From an uncultured Pelolinea sp. (GTDB taxonomy: Bacteria > Chloroflexota > Anaerolineae > Anaerolineales > Anaerolineaceae): 64,000 bases of DNA. A program made the position numbers and the translations under genes. How positions within the stretch are numbered: the first letter of the stretch is position 1; each line of letters begins with the position of its first letter. Under the pieces are notes generated by a model. That model saw only the letters and a list, made by a program, of their open reading frames with translations. It was not told where the DNA came from and searched no databases. Of the stretch, positions 1 through 64,000 are shown one piece after another. The stretch is from positions 18,442-82,441 of the forward strand of contig CAYLHI010000001.1 of the NCBI GenBank assembly GCA_964383575.1, in the 5' to 3' direction.

Positions 1-132
1 CTTGACCATCAGGCTAAAACCGCGCTTTTCCATCGCCTGGAAGCGGGTGGAGAGTACTTCGCCGTTACGGACTTCGATCTCGACGCGCGCGTGACCTTCA
101 ATGCGGGATAAAGGAAATGTGAGAGTTGTCAT
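1..132 (-). CDS. [NiFe]-hydrogenase large subunit, N-terminal fragment (continues beyond the window)
   Basis: Reverse strand from the ATG at 132..130 reads MTTLTFPLSRIEGHARVEIEVRNGEVLSTRFQAMEKRGFSLMVK. The RIEGH signature is typical of NiFe large-subunit N-termini. The start overlaps the stop of the small-subunit gene (TGATG). Confidence 0.7.
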   Translation of the reverse strand, partial: MTTLTFPLSRIEGHARVEIEVRNGEVLSTRFQAMEKRGFSLMVK

Positions 133-1016
133 CAGAGCACCTTTTCCTTAGAGCGCGGCGGGCGGCCTGTGCCGGCATAATCAGAGAACTGGAATAAAAA
201 CAACGCCAGTTGGGGAGAGACCAGCGCTTCGCGAATCTCTTCCGGAGGAATATCCGTCAGCGCTGCAAACACACGCTGGATGCTTTCCAGCCAGGCCTTA
301 GAATCCTTCTCAATAAGCATATCAGAAGGCCCGCGGCAGCCCACACAGGGGTGGCCAGGGCGGGTGCAGAGAGCGCGGCATCCGCCCCGCGTAGAAGATC
401 CAATGCAGAGATAACCCTGGTTGATAAGGCAAATATCCGGGTCCACCTCCCCACGCTGGAAACCGGTCAGATGTTTGGGCTTCATATCTTTCAGTTTTTT
501 ACGCCCACATTCCTGGCAGACTGTTTTCGATGGCTTAAATTCTTTATCATCAAAGAGCGCCGCCATGAACAGTTCCGGAGTCGGCGGGCAGCCGGGTAGG
601 TAAAGGTCTACATCGACGAAAGCATCCACCGGCTGACTCTTAGGAAGGAGGCGCGGCAGATCACGACGCTCAGTCTGCGACATGAACAATTCACGCACCT
701 CATCGCGGTTGCCAAGGTTGGCTACACCGCCCGATATGGCGCAGGTGCCGACCGCGATTACCTTCTTGGAGAATCGCACTGCGCGCCTCAGGTTGTAGAG
801 ATCCTCATCGGAACGGACACCACCGGAAATAAGGAGCACATCTACGGGTGGAACCTCGTAGGCGCTTACGACCAGGGGCATGTACACAAGATCAAATTTT
901 TCAATCCATTCGTTAGCATTCAGCAGCGAGACCTCACAACCTGCACAGCCGGAGAGCTGCAGCACGGCAAATTGCGGCAAATCCTTATGATTCATTGAAG
1001 TTTTTGATTGCTGCAT
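132..1016 (-). CDS. [NiFe]-hydrogenase small subunit, group-3 (MvhG/VhuG/HydD-like)
   Basis: Contains 'LQLSGCAGCEVSLL', 'GTCAISGG' and 'LPGCPPTPE', plus a C-terminal Cys-rich FeS region 'CQECG...CIGSSTRGGCRALCTRPGHPCVGCRGP'. The ORF extends to 1109, but Met32 (ATG 1016..1014) has a GGGAGA RBS and is the likelier start. Confidence 0.8.
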   Translation of the reverse strand: MQQSKTSMNHKDLPQFAVLQLSGCAGCEVSLLNANEWIEKFDLVYMPLVVSAYEVPPVDVLLISGGVRSDEDLYNLRRAVRFSKKVIAVGTCAISGGVANLGNRDEVRELFMSQTERRDLPRLLPKSQPVDAFVDVDLYLPGCPPTPELFMAALFDDKEFKPSKTVCQECGRKKLKDMKPKHLTGFQRGEVDPDICLINQGYLCIGSSTRGGCRALCTRPGHPCVGCRGPSDMLIEKDSKAWLESIQRVFAALTDIPPEEIREALVSPQLALFLFQFSDYAGTGRPPRSKEKVL

Positions 1017-1170
1017 GATTGATTTTCTCCCAACTCCTATCCTTAGTATACATTGAACCATTCGCATGGCAATCGGTTGGCTGCCCAAGTTTTCTGTTAA
1101 TTCTGGCATAGGATTTGCAACTATAGAGATAAGTTCTGGTATTTAATCAGGCATGTATCAGGAGATACTT

Positions 1171-2763
1171 ATGCGCAATTTTATTTTGAAAACAACCGCT
1201 ATCCTGCTGGCAGCAGCTGCGCTGTTCGTGTGGTTCCGTACAGACGCCAGTGTACTGGCAGGCGCGAGCACGCTGGGGATGGATGACAGCAGCGGGTGGA
1301 TCACCGTGAACAGCCAGAACCCGGAGGTAATGGACACGCTGGAAGCAGCGCAGGTAAACATGCTGCAGGTCGCTCTGCCCTGGGACGCGGTTGAACTGTC
1401 GCCAGGCGCATACGCGTGGGCAGTTGACCAGGATGATGGATATACAGATTTCAACTTGTTATTCAACCGGCTGGTAAAACACGGTGTGAAGCCCGTGGTT
1501 GTCCTGAGCGGTGGACCAGTATATCTGATTAATTTATATCCCCAGCAGCCCGTTTACCGAGACCAACTGCTGGCAAGCTGGGAAAACTATGTCCGCGCGG
1601 CTGTGCAGCATTTCGGCAGCAATGTGGACCACTGGCAGATCGGCGGCGTGATCAACGACACGGCGCAGTGGGGCAGCGTGCTGTTCCCCGGCGCGGAATC
1701 CCCCAGCGCACCGCCTGACCCGGATCTATATGGAGAGATGCTGGAGATTGCGTACAACGTGATCAAATCCGCGCAGGCGAGTGATATGGTCCTGTTGGGC
1801 GAACTGGAATTCACGGGCGACTGCGCCTTTAACCCGATCAATTACCTGCAGGCGCTGAATGACCTGGATTTATGGTACGCGTTTGATGTGATCAGTTTGT
1901 CCCTGCCAGAATTGGACTCCGCCCCTGAAAACGCCGCGGTTGATTCCTGCGGGATCATACCGATTCAATTGAGCGGTATTCCGGGTGCAGACAGCCTGCG
2001 CGCCGCGGCAGATTTTGCAGAACTATCCGGTGATAAGCCGCTGTGGGTGCATGGTCTGCGCTTCTCAAATGATATGCTGGCGGCTGAAGCTGCCGCACGC
2101 GGAACCCTGGCAGAAGTAACCGCGTCTGATTATCTGGCACGCGCGAGCGGATTGTACCTTTCCTTCGGTAAAGCCGACCGGATATTCTGGTCCTTCGACC
2201 CTCTGAGCAATACGCCCGGCGTGATCGCGATGCAAACGTACGCTAATTTATCACACACACTGGGCAGCAGATATGAAGGCAGCAGCCTGCCATCCGGAAC
2301 TGACGCGTTTGCCCTGCGTTTCCGCGGCAACGGGAAGCTATCCCTGCTGGCCTGGTACACTCAGGGCGGTGAAGAAGCACTGCCGATGGTGATTGGCGGT
2401 GTAGATGGATATGACCTGCATGCCTTTTCAGCTGACAGCGCATCTCTAAAACATAAAGATGGCGTTGAATTACCAGTTGACGCAGGCGGGAGCACAGCGC
2501 TGCTGGTGAGCGAGCGCCCTGTGCTGATCAGCGGACATCCAAGCAATATCAAACAATCGGTCACGCAGACCGTGGAAGATAATACCGCTCAGGCCAGCGC
2601 GGGACTGCAGGCCAAACTGCAGAACTGGCTGCAGGCACAAAAAGCCAAAGCAGCAGTCAGCGTCGGTGATTGGGTTGCAGAACAGCAGGCCAGTTTATTA
2701 GATTCGTTACGCAGTAGTTTTGAACAGTGGCTGCGGAAGAGCCTGGGTCTCGCAAAGTTGTAA
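1171..2763 (+). CDS. secreted hypothetical protein (weak resemblance to TIM-barrel glycoside hydrolases)
   Basis: Long ORF. The second ATG (1171) follows a GGAGA RBS and yields signal-peptide-like MRNFILKTTAILLAAAALFVW. No catalytic motif that I can name with confidence. Confidence 0.5.
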   Translation: MRNFILKTTAILLAAAALFVWFRTDASVLAGASTLGMDDSSGWITVNSQNPEVMDTLEAAQVNMLQVALPWDAVELSPGAYAWAVDQDDGYTDFNLLFNRLVKHGVKPVVVLSGGPVYLINLYPQQPVYRDQLLASWENYVRAAVQHFGSNVDHWQIGGVINDTAQWGSVLFPGAESPSAPPDPDLYGEMLEIAYNVIKSAQASDMVLLGELEFTGDCAFNPINYLQALNDLDLWYAFDVISLSLPELDSAPENAAVDSCGIIPIQLSGIPGADSLRAAADFAELSGDKPLWVHGLRFSNDMLAAEAAARGTLAEVTASDYLARASGLYLSFGKADRIFWSFDPLSNTPGVIAMQTYANLSHTLGSRYEGSSLPSGTDAFALRFRGNGKLSLLAWYTQGGEEALPMVIGGVDGYDLHAFSADSASLKHKDGVELPVDAGGSTALLVSERPVLISGHPSNIKQSVTQTVEDNTAQASAGLQAKLQNWLQAQKAKAAVSVGDWVAEQQASLLDSLRSSFEQWLRKSLGLAKL

Positions 2764-2787
2764 AATATAATATAAGCGAGGTGAACC

Positions 2788-3831
2788 ATGAAAAAAACGA
2801 TCAGTAGAATAAATTTAATATTGGTGGTTTTATTGGCAGCAGCCGCCTGCCAACGGACCCCGGCTCTTCCCGCAAAAACAAGCGAACCGGTTCCAGAACA
2901 GGAATCAGCACCTGTCGTAATCGCATCGGAAAACGCGGCGACTCTTAAACAAGTTTATTCCGCATCAGTAAGCACCGGTTACATCAGCGCGAAATGGGCG
3001 GAGGACAGCACAGCAGTATGGATTATGGATTCCGAAAGCGCCGCTCTGTATGACAGTACGAGCGGTGAGAGAACCGCCCAATTCGCTCCGGGAGAGGACG
3101 TCGCCGTGTATGACGTGTCACCGGACGGGAAAACTGTGGCATATTCCCAGGATGGGTTAGAAATCCACTTATTTAATGTTTCCGCCCAGGCGGATATCCT
3201 GAGTATCGTACCTGATTTCCCCTTTTCAAACGCCTTTTTCAACACCGACGGCACCCTGCTCGGAACGGATTCGCTGGATGACATCAAGATCGTCCTGTGG
3301 GACACAGCCAGCGGCAAGGAAATGGGCAGTTTGCGCGGGTTTGGGACCGCGGCTCCCGTTTACAGCGCGATGTTTGGTATGGATGGAAAAACACTGCTGT
3401 GGTTCTCACGTGGGACCGTTCAGCCGATGGACATTGCCACGCAGGAAATGGGACCAACGCTTTCGCATGAGGATTTCGTAACCGCGAGGCAGATTTCCCC
3501 GGATGGAAAGGTTATCGCTACCACCGCGGCTGCCACGATCGGCGGAGAATTCCAACCGGTGCTGACGCTGTGGGACGCGGACAGCGGGGAAATCCTGCGG
3601 CAGAACACCATTCCGAGTTATTTCAGTTCAATCGCATTTTCTCCGGACAGCGGCCTGCTGGCAGCAGGCACGGAGAATGGGGTACTGATCTTCACCGTAC
3701 CCCGTGGCGACGAGGTCTTCCGTTTTGACAGCGCGGAAGTGGTCGCCAGCATCGCTTTCTCACCGGACGGGGTCAAGCTGATCACCTGCGGAGATGAAGG
3801 AACAATAAACATCTATGCAGTGAACGAATAA
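2788..3831 (+). CDS. lipoprotein with WD40/PD40-like beta-propeller repeats
   Basis: Lipobox 'LLAAAAC'. Repeated 'SPDGK/SPDS/SPDG' blades: VSPDGKTVAYS, ISPDGKVIAT, AFSPDSGLLAAG, AFSPDGVKLITCG. Confidence 0.7.
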   Translation: MKKTISRINLILVVLLAAAACQRTPALPAKTSEPVPEQESAPVVIASENAATLKQVYSASVSTGYISAKWAEDSTAVWIMDSESAALYDSTSGERTAQFAPGEDVAVYDVSPDGKTVAYSQDGLEIHLFNVSAQADILSIVPDFPFSNAFFNTDGTLLGTDSLDDIKIVLWDTASGKEMGSLRGFGTAAPVYSAMFGMDGKTLLWFSRGTVQPMDIATQEMGPTLSHEDFVTARQISPDGKVIATTAAATIGGEFQPVLTLWDADSGEILRQNTIPSYFSSIAFSPDSGLLAAGTENGVLIFTVPRGDEVFRFDSAEVVASIAFSPDGVKLITCGDEGTINIYAVNE

Positions 3832-3850
3832 ACTATCTGCATATCATATT

Positions 3851-3879
3851 AAACGCGCTCCGGTTGGAGCGCGTTTTTT
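3851..3879. terminator. bidirectional rho-independent terminator between convergent genes
   Basis: AAACGCGCTCC-GGTT-GGAGCGCGTTT is a perfect 11-bp stem, flanked by A-run/T-run. It abuts the polB stop codon (3878..3880). Confidence 0.7.
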
Positions 3880-6160
3880 ATTGACAACACGGTTCAGGAT
3901 ACAGCGCAGGATCAAGATGAATGACCGGGGGCGGACGACGGCGGCGCCATGTGCGCAGGGGCAGCCTGAGCTGGCAGCCAAGGTCAGCGCGCACCCAGAT
4001 AAGGAGCGCTTCCTCATCCAGCCCAAAAGGCTGGAGCAGATTAGCGGCGGCGCGGAGGATAAGTTCCTGGTAGTGGTCTACATCGACAGCAGCCGGATCG
4101 GGGGGATAGGGCAGGTCCCAGGCGTGCACGCCGGCTCCGCCGCGGATAAAGATAAGGCGCACGCGCTGCCCAGGGTAGACGGACTTACCTGCCGCCTGGA
4201 GCTGCATAACAGCCCGCGCGCCGGGAGAAGGCACCCGATAGCCAGCGAGCTGCTTGCTGAGCTTCTTGCCGACAAGTAAATCCTCAAGGGGCACACGACC
4301 GGTGCGCAGAGCATGCAGCCGGCGGCGGAGGATATCCACCGCTTCAGGCACCTGCCGCTGGAGATCAGCTGGGCTTTGGGCGCGCGCCAGGCAGCGCAGC
4401 ATCTCACACTGAGCATCAGCCACAAAAGGCGCCGCGTCGCGCCGGCGCAGATCAATGCCGCGCGCTTTAACGCTGCCATCCTGAAAAACGCCAAAGTAAC
4501 GGTTGGGCACCGGCAGGCGGTCATCCACGCGCGAGGGGAGAAAAACCACCCAGCGGTAAACGCCGTCCAGCGAGATGGGCAGGGAGGTGCGGGCGGCAAT
4601 CTCTTCCAGGAGAGGCTGAAAGTCATCAGGTTCACGGCAGCCGTCCTTCTGCACCCATAAGCCATCCACGTACATATGCAATACGCGGAAACCCATTTCT
4701 TCAGCGGCTTCCTTGGCGCGCAGGAGCGCCTCGCGCCCCCAGGTGGTAACGGCCTCATGGGCTTCTATGCGCCCGAAGCGGGCGTTCTTGTAGCCGAGAT
4801 AGCCGAAACAGGTCACCAGAAGCCATTTATGGGCTGATGAGCGCGCTTTATCCTTGCGCCGGCGCGGATCCCACTTCGGCAGGCTGAGGGCGCGCTGTTT
4901 GAGCGCGATACGCTTTTCAAGGAGGGGTTTAAGGGTGAGTGGCACCAGTCCGGGGGGATGGTCAGAACTGCCCAGGCGGTCGGGGAAGGGCGTCTCCGGA
5001 GAGATGTTGCTGCGCACCATGATAGAAGGATACATGGAGACAAAATCAATCATCCCGACATCAAAATGCAGTCCAGTGATAGGCTGGTAAACAAGCCCAC
5101 CCTGGTCGAAACGGATCAGGTCGAGGGCGGTCTTGGGGCGCTCAACCTGCTGTTTACGCCAGGGGACAAGGATATCGTTCCGCAGAGCGGTGGTAATCTG
5201 CATAGAAGAAATGCCCGTACCGGGCGACACGCGCGCGGCAATCTGAATGGGGAGAGCAGTGACACGCGCGGATTCGAGCGCGCCTTCCAGATCATAGCTC
5301 TGCCACATCATCGCATTGCGGCAGTCAATATGGCAGCGCCCGTAGAGGAGGATCTGCTGACCGCGGTAGATAATCTGCCCGTAGGAAAAGTAGGTACCCG
5401 CTTTCTTGTGCAGCACACCGCGCCCCACTTCGCGATTGAGGGGGAGGGGCAGGTTGTGCTTTTTAGCAAGCGACAGCAGGAGCGGGAGGAGCCAGGTGTC
5501 GCCGCTGACAGTCAGCAGGAGATCAGGGTCAACCCGCCGCAGCAGGGCGCGCAGGTTGATCAGCAGGGGGCGCTCCGGCTGGAGGGAGAAGCGGTATTTA
5601 TGCCCATCGTGGCGGGCGATGAGTACCTTGGGCTGGGCATGGGCCGGATCGCAGTCCGGTTTGAGAGCAAGCACACGCAGGGGCGCGCCGAGGGGATCCA
5701 GATCCCAGGGGGAATCCAGCACACGCAGTTCCCGCACGGTACCCTCATCGTCCGCGCTGATATAGCAGCGTGCCAGGGGAAAGGTACCCCAACGGGCAGC
5801 GTGGCGCAGGGTGATATTCAGATCAGCATCATAATAATCCAGCCCAGGAAAGCGGCGAGCAATCCGCTTAAAGAGGCGCGGCTGACAGATGGGAGCACTC
5901 ATTTCCACTGCCAGCAGAGTGAGGGGCTGATCATGGAACAGATCACGCCGTTGAGCGCGGTAGAGGCGCAGTTTCTCAGGCTGTGCCCGCAGGAAGCTCT
6001 GCAGAGCACGCAGCTGCTCAGGGTCACCCGCCGCATAGAACGTAACCGGAAAATCCTGCCGCAGGCGGCAGCGCTCCCCGTCATCGCCGATCAGCCAGAG
6101 AACAACGCCCTCACGGTCATCTTCGTAAAGGTCGAGCAGCCAGCCAACACGGTCAGGCAT
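3878..6160 (-). CDS. family-B DNA polymerase, exonuclease motifs degenerate (760 aa)
   Basis: Motif A 'IDFVSMYPSI'; motif-B-like 'KWLLVTCFGYLGY'; motif-C position 'VLHMYVDGLWV'; thumb 'VKARGIDLRRRD'. Start taken at MPDRVGWLLDLYEDD (ATG 6160..6158), overlapping the upstream ORF stop by 8 nt. The 925-aa ORF in the track is an out-of-context extension. Confidence 0.85.
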   Translation of the reverse strand: MPDRVGWLLDLYEDDREGVVLWLIGDDGERCRLRQDFPVTFYAAGDPEQLRALQSFLRAQPEKLRLYRAQRRDLFHDQPLTLLAVEMSAPICQPRLFKRIARRFPGLDYYDADLNITLRHAARWGTFPLARCYISADDEGTVRELRVLDSPWDLDPLGAPLRVLALKPDCDPAHAQPKVLIARHDGHKYRFSLQPERPLLINLRALLRRVDPDLLLTVSGDTWLLPLLLSLAKKHNLPLPLNREVGRGVLHKKAGTYFSYGQIIYRGQQILLYGRCHIDCRNAMMWQSYDLEGALESARVTALPIQIAARVSPGTGISSMQITTALRNDILVPWRKQQVERPKTALDLIRFDQGGLVYQPITGLHFDVGMIDFVSMYPSIMVRSNISPETPFPDRLGSSDHPPGLVPLTLKPLLEKRIALKQRALSLPKWDPRRRKDKARSSAHKWLLVTCFGYLGYKNARFGRIEAHEAVTTWGREALLRAKEAAEEMGFRVLHMYVDGLWVQKDGCREPDDFQPLLEEIAARTSLPISLDGVYRWVVFLPSRVDDRLPVPNRYFGVFQDGSVKARGIDLRRRDAAPFVADAQCEMLRCLARAQSPADLQRQVPEAVDILRRRLHALRTGRVPLEDLLVGKKLSKQLAGYRVPSPGARAVMQLQAAGKSVYPGQRVRLIFIRGGAGVHAWDLPYPPDPAAVDVDHYQELILRAAANLLQPFGLDEEALLIWVRADLGCQLRLPLRTWRRRRPPPVIHLDPALYPEPCCQ

Positions 6161-6419
6161 CCAGGTCTCCGGTAAGCTCGGCCATCTGCTGGCGCAGGCG
6201 CAGGATCTCCTTATGCTGTTCAAGCAGCATGGAGAGTAGAAAAGTCTCCATGGGGAGGGCGTGGGCGGCATAAGCAGCCGCGGAGAGATGCTGGCGGGCA
6301 GAGGCAAACAAATCATCAAGGGCAAGCTGGTCACCCCGGCGCAGGGCACGGCGGAAGCGAGAAAAGGCCTCCTGCTCCTGAATGAAAGCCTGGGTAATAG
6401 AAGGCAAAGTGCGCCCCAT
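6153..6419 (-). CDS. small helical protein of unknown function (88 aa), middle gene of the polB cassette
   Basis: ORF sits 3 nt after the upstream stop and overlaps the polB start by 8 nt. Its composition looks helical. No motif recognised. Confidence 0.55.
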   Translation of the reverse strand: MGRTLPSITQAFIQEQEAFSRFRRALRRGDQLALDDLFASARQHLSAAAYAAHALPMETFLLSMLLEQHKEILRLRQQMAELTGDLDA

Positions 6420-6422
6420 GAA

Positions 6423-6968
6423 TCAGGCCTCCTCTTCCCACAGTGCCGGCATTTTAGGGGCAGGCAGCGCTTCCAGCTGCCAGGAACCGCCGGCAGCCGC
6501 CTGGAGGGCATCCGCCAGCACTCCTTTTTCCGCACACAACAGGGCTGGCAGCTTAGCACTGACCACCACGGGGGCAAACTGGCTGAGGCGCTTGAGGTGG
6601 AGGATGCAGCCCGCCAGCAGGCGCTGGCTTTCGGCAAGCCGGACATTATCATCATAGAACGCTGCCAACAGGTCGATCACCAGAGTAGGCAGACCATCAG
6701 CGGGGGTTTCCGCCAGCAGTGCCGCCATCTGGCAGCAGGTAAAAGCGCGGGAGAGATGAATGCGCGCAAGCGCGCCGGCCAGGTCAGACGTGCAACGCCG
6801 GACAGCGCGCGCCACCGGGTAGACATTAAAGCGGTTGCCGCCATCCAGCACGCGCAGTTCGCCAGCAGCCGACAGCCGTGCAGAAAGCTCAAGCATGAAC
6901 GCGCTGGCAGCGTGCGGGGCGGTGAGCACCAGCAAACGGTTGGATAAAGGGAAGGTCAATGCGTCCAT
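6423..6968 (-). CDS. SulA/ImuA-like RecA-fold protein lacking a P-loop (181 aa)
   Basis: RecA/KaiC-like layout. The Walker-A position reads 'LVLTAPHAASAF' (no GxxxxGK[ST]) and there is a Walker-B-like 'LPTLVIDLLAAFYDD'. 'IHLSRAFTCCQMAALLAE...LVIDLLA' parallels E. coli SulA 'MQISQLSPCHTVESMVRA...VVIGWLA' (recalled from memory). Confidence 0.55.
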   Translation of the reverse strand: MDALTFPLSNRLLVLTAPHAASAFMLELSARLSAAGELRVLDGGNRFNVYPVARAVRRCTSDLAGALARIHLSRAFTCCQMAALLAETPADGLPTLVIDLLAAFYDDNVRLAESQRLLAGCILHLKRLSQFAPVVVSAKLPALLCAEKGVLADALQAAAGGSWQLEALPAPKMPALWEEEA

Positions 6969-6994
6969 ACCCTAATATTAGAACATTTATTCTA
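6969..6994 (-). promoter_or_regulatory. candidate LexA (SOS) box within a leaderless-type promoter of the polB cassette
   Basis: Minus strand reads TAGAATAAATGTTCTA-ATAT-TAGGGT-ATG. The 16-bp box (6979..6994) is one mismatch from the palindrome TAGAAC-N4-GTTCTA. The -10-like TAATAT (6980..6975) lies 6 nt before the ATG. The -35 is weak (ATGATG). Confidence 0.5.
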
Positions 6995-7146
6995 TTTCAT
7001 CATCCCCCACGCGCATCTGAAGTGTTTAAAAGAGGGGTGAAAAGCAGGTGAGCCAGATTTTGGGGTGCTGGATAGTGCTATCGGCAGCGGCCAGCGGATG
7101 CTTCCAACTTAGAAGTGAATTCAGAAATAATTAAATCGCGAATTTA

Positions 7147-8349
7147 TTATTCACCTAATTCTTGTGTGGTCTCATTAAATGTTGCACAAGGCTGGTTGCC
7201 GCAAGCAAGGTACTCCAATCTTTTTTGCACATCTTGTACTAAATGACCAGGCTCTACCCACAATCCGAATTCCGCTCCGGTGGCTTGATTGATCTTGTCT
7301 GGCTGCGCGATGTTGATAGTTACAAAATTAGAAATAATCACCAGAGATAATAATAAACCCAGCACCCATTTCTTATCAGAAAAAGCGATACCGATCAAGA
7401 TCATCCAGAAAGGAATTGTTGGTATCAAATACGCGGGTTCCGTTGGCAGCCGAAAATAAAATAATTCCATGCCTACGATTAACCCAATGGATAAAATACT
7501 AATCTGAAACACCTTGTTATTAATCTTTAACTTGCCTAAAATGCCTAATCGAACTAATCCCCACATGAGGATTAAAAAAGCCGGAGGGCTCCAAAAATAG
7601 ATGCTCTTATATATAAACCGACCTGTCCTTAGATATAAACTCCAAAATTCTTCCCCGCCAATAGAAGGGAAGAAAATATGTGTTTTCCATTCGGCAAAAG
7701 TGATCGGCGGTAAATAAAAAATTAAAGACAAAATTAGCATAATCGCACCAGACAGGAAAATGCGCCTTCTATTTTGCACCTCAAACATAAAAGCCCACAG
7801 CAGCACCAAACCTGCTACTAAAGCTGTTGTCAGCCGGCTGCCAACACCCATTGCCATGCTTATACCAGCGGTAACAAATTTTCCTTCCAAGAGCATCCAG
7901 AACCCTATCATTGTAAAACCCAGTGCAAACAAGTAATCCATGGTGCAGGTGGAATTGACCAGATAATAGGGATGCACCATCATGATAACAGCTAAAAATC
8001 GATAATTAGGCACATCGTATCGCTTACATATATATATAAATATTGCTAAAATCAGCAACGACATGCACAAACTGCCAAAATTGGTCAGAAAACTGCCGCC
8101 GATAATATTTAAGAAAAAAGTGATGGTTTCATAAACAAAGAATCCAGGCACGCGGGAGGGAACATAATCAAGTGTCTCGATAAAATTTTCACCTACCCAT
8201 AACACGTTATAAGAATCATAATCGCTGCCATAGCCGAGAAAAATGAAAGGAAAATAAATAAAAAAAGCTAAGAGCAAGATGTGTAAATCTTTAGATTGTT
8301 TTATGGATTTAATTGCTTTTTTGATTTGCAAACAGACCACCTTATCCAA
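7147..8349 (-). CDS. polytopic membrane protein, possible GT-C (ArnT/PMT-like) glycosyltransferase
   Basis: 400 aa with more than 10 hydrophobic segments, strongly AT-rich. Family assignment rests on overall architecture only. Confidence 0.4.
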   Translation of the reverse strand: MDKVVCLQIKKAIKSIKQSKDLHILLLAFFIYFPFIFLGYGSDYDSYNVLWVGENFIETLDYVPSRVPGFFVYETITFFLNIIGGSFLTNFGSLCMSLLILAIFIYICKRYDVPNYRFLAVIMMVHPYYLVNSTCTMDYLFALGFTMIGFWMLLEGKFVTAGISMAMGVGSRLTTALVAGLVLLWAFMFEVQNRRRIFLSGAIMLILSLIFYLPPITFAEWKTHIFFPSIGGEEFWSLYLRTGRFIYKSIYFWSPPAFLILMWGLVRLGILGKLKINNKVFQISILSIGLIVGMELFYFRLPTEPAYLIPTIPFWMILIGIAFSDKKWVLGLLLSLVIISNFVTINIAQPDKINQATGAEFGLWVEPGHLVQDVQKRLEYLACGNQPCATFNETTQELGE

Positions 8350-8691
8350 GAATAATTATTAGTTATGCAGTTATGTGACCGCCAAATGATTACGCAACAA
8401 TTTTTTTGTAAAATTGATCACAAATCCTTCCAATTTATTCTATCATTTGTCAGCCAGTCTCCATTCTCAAAAATAATATGCCGTATTCCCATTCCTCAAT
8501 AACCTCCATCAAATTAGCTTTAATCCACCGCAAGCATTGCTGCTCATTTGCTAAATTTAAAAAAATACATGGATGAGCAAAATAATTTGGGGGACTTGCT
8601 AATTTAGCAACCATTTCTTTTACCTTCGAGAGTAGTTTGAATTGTCAGGAAACACAGCAGGGATTTTCCAATTTTTTTTCCAGAATACCCC

Positions 8692-8719
8692 TTGACAAAA
8701 TTGATAAAACTTATAAAAT
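8692..8719 (+). promoter_or_regulatory. sigma-70-type promoter of the dtxR-feoA-feoB operon
   Basis: TTGACA (8692..8697), a 16-nt spacer, then TAAAAT (8714..8719), about 50 nt upstream of the ATG at 8770. Confidence 0.5.
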
Positions 8720-8769
8720 AAGGTGTGCCTAAATATTTTAATGATTTTATATAAGGCACTCCTAATAAT

Positions 8770-9753
8770 ATGAACTCGCAAAAATTAGAGCTTTCAAGCA
8801 GCATGCAGATGTACCTGGTCAAGATTAAACGTATGGAAAGTGAGTTTAATCCAGTACCTCTTTCCCTTCTCGCAGAATCTCTGCAGATTTCTCCGGTATC
8901 CGCTAATGAGATGTGCCGGAAACTAGATGAGATGGAGCTGATCCGGTACCAACCTTACAAAGGAGCCAGTTTATCTGATGAAGGGAATCTGCAAGCTGAA
9001 AAAATCTTAAGAAATCATCGGCTCTGGGAAGTTTTTCTGGTTGAAAATCTACATTTTGATTACCTGACAGCTCATCAAATGGCGGATGATCTGGAGCACG
9101 CAACCTCCAAAGAATTGGCTGATCAACTGGATGAATTTCTCGGCTGCCCAAAATTCAACCCGGAGGGAAAAGAGATACCTGCGGGAGACAAAGCCGGCCG
9201 CAATATACAAACGATGAAACTATCGGAAATGGGGGTTGGATCCGAAGGATATTATTTCAGTGATGAACTTGATGAAAATATAGCTGAATTTTTTTCAGAT
9301 GTAAATCTCAGAAAAGGAGAGCGGCTTAAGGTGCTTGGAAAAACCTCCAGCCAAATGATCATTCAAGCCGGAGATGAATTTATTCATCTCAGCAGAGAGA
9401 TTGCTGAAAAAATCGCAACTGCAAAGTTAGAAACCAACACATCCAATGACAGCAGAGACAGCGCTGTTAATAAAACCAACAAGGAGAAGGCTATGCAAGA
9501 AAAGATAATTAAAAAGAAAACATTGAAGGATTTAAAAATAGGCCAAACAGGTGTGGTTGTCCGTGTTAAAGGAAAGGGATCCATCAAACAGCGAATGATG
9601 GATATGGGACTGGTGCCCGGAAGCGAGGTCAAAGTAATCCGCGTTGCTCCATTGGGAGACCCGATTGAAATCATGATAAAGGGATATAACCTCTCGTTGC
9701 GTAAAAGCGAAGCCCAAGATATTGAGATTGAAACCAGCGGGGAGAATGAATGA
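8770..9753 (+). CDS. DtxR/MntR-family metal-dependent repressor with C-terminal FeoA (SH3-like) domain
   Basis: N-terminus 'MQMYLVKIKRM...LAESLQISPVSANEMCRKLDEMELIRYQPYKGASLSDEGNLQAEKILRNHRLWEVFLVENL' is the DtxR HTH plus dimerisation region. C-terminus 'LKIGQTGVVVRVKGKGSIKQRMMDMGLVPGSEVKVIRVAPLGDPIEI' is FeoA-like. Confidence 0.85.
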   Translation: MNSQKLELSSSMQMYLVKIKRMESEFNPVPLSLLAESLQISPVSANEMCRKLDEMELIRYQPYKGASLSDEGNLQAEKILRNHRLWEVFLVENLHFDYLTAHQMADDLEHATSKELADQLDEFLGCPKFNPEGKEIPAGDKAGRNIQTMKLSEMGVGSEGYYFSDELDENIAEFFSDVNLRKGERLKVLGKTSSQMIIQAGDEFIHLSREIAEKIATAKLETNTSNDSRDSAVNKTNKEKAMQEKIIKKKTLKDLKIGQTGVVVRVKGKGSIKQRMMDMGLVPGSEVKVIRVAPLGDPIEIMIKGYNLSLRKSEAQDIEIETSGENE

Positions 9754-9974
9754 TGCCGCTGAGTATGGCTCCAGCAGGCACAACGCTTAAGATTGTAGGA
9801 TTCAGGGGCGGCTTTGGCATGCGCAGGCGCCTGGCTGATCTAGGAATGAATATCGGCATGGAAATATCCGTTGTATCAACCTACCAACGCGGACCATTGG
9901 TGGTCTTGATTAAAGGATCAAGGTTCGCAATCGGACGGGGAATCGCCCATCATGTTTTTGTTAAACCAAAATAA
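9750..9974 (+). CDS. feoA: ferrous iron transport protein A
   Basis: 74 aa with 'LKIVGFRGGFGMRRRLADLGMNIGMEISVV...GPLVVLIKGSRFAIGRGIA'. ATGA overlap with the upstream gene. Confidence 0.85.
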   Translation: MMPLSMAPAGTTLKIVGFRGGFGMRRRLADLGMNIGMEISVVSTYQRGPLVVLIKGSRFAIGRGIAHHVFVKPK

Positions 9975-10002
9975 GTAATCAAACAAAAAGGAGTAATTTT
10001 CG

Positions 10003-10497
10003 ATGAAAGAATTTACAGTCGCACTTGCGGGAAACCCCAATTGCGGAAAAAGTACAATTTTTAATGTTCTCACCGGATCTCACCAGCATGTTGGAAATTG
10101 GCCGGGAAAAACTGTGGAAAAAAAGGAAGGGCATTTCACTCATAATGGTAAGAAGGTGAAGGTTGTGGATCTTCCGGGAACGTACAGTCTCTCAGCTTTT
10201 TCAATGGAAGAAATAATTGCCAGGGACTATATCCTTGATGAGCGGCCGGATATAGTCGTTGCGGTTGTGGATTCAACTAATCTTGAACGCAACTTATATC
10301 TGGCTGTACAACTGCTTGAACTTGGCGCGCGAGTGATTATAGATCTCAATATGAGTGATCTAGCAAAGTCTAACCGCATCGAAATTGACACCGATAAACT
10401 GGCCTTTGCGCTTCAATCCGAAATCATACAAACGATTGGGAGCAAAGGAGACGGTGTTGAGCAATTGAAAGATTTAATATCAACATATTATCAATAA
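10003..10497 (+). CDS. feoB: FeoB G-domain (stand-alone GTPase part of a split FeoB)
   Basis: 'ALAGNPNCGKSTIFNVLTG' (G1), 'GNWPGKTVEKKEG' and 'DLPGTYSL' (G3). Ends at the G-domain/helical-domain boundary. Confidence 0.85.
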   Translation: MKEFTVALAGNPNCGKSTIFNVLTGSHQHVGNWPGKTVEKKEGHFTHNGKKVKVVDLPGTYSLSAFSMEEIIARDYILDERPDIVVAVVDSTNLERNLYLAVQLLELGARVIIDLNMSDLAKSNRIEIDTDKLAFALQSEIIQTIGSKGDGVEQLKDLISTYYQ

Positions 10498-10507
10498 ATG
10501 GAGAGGA

Positions 10508-12238
10508 ATGATGATTACACAAACAATTGAGAAACGCAATTTCTCAATCCAATACGGCAAAGCAATAGAGGAAGAAATCAGCAAACTGCAAAGCGAAATC
10601 AAAAAAAACGAGCGCTTAACCTCGCGTTTTGAAAGCCGCTGGCTGGCAATCAAATTGATTGAAAGCGATCCAAACATCTCGGAAAAAATAACAGCAATAG
10701 AAGGCGGAGGCGAGGTGATTGAATTGTCAAAAAAATCCGTCGAGAAGCTTGAAAAAAGATTTTCCGATGATCTGGGTTCAATTTTTGCAGATAAACGGTA
10801 TGGATGGATTAACGGCCTGGTTAAAGAAATAGTTGACAAGAGCCAAGCTGACCGTATCTCGATGAGCGATCAGATCGATAAAATCGTCACGAACCGAATC
10901 CTTGGAATCCCGATTTTTCTAGCAATGATGTGGGCTGTCTTCAAATTCACAACCGATGGTGCCGGACCTTTTTTGGATTGGGTAGATGGTGTTATCGGCG
11001 GACCGATCACCAATTGGGTGGAGAGTTTAATCAACCTTGTAGATTTAGGCGGGACGTGGGTGGAGAGCCTTTTTATTGACGGCATAATCGCGGGCGTAGG
11101 CGGCGTGATGGTTTTTGTTCCCGTTATGCTTTCGCTATATTTTGCGCTGGCAATACTGGAGGATTCGGGTTATTTGGCCCGTGCCGCATTTGTTATGGAC
11201 CGCCTCATGCACAGTCTCGGACTGCATGGAAAAAGCTTTATATGTATGATTATTGGGTTTGGCTGCACTGTGCCGGCCGTTTATGCAACCCGCACACTTG
11301 AAAATGAAAAGGATAGGTTATTAACTGGACTGCTGGTTCCTTTTATGAGCTGCGGTGCACGTTTGCCAGTGTACGTGCTATTCGCATCCATCTTTTTCCC
11401 GCAGAACAGCAATACCGTCATTTTTCTACTGTATTTAACGGGCATTGTAGTAGCCATGATACTTGGTGTAATGTTGAGCGGAACACTTTTCAAAAACCGC
11501 GAACGCTCTCCTTTTGTTTTGGAACTTCCCCCATACCGCATGCCAACCCTGCGAAATATTTGGTTCTTGATGTGGGAGAGAACTTCTGCATTTGTGCACA
11601 AAGCTTTCTCATTTATTATGATTACCAGCATTATCATATGGCTTTTAATTGCCATTCCGGTGAATGGGGGCGCATTTGCTGAATCCGAAGTGGAAGACAG
11701 CAGTTTCGCTTACGTAAGCCGGGTAATTGCGCCGGTTTTCCAGCCCACTGGCTTCGCCAGCTGGCAGAACACGGGAGCCCTGGTGACCGGTTTCGTTGCC
11801 AAAGAAGTGGTTGTTGGGACGATGGGACAAATTTTCAAAGTTGAAGAGGCAGAAGAAGAAATGGCCACAACATCATTTTTTCAAGACCTTATCGAAGTTG
11901 TTTCCAGCTTTTTCTCCACAGTGGTGGATACCATAAAATCAATTCCGCTGATTATCGGTATAGACCTTTTTGAAAGTGAAGACGAAGATACAGGTACTGA
12001 ACTGATGGCTGTTGTTAAAGATCATTTCGAAGAAGTCAGCGGCGGCCACGGTGCACTGGCCAGCGTTGCTTTTATGGTGTTTATACTACTCTACACTCCC
12101 TGCATGGTTGCTGTTGCAGCCCAGCTGCAGGAATTTGGCGTAAAATGGGCAATCTTTGGAGCACTATTGGAATTGGTTGTAGCATATATCGCTTCTGTAA
12201 TCGTTTTCCAGGGAGGGTTGCTGTTAGGATTGGGGTAA
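10508..12238 (+). CDS. feoB: FeoB helical (GDI) plus membrane permease part of a split FeoB
   Basis: 'RWLAIKLIESDPNI' and 'ADKRYGWINGLVKEIV', followed by gate-motif-type TM segments. Own GGAGAGG RBS. Different reading frame from the G-domain ORF. Confidence 0.85.
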   Translation: MMITQTIEKRNFSIQYGKAIEEEISKLQSEIKKNERLTSRFESRWLAIKLIESDPNISEKITAIEGGGEVIELSKKSVEKLEKRFSDDLGSIFADKRYGWINGLVKEIVDKSQADRISMSDQIDKIVTNRILGIPIFLAMMWAVFKFTTDGAGPFLDWVDGVIGGPITNWVESLINLVDLGGTWVESLFIDGIIAGVGGVMVFVPVMLSLYFALAILEDSGYLARAAFVMDRLMHSLGLHGKSFICMIIGFGCTVPAVYATRTLENEKDRLLTGLLVPFMSCGARLPVYVLFASIFFPQNSNTVIFLLYLTGIVVAMILGVMLSGTLFKNRERSPFVLELPPYRMPTLRNIWFLMWERTSAFVHKAFSFIMITSIIIWLLIAIPVNGGAFAESEVEDSSFAYVSRVIAPVFQPTGFASWQNTGALVTGFVAKEVVVGTMGQIFKVEEAEEEMATTSFFQDLIEVVSSFFSTVVDTIKSIPLIIGIDLFESEDEDTGTELMAVVKDHFEEVSGGHGALASVAFMVFILLYTPCMVAVAAQLQEFGVKWAIFGALLELVVAYIASVIVFQGGLLLGLG

Positions 12239-12425
12239 GCTGTGTGCATTATCGCATGAGTGCTCCTTTGGCGTAGTCATCTGAGGAGCATTCATCTTAT
12301 CGCAACTTACCCTTCTTTGACTTTTAAAGTTGCATCTAAGAAAGCGTCTGTCAAGGTTTTTCGAATAAATAAACTCCTTTTTAAGGTTGTTTACAAGGCA
12401 CTCTTTAACCGATGCATCTAACCGT

Positions 12426-12452
12426 GCTCAACCATGGGCTGAGATCCCAATC
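12426..12452. repeat. 27-bp exact direct repeat, copy 1 (intergenic)
   Basis: GCTCAACCATGGGCTGAGATCCCAATC is identical to 14199..14225, which is coding sequence of the LuxR-type gene. Confidence 0.95.
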
Positions 12453-12489
12453 ATAATCACCATTTGAATCAAGGAATTGCCCATATATA

Positions 12490-12518
12490 TGAAAAACTCC
12501 TGATACAAAATCAGGAGT
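12490..12518 (-). terminator. rho-independent terminator of the radical SAM gene
   Basis: ACTCCTGAT-ACAAA-ATCAGGAGT is a 9-bp stem. On the minus strand it is followed by TTTTTC. Confidence 0.6.
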
Positions 12519-12601
12519 ATAGATTCTGATAGCCATACGATTTTGCTATCTTGTATTCACAATTTCATTTTATGAACAGAATTCTCTTTTAAAAGGAATG
12601 G

Positions 12602-14095
12602 CTACCCTGATACGTGCTGTTCACTGACCTTTCGGAAATGGAAGCCGTATATCGAGTACGTGATCGCCAATGGAAACAGATCTGGTTTCTTGAACAGAGT
12701 CCAGAAAAATAACTTCCAGTAATGCTTGCGTTCTTTCCCGAATATGCCAAGCTGAAAAATCGACCGTATTAATGCGATGAAGTTGCGCCAGATCATGTCG
12801 AAATTAATGTGCGGCTTTATTTTTTTCCGGTGATATTCCTGCAGGAGAATTTTAACGCGCTGGTAATATAATTCGGGAGAATAGATCTGCCGGATCAATT
12901 TACGATAGCGCTCTTTTAACTTGTCAATATTCATACGCGTGATGATATTAGTTGAGCCATCCACGTTGTCACCGGAAATATTCTTGATCAGCCGACCGGC
13001 TTTGCGCATGCGCTCATAGAGCATAGTACCGATTGGGGCCTGCAAGATACCCACCATTGCAGTTACAATACCGCTCTTTTGAATGAAGTCGAGCAGATGC
13101 TGGAATGTGGAAGGAGTATCATGGTCAAATCCCACAATAAAGCCGCCCTGAACCTGCATGCCTGCCCTCTGGATTTTTCTGACATCTACTAACATATCCC
13201 TGTTCAGATTCTGGCGCTTGCTGCATTCTTTAAGGTTGCTCTCATCCGGGGTTTCGATACCGATGAAGACCTGGTTAAAGCCTGCTTTGACCATCAATTC
13301 CATCAATTCAGAATCATCCGCCAGGTTAATTGATGCTTCTGTGTGAAAGTAAATGCCGGATTTATCCTTACGCCATTCGATCAGTGCGGGAAGAAGGTCC
13401 TTCTTCAGCACCTGTTTATTACCAATGAAGTTATCATCCACAAAGAATATGCCGCTGCGCCAGCCGCTTTTATACAACATATCTAGTTCTGTAACTATTT
13501 GTGCAGATGTTTTCACGCGCACACGGCGGCCGAGCAGAGCAGTTATATTGCAGAAATCACAGTTGAAGGGGCAGCCGCGCGAGTACTGCATGGCCATAGT
13601 CGCATAGTCATTAAAATTAATCAGATTCCACATTGGCGGCGGGGTTTTGTGCATATCCGCATATTTATCAGTAATATATTTTTTTTGGGGCCGTTCGGCG
13701 CCTAGATCTTTGAGAAATTCCACCAGTGTGATCTCGGCTTCATTGAGGACAAAATGATCCACGCCCTTAAACCCCTCAGATTCAGTAGTAAAGAGTGGGC
13801 CGCCGGCAACAACTTTTACGCCGATTTCATTGCAGCGGCGGATCACTTCTTTGGCTGATTCACGCTGGACGGTCATTGCGGAAATAAAAATAAAATCCGC
13901 CCATGCCAGATCCCTATCTTTTAACCGCTGACAATTCATATCGACCAGCTTCCTTTCCCATTCCGCCGGCAGCATGCTTGCAATTGTCAGCAAACCCAGC
14001 GGCGGGGAGGAGGCTTTCTTATGAATAAACTTCAATGCGTATTTGAAACTCCAGAATGTATCTGGAAATTCAGGATATATCAGTAATATTTTCAT
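12602..14095 (-). CDS. B12-binding-domain radical SAM protein (with DUF4070-like C-terminus)
   Basis: N-terminal cobalamin-binding-like 'MKILLIYPEFPDTFWSF...PPLGLLTIASMLP'. Radical SAM cluster 'YSRGCPFNCDFCN' (CxxxCxxC). Confidence 0.85.
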   Translation of the reverse strand: MKILLIYPEFPDTFWSFKYALKFIHKKASSPPLGLLTIASMLPAEWERKLVDMNCQRLKDRDLAWADFIFISAMTVQRESAKEVIRRCNEIGVKVVAGGPLFTTESEGFKGVDHFVLNEAEITLVEFLKDLGAERPQKKYITDKYADMHKTPPPMWNLINFNDYATMAMQYSRGCPFNCDFCNITALLGRRVRVKTSAQIVTELDMLYKSGWRSGIFFVDDNFIGNKQVLKKDLLPALIEWRKDKSGIYFHTEASINLADDSELMELMVKAGFNQVFIGIETPDESNLKECSKRQNLNRDMLVDVRKIQRAGMQVQGGFIVGFDHDTPSTFQHLLDFIQKSGIVTAMVGILQAPIGTMLYERMRKAGRLIKNISGDNVDGSTNIITRMNIDKLKERYRKLIRQIYSPELYYQRVKILLQEYHRKKIKPHINFDMIWRNFIALIRSIFQLGIFGKERKHYWKLFFWTLFKKPDLFPLAITYSIYGFHFRKVSEQHVSG

Positions 14096-14171
14096 AATTT
14101 ATTCACCATCCTTTAACATAACACAAAACATAAGTGATAGTTGTCTTGAATTCAAGTGTTATTCGCTACCT

Positions 14172-14600
14172 TCATTTCCAGATAGGAGACCATTCGCCGC
14201 TCAACCATGGGCTGAGATCCCAATCGGCGAGCAGCCGGCACAGCTCGCGGCGCGAGGAAAGATTGAATTTACGCAGGATATGGCGGACATGGGTCTTAAC
14301 CGTTTCCGGCGAAACCACCAGCTTAGCTGCAATCTGGCGCCCGGTCAGATCGGCACACACAAGAGCAGCCACCTGCTTCTCGCGTGGGGAGAGCGCGTCC
14401 CAACTGCGATGGGCGCGGTCCATCTGGCAGCGGTTCTTGACCGCCTGATCCAGCAGGATAAGGATCATTTCATCCGGCTGATGCCCTTCACGCACGGATA
14501 GGTCCTGTACCGAACGCAGCAGATCATCATCAGCCCTATCGGATATACGACTTATGTCTGCGCGCTCAATTACTTCCTGAAGCTGCTGCCAGAGTGTCAT
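14172..14600 (-). CDS. LuxR/GerE-family HTH transcriptional regulator (no receiver domain)
   Basis: 'LSPREKQVAALVCADLTGRQIAAKLVVSPETVKTHVRHILRKFNLSSRRELCRLL'. GC-rich compared with the adjacent 7-kb block. Confidence 0.85.
   Translation of the reverse strand: MTLWQQLQEVIERADISRISDRADDDLLRSVQDLSVREGHQPDEMILILLDQAVKNRCQMDRAHRSWDALSPREKQVAALVCADLTGRQIAAKLVVSPETVKTHVRHILRKFNLSSRRELCRLLADWDLSPWLSGEWSPIWK
14199..14225. repeat. 27-bp exact direct repeat, copy 2 (inside the LuxR-type CDS, encodes DWDLSPWLS)
   Basis: Identical to 12426..12452. Confidence 0.95.
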
Positions 14601-14635
14601 GCAGTCATTATATAGAATTTATGTTCTATTGTCAA
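14601..14635 (-). promoter_or_regulatory. consensus leaderless promoter with SOS-like palindrome filling the spacer
   Basis: Minus strand reads TTGACA-ATAGAACATAAATTCTA-TATAAT-GACTGC-ATG. It has a perfect -35 and -10 with a 17-nt spacer. The ATG is 6 nt after the -10. The spacer carries TAGAACATAAATTCTA (14628..14613). Confidence 0.65.
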
Positions 14636-14778
14636 GCGGTAAAGGACTAATTTAAGAACAGGCAGGCAATCCTGAAATGAGAATTTTTATTAAAGTTGCA
14701 ATCCAGTAAAAAGGGGGCACGCGCAGTGCGTACAGATTAATATTACATACCTGATGATCAAAGCTCAATCAGTAGTTG

Positions 14779-15051
14779 TTATTTTACATTTTTAACATAC
14801 TTGATGTGCGGAAAGAACTGGCGCAGGGTGCCTTCCACCCAGCCTTTCAATGTGGATGGCTGCAGGGGGCACTGCTCGCAGGCACCGCCCATTTTCACTT
14901 TCAGTGTATCCCCGTCAAGGGAAACAAACTCCACCCGTCCGCCGTGGAATTGGGCAATATACGCATCCAATTGATCGATCAATCCCCGCACTTTTTCTTC
15001 GGTTGTGTGATCGTGGCTGTGATTGAAATCCTCTAAATTCATTCTCTTCAC
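14779..15051 (-). CDS. NifU-like (Nfu) Fe-S cluster scaffold domain protein
   Basis: 90 aa with 'GGRVEFVSLDGDTLKVKMGGACEQCPLQPSTLKGWVE'. Confidence 0.75.
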   Translation of the reverse strand: MKRMNLEDFNHSHDHTTEEKVRGLIDQLDAYIAQFHGGRVEFVSLDGDTLKVKMGGACEQCPLQPSTLKGWVEGTLRQFFPHIKYVKNVK

Positions 15052-15065
15052 TAATATACTTTTAA

Positions 15066-15851
15066 CTATTTTACATGACGATCATTCGCTGCCATACGAT
15101 TCACCTGCTTTAAAAAATCAGGCACATTCAACTTTCGCTCCACAATACCTGAGATGTAGCTGTTCATCAGCGCGGAAATTTCCGCCTGCACCGCAGATGG
15201 CACGGATACATCGGTAATATCTGAAAACACGCTGCGCTGAAAGTGGCGTATGAAGCGAAGAGCATTCACAGAAACTTTTCGCGCATGGTTGTGCAGTTCT
15301 CCGCAAGCAGGGCATAATACGCCGCCCTGCACCATAGAAAAATACTGGTCCTGGGCTGTGATCTTCTTTCCGCAACCCACACAGTCCGTCAAGTCCGGGC
15401 GGAACCCAGCCCGATCCAGCAGGCGCAGTTCAAAGAACCGAAGAGCATTGTACGCATCCTTATCCTCATCGATGCGGTTAAGCGTATTCACAAGCAGACG
15501 GAAAACGGCAGGATCTGGTTCTTCTTCAATGGAAAAACGGTCTGTCAATTCCATCACATATGCCGCTTGCGCTGTTTTTATAAGAGAATCCCGAATCGCG
15601 AGATTGTTGTGGATCGCATCCGCCTGAATGATGATCCAGAAAGTTTTTCCCCTCGCCAGCACAACCTTAGAATGCATGAAGGGTTCCAGATAGGCTGCTT
15701 TTCGGGAGCGGATCTTCCTAACCCCTTTTGCCAGTGCTCTAATCTTGCCGCTCTCAAGCGAAAAAAGAGTGACCAACCGGTCTGCTTCACTAAAATCCTT
15801 ATGCGAAATAATGACCGCTTCAACCGTCCTCAGACGTTCTGATGGTTTCAT
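15066..15851 (-). CDS. recO: DNA repair protein RecO
   Basis: N-terminal OB region 'EAVIISHKDFSEADRLVTLFSLESGKIRALAKGVRK'. Zinc motif 'CVGCGK...CPACG'. Confidence 0.85.
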   Translation of the reverse strand: MKPSERLRTVEAVIISHKDFSEADRLVTLFSLESGKIRALAKGVRKIRSRKAAYLEPFMHSKVVLARGKTFWIIIQADAIHNNLAIRDSLIKTAQAAYVMELTDRFSIEEEPDPAVFRLLVNTLNRIDEDKDAYNALRFFELRLLDRAGFRPDLTDCVGCGKKITAQDQYFSMVQGGVLCPACGELHNHARKVSVNALRFIRHFQRSVFSDITDVSVPSAVQAEISALMNSYISGIVERKLNVPDFLKQVNRMAANDRHVK

Positions 15852-15868
15852 AAATTCACATAAAAAAG

Positions 15869-16276
15869 CTACTTTAAATTATCCGCTCCAAAAGCGCCCG
15901 GCAGCAGGTCTGAGAGTTTCTTTTCCGCGATGATCTTCCCTTTGCCATCCGCAATGATGACAAGCATTTCTGGGCTGAACTCAGCCATCACCTGCCGGCA
16001 GGACCCGCAGGGCATACCACCATCTTTGGTTACAATCGCGATAGCCTGGAATTTCCGCTCCCCATTTGAGACTGCCTTGAAAATAGCGGTGCGCTCCGCG
16101 CAGATGGTTACGGAGAAGGCCGCGTTCTCGATATTGACGCCATCGTAGATACGGCCGGAATCGGTCAGCACCGCCGCACCTACCTGGTAATTAGAATACG
16201 GCGTATATGCCCATTTACGCACCTGGCTGGCGATCTTGACCAGATCGATCTTCTGCTCCTGTTCCAGTTTGTTCAT
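15869..16276 (-). CDS. cdd: cytidine deaminase
   Basis: 'CAERTAIFKAV' and 'PCGSCRQVM' zinc-ligand motifs, 135 aa. Confidence 0.9.
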   Translation of the reverse strand: MNKLEQEQKIDLVKIASQVRKWAYTPYSNYQVGAAVLTDSGRIYDGVNIENAAFSVTICAERTAIFKAVSNGERKFQAIAIVTKDGGMPCGSCRQVMAEFSPEMLVIIADGKGKIIAEKKLSDLLPGAFGADNLK

Positions 16277-17646
16277 TTCTGATCCTCTTCCTGTTTGGAT
16301 TTCATCTCTCTTGCAGGCATACCCACGACAACCGAACCATCCGGCACATCGTGAGTGACCACCGCGCCCGCACCAGTTTTTGCGCCTTTGCCAATCTTGA
16401 CCGGCGCCACGAGCATGGTATCGCTGCCGATGAAGGCATCCTCGCCAATCTCAGTTTTATTTTTTCTTTCGCCGTCAAAATTACAGGTGATCGTGCCAGC
16501 ACCGATGTTAACATTGCGCCCGATATGGGCATCCCCAATGTAGGAAAAATGCCCCATTTTCACACCAGGAGCAAGATAGGAATTCTTAACCTCACCAAAA
16601 TTGCCCATGTGCACATGGTCATCGAGGTGTGCGCCGTGTCGGAGATGGCCAAATGGACCCATGTCCACATCATTCTCCAGTTCAGCAGATTCAAGCACAG
16701 CAAACAGGAGCTTGCAGCGATCGCCAACAGTCGTGTCCTCCAGAACCACCGAAGGGCCCAACTGACAGCTCTCACCCACAGTGGATCCACCGCGCAGATA
16801 AACCTCAGGGTACAGCACGGTATCTACCCCCAGCGTTACGGTGTCATCAATGAACACTTTATCAGGATCAATCATGGTCACACCAGCCAGCATCCATTTG
16901 CGGTTGATGCGCTGCTGGATAACCTTGGTCGCTTCTGCCAGATGCACGCGGTTGTTGATGCCGATAGTTTTTTGATGGTCTTCAATCTCAATCGAGCCGA
17001 CCGCCTGTCCGCTTTTCGCCGCGATCTCAACCAGATCAGTGAGGTAGTACTCGCCCACCGCTGATTTTTTAACCTGATCGAGTGCTTCCCAGAGCCACCC
17101 GGCGTCAAAGCAGTAGGGGTTGGAATTTAATTCGGTAATCTTCTTCTGTTCCGGCGTGGCGGCTTTTTCCTCCACAATGCCAACGATGCGCCCTTCCCCA
17201 TCCCGCAGGATGCGCCCAAAACCTCGCGGTTCATCGGAGATAATTGTAGAAAGGGTAAGCTTGCTGCCGCTTTCCTGATGCGTCCGCACCAGCAGGGCAT
17301 ACGTCTCAGCGGTGATAAGGGGAAAATCAGAATTGGCAACCAGGACAATATCCGATCTACCGCGCAGGACTTCGCGCGCGCACTGGACAGCGTGGGCTGT
17401 GCCCAGCTGCGGCTCCTGGACCACATAGCGGGCTTTATCGCCAAGCGTTTCCATCACGAGATCAGCGCGGTTGCCGACCACTACGAGGGGCGGATCTTCA
17501 CAGATATCCCGCACCGCGTCAAAGATATATTCAACCATGGGTTTACCGAGCAGGGGGTGAAGGACTTTTGGAATATCAGACTTCATGCGCGTGCCCATCC
17601 CCGCGGCGAGAATGACAACGTCTATTTTGGGTTTTTTATTATTCAT
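16273..17646 (-). CDS. glmU: bifunctional UDP-N-acetylglucosamine pyrophosphorylase / GlcN-1-P acetyltransferase
   Basis: 'VILAAGMGTRMKSDIPKVLHPLLGKPMV' plus a C-terminal left-handed-helix hexapeptide repeat region. Confidence 0.9.
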   Translation of the reverse strand: MNNKKPKIDVVILAAGMGTRMKSDIPKVLHPLLGKPMVEYIFDAVRDICEDPPLVVVGNRADLVMETLGDKARYVVQEPQLGTAHAVQCAREVLRGRSDIVLVANSDFPLITAETYALLVRTHQESGSKLTLSTIISDEPRGFGRILRDGEGRIVGIVEEKAATPEQKKITELNSNPYCFDAGWLWEALDQVKKSAVGEYYLTDLVEIAAKSGQAVGSIEIEDHQKTIGINNRVHLAEATKVIQQRINRKWMLAGVTMIDPDKVFIDDTVTLGVDTVLYPEVYLRGGSTVGESCQLGPSVVLEDTTVGDRCKLLFAVLESAELENDVDMGPFGHLRHGAHLDDHVHMGNFGEVKNSYLAPGVKMGHFSYIGDAHIGRNVNIGAGTITCNFDGERKNKTEIGEDAFIGSDTMLVAPVKIGKGAKTGAGAVVTHDVPDGSVVVGMPAREMKSKQEEDQK

Positions 17647-17973
17647 CGAGTTTCCTCTGCCTTTTTATCATGTTTAAGAAAAGAACACTATATTAAGAAG
17701 CAAATATCAGGATTAGGAATTATAAACGATGAATAAACACAAGTTGGCCTCTGATTGCTATTCACGGGCAACCAGAGGTCAGATTCAAATGCTGGAGAAC
17801 CTGGCAGCGAAGCATGAATAATACAACAATATTTTTAAATATAATATCTGCAGATTTTAGAAAGTTCTTTGAGATCAGAAACCATAGAAAGATTAGAGGT
17901 CTGCAAAGCAGGAAGCGATCACTTTCACCCTCTTGCAGCAGCCGGAGTATATTCTGAAAATTAATATTAGGTG

Positions 17974-18002
17974 TTGAAAAATGCTATACAATCTTATATA
18001 AT
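17974..18002 (+). promoter_or_regulatory. sigma-70-type promoter upstream of the FW-domain lipoprotein gene
   Basis: TTGAAA (17974..17979), a 17-nt spacer, then TATAAT (17997..18002). Confidence 0.45.
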
Positions 18003-18109
18003 CGTATAAACATTATTACTTTTTGGAGGTGAAATAAGCAAAAGATAAAAACAAATAAATTGGGCTAAATTACGCAAAAGTAAGTATGAGAATTCATAAG
18101 GAGAGGAAC

Positions 18110-19021
18110 ATGAAAAAAAGACTCTGGAAACCTATTTTACTGCTTGGACTGTTTTTATTTACCGTCATAGCCTGCGGCATCTCATTTAACAACGAGGATG
18201 AGAAATCTAGCCAGGAAGACATTGAATTCCAGCTAACGCGTGAGGCACTGCAAAGGACACAAACAGCGGAGGCAGCTCCCCCTGCGGCATCTGAACAGCA
18301 GCCGAAGGATGCCCAAACAGACCAGGAATCCGATTCCGAAGCAGATGATTCTGATGATGATGATGATATACCCTGCAATTCAAGCAAATTTGTGAGCGAA
18401 ACAATTCCGGACGGTACTGTTTATCAGGCGGGTGATACTTTCACGAAGTCATGGACAATTCGGAATGCAGGTGACTGCGATTGGACAACTGAATATAAAT
18501 TCGTGTTTGAGGAAGGCGACCAGATGGACGGCTTGACATCGATGAAATTGCCTTCCGTGATCGAGCCGGGTGAGACAATTACATTTAATATTGACCTGAC
18601 TGCACCCAGCGCGGCCGGGGATTATGTGGGTGTATGGCGGCTGAAAGCCGTGGATGGCGAGAAGCTGGGAAAATACTGGGTTAAGATCACAGTTGGTCCC
18701 GCGGGCCCACCGCCTGCCGCTTTCGCTGTGACAAGCCTGTCCACCAACCTGGCGGATATAAACCCGTGTGGTTGCCCCTACACCTATCCAGTGGATGTGT
18801 CGATTGTGACCAATGCAGCCGGCCAGGTGACCTACCAGACCGAGCAAAGTGATACTGGATTGGGCGCTTCAAAATCGATGACATTCGACGCGGCGGAGAC
18901 GAAGATCCTGGAATTTGACTGGAATGGCCTGACAACCGGCGCATACTGGCTGAAGGTGAACATCATATCACCCAACAACCAGGTCTTTGGACCATTCAAC
19001 TTCAACGTCACCTGCCCATAA
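18110..19021 (+). CDS. lipoprotein with acidic linker and Nbr1-FW-like domain
   Basis: RBS AAGGAGAGG, then MKKRLWKPILLLGLFLFTVIACG (lipobox). 'DSEADDSDDDDD' linker. 'FTKSWTIRNAGDCDWTTEYKFVFEEGDQM...AAGDYVGVWRLKAVDGEKLG' is a four-Trp-type domain. Confidence 0.65.
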   Translation: MKKRLWKPILLLGLFLFTVIACGISFNNEDEKSSQEDIEFQLTREALQRTQTAEAAPPAASEQQPKDAQTDQESDSEADDSDDDDDIPCNSSKFVSETIPDGTVYQAGDTFTKSWTIRNAGDCDWTTEYKFVFEEGDQMDGLTSMKLPSVIEPGETITFNIDLTAPSAAGDYVGVWRLKAVDGEKLGKYWVKITVGPAGPPPAAFAVTSLSTNLADINPCGCPYTYPVDVSIVTNAAGQVTYQTEQSDTGLGASKSMTFDAAETKILEFDWNGLTTGAYWLKVNIISPNNQVFGPFNFNVTCP

Positions 19022-19071
19022 AGAATCACAGTTATTGTTGATCAGCAGCGGGCTATAAAAATAATACGATT

Positions 19072-19106
19072 AACCCCGGTGTATACTAAAAAAAGCCGGG
19101 GTTTTT
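19072..19106 (+). terminator. rho-independent terminator
   Basis: AACCCCGG...CCGGGGTT stem followed by TTTTT. It overlaps the GTG start proposed in the ORF track for the next gene. Confidence 0.6.
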
Positions 19107-19126
19107 CAAAAATAAATATAGAAATC

Positions 19127-19564
19127 TTGAAACTATACACAATCGGTTTTTCCGGAAAATCAGCGCAACAATTTTTTGAGATTCTCAAGAAGAATAAGAT
19201 TGACTGCTTGTTAGATATCCGTATTTATCCTTCAAGCGATGACGCGGGTTTTTACAGCCAAGTTGATCTGCCATATTTACTTAAAGAAATAGCAAATTGC
19301 GAATATAAATACTGCCCCGAATTGGCACCAACGGAAAAGCTGCTTGATGAATACCATTTAAACCCTGATTGGGATAAATACGTGAGTGAATTTACTCAGC
19401 TGATGGAAGAACGAAAGATTCCTTTTTCGCTTGATAGAGCATTCTTCAAGGCAAGGAACTGCTGCCTTTTGTGCTTTGAGCCCACACCAGAATTTTGCCA
19501 CCGAAGATTGGTGTCAGAACGTATTCAGAAGTATTGGAAGGACATGGAAGTCATTCATCTTTGA
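19127..19564 (+). CDS. DUF488 family protein
   Basis: 'LKLYTIGFSGKSAQQFFEILKKNKIDCLLDIR' and 'CFEPTPEFCHRRLV'. Start moved to TTG 19127 because 19079 lies inside the terminator hairpin. Start is uncertain. Confidence 0.65.
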   Translation: MKLYTIGFSGKSAQQFFEILKKNKIDCLLDIRIYPSSDDAGFYSQVDLPYLLKEIANCEYKYCPELAPTEKLLDEYHLNPDWDKYVSEFTQLMEERKIPFSLDRAFFKARNCCLLCFEPTPEFCHRRLVSERIQKYWKDMEVIHL

Positions 19565-19578
19565 TTGGGAGTTAAAAA

Positions 19579-19651
19579 GGCTGGGGCGCTCGGATTCGAA
19601 CCAAGATCCACGGCTTCAAAGGCCGGTGTGCTGCCATTGCACCACGCCCCA
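19579..19651 (-). tRNA. tRNA-Gln (anticodon UUG)
   Basis: The reverse complement folds as a cloverleaf. Acceptor is TGGGGCG/CGCCCCA (U1-A72, G73 as in E. coli tRNA-Gln), D stem GTGC/GCAC, anticodon loop CTTTGAA, T arm CTTGG-TTCGAAT-CCGAG. CC is encoded but the terminal A is not. There is one C-U mismatch at the top of the anticodon stem. Confidence 0.85.
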
Positions 19652-19745
19652 GTGATCACATGTCAGTGAACGGGTAAGAATTTTATCATATCGTGCAACT
19701 ATACAATAAACCAGAGAGCAAACGCGTGAAAAGAATTGATAATTT

Positions 19746-19777
19746 AAAAAGGTTCTGAAAAATCAGAACCTTTCTTT
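19746..19777. terminator. bidirectional rho-independent terminator downstream of the peptide ABC operon
   Basis: AGGTTCTGA-AAAA-TCAGAACCT is a 9-bp stem, flanked by AAAAA and TTCTTT. Confidence 0.65.
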
Positions 19778-19791
19778 ATCTTTTCAAAGTC

Positions 19792-20838
19792 TTACTGCCG
19801 ACCGCGCAGTTTAGGGTCAAATGCATCCCGCAAGCCATCGCCCAGGAAATTGAACGCAAACATGGTGATGCCCAACATGATCGCCGGGAGAAACACCATA
19901 TTGGGATAGGTACGCAGGCTGCGCGAGCCGGTAGCGATCATCGCGCCCCAGGAAGGCATAGGAGGATTGACGCCCAGGCCAATGAAGGAAAGGAACGCTT
20001 CCGTTCCAATATAACCGGGAATCGCGAGCGTTTCCGCGACGATCAGGGGGCCGATGATGTTGGGAATAATATGTTTAAAAATGATGTGAGAATCGGAAGC
20101 GCCTAATGAGCGGGCTGCCTCAATATATTCTTTTTCCTTGACAGACAGAATCTGGCCGCGCGTCAGGCGCGCCATGGTCTGCCAGGCAGTAATGCCAATT
20201 CCAACAAAAATGAAGAACATGCCGCCCATCGCCTCGTCAATCTTACTGAACACATACGCCGTTGTACCAGGTTCCAATTCAGTATATTGGGTGCGGAAAA
20301 ACGCCATCATCAGGATAATTAACAGCAGGGTTGGGAAACCATACATGATATCGACGAAACGCATCATGATGTTATCTGTTCGCCCTCCCGCATAACCGGA
20401 AATACTACCGTATATCAGCCCAATGGCCATTGAAAGTACCGGACCGACAAAGGCAACCGCCAGAGAAACCCGTGCGCCGTAGATCACCCGGCTGAGAAGA
20501 TCCCGCCCAATCCCATCAGCGCCGAACGCATAATCTTCACTGATAACGGCATACGGTTCCATCGCGGGGAACACCTTTATCATCCAGGCAGGGACTTTGC
20601 TCTGGTCGTATAGTTCATTTTCCGCGAAATGGTAAGGCGCGATTTTATCCGCAAAAACAGCCATTAATATCAATAAAACAATCATGATAATTCCAATAAC
20701 AGCCGCCCGATTGCGAAAGAGCCGGCGTATCGCGTCTTTGAGAAGGGATTGGCTCTTTGCGTAGGCAGCATCACCGCCCGCTGTCGTTCGCTTTCTTTCG
20801 AAATCCGGAACTTTATCCATATGTATCAGAACCTCCAA
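19792..20838 (-). CDS. peptide ABC transporter permease (OppC/DppC-type)
   Basis: EAA-loop region 'EYIEAARSLGASDSHIIFKHIIPNIIGPLIV', six TM segments. Confidence 0.9.
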   Translation of the reverse strand: MEVLIHMDKVPDFERKRTTAGGDAAYAKSQSLLKDAIRRLFRNRAAVIGIIMIVLLILMAVFADKIAPYHFAENELYDQSKVPAWMIKVFPAMEPYAVISEDYAFGADGIGRDLLSRVIYGARVSLAVAFVGPVLSMAIGLIYGSISGYAGGRTDNIMMRFVDIMYGFPTLLLIILMMAFFRTQYTELEPGTTAYVFSKIDEAMGGMFFIFVGIGITAWQTMARLTRGQILSVKEKEYIEAARSLGASDSHIIFKHIIPNIIGPLIVAETLAIPGYIGTEAFLSFIGLGVNPPMPSWGAMIATGSRSLRTYPNMVFLPAIMLGITMFAFNFLGDGLRDAFDPKLRGRQ

Positions 20839-20855
20839 AACCAGGGTTAGTATTT

Positions 20856-21914
20856 TTATTTCAAGCGGATGCGCGGATCCAGCACAGCATATGATAAATC
20901 TACGAACAGATTTGAAAAAACAAGCACCAGCACATACAGCAGAATTGTGCCCATAATGACCGGGTAGTCGCGGTTGCCGATGCTGGAAACAAAATATGCT
21001 CCAAGTCCAGGAACTCCGAATATGCTCTCGGTCACAAAAGACCCGGTCACGATCGCCGCGAATAAAGGCCCAAATATGGTCACCACGGGGATCAGCCCGT
21101 TCTTTAATGCATGGCGGTTGATCACCATGCGTTCACGCAGCCCTTTAGCCCGCGCGGTGCGAATGTAATCCTCACCCAGGACCTGAAGCAAACTTGCGCG
21201 TGTCAGGCGGGCGATGATTGCGGAGAAACCAGTGCCCAGCGCGATCGCTGGCATAATTGTGTATTTAAAATAATTCCAATCCAATGTACTGGGAAATATC
21301 CCTAATATATAAGGCGGCCGAGACCCCCAGCCAGTTGGCGGCAGCCATTTGAGCGAAATGCCAAATAAATACACCATAATCGGCCCGATCACAATCACAG
21401 GTACCGATACTCCAATAATTGCAACCGTCATGCTCAGGTAATCAACATAAGAATTGTGTTTGATCGCCGAAGCAATTCCCAATGGTATTCCAGTTGCTAC
21501 TGATATGAGCAATGCCAGGATGCCCAGCTGTAAAGAAACCGGGAACTGTTCCTTCATAATGTCAGATACAGAGCGGCTCCTTGAGGTATAGGACGGGCCA
21601 AAATTCATCCATTTGAACCATAGGTTTCCGATATTAATATTAATAAGGTAATCAACCATAACCGAAGTTTCATCTGGTGGTTCCGTGTTGATCTTGGGAA
21701 TAAATACATTCGAAATATAATCAGTGTACTGCTTGAGTAACGGGTCGTTTAAATGATAGACCTCTTCAATAAGTTCTTTTTGTGCCTCAGGGATGCGTTT
21801 CTCTGTGTCAAACGGACCGCCCGGAACCGCGTGCATAAGTCCAAATGTGATCGCTGATACTGCCAGGAGAACCATGGCCATATGAATTAATCGCCTTACT
21901 AAAAATCTTCCCAT
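20856..21914 (-). CDS. peptide ABC transporter permease (OppB/DppB-type)
   Basis: 'EDYIRTARAKGLRERMVINRHALKNGLIPVVT'. N-terminus 'RFLVRRLIHMAMVLLAVSAITFGLMHAVPGGPF'. Confidence 0.9.
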   Translation of the reverse strand: MGRFLVRRLIHMAMVLLAVSAITFGLMHAVPGGPFDTEKRIPEAQKELIEEVYHLNDPLLKQYTDYISNVFIPKINTEPPDETSVMVDYLININIGNLWFKWMNFGPSYTSRSRSVSDIMKEQFPVSLQLGILALLISVATGIPLGIASAIKHNSYVDYLSMTVAIIGVSVPVIVIGPIMVYLFGISLKWLPPTGWGSRPPYILGIFPSTLDWNYFKYTIMPAIALGTGFSAIIARLTRASLLQVLGEDYIRTARAKGLRERMVINRHALKNGLIPVVTIFGPLFAAIVTGSFVTESIFGVPGLGAYFVSSIGNRDYPVIMGTILLYVLVLVFSNLFVDLSYAVLDPRIRLK

Positions 21915-22002
21915 ATCTTTTATCTTTCACTGACGGACAATTGTAGTTAAAGTATGGGGAGGTTGTATTAACCTCCCCATATAAATTATTTAATGAGCAG
22001 TT

Positions 22003-23793
22003 CTATTCATCAGCATAGTGGAAATCTTCCGCGCCCACAAGAGTCATGTCGAGAACGTAAGCGTAGGGGCTGCCGGTCTCTTTCTTGAGTGTGCGGATGA
22101 ATCCGTAGTAGAAGTCGTCAGCTGTCACATAGCGGACAGCGCCTTCCTCATCGGTTACTTCAACAACCTCACCCAGAACTTCATCATATTTCACCCACGG
22201 CACGCCCTCCTTAATATGGAAGGTATATACGGTGCCATCATCAGAGACATCCCAGCTGTCAGCCATTGCGGGCTCTACAACACTGGTTATTTCATTCGCT
22301 CGGGTTACACCCGGGAACATGAGAACATCCAATTGAATAGATGAGGTATCCTCAGCTTTTGAAGGATCCAGAGTGGGGATGTCATTATAGCCAAGGGCAA
22401 GGCTCACTGCCTTGGGATCTTTGGTAGTATCCCATTTATCAAAGTACTCATGACCACTCAGACTAAACGTACGCGCAACATATGGTTTTGTCAGCGTCTG
22501 GCGGCCGTACCAGTAAATTGGAGCGACAGCTGCTTCAGTGCCGTAAATTAAATCGGCGGCTTCCGCATAGAGGTCCTGCCTGACAGCATTGTCAGTCTCC
22601 TCCGCAGCCTGATCCATCAGGTCTTCATATTCCTGGTTAAACCATTGGATGCCACCATAGACTTCACCTTCCTGGCATGCGTTGCTGTTTCCGCACAGGG
22701 CAAACAGTTCATGGGTAAAGTTGTTTGCATCCGGGTAATCCAGGCACCAGCCAAGGCGGAATATCTGGGGAGCATCAGGACCATCAATCAACTCGAGGTA
22801 GACTTTCCATTCCTGGGCAGCGATCTTGACTTCCACGCCAAGGGTGTCCTTCCACATCGCCTGGATGGTCTCAGCGATGAGAGCATGTCCGGTCGATTCG
22901 TTGTGGAGCAGAGTGATATCAAGGTCCGCGGCGGTCTGGCCGGTTTCGTCCAGGTAAGCCTGGAGTTCGGCTTTTGCCTCTTCGGGATCGTATCCAATGC
23001 CTGCTTCGGGATGGGTTTCCATTGTCGGGGCGCCTGCTAAGCCGGGGTTCGCTACCCAGCGGGCAGGGGTCTGTGCGCCTTTTAAGACATTATCGATCAA
23101 GCCCGCGCGGTCAATTGCGAGGGAGAACGCCTTTCGTACGCGGACGTCATCCATCGGGGGCTTTTGGGTGTTGAAGCCGTAGTAGTATGAGCAGAACACA
23201 CCTGATTGAACGTATTCGGCAGAGAGAGTGGGGTCTGCTTTCACGCGATCCATATCTTCCGAGGGAACAGCGGCAACATCCAAGTTGCCTGCTTCGTATT
23301 CGGCCAGCGCCGGGATGTCATCTAAGAAGCGGAATTCAACTTCATCGAGTGCGGGTGCAGGGCTGTATTCAGTGCCAGCCCAGAAAGGATTCTTGATGAT
23401 CGTGGCTGAATAGTCATGGATCCAGTCCTTCAGAGTAAAAGGACCGTATGTCTCAATGTTGCCTGGCTCAAACCAGCGGTCGCCAAGTTCTTCGATCGCC
23501 CATGATGGCTGGGCATAACCCATCCACATACCCGCAACACTGGCGTTGAACAAACCGGGTTTCAGGAAGGTCAGTTCAAGCGTTTGAGGATCAATAACTT
23601 TCACGCCGACTTTTGTTTCATCGCGGGGTGCCGCAACTTCTTCAGCTTCTTCGGCTTCTTCAGCTTCCTCAACAACCTCTTCAGCTTCCTCAACCGCCGG
23701 GGCTGCCTCCGGTCCGCAAGCGCTGAGAATCATAGCGAAAGCTAAAACGGCAAACAGTATTACATAAAACTTCTTATTCATTTTCTCCTCCAT
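22003..23793 (-). CDS. family-5 (OppA/DppA-like) substrate-binding lipoprotein, apparently circularly permuted
   Basis: Signal/lipobox 'ILSACG' and an acidic EEAEE linker. Canonical mid and C-terminal segments come first ('VKVIDPQTLELTFLKP', 'TYGPFTLKDW', 'GWCLDYPDANNF'). The canonical N-terminal segment comes last ('EPAMADSWDVSDDGTVYTFHIKEGVPW', 'VTADDFYYGFIR'). Confidence 0.85.
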   Translation of the reverse strand: MEEKMNKKFYVILFAVLAFAMILSACGPEAAPAVEEAEEVVEEAEEAEEAEEVAAPRDETKVGVKVIDPQTLELTFLKPGLFNASVAGMWMGYAQPSWAIEELGDRWFEPGNIETYGPFTLKDWIHDYSATIIKNPFWAGTEYSPAPALDEVEFRFLDDIPALAEYEAGNLDVAAVPSEDMDRVKADPTLSAEYVQSGVFCSYYYGFNTQKPPMDDVRVRKAFSLAIDRAGLIDNVLKGAQTPARWVANPGLAGAPTMETHPEAGIGYDPEEAKAELQAYLDETGQTAADLDITLLHNESTGHALIAETIQAMWKDTLGVEVKIAAQEWKVYLELIDGPDAPQIFRLGWCLDYPDANNFTHELFALCGNSNACQEGEVYGGIQWFNQEYEDLMDQAAEETDNAVRQDLYAEAADLIYGTEAAVAPIYWYGRQTLTKPYVARTFSLSGHEYFDKWDTTKDPKAVSLALGYNDIPTLDPSKAEDTSSIQLDVLMFPGVTRANEITSVVEPAMADSWDVSDDGTVYTFHIKEGVPWVKYDEVLGEVVEVTDEEGAVRYVTADDFYYGFIRTLKKETGSPYAYVLDMTLVGAEDFHYADE

Positions 23794-23891
23794 AGGATTT
23801 TTTTATTGTAGTTTGTTTAATCTTATTTTGAATATCTTTTTAAGTCCGCCTCCTTTCTGACATATTAAATCTAACGCCATATTATAACAAA

Positions 23892-24887
23892 TTATGATTT
23901 ATTCTCTTTCCAATAATGGCATGCAACAAAATGATCTTTTTCAACTTCGCGTAATTGTGGTTCTTCAATTTTACAACGTTCTTTCGCCATAAAACAGCGT
24001 GTGTGAAAACGGCATCCCGATGGAGGGTTGATTGGCGAAGGCACATCCCCTTCAAGAATGATCCGCTTTCGTTTTTCTTCAACAAAGGGATCGGGCACCG
24101 GAACAGCTGAAAGAAGCGCTATGGTATAAGGATTATAGGGCCTATCAAACAGGACGGTTTTATCCGCCAGCTCCATGATTTTTCCAAGATACATTACGGC
24201 CACTCTGCTGCAGATATGCTTTATCATGGAAAGATCATGCGCGATGAATAGATAGGTCAGACCCAGGTCCTCCTGCAGCTCTTCCAGAAGATTGACAATC
24301 TGCGCCTGGATGGATACATCCAAAGCGGAAATGGGCTCATCACAAATGATCATGTCGGGCTGCAGGGCAATTGCGCGGGCGATTCCAATCCGCTGCCGCT
24401 GACCGCCGGAAAATTCATGCGGATATCGGTTGATGTACGAGGGATTGAGGCCAACCTTTTTCAGCAATTCTTTCGCCCGATCAGTGCGCTCTTTTGGAGT
24501 ACCAACGCTATGGATCGCCAACGGCTCTTCAATGATCTCTTTAACTGTCATTCGCGGGTTAAGCGACGCGTATGGATCCTGAAAGATCATCTGAATCCTG
24601 CGTCGGGCTTTGAACATCTCCTTCCGGTTGGCTGAGACCAGATCCACCTCCTCAAAAACAATCTCGCCGGAGGTAGGTTTTTCAAGCTGGATAATTGTCC
24701 TTCCGGTCGTCGTCTTTCCGCATCCTGACTCGCCTACGAGACCCAGAATCTCACCGCGTTTCATTGTGAAACTGATACCATCCACTGCCCGCACCGCATT
24801 CACCTGCCTTTGGAAAAGAATCCCTTCCGTAATTGGAAAATGTTTGATCAAGTTTTTTACGCGAAGGATTACGCCATTCTCGTTCAT
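23892..24887 (-). CDS. peptide ABC transporter ATP-binding protein (OppF/DppF-type)
   Basis: 'GESGCGKTT', '[14 protein letters not shown]', '[10 protein letters not shown]', C-terminal '[12 protein letters not shown]'. Confidence 0.9.
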
Positions 24888-25909
24888 TTGCGCTCCTTTC
24901 CTGTTGCGGGATTCACCCAGCAGGCAGCCCGGTGCTTTTTACCTACTTCCATGAGAGACGGGTTTTCGTTCCAACAGTGATCAATAGCAAAGGAACACCT
25001 GGGAGCGAAGGGACAATGGTTTGGTTTTTCCAACAGAACCGGGGGCAGCCCATCAATCGAAACAAGTTTTTCTTTTTTCTCAGACGTTAATTTTGGTAAA
25101 CTGCCCATCAAGCCGATTGTATAAGGATGCTGTGGTTTTGAATAAATCGATTTCACGGATCCTTCTTCTACTATATAACCGGCGTACATCACGAGTACTC
25201 TCTGAGCAATTCCGGCGATTATGCCTAGATCATGCGTAATCCAGATAATCGTCATACTGATTTCTTCTCGCAATTGCTTCACAAGATCAATGATCTGGGC
25301 CTGGATAGTGACATCCAATGCGGTTGTCGGTTCATCCGCGATCAATATTTTTGGTGAACACATCAATGCCATCGCAATCATAGCGCGCTGGCGCATTCCG
25401 CCCGAGAATTGATAGGGATAATCTTTTATTCTCTCTTCAACATTTGGGATTCCTGTCTTTGTTAGAATCTCAACTGCACGATCATGGGCTTCCTCTTTTG
25501 AAGCATTCATGTGGATTTTCAGCGGTTCAGTAATCTGGCTCTCCATTGTTAAAACTGGATTGAAAGAAGTCATTGGATCCTGAAAAATCATGCTGATCTG
25601 GGATCCTCTTATATGCCGGATTTCATCCTGATTCATACTTAATAAATCATGCCCAAGAAATTTTGCCTCTCCATCTACAATTTTTCCCGGTGGAGATGGA
25701 ATCAATTGAAGCATGGAAAGCACTGATACACTTTTACCGCAGCCACTTTCACCAACAATCCCGAGAGTTTCGCCTTCCTTTAAATCAAAATCAATTCCAT
25801 TTACTGCATGAATCGTTCCTTCATCAGTTTTAAAAACTGTTTCCAGATTTTTGACTTCTAAGATATTCACAATATGATTTTCCTTGTTTTGATAGATACT
25901 TGATAACAA
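24884..25909 (-). CDS. peptide ABC transporter ATP-binding protein (OppD/DppD-type)
   Basis: 'GESGCGKSV', '[14 protein letters not shown]', '[10 protein letters not shown]', 'CPFAPRC'. 4-nt overlap with the downstream ATPase gene. Confidence 0.9.
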
Positions 25910-26095
25910 TGCGAAGTATTATACTCTAACATAAATTTACGTGTTTACACCATATTTTATGATGTGAATTATTATTTACAGAGGTTATTCATAAATTTTT
26001 AAACAGGAAATGCGCCCACTGCTTATTAAGCAGATGCGGTATTTTAAAGCATACATTACGTCTGGATCATTATCCTATTTCTATAAGAAAGTCTT

Positions 26096-28066
26096 TTATT
26101 CAGCATCTGTGCAGTCTTCACCAACGCGTAAATGTTCAACATCCATCAGAAATTCATTTTTCTGATCAATATTTCCGGCAAATCCGCATACATCCACGTT
26201 TTTCAAGAAGGATGCGGGGTGAAGGTACACAGGTATAAAGGGCAGTTCATTATTAAGGATCTGCAGCGCATTCCGCGCCGCCTGAACTGAAGCATCCGCG
26301 TCCAACCCTCCCTGCTCGCTAAGGGCGCATGTTTCATCATAGGAAGGATTTGAAAATCCGTAGTAATTCGCGCCGCCGGTTTTCTCTCCCAGCCAATAAT
26401 TCACATCAGTCGGTATCTCGCCTGTCGTGAACATCTCACAATTAAAATCCCCATCCGTTTGCCATGAAAACAGCGCAAGGTCAAACTGCCGCCCAAAGAT
26501 GAGCCCGTCAGGACCGGGCTGGTAGAGTTCACTGGCAGGCACCTGTAAAATATCCACCTTAATACCGCAATTCGCAAGTCCGGCAGCAATCTCTGCGGCA
26601 ATCTCCCCACGCAGTGTAGATTCCGAAATAAGCAGGTCCACTTCAAATGCCGTCCCCGGGGGAACGTTAAAAACGTTAACAGCGGTTAATGGCGTATCCG
26701 AGTTGAAGTCCCGGTCCCTCCAACCAACCTGCTCTAATAACGAAATGCCCAGCGTAGGATCATGAGGATAGGGCGTCAGGGAAATTCCATCCATCAGAGG
26801 ATGATCTGCGCTGAAAATGGAATCGGTAACTTCTACTGCACCACCCAACAATTTATTTTTAATCGTGTCCCGATCCATGCAATGCGCTAGTGCCTGGCGG
26901 GTGCGGCTATCTCCAAAGATATCCGGGCGGTCAACGCCATCATATGGGTAATAATAGTCATCATACGCATACGGTTTGATGCCAATAGCCAATATCTCTA
27001 TTTCAGTTGGTTGAAACGCTTCTAATGAAAAATCGGGGTTCTGCACTTTTTTAGAAAGATAAATAACATCCTGCAGATCAAGAGCTGTGGGAGAAATAAT
27101 GTCACATTCCGCTTCAGCATCCAGGAGAATGGTATCCGGTTCAGCATTAGTGAGGAACTTGAAAGTGATGATATCTGTAAGCGGCAGTCCCTCATCCGCG
27201 CGGAAATAGTAGGGATTCTTCCGCAAGCGGATGAATGCGCCCGGCAGCCATTCGTCCACCATATATGCTCCCCACCCCAGCGGGCTGCGGTTCACTTCCT
27301 CCACCTCCAGCAGGTCTTCCGCGATGTATTCTCCCCAGGCATGCTCAGGCATCGGCGGCCAGAAATAATCCTCAAAAGCGTCTGTCACCAACCCGGGTTT
27401 TCCCACCCACTCGATTGTTGTATCATCCATCACCGTATAGCTGGCTGTCTGATCAATGGCGCGCTTGCTGATCGGAGTGGCGGGGTCTGAAGCAACCTGA
27501 AAGGCATACAGGGAATCAGACGCGGATAGGGGCTGCCCATCAGACCATTTCAACCCACCCAGGAGCTCAAAGGTGGCGGTCAATTGGTCTATCTGAAGTT
27601 CGTTGATCCCATCCCAGGCAGCGGCGCAAGCAGGGGTGGTGCACCCACTGGGGAAGACGCGCGTGCCGGGCTGCAGGGCGACCAGATCGCCATAAGTGTT
27701 GACCACTTCATCACCTTCGGATACGGAAACGGGAGTAAAGTACGCTGAGCCATCGGAAAAATCAGGCATCTTTTTGAGGATCACGGGTTCTATTTGTCCG
27801 CTGCTGAGGATATCAATTGGTCCATCATAGATGGCTTGAAGGACTTCCTGAGCGGCTTGTGAGTTGGCTTGATATAGATAGAGGGAGCGCGGTTCGTATC
27901 CCAGGCAGATTGTTATTTCAGTGGGAGGAAGCTGAGTGGGTGTCGCAGGAATTGATGTTGGTTGGGGATCTAACAAGTTCATTAAATTGCATCCAGTTAA
28001 ATTGAACAAGCCTATGAGAGCTGCTAACAGCATTACAGTAATTTGTTTATATCCCTTCATCCACAC
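26096..28066 (-). CDS. family-5 substrate-binding lipoprotein (canonical domain order)
   Basis: Lipobox 'NLTGC'. 'LGGLKWSDGQPLSASDSLYAF' lies near the N-terminus and 'LFSWQTDGDFNC' near the C-terminus. Confidence 0.8.
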   Translation of the reverse strand: MWMKGYKQITVMLLAALIGLFNLTGCNLMNLLDPQPTSIPATPTQLPPTEITICLGYEPRSLYLYQANSQAAQEVLQAIYDGPIDILSSGQIEPVILKKMPDFSDGSAYFTPVSVSEGDEVVNTYGDLVALQPGTRVFPSGCTTPACAAAWDGINELQIDQLTATFELLGGLKWSDGQPLSASDSLYAFQVASDPATPISKRAIDQTASYTVMDDTTIEWVGKPGLVTDAFEDYFWPPMPEHAWGEYIAEDLLEVEEVNRSPLGWGAYMVDEWLPGAFIRLRKNPYYFRADEGLPLTDIITFKFLTNAEPDTILLDAEAECDIISPTALDLQDVIYLSKKVQNPDFSLEAFQPTEIEILAIGIKPYAYDDYYYPYDGVDRPDIFGDSRTRQALAHCMDRDTIKNKLLGGAVEVTDSIFSADHPLMDGISLTPYPHDPTLGISLLEQVGWRDRDFNSDTPLTAVNVFNVPPGTAFEVDLLISESTLRGEIAAEIAAGLANCGIKVDILQVPASELYQPGPDGLIFGRQFDLALFSWQTDGDFNCEMFTTGEIPTDVNYWLGEKTGGANYYGFSNPSYDETCALSEQGGLDADASVQAARNALQILNNELPFIPVYLHPASFLKNVDVCGFAGNIDQKNEFLMDVEHLRVGEDCTDAE

Positions 28067-28108
28067 TCCGTTATCCTGACCCGCATATTATAAGAGAATA
28101 ATCCCAAA

Positions 28109-29023
28109 TCAATCGTTATCTCCAAGCCGTAAGCGCACATATGAATCATAGCGCTGCGGGTGGATTTTCCCATTCACAACGGCCTGCTTGACAGCACAGC
28201 CCGGTTCATTGATATGGCTGCAGTTATTGAAGCGGCAGTCCGCCACTAGACCGCGGATCTCCGGGAAATACCCGTCCAGTTCCTCCGGTTCAGTATCCCA
28301 TAGGGACAGGGAACGCAAACCAGGCATATCAGCAACATATCCCCCCTCCTCCAGAGGAAATAACTGCCGCACCACAGTCGTGTGGCGCCCTTTCTTCGAT
28401 GAATTTCTTAATCCGCCAATGCACAACCCGAGTTCGGGCTGGACCCGGTTTAATAAGCTGGATTTCCCCACACCAGATGGGCCGGAAAAAGCGCTTATCT
28501 TTCCGATCAGGCGCTCCTTCAATTTATCAATATTCCGTTTCTTCTTTGCGGATGTGAACAGCATTTGATATCCTAATTGCGAATACACTGTAAACAATTT
28601 TCTGGCTGCCCTAATTCCAATAAGATCAATCTTATTTGCCACTATCACAACCGGAATACGCTGTTTCTCTGTGATCACCAGAAAGCGGTCCAGCATTCTC
28701 AAGCTGGGTTCTGGATCCGCACATGAAAAAACAAGCAGGATCTGATCCGGATTAGCGAGCAGGATTTGCTTATAATCCCCCCGTGCTGAGGGCGCCATTC
28801 GTAAGAAAGCTTTTTCTCGCGGATGGATCTCTTCAATAACCCCACTGCCGTCTTCCAGCAGATGAATCTGCACACGATCACCTACAGCGACAATATCTTC
28901 ATTCAGGCGATTCTTTTTATGGCGCCCGCGCAGGCGGCAGGTAATTTCACGGCGGTCTATATGTACCATATAAAATCCAGACTGCAGGCGGGTAACCAAT
29001 CCGTTCAATGTACTGCCTGTCAT
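28109..29023 (-). CDS. rsgA: ribosome small-subunit-dependent GTPase A
   Basis: Circularly ordered GTPase motifs 'VANKIDL' then 'GPSGVGKSSLLN'. Zinc knuckle 'CRFNNCSHINEPGCAV'. Confidence 0.9.
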   Translation of the reverse strand: MTGSTLNGLVTRLQSGFYMVHIDRREITCRLRGRHKKNRLNEDIVAVGDRVQIHLLEDGSGVIEEIHPREKAFLRMAPSARGDYKQILLANPDQILLVFSCADPEPSLRMLDRFLVITEKQRIPVVIVANKIDLIGIRAARKLFTVYSQLGYQMLFTSAKKKRNIDKLKERLIGKISAFSGPSGVGKSSLLNRVQPELGLCIGGLRNSSKKGRHTTVVRQLFPLEEGGYVADMPGLRSLSLWDTEPEELDGYFPEIRGLVADCRFNNCSHINEPGCAVKQAVVNGKIHPQRYDSYVRLRLGDND

Positions 29024-31278
29024 CCAGATGGGGTTGGCGTGGAGACCTCCTGCGATGGCGCAGAGCCAGAGGATGCGGGAGGATTTGAACCTGGAATCGG
29101 TGTCTCTGTGAATTCAGGTGTCGGAGTTCTGGTTACATTGAAGTCGGATTCCCATGGGTAAAGTTTCAGTGGTTCGTCATAGTAGTACGTTTCCATCACA
29201 CGACGGAATACAGGGGCAGCCACTTCTGAACCCTCACCGCCATTCTCTATGATCACCGTAATCGCTATATCCAGCTTATCTGCACGCCCGGTACTTGTGT
29301 ACCCCGTGAACCAGGCATGGGAATCGCCCAGTGGGTTTTCAGCTGTGCCCGTCTTCCCGTAAATCGGAATGCTTAAGTCACCTAATTCGTTATTGGCAGT
29401 CCCAATTGAAGATTTAACCACACCGTGCATCGCAACACTGATCGCATCCAGCGTTTCCTGAGAAACGGGCAGCACACCGTCTTCCTGAGGAGAGAAAGTA
29501 TAAACATCCACACCATTCGTGGATGTGATCCGCTCAATGATCTGCGGACGGTAAAGCGTGCCCCCATTCGCTAATGCAGCTGTGAAACGTACTACCTGGA
29601 GTGGAGTAACAAGCATGTCACCCTGCCCAATGCCCTGCTGGACCGCAGCGCCATCCGAAGCAGGATCAATGATCTGTCCGGTGTCTTCGGCTACCTGATC
29701 AATTCCTGTCGCGCTGCCCAAACCAAACCCACGAGCTATATCTGATAGGTAAGAAGCGCCTTTTTGGCGGAACAGGTCTAACCCAATGTGATAGAACCAC
29801 GGGTTGCAGGAGCGAATCAAGCCCTGGGTTAAGGATAGTGTTCCGCTTGGCGGCAGGTCCTTATCAACAGTCCAATCTTTAAAGCGCTCACCAGGCAGCT
29901 CTTCAAAATACGAACCACAGAAATAGGTTGTTTCCGGGGTGTATAAATCGCTTTCAAGGGCAGCAGCCATGCCGATGATCTTGAATACTGACCCCAGGGG
30001 ATACGAACCCTGGGTTACTCGATTCAACAACCGCTGCTGGCCGTCGTTGAGCATATCGTCAAGTAATTCAGCTGAATTACTATTCACCGGTGTAAATAAA
30101 TTAGAGTCGAAATTGGGAGAAGAAGCCATCGCTAAAACACGGCCGGTTTCCACCTCCATGACAACCACCGCTCCTTTTAAGCCGAGCAGTGCTTTTTGGG
30201 CTTCGACCTGTAAATTTTTATCAAAGGTCGTTGTGATATCCTGAGGTAATTTTGCGTCTGCCTGATTGAGGTAGGAAAGGATCTGATCACCCGAATCCAC
30301 CACGTACAATGAAGCTGCAGGTTTCCCGGCCAGTGACTCTTCAGCATACTTCTCCAGCCCCGCCTGTCCGATCTGCTCATCACCGAGATACCCTTTCGCC
30401 CGATATTCTTCCACCTGTTCAGGTGTGATGGGCAGTAAATATCCGATGGCCTGTGAAGCAATCCCGCCGTTATAGTAATACCGTGATTGGAATTCGGCTA
30501 GCTGCAATCCACCCAAACCCGTGATAACATCCCATTTTTCGCTAATCTCAGCTGCGGATACTTCCCCAACTGGAACATACCAGTTGGTTTGGCGAATATC
30601 CTCATAAGAAGACTGGATTGATTCAGGCGTCCTGCCCGTGAGGTCAGCAAGATAATTCAGCAGAATCCCCTCTTTTCCATCCTCAATCTGATTGGGAATA
30701 ATGGCAAGTGCGTACGCAGTGGTTTGATCGACGATCGGCTGGCCGTCGCGTGCATAGATATCACCGCGCTCAGAGTACACCGTTTCCAGCTGCAGCCGAT
30801 TTCCACCTGCCAATTCCGGCAGAATCAGACCCGGGTTCCAATCCACTTTCCAGACATTATCCTCAAGAGTGAGTGTCATGTTAATTTCACGATCAAAAAT
30901 ACCAAACAATGAGGTGTTGAAAATGGCTTTATATTTAGCGGTCGCGGAATTTGGATCCTTCATTGTAGACAGCAGCTGTGTTTCAACTGATTGTAAAGTC
31001 GTGTTATATGCTATTTTCTGATAGTAGTCATTAAAATCTTCAGCAGTCACCCCCTGCTGGGAAGCGGATGAAAGCATCTGATACATCTGATCATATCCTC
31101 CAGTTTTCCAGAGGGACAAGAATGATTCAACCGTATTGTCCACTTCAGGGGCGGCGGAAACCTGCACATAAGGGGTAGGCAATTCTCCGCCTGGCTTTTT
31201 CGCGCAGGAAAAGAGCAACAAAGATACCGCAACCAAAATTAAGAATCCCTTGTTTTTCTTCATATAATGTATCTCCAT
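29020..31278 (-). CDS. penicillin-binding protein (class B transpeptidase) with N-terminal NTF2/MecA_N-like domain and Pro/Thr/Ser-rich tail
   Basis: 'GSVFKII' (SxxK), 'IRSCNPWF' (SxN) and 'GKTGTAE' (KTG). The likely start is MKKNKG (31263), with lipobox 'LLFSC'. Confidence 0.85.
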   Translation of the reverse strand: MEIHYMKKNKGFLILVAVSLLLFSCAKKPGGELPTPYVQVSAAPEVDNTVESFLSLWKTGGYDQMYQMLSSASQQGVTAEDFNDYYQKIAYNTTLQSVETQLLSTMKDPNSATAKYKAIFNTSLFGIFDREINMTLTLEDNVWKVDWNPGLILPELAGGNRLQLETVYSERGDIYARDGQPIVDQTTAYALAIIPNQIEDGKEGILLNYLADLTGRTPESIQSSYEDIRQTNWYVPVGEVSAAEISEKWDVITGLGGLQLAEFQSRYYYNGGIASQAIGYLLPITPEQVEEYRAKGYLGDEQIGQAGLEKYAEESLAGKPAASLYVVDSGDQILSYLNQADAKLPQDITTTFDKNLQVEAQKALLGLKGAVVVMEVETGRVLAMASSPNFDSNLFTPVNSNSAELLDDMLNDGQQRLLNRVTQGSYPLGSVFKIIGMAAALESDLYTPETTYFCGSYFEELPGERFKDWTVDKDLPPSGTLSLTQGLIRSCNPWFYHIGLDLFRQKGASYLSDIARGFGLGSATGIDQVAEDTGQIIDPASDGAAVQQGIGQGDMLVTPLQVVRFTAALANGGTLYRPQIIERITSTNGVDVYTFSPQEDGVLPVSQETLDAISVAMHGVVKSSIGTANNELGDLSIPIYGKTGTAENPLGDSHAWFTGYTSTGRADKLDIAITVIIENGGEGSEVAAPVFRRVMETYYYDEPLKLYPWESDFNVTRTPTPEFTETPIPGSNPPASSGSAPSQEVSTPTPSG

Positions 31279-31286
31279 AGACCGCC

Positions 31287-31955
31287 TTAACCAATGTCCT
31301 CACCAGCCATCACTCGGCTGGTGATCAAACAGTTGTATTCTAAATGATTTTGGCAAATTACTGCCAATCCACTCGGTTTATAAATTGAGAATTTTAACAG
31401 TGTTCTTTCCAAATGGCACAGCGGCATTCCCATCACACTGGCGAAACAACCATTGAAATCAGCCACCGGGTGAAAAGCGGTATTCTGAATCGCATAGGCG
31501 CCTGCTTTATCCATTGGATCACCGCTGGCAACATACTGTTTAATCTCTTTAGCTGAATATTCCCTCATTTGAACACGCGTGCAGCAAATATCCTGGTGCA
31601 CATGCCCAGTATTACCAGATCGAACCGCGATTGCTGTCATGACCCAATGTTCACGGCCGCGCAGCCGGAAGAGCATTTCATATGCTTCTCCTTCATCCGC
31701 AGGTTTCCCCAGTATCTCTTCATCCAACATCACAATAGTATCGGCAGCAATAACAACATCATCCAAACCAGCCCCTGGAATCGGATAACTCACCTTTTCA
31801 GCGGCAAGGCGGATGACACATTCCTGCGCGGATTCCTCCGGACGTCTGGATTCATCAATATTCGCGGCTGACGCTTCCAGATTCCAATCTATCCATGATA
31901 GCATTTCTCTTCTGCGAGGGGAATTTGAAGCCAGCCAGAACTTGCATTGTGCCAT
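31287..31955 (-). CDS. maf: Maf-like nucleoside triphosphate pyrophosphatase
   Basis: 'WLASNSPRRREML' and 'DKAGAYAIQ'. Confidence 0.85.
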   Translation of the reverse strand: MAQCKFWLASNSPRRREMLSWIDWNLEASAANIDESRRPEESAQECVIRLAAEKVSYPIPGAGLDDVVIAADTIVMLDEEILGKPADEGEAYEMLFRLRGREHWVMTAIAVRSGNTGHVHQDICCTRVQMREYSAKEIKQYVASGDPMDKAGAYAIQNTAFHPVADFNGCFASVMGMPLCHLERTLLKFSIYKPSGLAVICQNHLEYNCLITSRVMAGEDIG

Positions 31956-32086
31956 AGGTTTCTGATTTTAACACACTGCGCGCTCATTTTCCTCCGGTAG
32001 GGTAACGCTTAATAAGGATATATAAAAATCTTACCTGTTTCAAAACTTGATAAGCGGATTAATTTATTTCTAATATATATTAAGGA

Positions 32087-33151
32087 ATGAAAAGATGGCC
32101 CGCAAACAGTATAATCTTAGCGGAAAAAAGTATGGAATTTGATATCCTCACTCAATTTGATACGCTCACAGAGCAGGAATGGAATCTTCTGTTAGCTCAA
32201 AGTGTGGTGGACACACCCTTTTTGAGATATGGCTATCAACGCACATGGTGGCAACATAAAGGCGGCGGCGAATGGCCGCAGGCGGAACTGCGAATCATCA
32301 CAGCCCGTGAAGATGGGCATCTTATTGGCATCGCTTCATTATTCAACGGTGAAAAAAACGGGAATAAGGAAATTCACTTTATCGGCAGCGTAGAGATCTC
32401 CGATTATTTAGATTTCATCGTTCAGCGACAAAGCTCCGAGATGTTTATCACCAGTGTTTTTAAGCTGATAAAAAAAGAAAAAGCGCTATTTCCAGGAAAA
32501 ATCCATTTAGCCAACATTCCTGATAATTCCCCCAACTTACAGACCATAAAGGAAATTGGGAAGAGTGAAGATTGGTCAGTTGAAATAGAACCTGCCTACC
32601 ATACACCCGCTATCACGTTACCCGAGGATTGGGAAACGTACCTGGCGGGGATCAATAAGAAACAACGCCATGAGATCCGACGAAAACTGCGCCGGGCGAG
32701 CGAATCCGAGGATAATGTATCCTGGCATATCACCGCTGAAAAAAGCATGCTTAATCAAGATACCGCTGACTTTCTCCAATTAATGGAATTGGATGAGGAA
32801 AAGAAACGCTTCCTTACAGAGGATATGCGAAAGCAAATGGACGCGATCGTTCAGTGGGCTTTCGACGCGGGAATTCTACAGTTGTCATTTCTAACTATCA
32901 ATGATGAAAAGGCAGCTGGATATCTGTGCTTTGATTACGGAAATAGGATCTGGGTATACAATTCCGGTTTTCGCCCCGATTATCAGTACTATTCACCAGG
33001 CTGGGTACTGCTCAGTTATCTGATCCAGCATGCGATAAAAACAGGAAAAACGCATTTTGATTTCATGCGCGGAGATGAGAATTATAAATACCGTTTTGGC
33101 GCAGTTGATAGTTTTGTGATGAAAGCACATGCCGAATTAATCCGTCATTAA
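32087..33151 (+). CDS. GNAT-fold acetyltransferase, BioF2/CelD(FemAB)-like
   Basis: 'PFLRYGYQRTWWQH', 'INKKQRHEIRRKLRR' and 'FDFMRGDENYKYRFG'. An alternative start is at MEFD (32132). Confidence 0.6.
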   Translation: MKRWPANSIILAEKSMEFDILTQFDTLTEQEWNLLLAQSVVDTPFLRYGYQRTWWQHKGGGEWPQAELRIITAREDGHLIGIASLFNGEKNGNKEIHFIGSVEISDYLDFIVQRQSSEMFITSVFKLIKKEKALFPGKIHLANIPDNSPNLQTIKEIGKSEDWSVEIEPAYHTPAITLPEDWETYLAGINKKQRHEIRRKLRRASESEDNVSWHITAEKSMLNQDTADFLQLMELDEEKKRFLTEDMRKQMDAIVQWAFDAGILQLSFLTINDEKAAGYLCFDYGNRIWVYNSGFRPDYQYYSPGWVLLSYLIQHAIKTGKTHFDFMRGDENYKYRFGAVDSFVMKAHAELIRH

Positions 33152-34617
33152 AATTCAGCCTCACCCCATACTTTCATCAAACGCGTAAAGAACACAACCA
33201 TTTTTCCTAATCCATCCACGCTGATGCGCTCGTTTATCCCATGGATACCTTTACGGCTTTCAGATGTCATCAAGACCGGCGAGAATTTATAGATATTCCT
33301 GCAGATGGGTTGGTAATGGCGGGAATCCGTGGCGGCGAGGAAGGCAAAGGGAGCCACGGCTACATTATTAAAAACCTGCCGAATAACCAGATCCAGTGAT
33401 AAATAAGCCGGTGTATCTGTTGGAGACACATCAGATGCACCCCAACCGCCGTTCTTTTCATCAATTGACACCGCAACACGCAGGTCGCCAATCACTTTTG
33501 TGAAATGATCAATGACATCCTGCACGGAATCACCAGGCAGCAAGCGGCAGTTAACTTTCGCGCATGCCAGCGCCGGTAAAATATTATCCTTTATACCGCC
33601 TTTAATCATCGTTGCCGCTTGAGTGGTGCGGATCGTGGCGTTCATTTGTGTGGTCTTAGCCAACTGATTCAACAAGATGGGTTTGAAAAGCCAGGCATTT
33701 GCTATAACTAACTGCAGCCCGAAGGGCAGCAAATGCCCAATATTTTGCAGAGTCGGTAAAATGAAATCGAGGCGCGCCGGCATGGGATTATCATCCATCA
33801 GCGCTAATGCCCGAGCAATGACTCCGACAGCTGTCTGGCGCGGGGGTATGGAGGAATGGCCCGGTTTACCTTTCGCACAAAGCTCCAGGGTAAGATACCC
33901 TTTCTCTGTGATGCCAACCAGCCCAACTGGCTCGTCTACACCTTCCAGCATCCCTTGTGTCAGCATACCGCCCTCATCCAACACAGCGGCTAATTTAACA
34001 CCTTCTGATTTAAGCTGATCTAATATCTTCTTGGCCCCATTAAACCCCATAATCTCTTCATCATGGCCAAACGCCAGATAAATCGTCCGTTTAGGAGTAT
34101 ATCCCTCATGTAACAGCCCTTCGACTGTCTCCAATAAAGCAATCAACTGGTTCTTCATATCCAGCGTACCGCGCCCCCAAACATAACCATCCTTTATCTC
34201 TCCACTGAAAGGTTCGCTGTTCCATTTATCTAACGTTTCTTCTTCCACGGGAACGACATCCATATGCGCATTAAATAAAACGGGGTCCAGTTTGTTTTCT
34301 GTACCTTTCCATTTAAACAGCAAACTGAATTCGTTGATCACAGCCCTTTCCAATTCACTGTTCAAAAACGGGTAAGTCTTTTCTATCCAATCTCGCATCG
34401 CTAAAAATGGCTGTTGGTCAACATCAGCAGCATCCACTTTTGAAATACTCCGGATCTGGACTGCCTCTGACAAATGATGAGCAATTTGGGTCTCATGGAT
34501 GCTTATTGCAGGAATCGGTTCCACCGCTGTTGAGCGATCTCGAAAACGCAGAGTTCGGAACAGTAAGAATGCAATGAAAAAGAGGATGATAACAAGCACC
34601 GCAATTAATATATTCAT
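33148..34617 (-). CDS. M20-family metallopeptidase (membrane-anchored)
   Basis: 'FNAHMDVVP', 'WGRGTLDMK' and 'AFGHDEE'. N-terminal TM helix. Confidence 0.8.
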   Translation of the reverse strand: MNILIAVLVIILFFIAFLLFRTLRFRDRSTAVEPIPAISIHETQIAHHLSEAVQIRSISKVDAADVDQQPFLAMRDWIEKTYPFLNSELERAVINEFSLLFKWKGTENKLDPVLFNAHMDVVPVEEETLDKWNSEPFSGEIKDGYVWGRGTLDMKNQLIALLETVEGLLHEGYTPKRTIYLAFGHDEEIMGFNGAKKILDQLKSEGVKLAAVLDEGGMLTQGMLEGVDEPVGLVGITEKGYLTLELCAKGKPGHSSIPPRQTAVGVIARALALMDDNPMPARLDFILPTLQNIGHLLPFGLQLVIANAWLFKPILLNQLAKTTQMNATIRTTQAATMIKGGIKDNILPALACAKVNCRLLPGDSVQDVIDHFTKVIGDLRVAVSIDEKNGGWGASDVSPTDTPAYLSLDLVIRQVFNNVAVAPFAFLAATDSRHYQPICRNIYKFSPVLMTSESRKGIHGINERISVDGLGKMVVFFTRLMKVWGEAEF

Positions 34618-34718
34618 AGTTGGTAGGCTTCCAGATTATTTTTCCGCTAATTATATGCAATATTCCTTAAATAAAAGACACCCGCACATCACGGGTGTCT
34701 AATTCATAGAACTGATTC

Positions 34719-35417
34719 TTATTGAGAAAGCATTGAGGTGAGCGCTTTCAGCAAGGTTGAGGTAACCAATTGACTGGACTGTTCTCTATATGGAGAACTT
34801 GCCATTTGGCTGCCGGATACCAGCGCACCCGTGAGTGCTTCCAGGTTGCTTTTTCCACCCTGTTTGGCGGATAAAAAGCTCATTCCCGCACCCAACAGAT
34901 CTCCCAGATCCGGACCATCCTGCGCATCCGCTGATCCAGCGCCGGATAGTGAGCCGAGCAGATCGTCCAGACCCTCACCATCATTCTGCCCACTGGTTTT
35001 GCCGCCGCTGACCAGTGACCCCAACAGGGAACCAAGCATATCGCCCGATGCCGCTGGTTTACTGGCAGGCGCTTCTCCAGCGCCAAGGACGGTCTGCACC
35101 ATTGACATGATGCTGCCTGCATTCAGGTCTTTACCTACCATCTGTTTGGCTGCTTCATTCAAACCCTGTGCATATAATTTTCCCGAGCCGCTTTTTGCTT
35201 TACTGCGCAACAGAGATGCCGCGTACTCCAACTGGTCCGCCGGGTCTGCGTTCTTCTTTTCCTTCACCGCCTGAGTGATGACCTCAAAAATCTCGACCAT
35301 ATGATCTCCATGGTCATGATTATAAGTATCTGCCTTATTCAATGTTGTCTTACTGTCTTTCATGGTTCTTGTGACCTGGTTGAAAAGAGAAAGCAGGTCA
35401 ATTTGGTTTTTTGTCAT
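34719..35417 (-). CDS. hypothetical protein, DhaL(Dak2)-like N-terminal domain with Gly/Ser/Leu-rich tail
   Basis: 'ADTYNHDHGDHMVEIF' resembles DhaL 'GDADHGLNM', and 'SGSGKLYAQG' resembles 'GGASGPLFG'. The tail 'LGSLLGSLVSGG...LDDLLGSLSGAG' is low complexity. Confidence 0.35.
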   Translation of the reverse strand: MTKNQIDLLSLFNQVTRTMKDSKTTLNKADTYNHDHGDHMVEIFEVITQAVKEKKNADPADQLEYAASLLRSKAKSGSGKLYAQGLNEAAKQMVGKDLNAGSIMSMVQTVLGAGEAPASKPAASGDMLGSLLGSLVSGGKTSGQNDGEGLDDLLGSLSGAGSADAQDGPDLGDLLGAGMSFLSAKQGGKSNLEALTGALVSGSQMASSPYREQSSQLVTSTLLKALTSMLSQ

Positions 35418-35477
35418 TTCTTCTACTCCATTTTTTTTATTATTGATTCATTTTACACGAAAAACATATTTTTATCG

Positions 35478-36233
35478 TTAGAAATTCACCACCCAATGCT
35501 GGTATAAACCCAGGTTTCCCTCTTTCCCATCAGAATAGAAATTGCCTGCCATTGAAAAACCACTGACGCGTGCAATATCGGTTAGTTCAGATGCAGTAAA
35601 AATGTGAACAAAACGAAAAGCTTGTTTATCATGACCATCTGTTTGCTGCGCACGCCAATCCATCAATATATCGCCGTGGTCCACATCCGATGAGTTGACC
35701 CCGACACTCTCCCAGGGCTGGATGCGTTTGACCAAGCGCGGGCTGCTGTGCGGCTGCCATACGGAAATATAACAGTCTTTTCCAGCTGCCAGCAATTTCC
35801 GCATCTGCGCGCAAAGCAATTTACGTCGCGCTTCGCCTGGAATGTGATGCAGAACCGCAAAGCAAAAAATGCCATCCCATTCCACATCAGGCAGGGAATT
35901 GGTCCATTTATCCTGATTCAAATCTGCTTTCTGGAATACAATTTCCTGTCCTTCTTTAATCGGCTGCACACTTTTTTCAGCTTTCGCAACCAGACCAAAA
36001 CTAAAATCTATCCCAAAGTACAACCCTGTATATCCTTTTTGCGTCCAGGCATGTGCAAGGTTCCCATTCCCACACCCAATATCCAACCAATTTCCCTTTT
36101 TTGCAACATTTTCTAAAATACTGGAAACACCGGGCTGAATCTTTCTTCTCGTCTGGGCAAACGAGTCGGCAAAATTTTGATAGAATTCCTGATTAATGCG
36201 GTTTAATTGATCGAGTGTTTCAGCTTTCATCAT
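35478..36233 (-). CDS. Trm9/ALKBH8-like class I SAM-dependent methyltransferase
   Basis: Colinear matches to yeast Trm9 as I recall it. 'YQNFADSFAQTRRKIQPG' vs 'YNEIAPHFSQTRYKPWP'; 'LDIGCGNG'; 'FCFAVLHHIPGEARR' vs 'SIAVVHHWSTRERR'; 'YISVWQ' vs 'IYCWA'; 'FRFVHIFTASELTD' vs 'RYYHLYREGELAED'. Confidence 0.7.
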   Translation of the reverse strand: MMKAETLDQLNRINQEFYQNFADSFAQTRRKIQPGVSSILENVAKKGNWLDIGCGNGNLAHAWTQKGYTGLYFGIDFSFGLVAKAEKSVQPIKEGQEIVFQKADLNQDKWTNSLPDVEWDGIFCFAVLHHIPGEARRKLLCAQMRKLLAAGKDCYISVWQPHSSPRLVKRIQPWESVGVNSSDVDHGDILMDWRAQQTDGHDKQAFRFVHIFTASELTDIARVSGFSMAGNFYSDGKEGNLGLYQHWVVNF

Positions 36234-36278
36234 GTTTGATTATAGCTTGTACTCAGGTTGCGATAGCCGCAGTCACTT

Positions 36279-37910
36279 ATGACCGATCAAAATATTTCCT
36301 GGCAGAAATCCCGCCAATATACAGAAGAACAACTGCACACAGCAGCAATCGTGCTGGAAGAGATCCGTTCCGGTACAGACACAATGCAAGCTGTCCGCGG
36401 GCACCCTCTGAGTGAGGGTGGATATATCGCTAAGCACATGCTGGTTCATGTGTACCGGCAGAAAGTGAAAAACGGTGATTTAGAAGCAGATGATAGCCTT
36501 CTTACGCGCATCCGTATGAAACCAATACGCTCGCTTTCTGGAGTATCCACAGTAACCGTGCTTACAAAACCGTATCCTTGCCCGGGGAACTGCCTATTCT
36601 GCCCTGATGATAATCAACTCCCAAAAAGCTATCTACGGGAAGAACCCGGGGCAGCGCGGGCATTCCAGAATGAATTTGATCCTTACCGCCAGGTGCGATC
36701 CCGCCTGGATTCCTACTACGCGATCGGCCACCCAACAAACAAGATCGAACTGCTGATCTTAGGCGGATCCTGGTCTGCTTATCCTGCTGATTACCGTGAG
36801 CATTTTGTAAAACGCTGCTTTGACGCGCTGAATAGGAAAGATTCTCCTACTCTCGAAGCCGCCCAGTCATTGAACGAAAAAACAGAGAGCCGTAATGTCG
36901 GATTGGTTGTGGAAACACGACCAGACATGATCAATCCGCGGGAGATTGCTCAGATGCGGAAATTAGGCGTTACGAAAGTGCAGATGGGGGCTCAGAGCTT
37001 TGATAACGAAATCTTAGTGAAGAACCAACGCGGGCATAGTGTGGAAGACACACTGCACGCGACAGCACTGCTGCGCGCAGCCGGTTTCAAGATCGTGCTG
37101 CACTGGATGCCCAATCTGCTGGGAGCAACGCCTGAATCAGACCGGGAGGATTTCCAGCATATGTGGAATGGCGGATTCTGCCCGGATGAATTAAAGATCT
37201 ACCCTACCCAATTACTTGAAGAAGCGCCTTTATATGATTTATGGAAAGAGGGGAAATTTAAACCTTATACAACTAATGAACTGATCAGCCTTATCGCAGA
37301 TATAAAGCCCAGCATACCGATCTACTCCCGAGTCAACCGTATCGTTCGTGATATCCCGGCTAACTATATAAAAGCAGGCAGCCGCCGCTCGAGTTTGCGG
37401 CAGGATGTGCACAATGAGCTAAAGAAGCGCAGCCAGCGCTGCCGATGCATCCGCTGCCGAGAAGTGAGGGGGACAGCTGTTAATACACAGGATCTGATCT
37501 TTGAAGACTATATATATAACGCCGCATTCGCTGAAGAACACTTCCTTAATTACAGCACAACTGACGACCGCTTAGCCGGCTACCTGCGCCTGGCTATTCC
37601 ATCCGACTCTTCTGATCCTGTATTCACATCCCAGAGAAAGGTATTATTCACAATAATACCTGAATTAAAAGGTGCCGCATTGATCAGGGAAGTACACATC
37701 TACGGGCAGTCCTTAGCTGTTGGCAGCGAGCAGATCGGTGCTGCCCAGCACAGCGGATTGGGGACTATTCTGCTGAAAAAAGCCGAGCAAATAGCAAAGA
37801 AAGCCGGTTATACAGAACTGGTGGTGATTGCTGCCATCGGTACACGCTTGTATTACGAAAAACGCGGATTTATCCGCTCCGGTCTTTACATGACTAAAGA
37901 AGTCATGTAA
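36279..37910 (+). CDS. elp3: bacterial Elp3 homologue (radical SAM plus GNAT/KAT domain)
   Basis: 'KPIRSLSGVSTVTVLTKPYPCPGNCLFCPDD' (Cx3Cx2C), 'FDPYRQVRSRLD', 'IELLILGGSWSAYP', and C-terminal GNAT 'HSGLGTILLKKAEQIAKKAGY'. Confidence 0.9.
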   Translation: MTDQNISWQKSRQYTEEQLHTAAIVLEEIRSGTDTMQAVRGHPLSEGGYIAKHMLVHVYRQKVKNGDLEADDSLLTRIRMKPIRSLSGVSTVTVLTKPYPCPGNCLFCPDDNQLPKSYLREEPGAARAFQNEFDPYRQVRSRLDSYYAIGHPTNKIELLILGGSWSAYPADYREHFVKRCFDALNRKDSPTLEAAQSLNEKTESRNVGLVVETRPDMINPREIAQMRKLGVTKVQMGAQSFDNEILVKNQRGHSVEDTLHATALLRAAGFKIVLHWMPNLLGATPESDREDFQHMWNGGFCPDELKIYPTQLLEEAPLYDLWKEGKFKPYTTNELISLIADIKPSIPIYSRVNRIVRDIPANYIKAGSRRSSLRQDVHNELKKRSQRCRCIRCREVRGTAVNTQDLIFEDYIYNAAFAEEHFLNYSTTDDRLAGYLRLAIPSDSSDPVFTSQRKVLFTIIPELKGAALIREVHIYGQSLAVGSEQIGAAQHSGLGTILLKKAEQIAKKAGYTELVVIAAIGTRLYYEKRGFIRSGLYMTKEVM

Positions 37911-37939
37911 AACTATATTTAAACTAACAAATCTTTAAA

Positions 37940-38719
37940 ATGCCCTTTTGCGCCGAACTGTTTTATCGTTATTATGATAGGGGGGCAGCATCCTATGCCT
38001 ATCCAACACTCTATCTACACGGCCTGGGAGGTACTCATTTATCATGGCCGCATACTCTGCGGCGGCTCCCTGGGAAGCGTATATATGCGCTCGATCTGCC
38101 GGGACACGGCCTCTCTGATACCCCCGCCTGCTGCAGCACACACGAGCTAACCGATCATCTGCACAGATTCATCACTGAGTTAGGCATATTCAGCTTTGCT
38201 CTGGTTGGCCATTCCATGGGAAGCGCGGCCGCTTTTGATTATTCCGCCGCATACCCGGAACACATCCGCGGATTGGCGCTCATTTCATGTGGGCACATCT
38301 TTCGCTTTTCAGAAGAACTTATGTATTCCCTTAAAAGTGAAGCATCCAGGAAAAATGTAATCGAGTTTTTTAACAACAAGGGGTTTCACCCTGAGTTTTC
38401 TCAATCTCTCCGACGGAAGATACTGGAACCATTAAATTGCATCCGAATCAGTGTCCTGCAAGCTGATATTAAAATTTACAGTTCCTTCTCCGCTTACCGC
38501 TCATTAAATAAATTCACTTTTCCTGTTCAGCTAATCGCAGGCAGAAATGACAAGCTGGTACCTTCAACGGACATACAGCAGTTGAAATACCACCTGCCAA
38601 ACGCGTCTCTGTGTACCTTAGACCAATGCGGGCATATGGCCATCTTTGAAAAAACAGAGGTGATTAAAAAAACGCTGCAGGCTTTTCTTGAAAAAGTTAC
38701 TTCCCCTGTTTACCAATGA
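37940..38719 (+). CDS. alpha/beta-fold hydrolase
   Basis: 'LHGLGG' and nucleophile elbow 'GHSMGS'. C-terminal 'CGHMAIFE' supplies the His. Confidence 0.8.
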   Translation: MPFCAELFYRYYDRGAASYAYPTLYLHGLGGTHLSWPHTLRRLPGKRIYALDLPGHGLSDTPACCSTHELTDHLHRFITELGIFSFALVGHSMGSAAAFDYSAAYPEHIRGLALISCGHIFRFSEELMYSLKSEASRKNVIEFFNNKGFHPEFSQSLRRKILEPLNCIRISVLQADIKIYSSFSAYRSLNKFTFPVQLIAGRNDKLVPSTDIQQLKYHLPNASLCTLDQCGHMAIFEKTEVIKKTLQAFLEKVTSPVYQ

Positions 38720-38722
38720 TAA

Positions 38723-39922
38723 TTATAAGTATTCTTTAAGCTGTCTGGAATGCTGTGGGTGGCGTAGATGGCGCAGGGCTTTGGTTTCTATCTGGCGGAT
38801 ACGCTCACGTGTAAGCCCGAATTTTCGCCCAACTTCTTCCAGCGTGTAGAAACGGCCGTTCTCCAATCCGAACCGAAGGCGTAATATGCGCGCTTCACGA
38901 TAGGGCAGCGAATCGAGGATATCCTCGATCTTTTCACTGAGTAATTTTGTGTATACCTTCTGGCTGGGAGTAGGTGTATTCCGGTCTTCCACAAAATTGC
39001 CTAATTCCGATTCTTCTTCATTATCATTGATAGGGCTTTCCAGCGATAAGGGCAGCCAGGAAACCTGGACCATCCATTCAACTTTATCTGTAGGCAGATC
39101 TAATATTTTCGCCAGTTCTTCGATGTTTGGTTCCCTGCCCAGCCTTTGTTCCATTTCATGGATGTATTTGTACATCACGCGGATGCGGTCAACCATATGC
39201 ACAGGCACGCGAATCGTGCGGCCCTGGTCAGCAATTGCCCGAGTGATTGTTTGGCGAATCCACCAGGTGGCGTAGGTTGAGAACCGAAATCCACGGGAAT
39301 AATCAAATTTCTCGACTGCCTTCATCAAGCCCAGATTGCCCTCCTGGATAAGATCAAGAAAAGGCACACCGCGCCTGTTATACCGTTTGGCCACGCTCAC
39401 TACTAAACGGGTATTCGCCTTAATAAGGTGTTCCCGTGCTAACAATCCATCTTCAATAATCTCCTCAAGCATTTTCCTCTTTTCAGGAGGATTATTTTTT
39501 CCCAGCTTGATGAGTTCTTCTTTCGCTGCTCGCCCATTTTCGTATCGTTTGGCAAGGCTGACTTCCTGTTCCTTTTTAAGGAGTGGGACTTTGCTCATTT
39601 CCCGCAAATACAAAGTGATGGTGTCATCGCTGGCTACTTTTTCAACTCCGGCGACCACAACCTCATCCGCTCCCAAATCACTCTCTTCTTCCTGGTCGAA
39701 GCCATTGGCAGATAACACTTCCACTTCTTTTGGAAAAACGACCTGGACACCCTGGCGATTGAGAATACCCACCATTTCCTCAATTCTTTCCGCATTTACG
39801 CCGCTTCGCGGAATGATCTCTTCAAGGTCTTCCAATGTAACATGTCCTTGAAGGCTGGCTTTTTCAAGCAGCATGCCTAATACTGATTCTCTTTTATCAT
39901 CTTCAGGAAACGCTGCTTTCAA
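38723..39922 (-). CDS. rpoD: primary RNA polymerase sigma factor (RpoD/SigA)
   Basis: 'NTRLVVSVAKRY', 'DLIQEGNLGLMKAVEKFDYSRGFRFSTYATWWIRQTITRAIADQGRTIRVPVHM' and 'LTRERIRQIETKALRHLR'. TTG start. Confidence 0.9.
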   Translation of the reverse strand: MKAAFPEDDKRESVLGMLLEKASLQGHVTLEDLEEIIPRSGVNAERIEEMVGILNRQGVQVVFPKEVEVLSANGFDQEEESDLGADEVVVAGVEKVASDDTITLYLREMSKVPLLKKEQEVSLAKRYENGRAAKEELIKLGKNNPPEKRKMLEEIIEDGLLAREHLIKANTRLVVSVAKRYNRRGVPFLDLIQEGNLGLMKAVEKFDYSRGFRFSTYATWWIRQTITRAIADQGRTIRVPVHMVDRIRVMYKYIHEMEQRLGREPNIEELAKILDLPTDKVEWMVQVSWLPLSLESPINDNEEESELGNFVEDRNTPTPSQKVYTKLLSEKIEDILDSLPYREARILRLRFGLENGRFYTLEEVGRKFGLTRERIRQIETKALRHLRHPQHSRQLKEYL

Positions 39923-39936
39923 TGTAATCCTTTCTT

Positions 39937-40485
39937 TCAGGTGGCGAGTGTTTCAGTTGTTGGATTTTTTTCCCTTGGTTCTTTTTGACCAGTGTTTTTT
40001 CTGTTATTCCCTACTCTGCGGTTCCGGTAGTGCTCACAAACAGCCTGGTTGAGGTTCTGCCCGCAGATATCACATAATCCCTTGCATTCAGGTTGACAGA
40101 CTGGATTGATGGGCATTTCCATCAACATGTAATCATGGAGAATCGGTTCAAAATTAATATTGCCGTCCTCAGGCACTTTTATCTCATCTTCCGATGGTTC
40201 TACATAAGGAAAAGTAAAAAATTCTTCAAATTCTGAATGGATTTTTTCCTGAAAGGTTTCCAAACAACGGCTGCATTCTCTTTCCACTTCCGCATTAAAG
40301 ACAGCCTGCGCCCTGATCCCGTCGTGTGTACGGATGAGATCGATTGATCCATTGACAGCGCGCAGAGATAATCCATCCCCCATATCAATCTCATCCAATT
40401 CAAAAGGCAGAACACGTGAATATCCGATGGGTTGATTAATAAGAAAGCCGATGTTGATGTAGAAAGGATTTCGCGACGGATTCAA
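39937..40485 (-). CDS. yceD: YceD/DUF177 family protein
   Basis: 'CSRCLETF' and 'CQPECKGLCDICGQNLN...CEH'. Confidence 0.8.
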   Translation of the reverse strand: MNPSRNPFYINIGFLINQPIGYSRVLPFELDEIDMGDGLSLRAVNGSIDLIRTHDGIRAQAVFNAEVERECSRCLETFQEKIHSEFEEFFTFPYVEPSEDEIKVPEDGNINFEPILHDYMLMEMPINPVCQPECKGLCDICGQNLNQAVCEHYRNRRVGNNRKNTGQKEPREKNPTTETLAT

Positions 40486-40582
40486 GATAATTCCAATAAA
40501 ATTAGTATAATTTACACGATTATAGCACGCGGATATTTACCAGTCAAGTTTTTATAAAAATATTCATAAAAATTAACATTCC

Positions 40583-41182
40583 ATGATTAAAACTATCCTT
40601 ATTGCCACAGCCAATAAAGGGAAACAAGCCGAGATTTTCGCACTGCTTGAAAATAAAATTTGCATCCTACGCGCACCCCAGGACCTGTCTATCTCCCTTA
40701 AGGTAAATGAAATAGGAAGCACTTATGCAGAAAACGCTCGTTTGAAGGCAACTGCTTATTGCAAAGCAAGCGGGCTGCCTGCACTGGCAGATGATACCGG
40801 GCTGGAAGTGGATGCCTTAGATGGAGCACCGGGGGTGTTTTCCGCACGTTTCTCCCCAAATCCGAACGCATCAGACGCAGACCGGCGCGCGCTGCTGATC
40901 AGCAAATTAAAGAGTATATCCGGGCCATGGACAGCACGCTTTGTATGCACAATGGCACTAGCACTACCAAACGGCAATATATATTATTCGCACGGCATCT
41001 GCAGAGGTGAGATCATCCCAGAAGAACGGGGAAACGGGGGGTTTGGGTATGACCCTGTTTTCCTATGTGAGGGTACCAATCGCACGTTGGCTGAACTTGG
41101 TATGCCTGAAAAGAACCACATCAGCCACCGCGCAAAAGCCGCAATGGGAATTCTGCCCTATATCCGCTCAGCGCTCACCTAG
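40583..41182 (+). CDS. rdgB: non-canonical purine NTP pyrophosphatase (RdgB/HAM1)
   Basis: 'IATANKGKQAEI', 'DDTGLEVDALDGAPGVFSARF', 'GGFGYDPVF' and 'SHRAKA'. Confidence 0.9.
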   Translation: MIKTILIATANKGKQAEIFALLENKICILRAPQDLSISLKVNEIGSTYAENARLKATAYCKASGLPALADDTGLEVDALDGAPGVFSARFSPNPNASDADRRALLISKLKSISGPWTARFVCTMALALPNGNIYYSHGICRGEIIPEERGNGGFGYDPVFLCEGTNRTLAELGMPEKNHISHRAKAAMGILPYIRSALT

Positions 41183-41917
41183 CTTCACCCCTTGATTGAT
41201 TTTTCGCGCCCCTCCAATCTTTAATGATAAAAGGCAGATATAGAAGCAGAAACATTACCAACCCTATCGCTTCCATGAACAACAAATACACAGGCCATTC
41301 AGGCAGCACATCCAAAAGGGTTGGGACAGGGGGTTTACGATTTACATATAAGTAATTGCTTCCAATCACTGAATTGATGCCAAACACAACCACCATATAA
41401 ATATTTGCGATAACTATCACGCGCAGCATTGATCTTCATATAGGGCGCATCCCCTCGACAGCAGTCAGATAAACCGCAGAGGTAACTAGCAATCCGTGGG
41501 AAATGAACGTCTGGAAGAAACGGAAGTGGGGAAAGCCATATATGCCAATATCGGGCGTGAAAAGTGCCTGGAGAGCACGCCGATTCCTATAAAATACGCA
41601 AATTCATAAATGTGTTCATCTTTCCTTATAAGCATGTATCCCGCCAGCCAGATAAGGAGTGAACAGGTATGCAGAGGTAAGCCCTCCTGTATATTCCAGG
41701 TACCAGAGGCAATTTTCCAGATATGCCAGGCAGATTCGTCAAGCCACAGAATGATCGCAATTGTCCAGCGGGTTCTTTTCCGGGCTCGCTCACATTTCTT
41801 CCGGTCGCGCAGGAGAAATAAATTAAGCAGAACCAGGATGCCAAGAGCTGCGAGATGGGCAGTCCCCAAGAGCTGGAACGGGGTTCCCTGATAATCATAC
41901 GTGAAGAAATTTCCCAT
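41175..41917 (-). pseudogene. YwaF/TIGR02206-like membrane protein gene, disrupted (frameshift plus in-frame TGA)
   Basis: Frame 1 runs from MGNFFTYDY to YFIGIG. A -1 shifted frame continues ALQALFTPDIGIYGFPHFRFFQTFISHGLLVTSAVYLTAVEGMRPI. A TGA follows at 41438..41436. The same frame then resumes as RSMLRVIVIANIYMVVVFGINSVIGSNYLYVNRKPP... Confidence 0.65.
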
Positions 41918-42018
41918 GACGCCATCCTCCATGTGCAGTGAGTATGAGGATAATAACCCATATCAGCAGAATGGGTTATTTGTTCATTGTATATGGTGAT
42001 CATTGATAAATATTATTT

Positions 42019-43383
42019 TTATTTCTTCAAATGTTCAAGGAATTTTTTTATCCTGGTTTCATATCCTTCATCCGATGGTTGAAAGAACTTCTTCCCCTGC
42101 ACAGAATCTGGCAGGTACTGCTGCTCGGTGAAGTGCCCCGCGTAATCATGCGGATATTTGTATCCTTTTCCATGCCCGAACCCTTTGGCATCCCGATTGG
42201 CGTCCATCAGGTGGATCGGAACTGGCTGGGCGCCTTCTTCTTCAATCAATTTGGCTGCCTTAAAATAACCCAGAGCTGAATTCGATTTTGGCGCTGTGGC
42301 AAGATAGAGGGTCGCTTCTACGATAGGGTAAATACCTTCCGGCAAACCCACATATTCAAAGGCAGAAGCAGCAGCTGACGCTACCTGGAGTGCCTGCGGG
42401 TCCGCCAGTCCAATGTCCTCACCAGCAAGGATCAGCAAACGGCGGAGGATGAAGCGCAGGTCTTCCCCTGCTTTGATCATTTTAGCCAGCCAGTAGAGCG
42501 CCGCATCCGGGTCTGAGCCGCGTACCGATTTTATGAAAGCAGAAATTGTATCGTAATGCTCGTCCATATTCTTGTCATAGCGGATGGCCCGCCGCTGGAT
42601 GGAATCCTGTGCAATTTGCAGATCTATGATAACCACACCCGATGGGTCCGGTTCGGTTGATTCAACCGCCAGTTCCAATGCATTTAACAAACTCCGCGCA
42701 TCACCATTTGCCATATTGACAAGATGTGCCTTTGCTTCATCACCTGCCTTGATCTTCTTTTTCCCATAACCCCGATCTGCATCCGCCAGCGCCCGGTCAA
42801 AGATAATCGATAACTGCTCATTACTAAGCGGCTTAAGGTTAAAGATGCGGGAACGGGAGACTAACGCTGGTATGACATCAAAATATGGATTCTGTGTGGT
42901 CGCGCCAATGAGAATAATGAGCCCAGATTCAATGCTTGGCAGCAGTGCGTCCTGCTGGGCACGGTTCCAACGGTGGACTTCATCCACAAAAAGGATCGTG
43001 CGTTTATTATACAAACGCCGGCGGTCACGGGCTTCTGCAATCACCGCACGGAGTTCGCTTTTACCTGCCATTACTGCAGACATGGTCGCGAAATACGATC
43101 GGCTGTAATTTGCAATCAAGCGCGCCAGAGTGGTCTTTCCAGAACCGGGAGGCCCACATAAAATGATTGAGGAGAATAACCGGTCAGCTTTCACCGCCCG
43201 CCGCAGCAAACGCCCTTCACCAATGATCTCCTCCTGCCCGATGAATTCTTCCAACGTCCGCGGCCGCATGCGGGCTGCCAGCGGCGCTTCCGTCTTCATC
43301 CGCTCATCCATGGCATGGTCAAATAAATCCATACGGTCCTTGCCTTTCCTCCAGCCGATTTGTTTCATAGAACGCTTGTCCAA
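42019..43383 (-). CDS. rarA: replication-associated recombination protein A (AAA+ ATPase)
   Basis: 'PLAARMRPRTLEEFIGQ', 'GPPGSGKTTLARLIA' and 'FVDEVHRWNRAQQD'. The likelier start is MDLFDH (43332). Confidence 0.9.
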   Translation of the reverse strand: MDKRSMKQIGWRKGKDRMDLFDHAMDERMKTEAPLAARMRPRTLEEFIGQEEIIGEGRLLRRAVKADRLFSSIILCGPPGSGKTTLARLIANYSRSYFATMSAVMAGKSELRAVIAEARDRRRLYNKRTILFVDEVHRWNRAQQDALLPSIESGLIILIGATTQNPYFDVIPALVSRSRIFNLKPLSNEQLSIIFDRALADADRGYGKKKIKAGDEAKAHLVNMANGDARSLLNALELAVESTEPDPSGVVIIDLQIAQDSIQRRAIRYDKNMDEHYDTISAFIKSVRGSDPDAALYWLAKMIKAGEDLRFILRRLLILAGEDIGLADPQALQVASAAASAFEYVGLPEGIYPIVEATLYLATAPKSNSALGYFKAAKLIEEEGAQPVPIHLMDANRDAKGFGHGKGYKYPHDYAGHFTEQQYLPDSVQGKKFFQPSDEGYETRIKKFLEHLKK

Positions 43384-43488
43384 TTATAACCATATTAGTA
43401 AACCTATGTCCGTATTTTAACTGGATTGCTATACAATTAAGAAAATCAGTGAAATCCTGCAATCAAAGAATGATAAGGAGAATAAAAA

Positions 43489-43788
43489 ATGAAAGCATTA
43501 TTTGGCATCGCGATCCTGCCATTGATTTGTTTAGGAGTGATGATCCTGACAGCAGCAGTGGTCATCTTTGCCCTCAAGCAGGGAACACAGACAGTCAGTA
43601 AGCAGATCCAAGAAAACACAACGCGCATTGAAGATAGTTCCCCAGCAAATACGCGCTGGGCACGCGAAGACCTAAAGGGCGCACTTCAACCCAAGAAAAC
43701 CGGGAACACGATGAAAACCTGCCCCGCCTGTGGGGGAGAAAACGAAGCCGGCAGCAGCACCTGCGTGTACTGCGGGAGGGAATTATGA
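43489..43788 (+). CDS. small membrane-anchored zinc-ribbon protein
   Basis: N-terminal TM 'ILPLICLGVMILTAAVVIFAL'. C-terminal 'CPACGGENEAGSSTCVYCG'. Confidence 0.55.
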   Translation: MKALFGIAILPLICLGVMILTAAVVIFALKQGTQTVSKQIQENTTRIEDSSPANTRWAREDLKGALQPKKTGNTMKTCPACGGENEAGSSTCVYCGREL

Positions 43789-44128
43789 TCAAGAAATTTG
43801 CCACAGTGGCTTTATAGATGGAAGATTTTGCTTCCGTCCTGCATTTTTATCGGTTATTCTCGGACTGGATTTAATCTCCCGCCACCGAGACGTGCCCCAG
43901 TTAAAGGTTGGAGATGATATTTTAGTGCTGGTAAAATGGAAACTGCCGCCCGCGACAGACGCGTTTCCAGCGGACTTTCCGCTGATTACCTTTGGGGTAA
44001 ATGACCTTGACAGGATGGTTGAAAATGTCGAGTTGAAAAGCAGCATTGAAGAGCGGCACGACTCCCGCTGGTTCAAAGTATGTGATCCCGCCGGCAACCT
44101 GATTGAATTAGTAGAAAAAAATAATTAA
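43785..44128 (+). pseudogene. VOC/glyoxalase-fold protein gene, disrupted (in-frame TAG plus frameshift)
   Basis: ATG 43785 (ATGA overlap with the upstream stop) gives MIKKFATVAL, then TAG (43815..43817), then MEDFASVLHFYR. The frame then shifts by one near a T5 run (about 43845-43860) into VILGLDLISRH...WFKVCDPAGNLIELVEKN. Confidence 0.55.
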
Positions 44129-44140
44129 AGGACCCCCATT

Positions 44141-44368
44141 ATGCCTATGAAATTTAAAGACTCTTTACCCAAGAATGATCACGCTGGATTATTGACGTTA
44201 GGACTGGTTCTGCTCATCACAGGACAAGCGCTTTCAAAAAGCACACAACCTGTACTGATCGTCCTGCGATATGTGTTCTTCGCAGCAGCCATGATCAACT
44301 ACGGATATGTACTTTATCTGTACAACCGCGACCGGATCGCAAGGGAAAAAGAACAAAGAAAGAATTGA
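44141..44368 (+). CDS. small two-TM membrane protein
   Basis: 75-aa ORF with two hydrophobic helices and a basic tail. No homology recognised. Confidence 0.4.
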   Translation: MPMKFKDSLPKNDHAGLLTLGLVLLITGQALSKSTQPVLIVLRYVFFAAAMINYGYVLYLYNRDRIAREKEQRKN

Positions 44369-44496
44369 TCGACCTCCTTTGATTATTATCGCCGGAACGT
44401 AAATATTTTTCTTAATAAGGGGAAACGTGCGCATCCTTTTTTATAGCGTATGCGTATATTAAAGATGAAAGCAATAATTATTTTATGAGGTGATTT

Positions 44497-45210
44497 ATGA
44501 AGAAACACAATCGAATAATCCTGATCTTTACACTGTTGATCTTCTCCAGTCTGGCACTCAGTGCCTGCAGCAGCCCTTATCAGACCAGGAGTGACGATGT
44601 AAGCGGTTTCAACCGCATTTCGATTGAAACATTCGGTGAGTTCATCATCAATCAGGGAGAGGAAGAATCCCTGACTATTGAGGCACCGCGCGACTATTTG
44701 CGGTATATCACAACTGAAGTGAAGAATGGAACACTGATCATCAGCACACGCCGTGGTTTCATCGGCGGTCCAGTCCGCCGGGCAACGTTCACAATCACTG
44801 TTAAAGATTTGGAAGACATTTCCCTGTCCGGAGCAGGCGCCATTAAGGTCTTTGCCCTGGAAACAGATACGCTGGATATCAACCTGACGGGCGCGGGCAG
44901 TATTGAGATCGATGAATTAACCGCGGACCGGTTAGAAGTTAATTTAGACAGCGCAGGCGCAATCATCATTGCAGGAACGGTAGAAAAGCAGGATATCAAC
45001 CTCACCGGCGTCGGCAGCTATGAGGGCGGCGATCTGCAGAGCGAGGACTCGGAGATCTATTTGACCGGCGCAGGAAGCGCAGTTGTATGGGCTGAAGACG
45101 ATTTAGATGTAGAGATAACCGGAGTCGGTTCTGTATCCTATTTCGGAAATCCGGATGTGTACCAGGATATCAGCGGTTTAGGATCAATCAACAGCAAAGG
45201 AGCACATTAA
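44497..45210 (+). CDS. DUF2807 / head-GIN-domain lipoprotein
   Basis: Lipobox 'LALSAC'. Repeated 'L[ST]GAGSI/LTGVGS/ITGVGS' beta-helix units. Confidence 0.7.
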   Translation: MKKHNRIILIFTLLIFSSLALSACSSPYQTRSDDVSGFNRISIETFGEFIINQGEEESLTIEAPRDYLRYITTEVKNGTLIISTRRGFIGGPVRRATFTITVKDLEDISLSGAGAIKVFALETDTLDINLTGAGSIEIDELTADRLEVNLDSAGAIIIAGTVEKQDINLTGVGSYEGGDLQSEDSEIYLTGAGSAVVWAEDDLDVEITGVGSVSYFGNPDVYQDISGLGSINSKGAH

Positions 45211-45230
45211 ATTACTCCTCCCTTTTTATA

Positions 45231-45264
45231 AAGAAGCTGTACTGCTCACGCGGCTTCTTTTTTT
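45231..45264 (+). terminator. rho-independent terminator
   Basis: AAGAAGC...GCTTCTT stem followed by a T7 run. It lies between convergent genes. Confidence 0.5.
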
Positions 45265-46231
45265 ATGGGCTGATCCATACCAGCCCGGCATATTTACTGA
45301 ACGCATCCGCAATCAGATAGGAATGCCCGCTCTCCATTTCCAGCACATTAATCTGGCTTCCCGTGCTTCCCTCCTGAACATACGCCAAATACTTTCCGTC
45401 AGGCGACCAGGATGGCGAGTGGACTGTCGCGGGGAGGTCTGTTAACTGTTCTTCGTCACCTGTCATCAAATCCAGCAGATACAGCTGAAAATGGCCGCCG
45501 CGCTTGGAAAGAAATGCGATCTGCTCTCCGTTTGGAGACCAAACAGGAGATGCCTCATAAGTATCATTGTGCGTTAACTGGGTTTGCTCTGATCCGTCTG
45601 AATTCATCAAAAATATCTCAAAATCACCATCCTGATTGGATAAGAAAGCGATTTTTCCGCCATCCGGAGACCAGTTTGCCTGTGTTTCCTGGGAATCCAT
45701 CTCGGTCAGGCGCTTCTCGACTGATGTCTCCAAATTAAGCGTCATAATATCAAAATCGCCATAGGCATTGGTCTGGAAGGCGATCGACTTCCCATCGGGG
45801 CTGACACACGGTTCGGTTTCATCAGCCGCAATTGTTGTAAGGGGCTGTGGGTCACCTGCCGGTAGGCGCATTTTAAAAAGATCGTACGTTCCATCCCTGT
45901 CTGAAGAAAAAATAAGCCAATCCTCACCCGGGTGTAGAGTGGGAGATATATCCGCAAAAGGATCTTCAGTAATTCGAGTAACATCATCGCCCGGGAGATC
46001 AAGTATGAAAATATCATACGTATCTTCACCTTCGGGCTGGGCGGCAAAAGCAAGCGTTCCTGTACCAGCTTTAAATCGTTCTAATTCTTCAACTGCTCCG
46101 GTCGGTTCTTCGACTGTTGGTCCGGAACACGCAGTAAAAAAGAAAAAAGCAGCTAATGCAATATTCAATAAATTGCGAACTCCCGGTTTCATATAAAGTT
46201 TCATATCACTCCATTCCAGAAAAAAGCTCAT
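45263..46231 (-). CDS. TolB-like PD40 beta-propeller lipoprotein
   Basis: 'FFFTACSG' lipobox. Repeats 'SPDGKSIAFQTNAYGDFDI', 'SPDGGKIAFLSNQDGDFEIFLMNSDGS', 'SPNGEQIAFLSKRGGHFQLY', 'SPDGKYLAY'. Confidence 0.8.
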   Translation of the reverse strand: MSFFLEWSDMKLYMKPGVRNLLNIALAAFFFFTACSGPTVEEPTGAVEELERFKAGTGTLAFAAQPEGEDTYDIFILDLPGDDVTRITEDPFADISPTLHPGEDWLIFSSDRDGTYDLFKMRLPAGDPQPLTTIAADETEPCVSPDGKSIAFQTNAYGDFDIMTLNLETSVEKRLTEMDSQETQANWSPDGGKIAFLSNQDGDFEIFLMNSDGSEQTQLTHNDTYEASPVWSPNGEQIAFLSKRGGHFQLYLLDLMTGDEEQLTDLPATVHSPSWSPDGKYLAYVQEGSTGSQINVLEMESGHSYLIADAFSKYAGLVWISP

Positions 46232-46272
46232 AATGGTACAGTATTAATATCATATATTTTAAAGGATATGGC

Positions 46273-47313
46273 ATGAAAAAACCATCCTTCATTACGCATG
46301 TGTTTTTTTGGATGTTGTTAGGTCTGCTGTCCACTTTCTTCGCGGAAGTATTATCGGGCAGTGCGCCTTATTTTCTTTTAGAATGGTTCGGATACTACGG
46401 CATATTCCCGATCTACTGCCTGCATACTCTCCTTTTGGCATCATTCACCCTCTCAAATTCCCGACCATTCACCTTGCGCACCCTGTACTTTGCCAGCCTG
46501 CTTTTCGGCATGTACGAGGCATATATCACCAAAGTATTATGGTCTCCTCCCTGGCAGCCAGATGTGTTCCGCGTTAGCGGTGTGGCGGTCGCCGAGACAA
46601 TCCTGTTGGTCTTCTTCTGGCATGCGGTGATTTCATTCCTTGTTCCGCTATTCATTGGAGAGAACCTTTTAACCACATCCCTACATCTGCGACCACTCCT
46701 ACCCGTAAAATGGCAGGAACGGCTGCTTAACCTAAAATTTATGGCTTTGTTTGGTATTATCGCCAGCATCCTGGTGGGAGCGGCGATCCCAACTGCTGAA
46801 GAAGCATTCTTGATCGTTTTCTTCGACTGCCTTACTGTCACCGGATTGATGTTGGTGTGGCGGTTCTTCACACGAGAGAGAGATTCTGACCTTATTGATT
46901 TACTGCCACGCGGGAAAGAGCTGATGGGGATTGGGATTCTTTTGGCGCTTGACTATGTATACTTCGGGTTGATCATGCGGCCGGAAGCGCTGCCTGATAT
47001 TGGCGGGCACCTGACAATTCTGATTCTTTACATTGTAATCATTTTCCTGCTAATCCTTTCTATTCGAAAAGATAAGCAGGTGGAGGTAAACAAGATATCA
47101 ACCAATACTCCACCCGCGCTTACATTCACATTCAGACATTGGTTTATTTTTTGTTCTGCTTTCGTCATTGCCACTTTTTTAATCAATCTCCTGCCTCAGG
47201 AAATCCATGAGCTGCTGGTCGGGGTTGTTATTGTTGCCAACATCACCTGCGGTTTGCTGTTCTTCTTCCTCAGTATCAGAAGCCTCTTTAGGAAAGAACA
47301 GCAGTCAGCTTAA
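46273..47313 (+). CDS. polytopic membrane protein, unknown function
   Basis: 346-aa ORF with about 9 hydrophobic segments. Confidence 0.55.
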   Translation: MKKPSFITHVFFWMLLGLLSTFFAEVLSGSAPYFLLEWFGYYGIFPIYCLHTLLLASFTLSNSRPFTLRTLYFASLLFGMYEAYITKVLWSPPWQPDVFRVSGVAVAETILLVFFWHAVISFLVPLFIGENLLTTSLHLRPLLPVKWQERLLNLKFMALFGIIASILVGAAIPTAEEAFLIVFFDCLTVTGLMLVWRFFTRERDSDLIDLLPRGKELMGIGILLALDYVYFGLIMRPEALPDIGGHLTILILYIVIIFLLILSIRKDKQVEVNKISTNTPPALTFTFRHWFIFCSAFVIATFLINLLPQEIHELLVGVVIVANITCGLLFFFLSIRSLFRKEQQSA

Positions 47314-47387
47314 GAATCATTGTATGAATAGCAGGAAAAATGCATTATGATTAATATATAGCGCTTTTTATCTTTTCGGAGGTTGAG

Positions 47388-47615
47388 ATGGCGATTGTAT
47401 TACTCAACGGCAGTCTAAAGATCGGGATTTTTTTCGATAAAAAAGACAGGGAGTACGAGGATAATATTTGTGTATGCGTGAATGAATACGGCCCAGAGGA
47501 TGAGAAGATACTTTATGCTGGCGAAACAAATATCTTCATCAACGCCGAACAGGCAAGAGAATTGGCTGAGATGCTCACTACCGCGGCCGACCACAGCAGC
47601 CACGCGTCACGATGA
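47388..47615 (+). CDS. small hypothetical protein
   Basis: 75-aa ORF with RBS GGAGG upstream. ATGA overlap with the following ycgN-like gene. Confidence 0.45.
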   Translation: MAIVLLNGSLKIGIFFDKKDREYEDNICVCVNEYGPEDEKILYAGETNIFINAEQARELAEMLTTAADHSSHASR

Positions 47616-48082
47616 CGATCGAAAAAGATTTCTGGAAGTATAAAACATTAGCAGAAATGTCCCTGGAAGAATGGGAAGCCTTATGCGACGGATGCGCGAT
47701 CTGCTGCCTGTATAAGATTGAAGATGAGGAAAGCGGGGAAGTGCGCCTGACAAACGTTGCCTGCCGCTTCCTGGACCTTGAAACCTGTACATGCCAGCTG
47801 TACGATCAGCGTAAAAGCGCGATGCCAACCTGCGTCAAGATCACCCCTTCTAAAGTGAGAAACCTGAATTGGCTGCCAGAAACCTGCGCATACCGCCTAA
47901 TTCTAAAAGGCAAACCGTTGCCAGATTGGCACTACCTGGTCAGCGGTGATCCCAACTCCATCCACCGTGCTGGAATCTCTGTCATGGGTAAGGTGATCAG
48001 TGAATCCTCTGTGAATATGAACGTTCTTGAGGAGTATGTAATCGAAGACCTATATAAAAAAGATCCATCACCCAAAAAATAG
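47612..48082 (+). CDS. ycgN: YcgN/UPF0260 cysteine-cluster protein
   Basis: 'WEALCDGCAICCLYKIEDEESGEVRLTNVACRFLDLETCTCQLYDQR' and 'WLPETCAYR'. Confidence 0.8.
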   Translation: MTIEKDFWKYKTLAEMSLEEWEALCDGCAICCLYKIEDEESGEVRLTNVACRFLDLETCTCQLYDQRKSAMPTCVKITPSKVRNLNWLPETCAYRLILKGKPLPDWHYLVSGDPNSIHRAGISVMGKVISESSVNMNVLEEYVIEDLYKKDPSPKK

Positions 48083-48160
48083 TTCAAACTGATGAGCAAA
48101 CACGCTGTGTAATTTACAGCGTTATAGTTTTTTTGTACTACTTGATTTTTTAGATTTGTA

Positions 48161-49480
48161 TCATTTTGCCACCGTGTCCATATACCCCTTAATAGTGGGG
48201 ATGGCGGTTAGTTTTTCATAGAAAAAGTTATTAACTATATTGATCAGTTCAGCGCGGGCAGCCTCTGCCTGGGGAGAAAGCGCCTGCCCAGTCTGTTCAC
48301 GCGAGAGAATATCCCTTAAGCGCAGCAAGAGACGCACTACTTCCGTTTCCTCACCCCCTTCCAGCACATCGACAACATTCATGATCAATCGGTCCGCATG
48401 GTTCAATAATTGTTCAATGGTGATGCTTTTTCCTTCAATAAAACAGTCATCCATGGTTCGGATCAGCGACCAGATCTGATACAGGATCGTGGACGGTTCA
48501 TCAAACAATTCCCGGATGTACGCTGCTTCTTCATATTCTCCGGTGAGCCGGAAAATATTGTACATGCGGCGGGCGGCTTTCCCGTAATTTATTGATTTGG
48601 TGATATATTTTTTGACCTCTTTTTCCAGCGCGGTTACATATTCATCCAGCGCATCGCTGGAGACGTGTTTTGCCAATTTAGAGAATAATGGGATGGATTC
48701 CGCTTCCAGATACACTTCCTGGAAATAAGGATCCAAATACCCATCCAAAGGGACAATATCCCCCTGGGGCGATTCCCAGGTTACATCCAGCATATTACTA
48801 GCATTAACAAGGTGCCCATGGGCAGCATCCGCCACAACCCAGTCCAGCTTGCACCAGCCAGGATCCAGACTGGCGCTCTCCCAGGTTATCCGAAGCGGCT
48901 CTCCAGATTCGCTCTCTACAACTTTTTCACCTGCCAACAATTCCTCAGGATTCCATGAGATCGGCCCGTTAGCTCCGATATGTTTCCCGTTTACAACCAC
49001 ATCCTGAGGGTAGGAACCAAATTTAGCTTCAATCAACTGGTAGGCAGGACCTTTAAACGTAGAATACACTTTTTCCTTGATCACTCTCGCCAGGATGGCA
49101 CACGCCTTCTCCTTCGTGTGGGCAAGGATATTGATGCGTTCAAAGAAATCCGCATCTCCGGGGTATTTTTGGATCTTGGACTGCGCCGCTGATCCTGAGA
49201 GTGCCAGGGCAGTTTCCACTTCATCTGGGATATCCTCAAATCCAACCAGCGCACCGATACGGCGGAAATGGGCTAATTCCTTAGTACTAAAATCAAGCAT
49301 GGTAACTTTATGGCCAAACACACCGCTTTTAATATCAACGGAGATGTCATCCTCTCCCTGCGCTATAGCAACAGCAGCCAACCACTGCAGCGCCTCTGCC
49401 TGGTCCAATTCAATACCCAACCGCTGGGCAGACTGGATGATCTGCTCTAAATGCTTGCTTTTTTCCTGATCATTCATCAC
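48161..49480 (-). CDS. uncharacterised protein with Pol-beta-superfamily nucleotidyltransferase signature
   Basis: 'ALALSGSAAQSKIQKYPGDADFFERI' fits hG[GS]-x11-DxD. The C-terminal third looks helical. Strong RBS AGGAGG. Confidence 0.45.
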   Translation of the reverse strand: MMNDQEKSKHLEQIIQSAQRLGIELDQAEALQWLAAVAIAQGEDDISVDIKSGVFGHKVTMLDFSTKELAHFRRIGALVGFEDIPDEVETALALSGSAAQSKIQKYPGDADFFERINILAHTKEKACAILARVIKEKVYSTFKGPAYQLIEAKFGSYPQDVVVNGKHIGANGPISWNPEELLAGEKVVESESGEPLRITWESASLDPGWCKLDWVVADAAHGHLVNASNMLDVTWESPQGDIVPLDGYLDPYFQEVYLEAESIPLFSKLAKHVSSDALDEYVTALEKEVKKYITKSINYGKAARRMYNIFRLTGEYEEAAYIRELFDEPSTILYQIWSLIRTMDDCFIEGKSITIEQLLNHADRLIMNVVDVLEGGEETEVVRLLLRLRDILSREQTGQALSPQAEAARAELINIVNNFFYEKLTAIPTIKGYMDTVAK

Positions 49481-49510
49481 CGCCTCCTAACCTCTGTACC
49501 TCACTAAAAC

Positions 49511-50065
49511 CTATTCAGACCCGACAACAATTCGTTTAAATAACTTCGCCTGATCACATGCATCCTCTAAAGCATTATGGCGGAGTGGAGTGGTTGAGAT
49601 GCGTTTCATACTGGTATCTTTCCACCCCGTACGGTTGAAGCCCATATAGAATGATTTGACATCAAGAGCTGAGTGCCCAAAAGGATTACACCCTAAGAAA
49701 CGGTGAAAATAATCACAAACAAACATCCAGTCAAACGGCGCATTAAAGCCCAGGAATAGAGGGGGGCTCTCGGAGGTAATAACCTCTGCCAGCCAATCCG
49801 CCAGCAACTGCATCGCCTGTGTCGGTGGTTCTCCTGTTCGTGATAATTTCAACAGATCCAACTGATGGATCTCCAACGCGTCCGCGTCCGCTTTCATGGT
49901 GGTTGGCTGTAATTCAACATAAAAATTTTTACGGGGGTCGGTCAGTGTGCACGCACCGATGGACAGTAGGGCGTAATCAGCGGGATTGGGTCCGGCCGTT
50001 TCCACATCGACCGATACCATACGAGGAATATCTTTCTCAATCCAGTCCGGCCAGGCATTTCGCAT
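49511..50065 (-). CDS. DEDDh 3'-5' exonuclease (DnaQ-like, stand-alone)
   Basis: ExoI 'VSVDVETAG', ExoII 'FNAPFDWMF', ExoIII 'HNALEDA'. Confidence 0.8.
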   Translation of the reverse strand: MRNAWPDWIEKDIPRMVSVDVETAGPNPADYALLSIGACTLTDPRKNFYVELQPTTMKADADALEIHQLDLLKLSRTGEPPTQAMQLLADWLAEVITSESPPLFLGFNAPFDWMFVCDYFHRFLGCNPFGHSALDVKSFYMGFNRTGWKDTSMKRISTTPLRHNALEDACDQAKLFKRIVVGSE

Positions 50066-50068
50066 ATG

Positions 50069-51097
50069 TTAATATCCTTTTTCCGGATCGTAGCTATTCA
50101 ATAAATCTTCATCCGCCAGATAGCGGCGCAGGTTCTCAGTGAAAAGGTCTACCACGAGGTCGGTGTAGTGTCCGGTATCTCCAGCAATATGTGGTGTGAT
50201 AACTAAATTCGGCGCATCCCAGAGCTGGCTTTCCTGGGGAAGCGGTTCGGTATTGAAGACATCCAGCACAGCCCCGGCGATCTGCTTTTCCCGCAGTGCG
50301 TTCAGCAGCGCATCTTCATCTACCTGTCCGCCGCGCCCTAGGGCTACTAAATAAGCTGTTGGCTTCATCATTTCTAATTCCCTGCTGCCTATCAAGTTCC
50401 GTGTATCATCGGTGAGCGGTAAACATATGACCAAAAAATCACTGGCTTTCAACAATGAGTGTATTGCCTGCGGAGGGTATAGACGGGTGAAATAGTCACC
50501 ATTTGGATCACCGGTCCCTTCAGGAATGTATCCATCTTTACTCAAATCCGTGAGATTATTTTTTGTTGCCAGTATTTCCACACAGAAGGGCTGCAGCAAG
50601 CGGGCTAATTCGCGAGCGATGCTCCCATAGCCCAGTAATCCTACCGTACTGCCGTGCAGTTCAACTGGCTGGAACCGTTTCCATCGGTCGGGCGGCCAGA
50701 TCTTTTTTGCCTGATACTGAACCATCATAGGCAGTTTGTGCCCCAACGCAAGCAGCGCCATGAGGGCATATTCTGCTACTTTGGGAGAAGCTGCTCCGCT
50801 TAAGGTTGTCGCCTTAAACCCTTCCCGTTCCAGCAGGGGATGATCCTTAATAAAATCAATGCCCGCATAGGAGAACTGCACCCAGCGCAATTCAGGCGCG
50901 ATTTCCGGGTCAGGGATCTCATTTGCCGTGAGAAGAATTTCCGATTTTCTGATCACGTCCGCAGGAATTTCAGATAAGCTGCCTTCCGGGTAGAAGGATA
51001 AGCGCACGCGCGGTGAAATGGCAGAAAGCGCATCAAGCTGCGCTTCAGGCAAAGGATAATGGATGAGAATATCAACAGGTTTTACGGTCATTTTCAC
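50069..51097 (-). CDS. D-isomer-specific 2-hydroxyacid dehydrogenase family protein
   Basis: 'VGLLGYGSIARELARLL' (GxGxxG), 'LGRGGQVDE' and 'ITPHIAG'. Confidence 0.85.
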   Translation of the reverse strand: MKMTVKPVDILIHYPLPEAQLDALSAISPRVRLSFYPEGSLSEIPADVIRKSEILLTANEIPDPEIAPELRWVQFSYAGIDFIKDHPLLEREGFKATTLSGAASPKVAEYALMALLALGHKLPMMVQYQAKKIWPPDRWKRFQPVELHGSTVGLLGYGSIARELARLLQPFCVEILATKNNLTDLSKDGYIPEGTGDPNGDYFTRLYPPQAIHSLLKASDFLVICLPLTDDTRNLIGSRELEMMKPTAYLVALGRGGQVDEDALLNALREKQIAGAVLDVFNTEPLPQESQLWDAPNLVITPHIAGDTGHYTDLVVDLFTENLRRYLADEDLLNSYDPEKGY

Positions 51098-51205
51098 CCT
51101 AAGTATACATTCTTCCGAAAATAAACCAGCCGCTGATTTACCATCCGGCTGACTGCCATCCTTTTCTTAATTATCCCAATCCAGCAATTTCTTGGATAAA
51201 TGCGT

Positions 51206-52795
51206 TTATGCCTTCTGGATCAAGGTCTGGATCTGTTCATGCATGTAGAGCTGCACATAGTACAATCCACCCGCGTTTTTCCCGCTGGAGCCGGATCCTT
51301 TCCATCCTCCGAAGGGCTGGAAACCCGGCCACGCGCCTGTGGTCGCGCCCTGCGGACGGTTAGCATAATTGACGCCTGCCTGAGTATGCTCAAAAAACCA
51401 TTTTGATTCTTCTAATGATCCATAGAAGCCAGCAGTCAGTCCATATTTCACATTCACAGCATGCGCCATTGCCTCTTCAATATCATCCACCAGGGTTACA
51501 GTCGTGATAGGTACAAACATTTCCTGTTTCCACAAGCGGTGCTCTAATGGCAGGTCAACGACGATAGTTGGCGCGCAGTAATACCCTTTCGCCAAATCGC
51601 CATCCGTGAGCACTTTGCCGCCAGAAAGGAAACGCCCGCCAGCATCCCTGATCTCTTTCACGAAATCCTGATATTTCTGGTAGGACGACTTATTCACAAC
51701 CGGACCCAGATATACACTGCGCTGGGTCGGATCACCGATCTCCAACTTTTTGGTTAACTCCAGGATGCGAGTCAGTACTTTCTGGTAGATTGGTTTCTCA
51801 ATATACACACGAGAGCAGGCAGAGCATTTTTGCCCCTGCAGTCCAAACGCCGAGCGGACGATACCGACTGCTGCATCTTCAACATCCGCATTAGCAGATA
51901 CTATCGCTGGATTCTTTCCGCCCATTTCAAGAATGGTAGGGCGTACATACGGCCCTTTAGCAAAGGAGCGGTAAATTCCCATACCCACATCATGTGAACC
52001 CGTGAAAGTAACCCCATCCACATCAGGATGATCAACCAGCGCCTGACCCAATGTGCTGCCGGGACCTGTCACATAATTAAAAACTCCAGCAGGCAGTCCG
52101 GCATCACGGAAACATTCCGCCAGCAGCCGGGAAGTCCAGGGAGCATCTGAAGCGGGTTTGATCACAATCGTATTACCTGCTGCCAATGCGGCGCCAGCCG
52201 GTCCGCCGGTCAGCGCGGCAGGGAAATTAAAGGGGCTGATGATCAGCCAAACACCATACGGGCGCAGAATAGAGTAATTGGTCGCTTTGTATCCCTGGAG
52301 AGGATCTTTCCCCATCTTCTTGACAAAGCCATCATTCGCTTCAATCTGATCGCAGGCATAGCGAATCAGGTCTGCCGCTTCCGCGGCATCTCCCAGCGCT
52401 TCCATGCGGTTCTTACCTGCTTCAAGGGTAATTACCACGCTGAATTCAAAAATGCGTTCGTCAATGATATCCGCAGCTTTTCGCAGCAGAGACAACCGAT
52501 CTTTCCAGGGAAGCGCGCTCCAGGCAGGGAAAGCCCGTTTTGCCGCTGATACAGCTGCATCCGCGTCACCCGCGCTCCCTTTTTGAAAAATACCCAGCAC
52601 CATGTCCGTATTGATCGGGCTGCGGTCTTCAAATGTCTCCACCGCCTTTTTTTCTTCCCCATCAATGAACATACTGTATTCTTTTCCCAGATTATCTTTC
52701 ACTTGAGCAAGCGCATCCTCATAGCAAGTGTGCAGCTCTTCCGGGGGATTAAACATTGTCGCGTAGGTAAGTTTAAAGGGTGTTTCTTTCGCCAT
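51206..52795 (-). CDS. L-glutamate gamma-semialdehyde (1-pyrroline-5-carboxylate) dehydrogenase
   Basis: Aldehyde dehydrogenase motifs 'LEMGGKNP' and 'FGLQGQKCSACSR'. Length and N-terminus are typical of the RocA/PruA type. Confidence 0.8.
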   Translation of the reverse strand: MAKETPFKLTYATMFNPPEELHTCYEDALAQVKDNLGKEYSMFIDGEEKKAVETFEDRSPINTDMVLGIFQKGSAGDADAAVSAAKRAFPAWSALPWKDRLSLLRKAADIIDERIFEFSVVITLEAGKNRMEALGDAAEAADLIRYACDQIEANDGFVKKMGKDPLQGYKATNYSILRPYGVWLIISPFNFPAALTGGPAGAALAAGNTIVIKPASDAPWTSRLLAECFRDAGLPAGVFNYVTGPGSTLGQALVDHPDVDGVTFTGSHDVGMGIYRSFAKGPYVRPTILEMGGKNPAIVSANADVEDAAVGIVRSAFGLQGQKCSACSRVYIEKPIYQKVLTRILELTKKLEIGDPTQRSVYLGPVVNKSSYQKYQDFVKEIRDAGGRFLSGGKVLTDGDLAKGYYCAPTIVVDLPLEHRLWKQEMFVPITTVTLVDDIEEAMAHAVNVKYGLTAGFYGSLEESKWFFEHTQAGVNYANRPQGATTGAWPGFQPFGGWKGSGSSGKNAGGLYYVQLYMHEQIQTLIQKA

Positions 52796-52930
52796 CTAAG
52801 AACTCCAATCCATCTAAATATTATTCTTTCTTAAGTATAGCCGAGTGGTATATTCCCGTCAAAAGATGAATTTCCGCTTCCACAAAAACGTTTATCCAGA
52901 TTCAACTATTTACGTTTAGAATACTATTCT

Positions 52931-53545
52931 ATGATTCATCTATACATCGTCAGGCACGGCACTACAGAATGGATAGAAGCCAACAAGATCCAGGGGACAA
53001 CTGACAGCCCGTTAAGTGAAAAGGGTAAACATGAAGCCAAATGTACTGCACATGCGTTAAATATGATAGATTTTAACGGCATCTTTTGCAGCCCGATGAG
53101 GAGAGCTGTTGAAACCGCTGAAATCATCAGTAAAGAAATCGGGAAAACGCCTATTTCAATAGACGCGCTGCATGAGATGAATTTCGGGATCTATGAAGGG
53201 AAAATATACTTCGATGCACCCGTGAACACCATGCGGTGGTGGAAAAAGTTGGGGCTGCTTGCCAGAATCCTGATCTCACGGGTCACCGGTGAGAGCATCA
53301 GAAGTGTGCGTTCCCGCGCTGTTCAGAGCTGGAATGAAATCACAGGGATTTGCCCGAATGGGCATATCCTGATCGTATCGCATGGAGTAATCTTGAATTA
53401 TCTGATCGGTTACCTGCTTCCCAAACAGAAATACGATAAGATCAAACCAATCCGTCTCCAGCCGTGCAGCATTACTGAGATTATTTTATCCCCTGAACAA
53501 GCAGCTAAACTCATTAGAGTTAATGATATCAATCATCTGAAATGA
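52931..53545 (+). CDS. histidine phosphatase (phosphoglycerate-mutase-like) family protein
   Basis: 'LYIVRHGTTEW' (RHG) and 'IVSHGVI'. Confidence 0.8.
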   Translation: MIHLYIVRHGTTEWIEANKIQGTTDSPLSEKGKHEAKCTAHALNMIDFNGIFCSPMRRAVETAEIISKEIGKTPISIDALHEMNFGIYEGKIYFDAPVNTMRWWKKLGLLARILISRVTGESIRSVRSRAVQSWNEITGICPNGHILIVSHGVILNYLIGYLLPKQKYDKIKPIRLQPCSITEIILSPEQAAKLIRVNDINHLK

Positions 53546-53683
53546 TTTCTCCTAAACATAGTAGAATTGGCATGTTTTTTCCTGGATGATTGTTGTTTTT
53601 GGGTTGATATTGCAGGGTTATATCTATTTTCAATAATCTAATAGAGATGAGTATGCAAAGTATCCAAACAAGAGGAGTATAGA

Positions 53684-54313
53684 TTGGCAAATTTTCTTTT
53701 AGTCAGGCATGGAACCACTAATTGGATCGAAGGTCAGATCCTGCATGGTATCACTGATGTTCCTCTGAACAAAAAGGGGGAACTGCAGGCAGAAGAAACT
53801 GCCCGGGCATTAAGAGGATGCGGTGCGAAGAAACTCTATACCAGTTCTCTATCGCGCTGCGTACAGACCGCCCGGGTAATCGGTAGTGAAATTGGCTCCA
53901 AGCCAACTTCCATGGACAGCCTGGTAGAACTTGACTTTGGCTGGCTGGAAGGAAAGCATCTCCGCGACCATGATAAGAGTGAGTATGGAAAACTACTAGA
54001 ATTCATTGACCATCATTTTTTTAATCTCATCCGGATGGTCAGTGGAGAATCAAAAAAGAATCTGGATCAGAGGGTCCTTAATGGATGGAATACTATCTTC
54101 GCAGAGAACCCTAAGGGCACGTCGATCGTTGTGGCACATTCCGCTGTTTTTAACAGCATCCTTTTCCACTATTTCGGAAAAGCACACTTAAATGACGATA
54201 CATATTACCATTTGAATCCTTGCAGTATTACTGAGATCAGCATTGACACTTCCAACCATGCTGAGCTGATACGCCTCAATGACCGCAGCCATCTCTCCGG
54301 AGAAAATCTATGA
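53684..54313 (+). CDS. histidine phosphatase family protein (tandem paralogue)
   Basis: TTG start after RBS AGAGGAG. 'FLLVRHGTTNW' and 'VVAHSAV'. Confidence 0.8.
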   Translation: MANFLLVRHGTTNWIEGQILHGITDVPLNKKGELQAEETARALRGCGAKKLYTSSLSRCVQTARVIGSEIGSKPTSMDSLVELDFGWLEGKHLRDHDKSEYGKLLEFIDHHFFNLIRMVSGESKKNLDQRVLNGWNTIFAENPKGTSIVVAHSAVFNSILFHYFGKAHLNDDTYYHLNPCSITEISIDTSNHAELIRLNDRSHLSGENL

Positions 54314-54915
54314 ATGCTATTAAAGCAGTAATCTGGGATCTATCCGGGGTTGTGCTTCACACTATAAAAGGAACATTCAATTCCCTGCTGGCAGAACGGC
54401 TGGGTGCTCCCCTCAATGATATCGAACGCCTTATGTCCTCGGTAGAAAATAAACTCTGGGATATGGGTGAGATCGACGATGACACCTTTTATACTTTCCT
54501 CCTTAAAGAATTAAATATGCCTATGGAGAAAAAATCGGTCCTTAGAAAGTTCGTGTTAGAAGATTTTTATATCGACCAGGAGATCCTCGCGTATACAAAA
54601 AAGATCCGGAAATCATTCACCACTGTACTCCTGACTAATTTTCCGGCGCATATGCATGATTTTATGAAGACTGATTGGATCGTGGATGGCGCGTTTGATC
54701 ACATCATTGCTTCCTGCGATGTCAAGCTGCTAAAACCAGATCCCGCAATCTACACTCTTACGCTGGCGCGTATTGGATGCCGGGCAGAAGAAACCGTGTT
54801 CATAGATGACCAGGAGATCAACGTGAAAACTGCACAGAAACTGGGAATTAACGGCATCGTTTATCAAAGCCAGACACAAGCCATTAACGACCTGGAAGCG
54901 GTTCTTCAGAAATAA
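54310..54915 (+). CDS. HAD-superfamily hydrolase
   Basis: 'AVIWDLSGVV' (motif I), 'LLTNF' and 'FIDDQEINV'. ATGA overlap with the upstream gene. Confidence 0.75.
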   Translation: MNAIKAVIWDLSGVVLHTIKGTFNSLLAERLGAPLNDIERLMSSVENKLWDMGEIDDDTFYTFLLKELNMPMEKKSVLRKFVLEDFYIDQEILAYTKKIRKSFTTVLLTNFPAHMHDFMKTDWIVDGAFDHIIASCDVKLLKPDPAIYTLTLARIGCRAEETVFIDDQEINVKTAQKLGINGIVYQSQTQAINDLEAVLQK

Positions 54916-54921
54916 AATTCT

Positions 54922-56121
54922 CTATTTAAACTGCTTATAGAAATTCTGAACTATCTGCTTTACTTTCTGAATATCCACGCGATCCGCAACGATTCCCTGA
55001 TTGATCACCGCGGCACGTTCGCGCAGATTTTTATCACGCAGAACACTGATCACTGCATCCGCAGCAGCACGCGCATCCCGCGGTTCTACCAGCAGGCCAT
55101 TCTTTCCATGATCAATCCATTCCCGCAGAGAGGGAATGTTTCCCACAACGGGAAAGCAGCCGCAGGCGATCGCTTCCAGGAATGAGTTGGGAGTGCCGTC
55201 ATGGCTGGAGAGGGACATGTACACATCAGCGTTGGAGTACAGCGCCCATAATTCTTCCTGCGGTATGAAAGGCAGCAAAGAAACACTTGAATTAATCTCA
55301 TAATGCCGGAGCCATTTTTCCGCCTGAGGTTGGCCGCGCATACCGGTGCATACAAAATACGCTTCCGGCACTTCTTCCAGGATAAAGGGAATACTCTGAA
55401 AGAACACATCCTGATGAACACTACCGGGGCGGAAACCACGTGGGTTGATAATTAGCGGTACGTTCACTGGTATTCCATATTTGCCTGCAGATGAATCGTT
55501 TGCGATCGTGCTGATAACACCCAGATCCAGGCCACCGCTTCCCGGCACAACAATGTTCGGAATCGATTCCCGAAGCCCCATTTTTTCTGCCAGTTGAATA
55601 TCGCTGGCAGCATCTGCCATCAAACCATCTGCGCGAGCAAGCGTTTCACTGGTTCGTAAGGCCATCAATTTTGTGGTTTTCGCATGTAAAGTAAGATCAT
55701 TCCCCCAGATTGAAACAACCAAGGGGATTTCTTCCGGCATAGCCGCCACCAGCATTCCCTCAAATGGGATTCTGAGCGCGTGCACAATATCTGGCTTAAT
55801 CTTTTTTACATACTCTAAAAACCGTACCTGATATCTGGGTATTAATACCGGTGTCAGAAACGTGCGTATCCGCATCAGCAGAGGGCGGAACAGCGCCACA
55901 ACCATACTAATTCGTGATGATTTGCCCTGACCTTTATTCTTCACCTGGCTGCCCGCCATGGTAGAAAAACCAACCGGCAGAGTAAACTGCTCTTTGACAT
56001 CCAGAATCGGTTTATACGGAAAGGTTGAGAGTAAAACAACCTGATAGCCCAGACCACCAACCATACGGATCCAGTTTCTTGTGATCGGACTGCGCCCATC
56101 AGCAACCAGCAGAATACGCAA
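54922..56121 (-). CDS. GT-B glycosyltransferase (family 4-like)
   Basis: 'MRILLVADG', 'DGTPNSFLEAIACGCFPVVGNIPSLREW' (E-x7-E region). Confidence 0.8.
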   Translation of the reverse strand: MRILLVADGRSPITRNWIRMVGGLGYQVVLLSTFPYKPILDVKEQFTLPVGFSTMAGSQVKNKGQGKSSRISMVVALFRPLLMRIRTFLTPVLIPRYQVRFLEYVKKIKPDIVHALRIPFEGMLVAAMPEEIPLVVSIWGNDLTLHAKTTKLMALRTSETLARADGLMADAASDIQLAEKMGLRESIPNIVVPGSGGLDLGVISTIANDSSAGKYGIPVNVPLIINPRGFRPGSVHQDVFFQSIPFILEEVPEAYFVCTGMRGQPQAEKWLRHYEINSSVSLLPFIPQEELWALYSNADVYMSLSSHDGTPNSFLEAIACGCFPVVGNIPSLREWIDHGKNGLLVEPRDARAAADAVISVLRDKNLRERAAVINQGIVADRVDIQKVKQIVQNFYKQFK

Positions 56122-56122
56122 A

Positions 56123-57235
56123 TTAATCCTCCATCACCTTCTCAATTGCTCTTGAAAAGACCGCAACCATATTTTCGAGATTGATCTCCTGGCTGACAAT
56201 CCTGTATGAGGCGGCCCCTTTCATGCGCAGGATAGTTATATCCAACAGCGCTGATGCCAGCGTATCTTTCAGTGCCTGTATAGAATCATCGGCCAGCAGC
56301 CATCCATTTTCGTCCCGCACAAGGTCCTCCTGAGTGCCATCGCCGACACCCACAATAACCGGCAGCCCATAAGACATTGCTTCCTGAACAGCCAACCCGC
56401 CAGTTCCCGGCATGATAAACAGATCGGCTGAGTGTAAATGTTGACCTAATTCTGCGCCATGCTGGGCACCGTAGAATCGCGTCTGGGGATAGATTTCATT
56501 AGCCAGTTTTTCTAACACGGTCCGCCTGGGACCATCTCCTATTATTTTTAATAATGGCTGAACATCCGATGGTAATGCCGCGCAGGCGCGGATGAGCGTA
56601 TCTACGCGTTTACGTTCCTGCAAGCGGCCGACAAAAACCACAACTGGTTTATCACCCCTGAACACAGGAGGCCGCTCAGGCATTGGACGGGTTGGTCTGG
56701 GCGCGACCGCATTGGGAGCCATGAAAATGCGGTCCCTTGGAAATCCGAGCGCTTCATATTCACGCGCACCCTGGCTGCTGTAAGTAATCATCGCATCAAA
56801 TTTACGAATGAATCGCTTACGAACGGACATGCGCAGCACTGTTAAGCCGCCCTGTGTATTTGGAGATCCAAGTCCCCATCCAATCAATCTCCCATCCTTT
56901 TTTCGTATCCAATGCATTGCAGAAGTTGAAAGTAAATAGCGTGGGTTAGCTTCCATGATCAACACCCGCGGCTGCCAATCCTCTAACCATTCCACCAAAC
57001 CAGACTGCCAGCACAAGTAAAATGGGCCTTCGAAAAGATGATGGTTCTTACCCCACCACATTTTTGCGGTTTGAGGTACTACACCACCAGTCAGCGCTTC
57101 TCTTTTTCGGGGTTCACCAGCAAAAACACTGACATTGCTATCAAATTCATTTGCCAATGCGTCAAAAAACGGCACGCGGTATGATGGCAGCACCCGCTGC
57201 ATCACTCCGATCCGAATTTGGGCGGGTTCATTCAT
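56123..57235 (-). CDS. GT-B glycosyltransferase (family 4-like)
   Basis: 'RVLPSYRVPFFDAL', 'VFVGRLQERKRVD' and 'GGLAVQEAMSYGLPVIV'. The start overlaps the sbcC stop (ATGA). Confidence 0.8.
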   Translation of the reverse strand: MNEPAQIRIGVMQRVLPSYRVPFFDALANEFDSNVSVFAGEPRKREALTGGVVPQTAKMWWGKNHHLFEGPFYLCWQSGLVEWLEDWQPRVLIMEANPRYLLSTSAMHWIRKKDGRLIGWGLGSPNTQGGLTVLRMSVRKRFIRKFDAMITYSSQGAREYEALGFPRDRIFMAPNAVAPRPTRPMPERPPVFRGDKPVVVFVGRLQERKRVDTLIRACAALPSDVQPLLKIIGDGPRRTVLEKLANEIYPQTRFYGAQHGAELGQHLHSADLFIMPGTGGLAVQEAMSYGLPVIVGVGDGTQEDLVRDENGWLLADDSIQALKDTLASALLDITILRMKGAASYRIVSQEINLENMVAVFSRAIEKVMED

Positions 57236-59793
57236 GGGATCACCTCAACACTCGAGCTGGATGCGGTCTTAGTTACTTCAATCCTGGAGGGGAACGCGTC
57301 TTTTAATTCTTCAAGATGTGTGATAACAATGATCTTTTCAAAATCAGGATTAACTAAATTGATTGCCTCAACTAAACGCTGCCGCCCTTCAGCATCCTGA
57401 CTGCCAAAGCCCTCATCAATTACAAGCGTCTGAAGGCGCGCGCCGGACCGCTGTGCCAGAACACGGGAGAGCGCCAGGCGAATGGCAAAGTTTATCCGAA
57501 ATGCCTCACCGCCCGAGAACAATTCATATTCCCGGCTGCCTGCACTATCGCGGATGATAATGTCTAATGTCTGTTTCTTGTCCTCGCGTTTTTTATCACG
57601 ATATTCGCGCTGAGTTTCAAAGCTCACTGACATTTCGCCATTACTTAAACGATCCAATATCTCATTAGCCTTTGCCTCAATCTGCGGGAGCGACTGCTCG
57701 ATCAGCAATGCGGGGATGCCGTCTTTTCCGAACGCCACTTCCAACATTTTCAATTGGGCAACCTGAATGTTTTTTTCATTTATCTCATTTTCAATCTGTA
57801 CTTTTCTCTTGCGCAGAACCTTAAGCACATCAACGGCCTGTTTCGCACCGCCTACCCGTAAGCGTAGTTTATTTTCTTCCTTCCGAATATCACTGAGATC
57901 TTTCTCTAAACCAACAATATCTGGAAGCGTACGGCGCTGATCATTTACTTGCTTCTGTAATGATTCCTTCGAGATAACATTTTTATCCAAATTACTCCGC
58001 AGCTGCCCAATCTGTTTTTCATACTCATCAATTTCCCTGCGCAGACCTTTTTTTGCTGTTCGAGCCTGCTCCAACTCACGGAATTGATCCTCAATGCCTC
58101 GTAAACCAAGCTCTTCAGCTCTAATCTTTTCGTGTTTCTCTGGTGAATAATTTAACTCAGCAATTTTTTTCTCAAGGATCACCAATTCTTTTTTTGATTC
58201 TTCCTCCATCTTTGCCTTGTCCAACAAATCTGCAACCTCTTTCAGGCGTAGTTCATCCTTTTTTTCCCACTCCTCCACTTTTTTTGTTCCTTCTGCAATC
58301 TGCTGGGCAAGAATTCCAGTTTCACTTTGGAGAGTGGTAAGTTCATGGCGCAATTTTTTAAGTGAAACAATTTCCTTTTTTATACGGACAATATTGCTGG
58401 AACACTGCTCAATCCCGGTTTCATTTTCACGATAGAGATCACCAAGATCTTTACCTTCGATATTCAATTTATTGATCATTTCCTGCTTGTGCTCATCGCT
58501 CAGATTCTGACCGCAGAGCGGGCAGTCAGCACCTGGAGCATTCTCAAGATACCCAATTCGCTCTTTAAGTTCTTCCATCTTCACTTTAAGGTGATTGTTT
58601 TCCCCCATCCGATCTGCTTTTTTCTGTTTGAAATCATCTAATTCCACCTCTAATCGTTCAAAGTCCTTCAATTTTGACTGAATCCGTTCAATCTGGTCAG
58701 TTTTTTCTGAAAGTGATTTTTGATTATCTGGCTGCCTATTTTGGATAGCTGTGATCTCTTTTTGTTTTTGTCCCAAAGAGAGCCGTTCCTGGGTTAATCG
58801 TGCGGCTGCCGCCTGAATCTTCCCATTGATCGCCCCTTTTTTAAGCTTCAACTGATTATATTCCATCCCGACGGCATCCATACTGGAAAGCACCTTACGC
58901 ACATTTTGCCAGGATTGGTAATTCTCTTCGATCTCATCTGAATGCTGAAGGGTTTTTTCAACATCCGCCAGACTGACCTTACGGTTAGCAAGCAAATCTT
59001 GGGTTTCTTTCAACCTTGTTTCTATAGATGTAACCTGTTCTGCAAATAAACTGATCTTTTCTTCGTAAGCTTCCAACTGCTGAATCTGCCCCCGCACCTG
59101 CCCCAGATATTCATCTTTACTCTCCCTTAAACTGGTTGTTTTCTTTAGCAGCTCCTTAAGGTTTTTCAGCGTTGAGGAACGCTTGTCCTCTTCATTCAAT
59201 TCATCGATCACTTCCATCAACAAGGACTGCTGGATCTTAACCTCGTTTTGGATAACCCGGCGGCGGCGCGCGGTTTCATTCCGATAGGTTTCCCATTTTT
59301 CCAGTCCTAAGATGCTGCTGAGAATCTCTTTCCTCTTACCAGACGGCTGAACCGCGAACATATCAGCCTTCCCCTGTAAAAAGAAAGAGGCATTCACAAA
59401 AGTTTCATAATCGAGGTGCAGTACTTCTTTAATGCGGTCCTCTGTGGCACGAATACCTGCCTCCGTGAGCGGTTTCCAGTTTCCATCCGAACCCTTAACC
59501 TGGAATTCGAGGATGGTACCCTTGCCGCGATGTTTTGAACGTTCAACCCGATAGAGTTCATTCTCATAGCTAAACTCAAATACTACCTGGCAGCTATCCA
59601 TCCCGTTATTTATCAAAGCGTCATCGCTTCGGCGCGCTTTCCCAAACAGTGACCAGGTGATCGCGTCAAATAAAGTGGATTTCCCTGCGCCATTCGCGCC
59701 TGAAACACAAGCAACATTTATTTGGGAAAGATCAACGATGACCATATCCCGATACGAGAGAAATCCATGCAGGGTTAATTTTTGGGGAATCAT
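57232..59793 (-). CDS. sbcC: SbcC/Rad50-family ATPase
   Basis: Walker A 'GANGAGKSTLFDAI', long coiled coil, zinc hook 'CPLCGQ', signature 'FSGGEAFR', Walker B 'LVIDEGFGSQD'. Confidence 0.9.
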   Translation of the reverse strand: MIPQKLTLHGFLSYRDMVIVDLSQINVACVSGANGAGKSTLFDAITWSLFGKARRSDDALINNGMDSCQVVFEFSYENELYRVERSKHRGKGTILEFQVKGSDGNWKPLTEAGIRATEDRIKEVLHLDYETFVNASFFLQGKADMFAVQPSGKRKEILSSILGLEKWETYRNETARRRRVIQNEVKIQQSLLMEVIDELNEEDKRSSTLKNLKELLKKTTSLRESKDEYLGQVRGQIQQLEAYEEKISLFAEQVTSIETRLKETQDLLANRKVSLADVEKTLQHSDEIEENYQSWQNVRKVLSSMDAVGMEYNQLKLKKGAINGKIQAAAARLTQERLSLGQKQKEITAIQNRQPDNQKSLSEKTDQIERIQSKLKDFERLEVELDDFKQKKADRMGENNHLKVKMEELKERIGYLENAPGADCPLCGQNLSDEHKQEMINKLNIEGKDLGDLYRENETGIEQCSSNIVRIKKEIVSLKKLRHELTTLQSETGILAQQIAEGTKKVEEWEKKDELRLKEVADLLDKAKMEEESKKELVILEKKIAELNYSPEKHEKIRAEELGLRGIEDQFRELEQARTAKKGLRREIDEYEKQIGQLRSNLDKNVISKESLQKQVNDQRRTLPDIVGLEKDLSDIRKEENKLRLRVGGAKQAVDVLKVLRKRKVQIENEINEKNIQVAQLKMLEVAFGKDGIPALLIEQSLPQIEAKANEILDRLSNGEMSVSFETQREYRDKKREDKKQTLDIIIRDSAGSREYELFSGGEAFRINFAIRLALSRVLAQRSGARLQTLVIDEGFGSQDAEGRQRLVEAINLVNPDFEKIIVITHLEELKDAFPSRIEVTKTASSSSVEVIP

Positions 59794-61058
59794 TGCATGT
59801 GCTCCTCTCCATTTTCCGGGATGCCCACGCTCATTTCTACTGACTGAATAATATCTCCAGCCAGTTCGTTTAACACATTTATCTCATTGGTTTCTTGTGC
59901 AACTGTTTTCCAATATAACGCAAGCAGTTCACCGGATGAAAGGTTCGCAATCGCCATACCCCCGGGAAGCCGCAGCCGGGCTGGAGATAATGGGCGCCGA
60001 ATCAGATGGAATTCAAACGCAGCCTCTGCAGCGCGCCGGATGGCTGCTTCATCAATCATTGCTTCCCAATCTCTTGGGTAAGTCAATATTAATCGGAACA
60101 TAGCATCCTGTATCTCATCTGGTGGCGGGATCACTTTCATGATCTGTACCTGAACGCCCTCAGGATCATCCACGGTGACCGAGCAGCTGATAAATGGGCG
60201 CCCCACTAATTTAATCCATTTAAATTTTGTCGGCACCCCTTTTTCAATTTCCGCAATTACGAAAGTTTTTTCATCTTTAATCTCCCCAAAATCCACCCTT
60301 TCAATCGACCCCGGGTAGATCACTGGGGGATGCCCATCGGGATTGAGATTTTGGGCTTTATGGATATGCCCTAGCGCTACATAATCCAACCGCTTATCCT
60401 TTACCAGGGAAGCGGTTAGCACCAGATCCTTACCAAGCATAACGCTGCGTTCATTACCATAGGAAGCACCCTGCACGGATACATGGCTGGTGAGAACTGC
60501 TGGGAGCGCCGGATCAAGCTTTTCAAAAAAATCTTCAATTATTCTGGTTATCTGGCTTTCTAGCTGATCATTTATTTCATCTGCCGCGACATCTATGTCT
60601 GCGAGCGACGCCGCCAATCCAGAACGGTTCAGCCAAGGAATCCCAATAACCTGTATGGGAAGCCCATTCAAGTCATCAGGACCAAGCAAACAGGGCTTAC
60701 TGATAACGTGGATATGCGGCACTTGAAGCGTGTCAAATTCCTGTAGAGTATGTGCCCTACCGGCGGCAGGCGATACATCGTGATTGCCAACAACCAGTAA
60801 GGTTTGGATGCCCGCTTCTGATAAGCGTATCATTCTTTTTCCCCATTCACGCTGATAGGTTGGCGCAGGTGTGCGATCCCGGTACGCATCGCCGGCAAAA
60901 ATAACCAGATCAACCTTTTCTGATACCGCAGCATCCACGATCCTGTCCAGCGCGCGTAAAAAATCCAGCACGCGCATTGGAAGCCCGGTTTCCGGATCAC
61001 GCCGCCCATGGCGAGCAAGGTCAATATGCGCATCAGCAAAATGCAACAGTTTAATCAT
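59790..61058 (-). CDS. sbcD: SbcD/Mre11-family nuclease
   Basis: 'LLHFADAHID', 'AGDAYRD', 'VVGNHD' and 'ALGHIH'. 4-nt overlap with sbcC. Confidence 0.9.
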   Translation of the reverse strand: MIKLLHFADAHIDLARHGRRDPETGLPMRVLDFLRALDRIVDAAVSEKVDLVIFAGDAYRDRTPAPTYQREWGKRMIRLSEAGIQTLLVVGNHDVSPAAGRAHTLQEFDTLQVPHIHVISKPCLLGPDDLNGLPIQVIGIPWLNRSGLAASLADIDVAADEINDQLESQITRIIEDFFEKLDPALPAVLTSHVSVQGASYGNERSVMLGKDLVLTASLVKDKRLDYVALGHIHKAQNLNPDGHPPVIYPGSIERVDFGEIKDEKTFVIAEIEKGVPTKFKWIKLVGRPFISCSVTVDDPEGVQVQIMKVIPPPDEIQDAMFRLILTYPRDWEAMIDEAAIRRAAEAAFEFHLIRRPLSPARLRLPGGMAIANLSSGELLALYWKTVAQETNEINVLNELAGDIIQSVEMSVGIPENGEEHMQ

Positions 61059-61186
61059 CGCTTTTAGCCCAGCCTCCCATATACCATTATTTCTTATTTT
61101 ACTTGTTTGCTACCTCCAACATTGATCTATTTCTTACGAATCATTCAATTCTTTTAGGTATACTAATAGTATCAAAAGAGGAAAAA

Positions 61187-61885
61187 ATGTTCCCAATCCG
61201 AGACACCGTCCGTACCAGGTCTTTTCCATTCATTAACTGGATGATCATTATTTTAAATGGGCTTGTTTTTTTCTTGCTATCCAATCTTTCGCCCTCCGGG
61301 CTCGACCAATTTCTTGATAGTTTCGCGCTTATCCCAGCCCTCATTGATGTAAGTCAGCCATTTTCATTGATCCTATTCTTTACGCATATATGGATGCATG
61401 GGTCATTATTTCATTTGATCAGCAATATGTGGATGCTTTTCATTTTCGGTGATAATGTTGAAGATCGAATGGGTTCAGTGCGTTACTTATTATTCTATAT
61501 ACTGGGCGGAATCTTTGCCGGAATACTGCAGTTCTATTTCGCCGCTGATGCAACCATTCCGACTTTGGGCGCCAGCGGCGCGATTGCGGCTGTGATGGGT
61601 GCTTATTTTCTCTTTTTCCCCCATTCAAAAGTAATCACCTTTGTACCAATCTTCTTTTTTGGATGGTTTATCAATATACCTTCTTTAATCTTTCTGGGAA
61701 TATGGTTTGTCAGCCAGGTATTCAGTGGAGTGATCGAGTTAACCGCTGCCGCGGGCGGAGCCATGGGAGGTGTTGCCTGGTGGGCGCATATTGGCGGGTT
61801 TCTATTTGGATTGATCTTGGCAAATCCGTTTTGCACCGGCCGTAAAAAACGCCGCTCCTACACAGATGAATATTATCCCTGGTAG
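61187..61885 (+). CDS. rhomboid-family intramembrane serine protease
   Basis: 'HGSLFHLISNMWMLFIFG', catalytic 'GASGAIAAVMGAY' and 'WAHIGGFLFG'. Start set at MFPIRD after RBS AGAGGA. Confidence 0.85.
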   Translation: MFPIRDTVRTRSFPFINWMIIILNGLVFFLLSNLSPSGLDQFLDSFALIPALIDVSQPFSLILFFTHIWMHGSLFHLISNMWMLFIFGDNVEDRMGSVRYLLFYILGGIFAGILQFYFAADATIPTLGASGAIAAVMGAYFLFFPHSKVITFVPIFFFGWFINIPSLIFLGIWFVSQVFSGVIELTAAAGGAMGGVAWWAHIGGFLFGLILANPFCTGRKKRRSYTDEYYPW

Positions 61886-61924
61886 GATTGGCTTCAGTAT
61901 ATTAATTAACTTTTGGAGGATGTA

Positions 61925-62755
61925 ATGGATTTTATTAATATCATCTGGATATTCGTTCTTATTATTAGCCTGACGCCCATGGTCAAGCAGAAGGTAATGG
62001 ATTCCTCCCGACTTCGTTTGATGCGCAAGCTCGAGGAAAAACGTGGATCACGCGTGATCGCCCTGATACACCGCCAGGAGAGTATGTCTATCCTTGGCTT
62101 CCCGATAGCCCGGTATATTGATATTCAAGACTCTGAACAGGTGCTGAGGGCAATCAAATTAACTAATCCCAAGATTCCTATTGATATCATTCTGCATACC
62201 CCGGGCGGTTTAGTCCTCGCCTCTGAACAGATTGCGCATGCATTGTCAAAACACAAGGGCAAAGTAACCGTATTTGTACCGCATTATGCTATGTCCGGCG
62301 GTACCATGATCGCGCTGGCAGCGGACACCATCATTATGGACGAAAATGCAGTGCTTGGGCCGGTAGACCCACAAGTGGGTAATTTTCCTGCTGTTTCTAT
62401 CCTCAAAGTACTAGAAGATAAACCAGCAAAGGATATTGATGACGAAACCATGATCTTAGCGGACATCTCATGGAAGGCGATCAGGCAGGTTAAGAACACC
62501 ATCAAGCAAATCGCCTGCTGTCAGTATTCTGACGATATCGCAAATGACCTGGCAGAAAAAATCGCCAGCGGACGATGGACCCACGATTATCCTATTAGTT
62601 TTGAAGAAGCAAAAGAAATGGGCTTGAAGGTTACTGATAAAGTTCCAGAGGAGATTTATCAACTGATGAATCTCTACCCACAAGCGCGGACACGGCGCCC
62701 ATCAGTAGAGTATATCCCCATTCCATATGAAAAAAGGCCAAAAGAGCCCAAATAG
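61925..62755 (+). CDS. SDH-family Clp-fold serine proteinase
   Basis: 'IDIILHTPGGLVLASEQIAHAL' and 'VPHYAMSGGTMIALAADTIIMDENAVLGPVDPQ'. N-terminal TM helix. Start at ATG 61925 after GGAGG. Confidence 0.75.
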   Translation: MDFINIIWIFVLIISLTPMVKQKVMDSSRLRLMRKLEEKRGSRVIALIHRQESMSILGFPIARYIDIQDSEQVLRAIKLTNPKIPIDIILHTPGGLVLASEQIAHALSKHKGKVTVFVPHYAMSGGTMIALAADTIIMDENAVLGPVDPQVGNFPAVSILKVLEDKPAKDIDDETMILADISWKAIRQVKNTIKQIACCQYSDDIANDLAEKIASGRWTHDYPISFEEAKEMGLKVTDKVPEEIYQLMNLYPQARTRRPSVEYIPIPYEKRPKEPK

Positions 62756-62958
62756 CGCAGTGATGAAGAGTAGAAATCCACAACTACCGCGGGTTTTTCC
62801 TGTTTTAAGATCGTTAAAAAACGCATAACATCAGGGGGGTGCGATACAATTCGCTTCCTTTTAATTATGGTTCAAAGGAATAGCAAGTCTCTTACAAAGC
62901 GTTCAAAACCATATTATTATTAACCAATCAAAAAAAGTAGCCTGTTTAGAGAATAATT

Positions 62959-64000
62959 ATGTGCGGAATTTGCGGCGTTATCAATAAAAAATATAAGAAG
63001 ATCCCCGCGGTAGTTTCGATGATAGATACCATGAACAAACTAATCGCGCACCGCGGCCCGGATGGAGAGGGCACCTGGTTCCACCAGAGCGGATTCATCG
63101 GGTTTGGTCACCGCCGATTGAGCATCATCGACCTTAAGACCGGAAACCAGCCCATGACCGATGATAGCGGCAATTGGATCGTCTATAACGGAGAGATCTA
63201 CAACTATATCGAACTCCGCAAGGAATTGGGTGTGAAGCAATTCACAACCACTTCAGATACAGAAGTGATCCTGCATGCCTACCTGAAATGGGGAACTGAT
63301 TGTGTCCAGCATTTCCGCGGCATGTTCTCCTTTGTGCTCTGGGATGAACAGAATAAGCGCGTGTTCTGCGCACGCGATCGTTTTGGAATCAAACCATTTT
63401 ATTTTTATCAAAATGGACCGCTGTTCTTCTTCGCTTCCGAGCCGAAAGCGCTGCTGCCGTTCGTAAAGGAGATTCGCACGAACATGGAAGCCCTGAAAGA
63501 ATACCTCGCGTTCCAATTCTGCCTGGATGGAAAAACACTGTTTGAAGGCATTCATGAATTGCAGCCCGCTCACACACTGATCATCAGCAGCGGAAAAATC
63601 AGCACACGAAAATACTGGGAAGTGTTTTACGAACCAGATTTCTCCCACAACGAAACATATTATGAAGAACAACTGCGAAACCTGATCGAGGATTCCGTAA
63701 AGATTCACACCCGCAGCGATGTTCCTATAGGCGCTTACCTCAGCGGAGGCGTCGATTCAAGCGCTATCGCTTCCATAGCATGCAGGGATGACCCTGAAAA
63801 TTTTATTGGTTTCATCGGTAAATTCACCGAAGGACCGGAATTTGACGAGAGTGACTACGCCCGGGAAGTGGCGGAGAAGAATGGCTTTCCTTTAAAAGAA
63901 ATCACCATCACGGCAGATGACTTCATAAGCACTATCCGTAAAGTCATTTACTATATGGATTACCCATCCGCAGGTCCCGGATCCTTCCCGCAGTACATGG
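62959..64000 (+). CDS. asnB: asparagine synthase (glutamine-hydrolysing), 5' part (continues beyond the window)
   Basis: 'MCGICGV' (Cys2 nucleophile), 'HRGPDGEG', 'GHRRLSIIDL', 'NGEIYNY' and PP-loop 'LSGGVDSSAIAS'. No stop before the window end. Confidence 0.9.
   Translation, partial: MCGICGVINKKYKKIPAVVSMIDTMNKLIAHRGPDGEGTWFHQSGFIGFGHRRLSIIDLKTGNQPMTDDSGNWIVYNGEIYNYIELRKELGVKQFTTTSDTEVILHAYLKWGTDCVQHFRGMFSFVLWDEQNKRVFCARDRFGIKPFYFYQNGPLFFFASEPKALLPFVKEIRTNMEALKEYLAFQFCLDGKTLFEGIHELQPAHTLIISSGKISTRKYWEVFYEPDFSHNETYYEEQLRNLIEDSVKIHTRSDVPIGAYLSGGVDSSAIASIACRDDPENFIGFIGKFTEGPEFDESDYAREVAEKNGFPLKEITITADDFISTIRKVIYYMDYPSAGPGSFPQYM

Follow-up and report, generated by a model that had tools for sequence, protein, structure and literature searches.

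Which system do three tightly packed minus-strand genes encode when they lie behind an SOS-type palindrome in an uncultured Pelolinea sp.? The initial annotation of the 64,000-nt stretch of DNA analysed here (the window) proposed a damage-inducible mutasome and did not recognise the trio as a described system. It is one: the trio is already known as iRadA-PPB2-PolB2 (PMC4104785, PMC11791011), an operon to which Makarova 2014 drew attention and of which Timinskas 2025 built models, and is therefore nothing different in kind. Taken as a whole, positions 3878-6994 are most probably a group 1a bacterial PolB2 mutasome operon, iRadA-PPB2-PolB2, in a Pelolinea-like member of the Anaerolineae (Chloroflexota).

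This is the sole gene order reported in bacteria, and Anaerolineae, including Pelolinea, are already part of the published PolB2 mutasome data set (PMC11791011). For the trio, the literature predicts a multi-subunit mutasome, inducible by damage, in which a family-B polymerase without proofreading is joined by a recombinase-fold protein lacking a P-loop and by a small helical partner (PMC4104785, PMC11791011). Sulfolobales respond to DNA damage by inducing the genes for PolB2 (Dpo2) and its two partners, and targeted mutagenesis in them depends on Dpo2 (PMC11791011). We found no experiments on bacterial PolB2 operons in the literature. The operon is thought to have been acquired from archaea by horizontal transfer.

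Organization of the operon

The operon and its 3' surroundings comprise the following features.
2788-3831, plus strand: WD40 gene, convergent to the operon and sharing its hairpin
3851-3876, unstranded: G+C-rich 11-bp hairpin, directly 3' of the PolB2 stop
3878-6160, minus strand: PolB2 (gene 3), 760-aa family-B polymerase (Pfam PF00136, alignment to 5mdn, 55 orthologues)
6153-6419, minus strand: PPB2 (gene 2; "partner of PolB2", arCOG07300 family), 88 aa (MGRT motif, homologues with PF26485)
6423-6968, minus strand: iRadA (gene 1), 181 aa, catalytically inactive RadA/Rad51-core protein (AF2 model, Foldseek, alignment)

Reading of the sequence confirmed the packing first described for the trio. 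Genes 1 and 2 are separated by 3 nt (6420-6422), genes 2 and 3 overlap by 8 nt (6153-6160, ATGCCTGA), and the three are translationally coupled. PPB2 starts 3 nt past the iRadA stop and is preceded by a Shine-Dalgarno sequence, GGAGG. The program-made list of open reading frames stretches gene 3 to 6655; we prefer the ATG at 6160 (MPDRVGW), the one that aligns with the 55 orthologues, with the stop at 3878. The hairpin at 3851-3876 folds as RNA at -21.2 kcal/mol (z = -5.7). A terminator scan places it on the plus strand with a T-run behind, whereas the operon-strand tail is only UUUAAUAU. It is therefore a bidirectional terminator common to the operon and the convergent WD40 gene, so the shared terminator originally called here also stands.

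The three genes co-occur elsewhere, as their reading as one cassette had implied. Among 80 related loci, every one from Anaerolineae, all three are present in the order iRadA-PPB2-PolB2 in 64, and the operon is thus kept in this order across the class. In eleven loci no PolB2 lies within 6 kb of iRadA-PPB2, and in two iRadA stands alone as an orphan.

iRadA is a RadA core without a Walker A motif

The 181-aa protein had been called SulA/ImuA-like. In a Foldseek search of its AF2 model (pLDDT 85.5, pTM 0.82) against the PDB, the top 50 matches were all RAD51, DMC1, RadA or RAD51 paralogues (E about 1e-6, TMq up to 0.71). A RecA-type fold was thus found, and the model places iRadA in the archaeo-eukaryotic RadA/Rad51 lineage; with top matches of this kind, a SulA or ImuA homologue is ruled out. 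The protein corresponds to the RadA core only and has no match in Pfam or NCBIfam. In an alignment of 29 homologues its Walker A motif is replaced: the P-loop position reads LTAPHAASAF, as noted at the outset, and in the model this segment forms the loop joining the first strand to the first helix.

At the position of the beta-clamp motif, the C-terminus of iRadA reads MPALW (173-177), by pattern comparison a form without the motif's Q. Other Chloroflexota iRadA proteins carry QMELW or QLVLW there (PMC11791011 data file). The homologues include a natural iRadA-PPB2 fusion (P0106), in line with a physical interaction of the two proteins.

PPB2 carries the MGRT arm

The 88-aa protein begins with the arm MGRTLPSIT, followed by three helices, and the MGRT is invariant in 22 homologues. 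An MGRT N-terminal arm is the defining motif of PPB2, a protein of about 90 aa with three helices (PMC11791011). There are at least 3552 homologues, and all 120 of those listed carry a precomputed PF26485 match. The AF2 monomer, of low confidence (pLDDT 65), places the helices at residues 8-28, 31-51 and 57-87. No Y-family similarity was found in Pfam, in NCBIfam or in the AF2 model. In published models PPB2 forms a trimer with an N-terminal arm inserted beside the polymerase active site (PMC11791011). The small protein was at first taken as a substitute for ImuB; in those models its role is instead that of UmuD' in Pol V.

PolB2 has lost its exonuclease site and keeps most of its polymerase motifs

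PolB2 matches Pfam PF00136 at 3e-25 and NCBIfam NF004416 at 391 bits, the latter below its cut-off. Compared with the archaeal PolB structure 5mdn, the exonuclease site is lost (Exo I, FDIE to LKPD; Exo II, NSNGFD to VSGDTW), which upholds the earlier description of the polymerase as exo-dead. The same description had it carrying PolB motifs A, B and C. Motifs A (DFVSMYPS, 372) and B (KWLLVTCFGYLGY, 445) are indeed intact, but motif C reads YVD (497-499) instead of DTD, with the first Asp substituted and the second kept. YVD is invariant in all 55 orthologues, and none of them departs from motif B, from the motif A Asp or from the Asp that motif C retains. The published data file gives the YVD motif and the operon label 1a for PolB2 of Chloroflexota and Anaerolineae (PMC11791011).

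An older view takes PolB2 for an "inactivated" DNA polymerase with a possible place at stalled forks or origins, and such roles were considered by Makarova 2014. The complex would then not be a translesion polymerase but would serve in regulation or replication restart, with a catalytically crippled polymerase as its base. The absence of the first motif C Asp from every orthologue and the loss of the exonuclease site fit this view, and so do the 11 loci without a PolB2 nearby and the two with an orphan iRadA, from which the accessory proteins may have an independent life. We nevertheless consider it quite improbable: Sulfolobus PolB2 shares this substitution (as IID), is active as an extender polymerase and is needed for targeted mutagenesis (PMC11791011), and the invariant residues of motifs A, B and C are those that a working active site would have.

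The window protein also has candidate interaction sites. The published PolB2 loop has a beta-alpha motif resembling that of RadA oligomerisation, with a conserved D(K/R) after it (PMC11791011). Relative to 5mdn, the window PolB2 has a conserved 9-residue insertion, KTALDLIRF (343-351), ahead of D352. This Asp is kept in 54/55 orthologues, and the residue after it is Q, L or M, with K or R in only 4/55; the window protein reads D-Q. Near the C-terminus, QLRLPL (730-735) is a candidate beta-clamp motif by pattern match, since it fits QLxLxL, which we take to be the clamp-binding hexamer. The form QLxLP[LMI] is conserved at the PolB2 C-terminus in the Pelolinea clade. [quoted passage not shown]

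A putative SOS box overlaps the operon promoter

Upstream of iRadA, the following features bear on control of the operon.
6969-6980, minus strand: predicted -10 hexamer TAATAT (6975-6980), then TAGGGT (6 nt) and the ATG (sequence reading)
6979-6994, unstranded: putative SOS (LexA, Cheo-type) box TAGAAC-ATTT-ATTCTA, matching 11/12 positions of TAGAAC-N4-GTTCTA
7034-7056, minus strand: upstream element CTGGCTCACC-N5-TTCACCCC, local version of CTGGYTCACCC-N4-GGTTAMCC
14172-14600, minus strand: GerE/LuxR-type HTH regulator, 142 aa (Pfam GerE at 2e-16)
14613-14628, unstranded: second putative SOS box in the window, lying within the promoter of the GerE gene

The near-palindrome reported ahead of the first gene was found at 6979-6994, separated from the iRadA ATG by 10 nt (6969-6978). 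It overlaps the -10 region of the operon promoter and has a mismatch in one half-site (ATTC). GAAC-N4-GTTC is the LexA motif of Dehalococcoides. For Gram-positive bacteria, too, it is established as the LexA motif (PMC3323433), in agreement with the initial annotation.

Within the window, GAAC-N4-GTTC with up to one mismatch shows no excess (19 matches vs 19.8 expected), and the 16-mer with up to two mismatches occurs three times vs 1.1 expected, a count reached in 7 of 100 shuffles. Across orthologous loci, where the box had been expected to recur, the 150 nt upstream of iRadA contain a match at 10 or more of the 12 positions of TAGAAC-N4-GTTCTA in 51/79 Anaerolineae loci, vs 49/5274 control windows (0.9%). 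The box is thus clearly beyond chance across orthologous loci, though not within the window alone. All of L001-L005, the five closest loci, have it at the identical distance of 26 nt, and the orthologous boxes are often arranged as TTGACA-box-TATAAT, i.e., between the -35 and -10 hexamers. It also stands ahead of recA in two loci (L047, L061) and of a radical-SAM/HhH repair gene in two others (L046, L074). Given its presence in the 51 loci and at recA, the predicted SOS control of the operon is well supported. A tblastn search with E. coli LexA found no lexA in the window or the 80 loci, about 0.9 Mb of Anaerolineae sequence.

A consensus promoter scan called no sigma-70 promoter at the operon start, because the -35 is weak. 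The -10-like hexamer, the 6 nt and the ATG are conserved in an alignment of 28 upstream regions, and no correctly spaced Shine-Dalgarno sequence was read ahead of iRadA. The geometry of hexamer, spacer and ATG suggests that the operon mRNA is leaderless. Further upstream, the element at 7034-7056 is conserved in the alignment of iRadA upstream regions, where TCACCC is 8-fold enriched. It occurs alongside an adjacent GerE gene in 23/34 cases vs 6/45, never together with a consensus TTGAC -35, and is possibly an activator site.

A GerE-type regulator is linked to the operon by synteny

In 35 of the 80 loci the gene directly upstream of iRadA, on the same strand, encodes a GerE homologue, and the order recO-NifU-like-GerE-iRadA is found in L003, L005, L006 and L007. 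By this synteny the GerE gene is the operon's ancestral upstream neighbour, displaced in the window by an AT-rich insertion of about 7.1 kb (about 7000-14170). The insertion carries Feo and membrane-protein genes. The GerE promoter reads TTGACA-aTAGAACATAAATTCTA-TATAAT-6 nt-ATG, with the box at 14613-14628 within it. Of the GerE genes that adjoin iRadA upstream at a distance of up to 1.5 kb, 34/34 have a box of their own, with GAAC/GTTC perfect in 29-34 of them.

Such a distribution is what autoregulation would give, and it raises the alternative that the palindrome is the operator of the GerE/LuxR-type regulator rather than a LexA site, with GerE acting as the damage-response regulator on both its own gene and the operon. 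GerE is the operon's conserved neighbour, and the lack of a lexA gene points the same way, though the sample of about 0.9 Mb is too small to inform. We find this reading unlikely: the palindrome has the very motif long established as the LexA (Cheo) box, its place between the -35 and -10 hexamers is one expected of a repressor site, it is also found ahead of recA and the radical-SAM repair gene, and 33 loci have it with no adjacent GerE gene.

We propose that the GerE regulator is functionally tied to the operon. GerE is the seventh most frequent domain in polB2 neighbourhoods (PMC11791011 Suppl. Table S1), but the PolB2 mutasome literature, PMC11791011 included, does not take up this association. 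The promoter-overlapping putative SOS box and the linked GerE-type regulator are additions to published descriptions of the PolB2 mutasome.

At 61.8% G+C vs 47%, the operon is the G+C-richest 3-kb stretch of the window, and it adjoins a compositional break at about 7000. A G+C-rich block of this kind could be the cargo of a mobile element or defence island with its own family-B polymerase, like pipolins or casposons, but this is hardly credible here. The G+C excess is common to 12/12 related loci examined, and the break is accounted for by the AT-rich insertion upstream, not by the operon. The operon's immediate surroundings showed no integrase, terminal repeat or tRNA target, and its neighbours (recO, NifU-like and GerE upstream; WD40 and more downstream) are syntenic in the four loci named above. 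The polymerase itself is of the PolB2/PolB3 type, neither protein-primed nor primer-independent.

Proposed assembly and comparison with known systems

For the PolB2 mutasome encoded here, DNA damage would lead to RecA-stimulated cleavage of LexA and free the operon promoter, giving an mRNA that is probably leaderless. By analogy with published models, the products would assemble into a PolB2:iRadA:PPB2 heteropentamer (1:1:3). In this complex iRadA would bind the RadA-oligomerisation-like loop of PolB2 (around 336-351), the MGRT arm of one PPB2 would go in beside the active site and DNA, and the beta clamp would provide a tether, most plausibly via QLRLPL at 730-735 of PolB2. The complex may then extend mismatched or lesion-distorted primer ends without proofreading; if so, damage tolerance is paid for in mutations.

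The operon has the same three protein families as the archaeal Dpo2 system and its bacterial derivatives, in the same bacterial order. Common to them are the MGRT arm, the Walker-A-less RadA core, the dead exonuclease, YVD for DxD and a beta-clamp-type motif (here a candidate) at a C-terminus. Local differences are D-Q in place of D(K/R), the better clamp motif on PolB2 rather than on iRadA, and the lack of an adjacent lexA, SRAP or DUF72 gene.

Like ImuA-ImuB-DnaE2, the operon has three genes, predicted LexA control, and a Walker-less RecA-superfamily protein together with a non-proofreading polymerase, and the two likely share a physiological role in damage-induced mutagenesis. However, the polymerase is of family C there and family B here, the inactive Y-family adaptor found there is missing here, PPB2 being an 88-aa helical protein, and the recombinase-like subunit belongs to the RecA/ImuA lineage there and the RadA/Rad51 lineage here. 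The resemblance is an analogy and not a homology of systems. With a family-B polymerase and a middle protein without Y-family similarity, the operon does not belong to the ImuA-ImuB-DnaE2 group. The mutasome first proposed agrees with the literature in functional type, and the conserved SOS-type box lends this idea further support, while its ImuA and ImuB equivalences fail; since the trio is a described error-prone repair polymerase operon behind an SOS-type operator, the functional guess was essentially right.

In published models, the architecture parallels that of E. coli Pol V (UmuD'2C-RecA), where the polymerase holds a recombinase-family protein via an oligomerisation-like motif, a small oligomeric subunit reaches with its N-terminal arm to the vicinity of the active site, and the complex is clamp-tethered and SOS-controlled. 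Pol V differs in its Y-family catalytic subunit, in UmuD' being a dimer activated by self-cleavage, and in its recombinase: it takes active RecA out of the filament and has no inactive paralogue dedicated to the task.

Also of family B is E. coli Pol II (PolB, group G1), which is inducible in the SOS response and has a clamp motif at its C-terminus, but it is a single subunit with an active DEDDy proofreading exonuclease and a canonical DTD. The window PolB2 matches it marginally (3k57, E = 3.8e-4), and with its Exo motifs lost and YVD as motif C it does not fall among Pol II-type PolB (G1). Eukaryotic Pol zeta (Rev3-Rev7x2-Pol31-Pol32) is also a multisubunit, damage-responsive family-B extender with an inactive exonuclease; its accessory subunits are unrelated to those encoded here.

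Layout of the operon

The three co-oriented minus-strand genes, with the 3-nt gap and the 8-nt overlap described in the initial annotation, were recovered identically from the ORF list and from the sequence itself.

Features of the operon
3851-3876: hairpin 3' of the last stop; 11 bp, G+C-rich, -21.2 kcal/mol, z = -5.7
3878..6160, minus strand: PolB2 (gene 3), 760 aa, start MPDRVGW at 6160
6153-6160: 8-nt overlap of genes 2 and 3, ATGCCTGA
6153..6419, minus strand: PPB2 (gene 2), 88 aa
6420-6422: 3-nt gap between genes 1 and 2
6423..6968, minus strand: iRadA (gene 1), 181 aa
6979-6994: SOS-type box TAGAAC-ATTT-ATTCTA, 10 nt before the iRadA ATG

We set the PolB2 start at 6160 despite a longer mechanical ORF, since 55 orthologues align from that ATG. 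As read from the sequence, GGAGG precedes gene 2 and GGAG precedes gene 3, and no Shine-Dalgarno sequence stands at the right distance before gene 1. A hairpin had been proposed as the shared terminator of the three genes. The hairpin is there, but a proper T-run follows it on the opposite strand only, so it is better seen as terminating in both directions, for the operon and for the convergent WD40 gene.

The operon (3878-6968) is the most G+C-rich 3 kb of the window, at 61.8% versus 47%, with GC3 of 0.66-0.70. Recent horizontal transfer into this genome was ruled out as the source of this excess, because the operon stands 6-22 points above its flanks in 12/12 related loci examined (among L001-L076, loci around iRadA homologues); the high G+C thus characterises the operon throughout the class. 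A mobile-element or defence reading of the operon was ruled out by synteny.

Identity of the three proteins

In each defining feature that could be tested, the locus is a PolB2 mutasome operon, and the system itself is already known. [quoted passage not shown] That prediction comes from Timinskas, Timinskas and Venclovas 2025 (PMC11791011), which builds on Makarova, Krupovic and Koonin 2014 (PMC4104785). In these papers the three-gene operon consists of iRadA, an inactive RadA; PPB2, a helical protein of ~90 aa (arCOG07300); and PolB2, and it is archaeal by origin with one transfer to bacteria (PMC11791011, PMC4104785). The only bacterial gene order is iRadA-PPB2-PolB2 (PMC11791011). The initial annotation had not recognised the trio as a described system, but the operon is already in the literature. 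Its functional intuition, an SOS-controlled PolB mutagenesis cassette, was good and agrees with the published prediction.

Only the polymerase was recognised by Pfam (PF00136, 3e-25) and by NCBIfam (NF004416, "type B DNA polymerase", 391 bits, below its cut-off). Pfam and NCBIfam searches of iRadA and PPB2 returned nothing usable, so these two small proteins were identified via the literature and by motif and fold tests. For iRadA, the model (29-sequence alignment; pLDDT 85.5, pTM 0.82) was searched with Foldseek, as had been suggested, and revealed a RAD51/DMC1/RadA-type core without Walker A. The best 50 PDB matches were all RAD51, DMC1, RadA or RAD51-paralogue ATPase cores (E ~1e-6, TMq <=0.71). 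iRadA has no N-terminal domain, and the loop between its first strand and first helix reads APHAASAF in place of GxxxxGK[ST]. At its C-terminus there is only MPALW, where other Chloroflexota iRadA read QMELW or QLVLW.

PPB2 begins with MGRTLPSIT. All 22 homologues compared keep the "MGRT", the conserved N-terminal arm by which PPB2 is defined (PMC11791011). At least 3552 homologues were found, with the precomputed Pfam family PF26485 on 120/120 among the matches listed. The monomer model, of low confidence (pLDDT 65), has a free N-terminal arm and three helices.

The best solved relative of PolB2 is the archaeal polymerase 5mdn (1.6e-44), with E. coli Pol II marginal (3e-4). In the alignment with 5mdn, Exo I changes from FDIE to LKPD and Exo II from NSNGFD to VSGDTW. 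The motif A Asp is kept, and the DTD of motif C becomes YVD, which is invariant in 55 orthologues. Near the C-terminus is QLxLP[LMI] (here QLRLPL, residues 730-735), conserved in the Pelolinea clade, and from its fit to the hexamer pattern this is a candidate beta-clamp motif. PolB2 also has a conserved 9-residue insertion (343-351) before a near-invariant D352, the residue after the D being mostly Q here. The 2025 paper places an iRadA-binding loop and a D(K/R) motif at the matching site, and its data file tabulates Chloroflexota PolB2 with YVD and labels the operons "1a (iRadA-PPB2-PolB2)" (PMC11791011).

A scan of one genome per species yielded 251 iRadA relatives, the best 80 of which were examined as loci. 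All 80 come from Anaerolineae; Pelolinea, Leptolinea and Bellilinea-like MAGs are represented, and so are Leptolinea tardivitalis and Leptolinea sp. HRD-7. The expectation that the three genes would co-occur in other genomes was borne out, with the same order in 64/80 of these best relatives.

The candidate SOS box

The near-palindrome TAGAAC-ATTT-ATTCTA is present as claimed, 10 nt before the gene 1 ATG. Inside the window alone the box has no statistical significance, so only its conservation across loci carries weight. When the regions upstream of orthologous cassettes were scanned, as had been proposed, a match of at least 10 of 12 positions within 150 nt of iRadA was found in 51/79 loci versus 49/5274 control windows. 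In the orthologous loci the box often sits in a textbook TTGACA-box-TATAAT setting, and its distance to the ATG is identical in the five closest relatives. It also lies between the -35 and -10 of recA in two loci (L047, 12061; L061, 11207) and directly upstream of a radical-SAM/HhH repair-type gene in two others (L046, 9477-9492; L074, 2585-2600), as would be expected if Anaerolineae have a wider SOS regulon. The product of the latter gene is a radical-SAM protein of ~400 aa that has an HhH motif at its C-terminus and belongs to the "DNA modification/repair radical SAM" type.

GAAC-N4-GTTC is the LexA motif of Dehalococcoides. It is also the established LexA motif of Gram-positive bacteria (PMC3323433). 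Together with the cross-locus conservation and the boxes at recA and the repair gene, the Gram-positive motif makes SOS/LexA control the best-supported reading of how the operon is regulated. A tblastn search with E. coli LexA as query found no lexA in the window or the 80 loci, so the "lexA next door" argument of the papers does not apply here.

At 43368-43383 the window has a third sequence resembling the box, TAGAACGCTTGTCCAA, matching at 10/12 positions. It immediately follows a TATAAT and stands ~40 nt before the presumed ATG of a gene for a rarA/mgsA AAA+ ATPase (42019..~43330, minus strand). This gene is possibly an additional SOS gene, or the site is a chance match.

The GerE-type regulator and two promoter classes

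The only other box in the window with 11/12 positions, at 14613-14628, lies in the promoter of a small GerE-type regulator gene.

Features upstream of the operon
7034-7056: local version of the CTGGYTCACCC-N4-GGTTAMCC element (the window is in class 2); across loci ~65-90 nt upstream of the iRadA ATG
10003..10497, plus strand: FeoB ORF, 164-aa G-domain
10508..12238, plus strand: FeoB ORF, 576-aa membrane part
14172..14600, minus strand: GerE/LuxR-type HTH gene, 142 aa, Pfam GerE 2e-16
14613-14628: SOS-type box inside the GerE promoter (minus strand), TTGACA-aTAGAACATAAATTCTA-TATAAT-6 nt-ATG, leaderless geometry

In 35/80 loci (best 80 of 251) a co-oriented GerE homologue immediately precedes iRadA. 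Each such gene located no more than 1.5 kb from iRadA carries a nearly perfect box of its own (34/34), and this is the sole box of the unit in 17/79 loci. GerE is the 7th most frequent domain near polB2, with 131 cases against 108 for LexA (PMC11791011 Supplementary Table S1), and the text of the 2025 paper does not discuss these neighbours. By tblastx, the order recO - NifU-like - GerE - iRadA - PPB2 - PolB2 occurs in L003, L005, L006 and L007. Compared with these four loci, the window has a ~7.1-kb low-G+C (33-45%) block inserted between the GerE gene and iRadA (~7000-14170), which accounts for the sharp G+C break at ~7000. The insertion contains a 400-aa membrane protein, a DtxR-FeoA fusion, FeoA, FeoB and a B12-binding radical-SAM/DUF4070 gene. 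FeoB is split here into two ORFs 10 nt apart (10003-12238, plus strand); the split may be natural, or it may reflect a frameshift or an in-frame stop.

Upstream of iRadA in the window, TAATAT comes after the box, then 6 nt and the ATG. A -10-like hexamer, 6 nt and ATG are kept in an alignment of 28 upstream regions, and the same geometry occurs at the GerE gene, a hint that the first gene in each unit is transcribed without a leader. A sigma-70 consensus scan called no promoter upstream of iRadA, and both the putative promoter and the leaderless reading are drawn only from the conserved geometry.

The iRadA promoters fall into two classes. Class 1, in 24 loci, has a consensus TTGAC -35, with an adjacent GerE gene in 0/24 and the TCACCC element in 0/24. 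Class 2 has a weak, GGGATTGT-like -35 and the upstream CTGGYTCACCC-N4-GGTTAMCC element, which is present in L001-L007, L014, L042, L050, L052, L062-L066 and L070. The element and the consensus -35 are mutually exclusive. TCACCC occurs in 29 loci, 23/29 with an adjacent GerE gene (odds ratio 13.6, Fisher p 1e-6, kinship among loci ignored). A TCCCC...GGGA inverted repeat upstream of iRadA was also considered as a general regulatory hairpin and dropped; in L006 and L007 it is just a hairpin with a T-run at the end of the upstream GerE gene, and in the window its arms are ~28 nt apart, a poor fit.

The class 2 pattern looks activator-dependent. This, the GerE-only boxes, and the boxes at both promoters in the window, where the insertion has moved the regulator 7 kb away, led us to a tentative and rather doubtful proposal, a two-tier SOS circuit. 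LexA would directly control the small GerE/LuxR-type regulator gene through its near-perfect box, and the regulator would in turn act on the CTGGYTCACCC-N4-GGTTAMCC element upstream of the iRadA promoter, which has a weak -35 and is probably leaderless. The mutagenic polymerase would then be made only once LexA has been cleaved and the activator has accumulated, a delay or AND gate that would serve the same end as the late induction of umuDC. A split ECF sigma factor, with PPB2 as the sigma-2-like part and GerE as the sigma-4-like part, was ruled out by the archaeal origin of PPB2 and by a likeness that amounts to three-helix similarity.

Predicted mechanism and significance

Family membership, operon structure and operator conservation are demonstrated directly here, and the published mechanism most likely applies to the locus. 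DNA damage would derepress the operon, PolB2, iRadA and three copies of PPB2 would assemble (PolB2 : iRadA : PPB2x3), the complex would be tethered to the beta clamp, and lesions or mismatches would be extended past without proofreading. These steps come from Sulfolobus genetics and AlphaFold models in the literature. The locus would work like ImuA-ImuB-DnaE2 and Pol V, but it lacks their defining features, with no C-family or Y-family polymerase and no ImuB.

Bacterial PolB2 mutasomes have so far been predicted by computation only. What is added here is modest: the conserved promoter-overlapping box, the box-bearing GerE-type neighbour and the two promoter classes. First experiments can build on a defined candidate operator, TAGAAC-N4-GTTCTA, which overlaps the promoter in two thirds of the Anaerolineae operons, on a GerE-type protein as candidate dedicated regulator, and on two carriers in culture, Leptolinea tardivitalis and Pelolinea submarina. 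Should the operon prove SOS-induced and mutagenic, an archaeal-derived family-B polymerase would drive induced mutagenesis in a large, environmentally abundant class, and PolB2 would fill the role held elsewhere by Pol V or ImuABC.

Loci without a nearby polymerase

Among the best 80 of 251 relatives, 11/80 have iRadA-PPB2 without PolB2 within 6 kb (L042, L047, L050, L052, L056, L061, L062, L064, L065, L066 and L070), and 2/80 have an orphan iRadA (L008 and L009). The accessory proteins may thus also act without a polymerase next to them. Judged from translations, iRadA-PPB2 in L065 is followed by mtnA-like, kinase and adenosylhomocysteinase-like genes. In L008 and L009 the iRadA homologue lies behind a strong box promoter, with no PPB2 or PolB2 detected; the L008 homologue ends in QQMELF, and the genes downstream look unrelated. 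Fusions of iRadA and PPB2 have already been reported (PMC11791011). One homologue, P0106, from a 1.34-Mb Chloroflexia MAG contig (also L014), is a predicted 248-aa fusion of an iRadA region, C-terminally divergent, and a complete PPB2 that still starts MGRTLPSIT.

Follow-up and report, generated by a model that had tools for sequence, protein, structure and literature searches.

The gene at positions 3878–6160 (minus strand) of the window, by which is meant the whole stretch of 64 000 nt that was analysed, very probably codes for a bacterial PolB2 of group G2, the catalytic subunit of a translesion polymerase, and belongs to an iRadA-PPB2-PolB2 operon on the chromosome of a Pelolinea-like member of the Anaerolineaceae. 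Both the polymerase and its operon belong to a group that has already been described, and are not a new kind of system. As the gene is a PolB2-group member lying in the usual three-gene damage-tolerance operon, its odd motifs are a signature of the family and not the result of decay.

The PolB2 gene and its motifs

The features of the gene are as follows, all on the minus strand.
3878–6160, minus strand: polB2, encoding a 760-aa B-family DNA polymerase (catalytic subunit, predicted exonuclease-dead, PolC motif HMYVD)
5648–5677, minus strand: Exo I region RVLALKPDCD, residues 162–171; FDIE of 5mdn aligns with LKPD
5474–5521, minus strand: Exo II region LLLTVSGDTWLLPLLL, residues 214–229; NsngFD aligns with SgdtWL
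5021–5050, minus strand: PolA motif IDFVSMYPSI, residues 371–380, with catalytic D372 and Y377; intact, DFsSMYP aligning with DFvSMYP
4790–4828, minus strand: PolB motif KWLLVTCFGYLGY, residues 445–457; KvmaNamYG aligns with KwllVtcFG
4652–4684, minus strand: PolC motif VLHMYVDGLWV, residues 493–503, of the form HxxxD with catalytic D499; DTDS aligns with YVDG
3956–3973, minus strand: codons of QLRLPL, residues 730–735, a candidate beta-clamp-binding hexapeptide in the C-terminal tail

The start of polB2 at 6160 is upheld by its homologues, which are 745–776 aa in length and have the same GWLLDLYE N-terminus. A 925-aa open reading frame (3878–6655) was rejected as an artefact, its lack of stops being due to the 62% GC content; the first 165 residues run across ppb2 and iRadA in a different frame, and the homologues start at the 6160 ATG.

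The protein is a member of the PolB2 family. It matches Pfam PF00136 (3e-25), PDB entry 5mdn (1.6e-44, or 7e-60 using a family profile) and NCBIfam NF004416, the last being a full-length match (residues 7–709) of 391 bits that is below the model cut-off of 516. The AlphaFold model has a pLDDT of 84.7, and in Foldseek it is matched to archaeal PolBs, Pol delta and Pol II with TM scores of 0.59–0.73 over ~820 aligned columns (~0.70 for the archaeal PolBs). The B-family architecture of N-terminal, exo-like, palm, fingers and thumb domains is shown by the PF00136 and NF004416 matches and by the model. In pairwise comparison the catalytic core resembles characterised PolB2 more than it does other groups of PolB. 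Dpo2 of Sulfolobus islandicus aligns in BLASTP with 33% identity over 238 aa (130 bits, E 4e-37) including motifs A to C, and motif B with its following segment reads KWLLVTCFGYLGYKNARFGRIEAHE in the protein of the window and KWILVASFGYLGYRNSLFGKIEAYE in Dpo2, much closer than KVMANAMYGYLGWVGARWYKKEVAE of 5mdn. A PADLOC ‘homing endonuclease’ match (C-terminal 260 model positions) was dismissed, as an intein-bearing PolB is presumably contained in that model.

The motifs were assigned by phmmer and by profile alignments to solved archaeal PolBs (5mdn, 4fm2). An earlier by-eye alignment in a sequence-only reading of this DNA, flagged there as possibly offset, is upheld by these alignments, and all six of the peptide strings it quoted are found in the translation of 3878–6160 (minus strand). 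Conservation was sampled in 115 PolB2 homologues of 59–94% identity, with columns counted over 116 sequences. Motif A is intact and retains D372. Motif B is altered to KWLLVTCFG, in which K445 is kept while the Asn is replaced by Val and the Tyr by Phe, as in Sulfolobus Dpo2 (KWILVASFGYLGY). In PolC the YxDTD has become H495-M-Y-V-D499, so that the first Asp of DxD is replaced and the second retained. The thumb segment KARGIDLRRRD (residues 565–575) is canonical, RGleivRRD aligning with RGidlRRRD. In all four of these the earlier description was accurate; its term ‘degenerate’ does not stand, because the substituted positions are almost invariant. KWLLVTCFGYLGY is present in 115/116 sequences and Y497-V498-D499 in 115–116 (PolC columns: H495 110, Y497 115 and D499 116 of 116), and D372, Y377, K445, H495 and D499 are all invariant or almost so. 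This near invariance in 115 homologues indicates that the substituted positions are selected. The KWLLVTCF subclade is found in at least 589 species-level genomes, and PolB2 operons are widespread in the Anaerolineae. Replacement of YxDTD by HxxxD together with absence of the Exo residues is the published PolB2 signature (PMC8764526; PMC11791011), and Anaerolineaceae entries with identical KWLLVTCFGYLGY...HMYVD strings are listed under operon class 1a in the supplement of PMC11791011.

Two further positions depart from the consensus. The D(K/R) motif, published as a conserved motif of the loop ahead of motif A that contacts the PPB2 arm, reads F-D-Q-G-G here compared with A-D-K-G-G in Dpo2; the Asp is kept and the basic residue is not, with D352 invariant and Q353 at least 90% conserved in the clade of this PolB2. 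The KxY motif reads N553-R-Y. Given this KxY sequence, and a motif B from which the Asn and Tyr are missing, residues by which other PolBs contact the nascent pair, activity may be reduced or altered.

[quoted passage not shown] In Exo I the DxE has become KxD (Asp to K167, Glu to D169), and in Exo II the NxxxFD has become SxxxWL with the Asp replaced by an invariant Leu (L224), G220-D-T-W-L being kept in 115–116 of 116 sequences. No intact exonuclease set was recovered in the alignments, and the acidic ligands of Exo I and II are unrecognisable, as had been proposed. The alignments skip residues 248–295, and Exo III was judged by the absence of YxxxD and a deficit in length. There is no YxxxD in PolB2 beyond residue 137, and the segment between Exo II and the palm is 48 residues in length compared with 93 in P. 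abyssi PolB (~45 shorter), from which Exo III also appears to have gone. As no more than one of the four Exo carboxylates is left, PolB2 would not proofread, in agreement with the earlier proposal.

The operon and its upstream region

polB2 is the final gene of a translationally coupled operon, iRadA-PPB2-PolB2, whose other features are as follows.
6980–6993, minus strand: LexA-type box (GAAC-N4-GTTC class) AGAATAAATGTTCT, with one mismatch, 11 nt upstream of the iRadA ATG
6423–6968, minus strand: iRadA, a 181-aa Rad51/RadA-core protein without Walker A and without an N-terminal domain
6438–6449, minus strand: codons of P-A-L-W, iRadA residues 174–177, a putative clamp-motif remnant lacking the Gln (relatives Q[LM]xL[WFL])
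6153–6419, minus strand: ppb2, encoding an 88-aa small subunit with an N-terminal arm starting MGRTLPSITQAF
3851–3876, strand not assigned: GC-rich hairpin between a convergent WD40-repeat gene and polB2, 2 nt past the polB2 stop; likely terminator

The genes follow in the order iRadA (6968–6423), PPB2 (6419–6153) and PolB2 (6160–3878). iRadA and ppb2 are separated by 3 nt, and the ppb2 stop overlaps the polB2 ATG by 8 nt. This order is kept in ~67 of 80 related genomes and is the only one reported for bacteria (PMC11791011); operons from Pelolinea, Bellilinea and Ornatilinea are also in the supplement of that paper. The hairpin at the distal end forms a strong T-tract terminator on the plus strand only, the stem on the minus strand being followed by just TTT. 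iRadA, PPB2 and the LexA-type box, which supply the functional context, were missed in the sequence-only reading.

Neither iRadA nor PPB2 is matched in local copies of Pfam and NCBIfam. PPB2 (arCOG07300/PF26485) is defined by a length of ~90 aa, a conserved N-terminal MGRT arm (motif defined in PMC11791011), a three-helix fold and a trimeric state. The protein here begins MGRTLPSIT, of which M1-G2-R3-T4, P6, S7, I8 and T9 are invariant in ~120 sequences; its homologues all carry PF26485 as a precomputed label, and it aligns with S. islandicus PPB2 in hhalign over residues 1–25 (E 3.6e-5). iRadA has the fold of the recombinase core. Its profile finds RadA (2e-6), DMC1 and Rad51 in the PDB, and its model (pLDDT 85.9) is matched by Foldseek to RAD51 paralogues, DMC1 and RadA (E ~1e-6, TMq ~0.6–0.71). 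The P-loop position, following the strand of residues 12–16, reads TAPHAASA without GK[ST], and this is conserved. Comparison of the iRadA profile with S. islandicus iRadA gave no significant match in hhalign (E 0.2), so the two are linked by fold and gene position only. Published models of a heteropentamer of PolB2, iRadA and three PPB2 include Anaerolineae operons (PMC11791011).

A beta-clamp motif is absent from the C-terminus of iRadA, which reads KMPALWEEEA without Gln. Q-x-x-L-[FLW] occurs at this terminus in 30/67 related loci, and QMELW, QLVLW and QLPLW are found in Anaerolineae iRadA in the supplement of PMC11791011. In PolB2 the candidate hexapeptide QLRLPL lies in a C-terminal tail that is disordered (pLDDT <50). 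A G-x-Q-L-x-L-P-L consensus is present in more than half of the 116 PolB2 homologues, and in the nearest loci (L001, L002, L008 and L020). The putative motif on PolB2 and none on iRadA is consistent with the published pattern, in which clamp motifs occur on either PolB2 or iRadA (PMC11791011).

The box upstream of iRadA departs from its class at a core position, reading GAAT where GAAC is expected. A one-mismatch box is found at the equal offset (−24) in the three closest loci, and one-mismatch sites occur in the whole window at chance frequency (19 compared with 19.8 expected). Motifs of the GAAC-N4-GTTC class are reportedly the LexA site of Chloroflexi (Fernandez de Henestrosa et al. 2002). 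Perfect boxes of the type AGAAC-N4-GTTCT are enriched within 150 nt upstream of iRadA, being present in 13/67 related loci compared with 3.4% of control upstream regions (p 3e-7); in 47/67 there is no box within this distance. No lexA gene was found among the 33 open reading frames of the window that were scanned; lexA is enriched near bacterial polB2 (PMC11791011).

The operon is ~10 GC points above its flanks in 39/39 relatives, synonymous sites included. Separately, a full-length PPB2 is found on a phage contig without its operon partners; its MGRT arm is intact and its GC content phage-like.

Alternative explanations

It is very unlikely that PolB2 is a pseudo-polymerase, having lost its catalytic activity and acting purely as a scaffold, whether structural or DNA-binding. 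The Tyr in place of the first Asp of DTD, the motif B without Asn and Tyr, the NRY at KxY and the dead exonuclease site could all be so explained, and PolB2 was long annotated as inactivated from the missing first Asp of DxD (PMC8764526, PMC11791011). Yet both catalytic aspartates, D372 and D499, are retained, and along with K445, Y377 and H495 they are invariant or almost so in the 116 sequences. Moreover, Sulfolobus Dpo2, having the same HxxxD and KW[IL]LV..FGYLGY, is as active as the replicase Dpo1 (PMC8764526), and according to structural work cited in that paper of the two motif C Asp positions only the second binds metal. The earlier proposal that the enzyme still polymerises is thus supported by homology. 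That the protein is a diverged PolB, Pol II-like or replicative, and proofreads by means of non-canonical residues is exceedingly improbable. D169 and D171 are close to the Exo I position, where 40/116 homologues have E-P-D; against this an invariant Leu replaces the Exo II Asp, there is no YxxxD, the archaeal PolB2 enzymes have no detectable exonuclease (PMC8764526), and the NCBIfam Pol II models NF004421, NF004422 and NF004420 score 49, 22 and 17 bits against cut-offs of 570–1435.

The composition of the operon raises the possibility that the GC-rich three-gene block is cargo of a mobile element or virus, with a replicative or anti-phage role, instead of a chromosomal SOS function. The operon is 62% GC compared with 46.5% for window positions 7000–64000, an elevation over the flanks that is found in 39/39 related loci with third codon positions included. 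PPB2 and iRadA each have matches among PHROG families whose function is unknown, the lone PPB2 is on a phage contig, and no relatives other than the closest one(s) share the flanking genes. This origin is nevertheless highly unlikely. There is no flanking integrase, repeat or phage gene; the block is surrounded by genes of housekeeping function (hydrogenase small subunit, feoAB, recO, glmU-like, opp and rpoD), and synteny is retained on both sides in the nearest genome (L008). A search of 2.9 million viral contigs (IMG/VR) yielded just two matches to PolB2 and three to PPB2, no genuine PADLOC defence match was obtained, and a single ancient transfer of PolB2 from archaea to bacteria is suggested by the published phylogeny (PMC11791011). 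A related view, that the cassette is compositionally distinct, has been repeatedly exchanged within the Anaerolineae, and is exploited by phages through the lone PPB2, is speculative and we regard it as unlikely. If true, phage PPB2 could join the host PolB2-iRadA complex, tuning mutagenesis during infection or induction.

Relation to known systems and proposed function

The translesion PolB2 favoured here corresponds to the bacterial group G2 mutasome operon (Timinskas, Timinskas & Venclovas 2025, PMC11791011; Kazlauskas et al. 2020; PMC12926913) in gene order, tight coupling, dead exonuclease, YVD in place of DTD, PPB2 with MGRT, an iRadA lacking the ATPase motif and N-terminal domain, and a clamp motif on one partner. 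The differences are minor. There is no adjacent SRAP, lexA or DUF72 gene at the locus, QLRLPL is on PolB2 with only xPxLW on iRadA, and D(K/R) is DQ.

Sulfolobus Dpo2 shares the HxxxD, the KW[IL]LV..FGYLGY motif B, the absence of Exo residues, and the PPB2 (MGRT) and iRadA partners; it differs in the gene order PPB2-PolB2-iRadA, and it is described as the smallest PolB2, with an exo domain that is more decayed, whereas the 760-aa protein of the window has a fuller exo-like domain. Archaeal PolB2 is associated with PCNA and damage regulation of Orc1/Cdc6 type, and bacterial PolB2 with the beta-clamp and LexA (PMC11791011). The Dpo2 enzymes of S. islandicus and S. solfataricus, the only PolB2 to be characterised experimentally, are robust polymerases with no detectable 3′–5′ exonuclease that extend from mismatches and lesions (PMC8764526), and the S. 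islandicus enzyme is reported as damage-induced (PMC8764526; PMC7390963). Functional statements for bacterial PolB2 derive from these Sulfolobales enzymes, which are only ~33% identical. It is by this homology that catalytic activity, an extender role, complex formation, clamp use and SOS induction are ascribed to the protein of the window.

Parallels exist with other translesion polymerases. That with Pol zeta (Rev3-Rev7-Pol31-Pol32), made in the sequence-only reading, was also drawn by the authors of the mutasome paper: each is a multisubunit, damage-induced B-family enzyme with an inactivated exonuclease, and an ‘extender’ of distorted termini (PMC11791011). They differ in that the two are not orthologous and the accessory subunits are unrelated, and no Rev3 chain is present among the PDB sequence matches of PolB2. 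The translesion part of that reading agrees with what is published for the PolB2 family; ‘error-prone’ is less exact than ‘extender’, because undamaged DNA is copied accurately by the archaeal enzyme, which inserts nucleotides poorly opposite lesions. E. coli Pol V (UmuD′2C-RecA) is analogous in being a translesion polymerase that binds a recombinase-family protein by an oligomerisation-like motif, with a small subunit that extends an N-terminal arm to the active site, SOS control and use of the clamp (PMC11791011). It differs in its Y-family catalytic subunit, in the active recombinase RecA, and in a UmuD′ dimer unrelated to PPB2. E. coli Pol II (group G1) is also a B-family, SOS-inducible, clamp-binding and extender-like enzyme, but has an intact DEDDy exonuclease and a single subunit. 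PolB2 is the only multisubunit B-family translesion polymerase known in prokaryotes.

By homology, DNA damage would lift LexA repression at the box abutting the start of the operon, leading to co-production of the three proteins. PolB2 would then associate with a single iRadA, whose Rad51/RadA core is ATPase-dead, and with a trimer of PPB2, one subunit of which would insert its N-terminal MGRT arm close to the polymerase active site. The complex would be recruited by the beta-clamp to a stalled primer end, and in the Pelolinea-like lineage PolB2 probably makes this contact through the QLRLPL hexapeptide of its tail. PolB2 would extend primer termini that are mismatched or paired with a lesion, its metal ligands being D372 of motif A and D499 of motif C.

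What appeared to be a broken polymerase is thus explained as an ordinary member of the PolB2 family. Carriers that can be cultivated include Leptolinea tardivitalis and Levilinea saccharolytica, and these could serve for experimental study of bacterial PolB2.

Active-site motifs of the polymerase

The gene polB2 is the last of three minus-strand genes, itemized here with a candidate upstream element.

Features of the operon
3878–6160, minus: polB2, encoding a 760-aa protein
6153–6419, minus: ppb2, 88-aa ORF directly upstream of polB2, starting MGRTLPSITQAF
6423–6968, minus: iRadA, 181-aa ORF 3 nt upstream of ppb2
6980–6993: candidate LexA-type box AGAATAAATGTTCT, 11 nt upstream of the iRadA ATG, one mismatch from AGAAC-N4-GTTCT

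Homologues of PolB2 are 745–776 aa long and have the same N-terminus GWLLDLYE, so the start at 6160, as chosen in the sequence-only reading, is correct. A longer ORF of 925 aa (up to 6655) returned by the ORF tool was rejected. The added stretch runs, in a different frame, across two upstream genes that are themselves well supported, and it stays open only for want of stop codons in a region of 62% GC.

The protein is a B-family polymerase. It matches Pfam PF00136 (3e-25) and, over its full length, NCBIfam NF004416 (391 bits, hence below the cut-off of 516). The best solved relative is the PolB of Pyrobaculum calidifontis (5mdn; 1.6e-44, or 7e-60 with the family profile). The AlphaFold model, calculated with 36 input sequences (pLDDT 84.7, pTM 0.81), superposes on archaeal PolBs, Pol delta and E. 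coli Pol II with TM of about 0.6–0.7. The motifs were placed by alignment to solved PolBs, using both the single sequence and the family profile.

Motifs in solved PolBs and in the window protein
Exo I: FDIE; here LKPD (Asp to K167, Glu to D169)
Exo II: NsngFD; here SgdtWL (Asp to L224)
Motif A: DFsSMYP; here DFvSMYP
Motif B: KvmaNamYG; here KwllVtcFG
Motif C: DTDS; here YVDG
KxY: kkRY; here pnRY
Thumb: RGleivRRD; here RGidlRRRD

These alignments, including that to 5mdn, uphold the motif assignments previously made by eye, and all six peptide strings quoted in support are found (residues 162–171, 214–229, 371–380, 445–457, 493–503 and 565–575). No YxxxD is present after residue 137, and the stretch from Exo II to the palm comprises 48 residues, compared with 93 in P. 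abyssi PolB; Exo III is therefore lost as well.

Conservation was counted over the window protein and 115 homologues of 59–94% identity. KWLLVTCFGYLGY is kept in 115/116 sequences, H495 in 110/116, Y497-V498-D499 and G220-D-T-W-L each in 115–116/116, and N553-R-Y in all 116. The catalytic D372, Y377 and K445 are conserved to the same degree. The exonuclease and polymerase motifs are thus altered as originally observed, but the term 'degenerate' does not hold: near-invariance of the odd residues indicates a derived state maintained by purifying selection rather than decay.

Partner genes and family assignment

The ppb2 stop overlaps the polB2 ATG by 8 nt. MGRT, the defining N-terminal arm of the small subunit PPB2 (PMC11791011), is invariant in 121 PPB2 sequences. 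Homologues of the window PPB2 bear PF26485, and the PPB2 profile can be aligned with S. islandicus PPB2 along residues 1–25 (E 3.6e-5). The 181-aa ORF is assigned as iRadA, an ATPase-dead RadA-like protein, because its defining features are present together: the family profile matches RadA, DMC1 and Rad51 in the PDB (2e-6), the structure model (pLDDT 85.9) resembles the cores of RAD51 paralogues, DMC1 and RadA (E about 1e-6, TMq 0.6–0.7), the N-terminal domain is absent, and TAPHAASA stands where the P-loop is expected. A direct alignment of sequences to Sulfolobus iRadA gave no significant match. The order iRadA-PPB2-PolB2, the only one reported among bacteria (PMC11791011), occurs in about 67 of 80 related genomes. 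At three related loci (L018, L022 and L024) tblastn with the window proteins found no iRadA or PPB2 in the 6 kb upstream of PolB2; there they may have diverged, been displaced or been lost.

The defining marks of PolB2 enzymes are missing Exo residues and HxxxD in place of YxDTD (PMC8764526); a bacterial clade, G2, arose by horizontal transfer of archaeal PolB2 (PMC11791011; PMC12926913). The window protein has H-M-Y-V-D at the PolC position. Across motifs A–C it shares 33% identity (E 4e-37) with Dpo2, the PolB2 of S. islandicus, and it has the same peculiar motif B (KWILVASFGYLGYRNSLFGKIEAYE in Dpo2), the Asn and Tyr being lost in both. In the supplementary table of PMC11791011, Anaerolineaceae entries carry precisely KWLLVTCFGYLGY and HMYVD[AG] and fall under operon type '1a (iRadA-PPB2-PolB2)'; Pelolinea, Bellilinea and Ornatilinea operons are included as well. 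The protein is thus an ordinary member of a family already described and catalogued.

Base composition and surroundings of the operon

The GC excess of the operon and a lone PPB2 in a phage lie outside what the PolB2 assignment explains. The operon (3878–6968) is 61.8% GC, compared with 46.5% in 7000–64000; GC3 is 0.66–0.70 against about 0.50, and GC1 0.71–0.72 against about 0.55. In every one of the 39 related Anaerolineae loci whose flanks suffice for comparison, the operon exceeds them in GC (mean 61%, flanks 51%); the excess is about 10–15 points and persists across lineages in which PolB2 shares only 53–91% identity with that of the window. Candidate causes are lateral exchange, biased gene conversion and codon or amino-acid selection.

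On the left side of the operon, within 1–7000, three genes are GC-richer as well (0.54, against 0.465 in the rest of the window), and their block is syntenic in the nearest genome.

Features left of the operon
132–1109: hydrogenase small-subunit-like gene
1153–2763: secreted 536-aa protein, no Pfam match
2788–3831, plus: WD40-repeat lipoprotein, convergent with polB2
3851–3876: perfect 11-bp GC-rich hairpin between the WD40 gene and polB2, 2 nt after the polB2 stop; T-tract on the plus strand only

The phage homologue, of 90 aa and starting MGRTMPSITQSF, is located in contig IMGVR_UViG_3300048599_000711 (L083:10001–10273, plus). It is full length, retains the MGRT arm intact and shares 70% identity with the window PPB2; its GC content of 0.505 is phage-like. 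The contig is a bona fide phage, with terminase large subunit (6536–8356), portal (5082–6488), ParB and primase; no PolB2 or iRadA was found within the 20 kb examined. The window PPB2 and iRadA match PHROGs of unknown function (phrog_26583, phrog_30126 and phrog_16666). Elsewhere in the window, downstream of a DtxR-FeoA fusion gene (8770–9753), feoB is seemingly split into a 164-aa G-domain ORF (10003–10497) and a 576-aa membrane ORF (10508–12238); either a frameshift or a natural split may account for this.

Candidate SOS control and proposed function

AGAAC-N4-GTTCT is presumably the LexA operator in Chloroflexi. One-mismatch boxes occur at chance frequency across the window, so AGAATAAATGTTCT alone is not significant. 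In each of the three nearest relatives a box with one mismatch sits at an identical offset, and a perfect GAAC-N4-GTTC lies ≤150 nt upstream of iRadA in 13/67 related loci; among 949 control upstream regions the share is 3.4% (p 3e-7). The gene lexA is reported to be enriched beside bacterial polB2 (PMC11791011); none was found among the window ORFs scanned. SOS control of the operon is likely. A further sequence, GAAAAAATGTTC (61181–61192), is one mismatch from GAAC-N4-GTTC and may be a second SOS-type box, such sites being at chance frequency window-wide. It lies about 120 nt upstream of the sbcD/sbcC operon.

59790–61058, minus: sbcD
57232–59793, minus: sbcC

QLxLxL is one form of the beta-clamp motif, and PolB2 has a similar QLRLPL at residues 730–735, inside a disordered tail (pLDDT below 50). 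The consensus G-x-Q-L-x-L-P-L occurs in more than half of the homologues, the nearest loci included. The window iRadA ends KMPALWEEEA, while 30/67 relatives have Q-x-x-L-[FLW] at the C-terminus. This fits the published placement of a clamp motif on either PolB2 or iRadA, rarely both (PMC11791011).

We know of no characterised bacterial PolB2. Dpo2 is an active polymerase without exonuclease, accurate on undamaged DNA; it inserts poorly opposite lesions and efficiently extends mismatched and lesion-paired termini (PMC8764526). It is also damage-induced (PMC8764526; PMC7390963). With the catalytic residues conserved and Dpo2 active, it is improbable that the window protein is a pseudo-polymerase. 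Carriage of the operon as mobile-element or viral cargo is likewise improbable: the neighbours are housekeeping genes, both flanks are syntenic with the nearest genome, and viral contigs are nearly devoid of matches. A Pol II-like enzyme still able to proofread is very improbable: the Exo II Asp position is an invariant Leu, and the Pol II models score far under their cut-offs.

The earlier interpretation, that the enzyme probably still polymerises, probably cannot proofread and fits translesion synthesis, is supported by analogy with Dpo2 and by the conserved catalytic residues. The metal ligands would be D372 and D499, and the missing first Asp of motif C may be made up for by H495 (PMC8764526). 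In our own reading, an enzyme lacking Asn and Tyr in motif B may check the minor groove at the primer terminus less strictly. From homology we infer polymerase activity, complex formation and damage induction: the working form would be a PolB2-iRadA-PPB2(3) complex, acting as an SOS-induced, clamp-tethered extender polymerase.

Follow-up and report, generated by a model that had tools for sequence, protein, structure and literature searches.

Conserved palindromes in two promoters of a PolB2 mutasome cassette and its LuxR/GerE-type regulator gene in Anaerolineae: candidate operators of an SOS-type repressor

Introduction

A closely related described system is the PolB2 mutasome (Makarova et al. 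2014, PMC4104785; Timinskas et al. 2025, PMC11791011), only recently recognised as an active translesion polymerase, with which the locus reported here shares its three genes and their order, the YVD sequence of the polymerase, and an iRadA protein devoid of Walker A. The names iRadA and PPB2 are those of PMC11791011, PPB2 being arCOG07300 in PMC4104785. Anaerolineae, including Pelolinea, are among the hosts of the system, and Pelolinea submarina is listed as carrying the cassette (PMC11791011). Archaeal PolB2 is induced by DNA damage, and bacterial PolB2 operons of other phyla are linked to lexA (PMC4104785; PMC11791011); only from this lexA neighbourhood, in some phyla, has damage control of bacterial PolB2 been inferred until now, promoters and operators not having been analysed in either study, while GerE-domain neighbours appear in the PolB2 mutasome work as a mere count (131) in a supplementary table. 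Dpo2 (PolB2) of Sulfolobus, a homolog that shares these partner proteins, is DNA-damage-induced (PMC11791011; PMC8764526); it is controlled by Orc1-2-type factors from archaeal promoters, whereas a bacterial sigma-70 promoter with an operator is found here. Unlike the earlier PolB2 papers, we define a regulator gene, two promoter types and operators.

Multi-protein translesion polymerase operons silenced by an SOS operator are likewise represented by imuA-imuB-dnaE2 and by E. coli umuDC and polB, and in the lexA2-imuA-imuB-dnaE2 arrangement the first gene of the cassette encodes the regulator. Whereas imu cassettes (imuA-imuB-dnaE2 being under LexA control; PMC3323433) carry a C- or Y-family polymerase and, where they encode their regulator, a LexA paralog, the present cassette carries the B-family polymerase PolB2 and a LuxR/GerE-type regulator without a peptidase domain. 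Among known operators, the "Cheo box" of LexA (DinR) in B. subtilis and its relatives, CGAACATATGTTCG, resembles the palindromes studied here in its GAAC-N4-GTTC dyad and A..T centre, in overlapping the core promoters of damage-inducible genes, and in occurring also at recA. It differs in its flanks, which are C/G as against TA/TA in Anaerolineae (TAGAAC..GTTCTA), and one half of the Anaerolineae recA sites reads GTGC or GTAC; LexA is the predicted binder of the Anaerolineae sites. LexA of Dehalococcoides (Chloroflexi) reportedly binds GAAC-N4-GTTC (Fernandez de Henestrosa et al. 2002); the literature covered by our search gave nothing specific on a LexA motif of Chloroflexi or Anaerolineae. 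In Firmicutes and Actinobacteria the same dyad is well established as the sequence that LexA recognises (PMC3323433). The palindromes reported below are a new example of this familiar control logic and not a new kind of system.

Results

A PolB2 mutasome operon and its associated regulator gene

The window, the whole 64-kb stretch of DNA analysed here, contains the features collected in Table 1. The gene that a sequence-only reading had called polB does encode a B-family polymerase, but one of PolB2 type and no homolog of Pol II: its closest solved structure is 5mdn (E = 1.6e-44), the nearest structures are archaeal PolBs, and E. coli Pol II is matched at just 3e-4. In its motif HMYVDGLWV the first Asp of DxD is replaced; the motif HxYVDGxWV is also in the supplement to PMC11791011, where Chloroflexota entries have the same YVD. 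A profile of the iRadA family (30 homologs) matches the RadA ATPase domain (E = 1.3e-5), and iRadA itself is without Walker A (GxxxxGK[ST]), TAPHAAS occupying that place. The PPB2 position is filled by an ORF of 88 aa, the candidate PPB2, which has conserved counterparts in 73 of the 81 sequences examined and no significant Pfam match. The three genes are tightly packed on one strand and keep the same order in 63 loci. With its order iRadA-PPB2-PolB2, the cassette is the PolB2 mutasome operon already described from bacteria.

Table 1. Positions of the promoters, candidate operators and genes in the 64-kb window
Feature	Position	Strand	Basis or remarks
-35 hexamer TTGACA of P1 (LuxR-type gene promoter)	14630..14635	-	part of 12/12 consensus match; TTGAC kept in 62/80 orthologous loci
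Operator 1, TAGAACATAAATTCTA (minus strand)	14613..14628	.	GAAC-N4-ATTC palindrome occupying the whole 17-nt P1 spacer
-10 hexamer TATAAT of P1	14607..14612	-	6 nt 5' of ATG at 14600
LuxR/GerE-type regulator gene, 142 aa	14172..14600	-	GerE Pfam match and AF2 model; without receiver domain
Inserted block, ~7 kb, between LuxR-type gene and iRadA	7147..14095	.	synteny; lower G+C
Upstream boxes CTCACC and TTCACCCC, ~12 nt apart	7034..7052	-	alignment; candidate activator sites, inferred role
GGGGGAT element at P2 -35 position	7002..7008	-	GGGAT invariant between clades
Operator 2, TAGAATAAATGTTCTA (minus strand)	6979..6994	.	in P2 spacer, 2-nt overlap with -10
-10-like hexamer TAATAT of P2	6975..6980	-	6 nt 5' of iRadA ATG (6968)
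iRadA, 181 aa, first gene of PolB2 mutasome operon	6423..6968	-	RadA/Rad51 homolog, inactivated
PPB2, 88 aa, small protein	6153..6419	-	stop codon overlaps PolB2 start
PolB2, 760 aa, archaeal-type B-family polymerase	3878..6160	-	YVD replaces DxD
Terminator-like hairpin, 11 bp	3851..3876	.	directly 3' of PolB2 stop codon

The call of a LuxR-type gene was borne out by a Pfam GerE match (E = 2.2e-16) and by an AF2 model (pLDDT 89), whose C-terminal domain fits those of NarL, LiaR and VraR to 0.7 A and whose HTH matches the DNA-binding domains of NarL, LiaR, VraR and GerE at 0.7-1.3 A. The N-terminal 68 aa are modelled as three helices with no structural match; model and structural comparison revealed neither a receiver nor an autoinducer-binding domain in this part of the protein, and the N-terminal domain has just four representatives among 1.84 billion proteins. 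Given this unmatched and rare N-terminus, the protein as modelled is a stand-alone GerE-type regulator, neither a response regulator nor a LuxR receptor, and its predicted three-helix domain is novel. A ribbon-helix-helix N-terminus, guessed from the sequence pattern, was not supported, the AF2 model being all-helical with high confidence.

Among 80 related loci of Anaerolineae, 36 have the LuxR-type gene as the immediate upstream neighbour of iRadA, and five loci (L005, L007, L008, L009 and L018) that have it directly before iRadA also have the same flanking genes. As judged from this synteny, the ancestral order is contiguous (LuxR-type gene, iRadA, PPB2, PolB2) and in the window has been split by an insertion of ~7 kb, which encodes a membrane protein, DtxR/FeoA-like and FeoB proteins, and a B12-radical SAM enzyme. 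In the window the operator-bearing promoters P1 and P2 are 7.6 kb apart. The earlier treatment of the LuxR-type gene and the polB cassette as separate units needs correction, since in the ancestral arrangement the LuxR-type gene is the first gene of the cassette. Rfam models had no match at gathering thresholds in the whole window, nor at E <=1 in positions 6850-7250.

Two palindromes in promoter spacers

Both upstream sequences on which the sequence-only reading was built are present as it gave them. On the minus strand, 14635..14598 is TTGACA-A-TAGAACATAAATTCTA-TATAAT-GACTGC-ATG, before the LuxR-type gene, and 6994..6966 is TAGAATAAATGTTCTA-ATAT-TAGGGT-ATG, before the polymerase cassette. 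Each site is an inverted repeat with an AT-rich centre, composed of one perfect half and one half with a G-to-A change (GAAC-ATAA-ATTC; GAAC-ATTT-ATTC); most orthologous sites are perfect. When TAGAAY-N4-RTTCTA was allowed at most one mismatch, just these two sites were retrieved from the 64 kb, where 0.33 were expected, and two or more matches were obtained in 0 of 100 shuffled controls. The bare core GAAC-N4-GTTC, searched with the same tolerance, was found 19 times in the window against 19.8 expected, so that the signal is carried by the 16-mer in its extended form and by where it lies.

Operator 1 scores 22 bits under a matrix derived from the cassettes. With a weight matrix built from recA sites only, taken from related contigs, operator 2 ranked first and operator 1 second in the window, at scores (16.3 and 11.8 bits) no higher than those for shuffled sequence. 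Taken with the distributions described below, comparative evidence indicates that both palindromes are real, deeply conserved sites of operator type.

The composite promoter P1 at the head of the cassette

A scan of 12 kb for the sigma-70 consensus gave 14635..14607 as its sole 12/12 match. The corresponding composite of promoter and operator, TTGAC-N-GAAC-N4-GTTC-TATAAT, stands at the cassette head in 62 of 80 Anaerolineae loci as well as in the window, and a search of 1.3 Mb on both strands gave no match outside this position, the total being 63. Sequence flanking the composite is not conserved, and at orthologous P1 sites the GAAC/GTTC dyad is kept around a variable centre of 4 nt. The operator is found upstream of the LuxR-type gene in 35 of the 36 loci in which this gene is adjacent, the remaining one (L005) having a one-base variant with GAAA for GAAC; in 26 loci that have no adjacent LuxR-type gene (none within 10 kb), it is located immediately upstream of iRadA. 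Conversely, the LuxR-type gene of L162-L165 retains the operator-bearing promoter though no cassette adjoins it. Tandem operators, two copies each, occur in L014, L016 and L021.

The distinct promoter P2 of iRadA

The iRadA promoter conforms to another type, GGGAT-N22-TAnnnT-N6-ATG, which lacks a consensus -35 and was found in 48 of 48 loci; with spacing relaxed to GGGAT-N21-23-TAnnnT-N6-ATG, 41 of 46 matches in 4.2 Mb are at iRadA. The earlier description of two sites in similar promoters accordingly stands only in so far as both sites overlap promoters, since operator 2 lies in a different conserved type with a GGGGAT element and no consensus -35. Operator 2 is conserved as TAGAAW-N4-GTTCTA in L002-L007. 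The P2 palindrome is missing from ~20 loci that possess the LuxR-type gene, and in another clade it reads TAGAAAATATTTTCTA (13.9 bits), without the C/G of either half. Counterparts of the CTCACC/TTCACCCC boxes in other loci are TCACCC, GGTTAACCC or GGTACCCC.

The conserved sequence can also be read as a terminator or attenuator of the form CCCC-loop-GGGGAT, and a small number of loci, L008 and L009 among them, have a plausible hairpin with a T-run; many loci have stems of only 3-4 bp, and the window has no T-run. Because the distance from GGGAT to the -10 is fixed, a promoter element fits better. Two further candidates were discarded: a small ORF in the conserved CACCC...GGGAT stretch, for which three-frame translation of 22 loci revealed none common beyond the closest relatives, and a sigma-54 promoter (TGGCTC...), whose -12 element, judged by eye, is missing.

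Predicted leaderless transcripts

The suggestion of leaderless starts gains comparative support. The window junctions are TATAAT-GACTGC-ATG (P1) and TAATAT-TAGGGT-ATG (P2), with 6 nt between -10 and ATG and no usable Shine-Dalgarno at either promoter. Among the orthologous loci, 26 with a promoter of P1 type have exactly 6 nt between the -10 and the start codon and a GAAC-to-ATG offset of exactly 26 nt. In the P2 type, 48 loci were scored; in 47 of them NAnnnT stands exactly 6 nt 5' of the start codon, and the 48th (L005) fits on inspection, with TATTAT at 6 nt. In 13 loci a leader of 35-45 nt separates the P1 promoter from the start codon; the leaderless form is therefore not obligatory. The mRNAs from both promoters are probably leaderless, and the data suggest that Anaerolineae use leaderless promoters routinely.

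The operator at recA

An operator of the form GAAC-N4-GT[T/G/A]C likewise occupies the promoter spacer of recA in L043 and L058, which have both the cassette and recA on the locus, and in about 20 of 27 metagenomic contigs that are Anaerolineae-like and encode RecA at least 71% identical (operator form TTGAC-N-GAAC-N4-GT[G/A/T]C-TA). The dyad is accompanied at recA by different -10 boxes. A look for the motif at SOS genes, proposed along with the original description, was thus positive at recA in related loci. With LexA of E. coli and of B. subtilis as queries, tblastn and phmmer found no LexA homolog in the window or in ~2 Mb from 160 related loci, which is uninformative because only ~20 kb per genome was sampled.

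Discussion

The comparisons establish the anatomy of the sequence, how far it is conserved, the restriction of the composite to the cassette, the recA counterpart, and the synteny, with ~7 kb inserted in the window between the regulator gene and iRadA. We consider it probable, on comparative grounds, that the palindromes are operators of an SOS repressor (most probably LexA) and that P1 and P2 are SOS-controlled and give leaderless mRNAs. A repressor dimer on operator 1 would exclude RNA polymerase from P1, which would fire once DNA damage removes the repressor; the transcript, probably leaderless and starting at the A of the ATG (14600), would encode the small LuxR/GerE-type regulator. P2 (about 7008-6975), with its non-consensus -35 and invariant GGGAT, would drive the iRadA-PPB2-PolB2 translesion-synthesis "mutasome", and in the clade of the window a second operator would act from within the P2 spacer. 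The idea of a shared repressor that occludes RNA polymerase, already put forward from the window alone, finds comparative support in the placement of the operator in the -35/-10 spacer.

Several observations count against an SOS repressor: the imperfect half (ATTC for GTTC) of each window site, the loss from TAGAAAATATTTTCTA of the positions expected to be most important for LexA, the failure of recA-matrix scores to exceed those of shuffled sequence, and the ability of LuxR-type HTH dimers, as of NarL/RcsB-type ones, to bind palindromes of this size. This last point bears on the other binder that had been named beside LexA, the LuxR/GerE-type protein itself, acting as a dedicated autoregulator that represses its own promoter and that of the cassette in the manner of LexA2 in lexA2-imuA-imuB-dnaE2. 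A sequence like TAAGAAT..TTCCTA makes up the RcsAB box; where the P2 palindrome is TAGAAA-N4-TTTCTA, it retains the arms TAGAA/TTCTA but not the GAAC/GTTC core; the gene occupies the place of lexA in the PolB2 operons of other phyla, and in L162-L165 its operator-bearing promoter persists without an adjacent cassette. We nevertheless hold self-binding to be unlikely. The same operator stands at recA in many related contigs, whereas the LuxR-type family is very small, too narrow to supply a lineage-wide regulator of recA. In addition, 26 loci have the operator but no LuxR-type gene within 10 kb, ~20 loci with that gene lack the P2 palindrome, which is then not its obligatory site, and the LexA box is matched even at its centre (GAACA..TGTTC). 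Of the binder originally proposed, then, the LexA alternative is favoured by the recA sites, and the LuxR-type alternative has become much less likely; LexA is most likely the protein that binds both palindromes.

A further candidate binder is a global damage repressor other than LexA, such as a DdrO/PprI-type pair like that of Deinococcus, which would act on the boxes at recA and at the cassette in Anaerolineae. Damage regulons independent of SOS exist in other phyla (PMC8072749), and lexA was not seen in the sampled sequence; yet at ~20 kb per genome that absence is uninformative, and neighbouring lineages have this motif as their classic LexA box, which leaves such a repressor with a low probability in our estimate. 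It is highly improbable that the palindromes bind no protein and are AT-rich spacers kept for promoter strength or DNA shape. They do lie wholly inside promoter spacers, and P1 itself is highly conserved, but spacers normally vary, whereas here the GAAC/GTTC dyad is kept while its central 4 nt change; the dyad moreover reappears at recA with other -10 boxes, and some loci repeat the operator in tandem.

Under the preferred reading of the palindromes as LexA-type operators, the sites provide cis-regulatory evidence, from dozens of Anaerolineae genomes, that places the PolB2 operon in the recA regulon, and they suggest GAAC-N4-GT[T/G/A]C as an SOS box for Anaerolineae. The two promoters and a previously unstudied regulator are now defined and directly testable. 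What the regulator does is a matter for a more tentative proposal, which we regard as possible but doubtful: that SOS induces it and that it serves the cassette alone as activator, with LexA repressing P1, the regulator turning on the GGGAT-type P2 through the TCACCC-type boxes or the -35 region, and LexA acting on P2 directly in the clade of the window. The weakest step is that the LuxR-type protein may activate P2. If true, such two-tier control would be a new way to time a mutagenic polymerase: a feed-forward AND gate from LexA through the regulator to PolB2 would delay the polymerase until damage persists and would parallel, at the level of transcription, the late activation of Pol V in E. 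coli. Beyond recA, the operator scan of the fetched loci brought up only a NUDIX-like gene (L087) and a membrane protein gene (L083), both isolated cases.

A cassette with two promoters bearing predicted operators

Two near-identical palindromes had been described in the window by the sequence-only reading, each embedded in a leaderless-type promoter, and both layouts were confirmed on the minus strand: 14635..14598 reads TTGACA-A-TAGAACATAAATTCTA-TATAAT-GACTGC-ATG ahead of a LuxR/GerE-type regulator gene (promoter type P1), and 6994..6966 reads TAGAATAAATGTTCTA-ATAT-TAGGGT-ATG ahead of the polB cassette (type P2). Searching the 64 kb for TAGAAY-N4-RTTCTA with at most one mismatch retrieved these two palindromes only (expected, 0.33), and none of 100 shuffled windows reached two matches; the bare 12-mer GAAC-N4-GTTC (one mismatch) was at background, with 19 found versus 19.8 expected. 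The unusual feature is the extended 16-mer and its position, not the 12-mer core. The sole 12/12 sigma-70 match in 12 kb scanned is 14635..14607. A matrix built from recA sites only (see below) gave its top rank in the window to the palindrome at 6979-6994 and the next to that at 14613-14628, with absolute scores within the shuffled-sequence range. Its next-best site, TTGGACAAGCGTTCTA at 43368-43383 (-), scores 9.2 bits, alone not above chance; it directly follows a TATAAT box and lies about 35 nt ahead of the probable start of a RarA/MgsA-type gene.

Features of the split cassette in the window
Feature	Position	Strand	Remarks
PolB2 polymerase	3878-6160	-	760 aa; B-family
PPB2, cassette gene 2	6153-6419	-	88 aa; stop codon overlaps polymerase start
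iRadA, cassette gene 1	6423-6968	-	181 aa
Operator of P2	6979-6994		inside P2 spacer
Insert between regulator gene and iRadA	7147-14095		~7 kb lower-G+C genes; not in relatives with same flanks
GerE/LuxR-type regulator gene	14172-14600	-	142 aa; Pfam GerE E = 2.2e-16
Operator of P1	14613-14628		inside P1 spacer

The window is Anaerolineae DNA: every homolog and 246 of 246 genome matches derive from Chloroflexota MAGs, Pelolinea being nearest. Its polB cassette is an operon known from Makarova et al. 2014 (PMC4104785) and Timinskas et al. 2025 (PMC11791011): iRadA-PPB2-PolB2, encoding the bacterial PolB2 "mutasome". The iRadA product has no Pfam match and no Walker A motif, and a profile of 30 homologs matches the RadA ATPase domain (E = 1.3e-5). 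Compared with solved structures, PolB2 comes nearest to archaeal PolBs (E = 1.6e-44), with only 3e-4 for E. coli Pol II, and YVD occupies the expected DxD position.

Among 80 related loci fetched for comparison (denoted by L numbers), 36 have the LuxR-type gene as iRadA's immediate upstream neighbour in the same orientation, and the order cda-recO-nifU-LuxR-iRadA-PPB2-PolB2-WD40-GH-hydrogenase-like typifies the window's clade (L005, L007, L008, L009, L018). These flanks recur in the window and L002, where an insert separates regulator gene from iRadA, encoding a 400-aa membrane protein, DtxR/FeoA-like and FeoB proteins and a B12-radical SAM enzyme, at 32-48% G+C versus 61-65% in the cassette. 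By gene order the regulator gene is thus part of the cassette, so that the palindromes mark the two control regions of a single unit that has been split.

Two conserved promoter types

The composite pattern TTG[AC][CA]-N(2-5)-GAA[CT]-N4-[GA]T[TG]C-N(2-4)-TAnnnT, representing P1, has 63 matches in 1.3 Mb (both strands), one in each of 62 loci and one in the window, all at the cassette head. It precedes the LuxR-type gene in 35 of the 36 loci having that gene adjacent, the lone exception (L005) being a one-base variant with GAAA for GAAC; the 26 loci in which no regulator gene is adjacent carry it immediately ahead of iRadA. Conservation is confined to the promoter-operator. In 26 loci GAAC lies exactly 26 nt from the ATG, a stretch made up of operator, TA, -10 hexamer and 6 nt, and no Shine-Dalgarno sequence occurs at these starts, a geometry expected of leaderless mRNAs whose first base is the start codon's own A. 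In 13 loci P1 sits 35-45 nt farther upstream, followed by a leader with AAAGG; the predicted leaderless form is thus common, not obligatory. An obvious Shine-Dalgarno sequence precedes only 21 of 46 long ORFs of the window. Several other genes lack one and have a TATAAT-like box at 5-8 nt from the start codon, for example upstream of 36233 (-) and 25909 (-); the organism may thus use leaderless starts commonly.

Some loci have paired operators, either 27-28 nt apart, in the spacer and downstream of the -10 box (L014 9549/9577, L016 9920/9947, L021 9918/9946), or overlapping by 2 nt (L046 2804/2818, L050 9902/9916). Upstream of iRadA in L067 (~9900-10000), three tandem repeats of CCGCCGGATGTTCTATAT yield three copies of the GTTCTATAT half-site plus -10 edge.

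Where P1 does not head iRadA, the conserved upstream design is P2: GGGAT at -35, followed by about 20-22 nt and then a TAnnnT-like hexamer that ends exactly 6 nt before the start codon. All 48 loci have this layout (47 at 6 nt by automated scan; L005, TATTAT at 6 nt, by inspection), and the strict pattern has 46 matches in 4.2 Mb, 41 of them at iRadA. Boxes reading TCACCC, GGTTAACCC or GGTACCCC occur farther upstream, separated by about 12-13 nt; in the window, boxes and GGGAT together lie within 7002-7052 (-), and the equivalent stretch precedes iRadA in 47 loci. The P2-spacer palindrome is clade-restricted: it reads TAGAAW-N4-GTTCTA in the window's clade (L002-L007) and TAGAAAATATTTTCTA, placed against GGGAT, in L022-L036, and is missing from about 20 other loci despite their regulator gene. 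P1 and P2 never occur together upstream of one iRadA gene. A CCCC-loop-GGGG dyad of variable spacing was also seen ahead of GGGAT upstream of iRadA, in a few loci (L008, L009) resembling a terminator hairpin with a T-run.

A narrow LuxR/GerE-type regulator

The AF2 model of the regulator (pLDDT 89) has a C-terminal domain fitting the DNA-binding domains of NarL, LiaR, VraR and GerE at 0.7-1.3 A, no receiver domain, and a three-helix N-terminal domain for which no structural match was found. The family is small (174 clusters), and its N-terminal domain has just four representatives in 1.84 billion proteins. The only match to this domain outside the family, P0242 (1530 aa), contains seven stretches resembling residues 22-54.

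Predicted operators at recA and the presumed binder of the palindromes

In L043 and L058 recA lies within ~5 kb of the cassette on the opposite strand, and both recA promoters read TTGACA-N3-4-AGAACATCTGTGCTA. Scanning metagenome contigs with RecA of this type gave 80 loci, 27 with RecA at least 71% identical, and about 20 of these 27 carry TTGAC-N-GAAC-N4-GT[G/A/T]C-TA ahead of a -10 box. Operator type and spacer position are therefore common to recA, one of the search targets proposed by the sequence-only reading, and the cassette.

Dehalococcoides LexA binds GAAC-N4-GTTC. Firmicutes and Actinobacteria likewise have this sequence as their LexA motif (PMC3323433). That the small LuxR-type family recognises an operator used at recA throughout the lineage is unlikely. 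Given recA sites, motif match and family size, we read the palindromes as predicted sites of the SOS repressor, presumably LexA. Of the two candidates originally proposed, LexA and the LuxR-type protein itself, the recA sites and the 26 gene-less operator loci thus favour the former. Autoregulation by the LuxR-type protein would accord with its gene holding the position that lexA occupies in other phyla, with the binding of similar palindromes by LuxR-type dimers, and with the poor fit of TAGAAA..TTTCTA variants to LexA; against operators at recA and at loci lacking the gene, we consider it improbable. Slightly less probable still is a damage repressor other than LexA, entertained only because no lexA gene was found in the window or the related loci examined (~20 kb sampled per genome). 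That the palindromes are purely structural spacers is very improbable, because conservation is dyad-specific and operators are tandemly duplicated in some loci.

Proposed regulation

In undamaged cells, the SOS repressor, presumably LexA, would occupy the P1 spacer and, in the window's clade, the P2 spacer/-10 edge, excluding RNA polymerase; damage would free both promoters. As a consensus promoter, P1 should then be strongly active, and its transcript, predicted to be leaderless, would encode the LuxR-type protein. The poor -35 region of P2, its invariant GGGAT, its upstream repeat boxes and its occurrence only where P1 does not head the cassette suggest a possible dependence on the LuxR-type protein as activator. 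If so, the arrangement would constitute a feed-forward gate delaying the mutagenic polymerase.

SOS boxes ahead of translesion polymerase operons are textbook knowledge. Likewise already published (PMC4104785, PMC11791011) are the PolB2 operon and its association with lexA, which often adjoins it in other bacterial phyla and from which damage control was inferred; these papers did not analyse promoters, and GerE-domain neighbours of PolB2 appear only as a count, 131, in the authors' Supplementary Table S1. New here are the predicted operators themselves, the conserved, putatively leaderless promoter design, the narrow LuxR/GerE-type regulator as integral first gene of the Anaerolineae cassette, and the second, cassette-specific promoter type.

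Variant loci

FeoB in the insert looks split into a 164-aa G-domain ORF (10003-10497 (+)) and a 576-aa membrane ORF (10508-12238 (+)) with a 10 nt gap; a frameshift, decay to a pseudogene or a natural split could each account for this. Translations inspected by eye show the C-terminal part of an apparent MntP-type (manganese exporter) frame between regulator gene and iRadA in L005-L008 and L018, and L162 has a gene with a precomputed Pfam Mntp match in the region matching this gap; foreign sequence was thus already in the gap in the window's clade. In L162-L165 the LuxR-type gene has recO-nifU neighbours and a leaderless-type operator-promoter (TAGAAATAATGTTCTA or TAGAAAAAATGTTCTA), with no PolB2 cassette within 6 kb; L162 retains the usual flanking genes where the cassette itself is missing. 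Nine loci (L039, L043, L047, L051, L058, L062, L063, L064, L068) have LuxR-iRadA-PPB2 and both promoter types and lack the PolB2 gene; in the three for which downstream ORFs were listed (L039, L043, L063), the next ORFs appear unrelated. A solitary iRadA homolog lies behind a P1 operator-promoter in L010, L012, L017, L024, L025 and L027, without PPB2 or PolB2 within 10 kb. A complete Anaerolineae-type LuxR-iRadA-PPB2-PolB2 cassette with P1 occurs in L020 (LNGC01000057.1), binned as the archaeon Candidatus Methanofastidiosum, probably by binning error rather than transfer.
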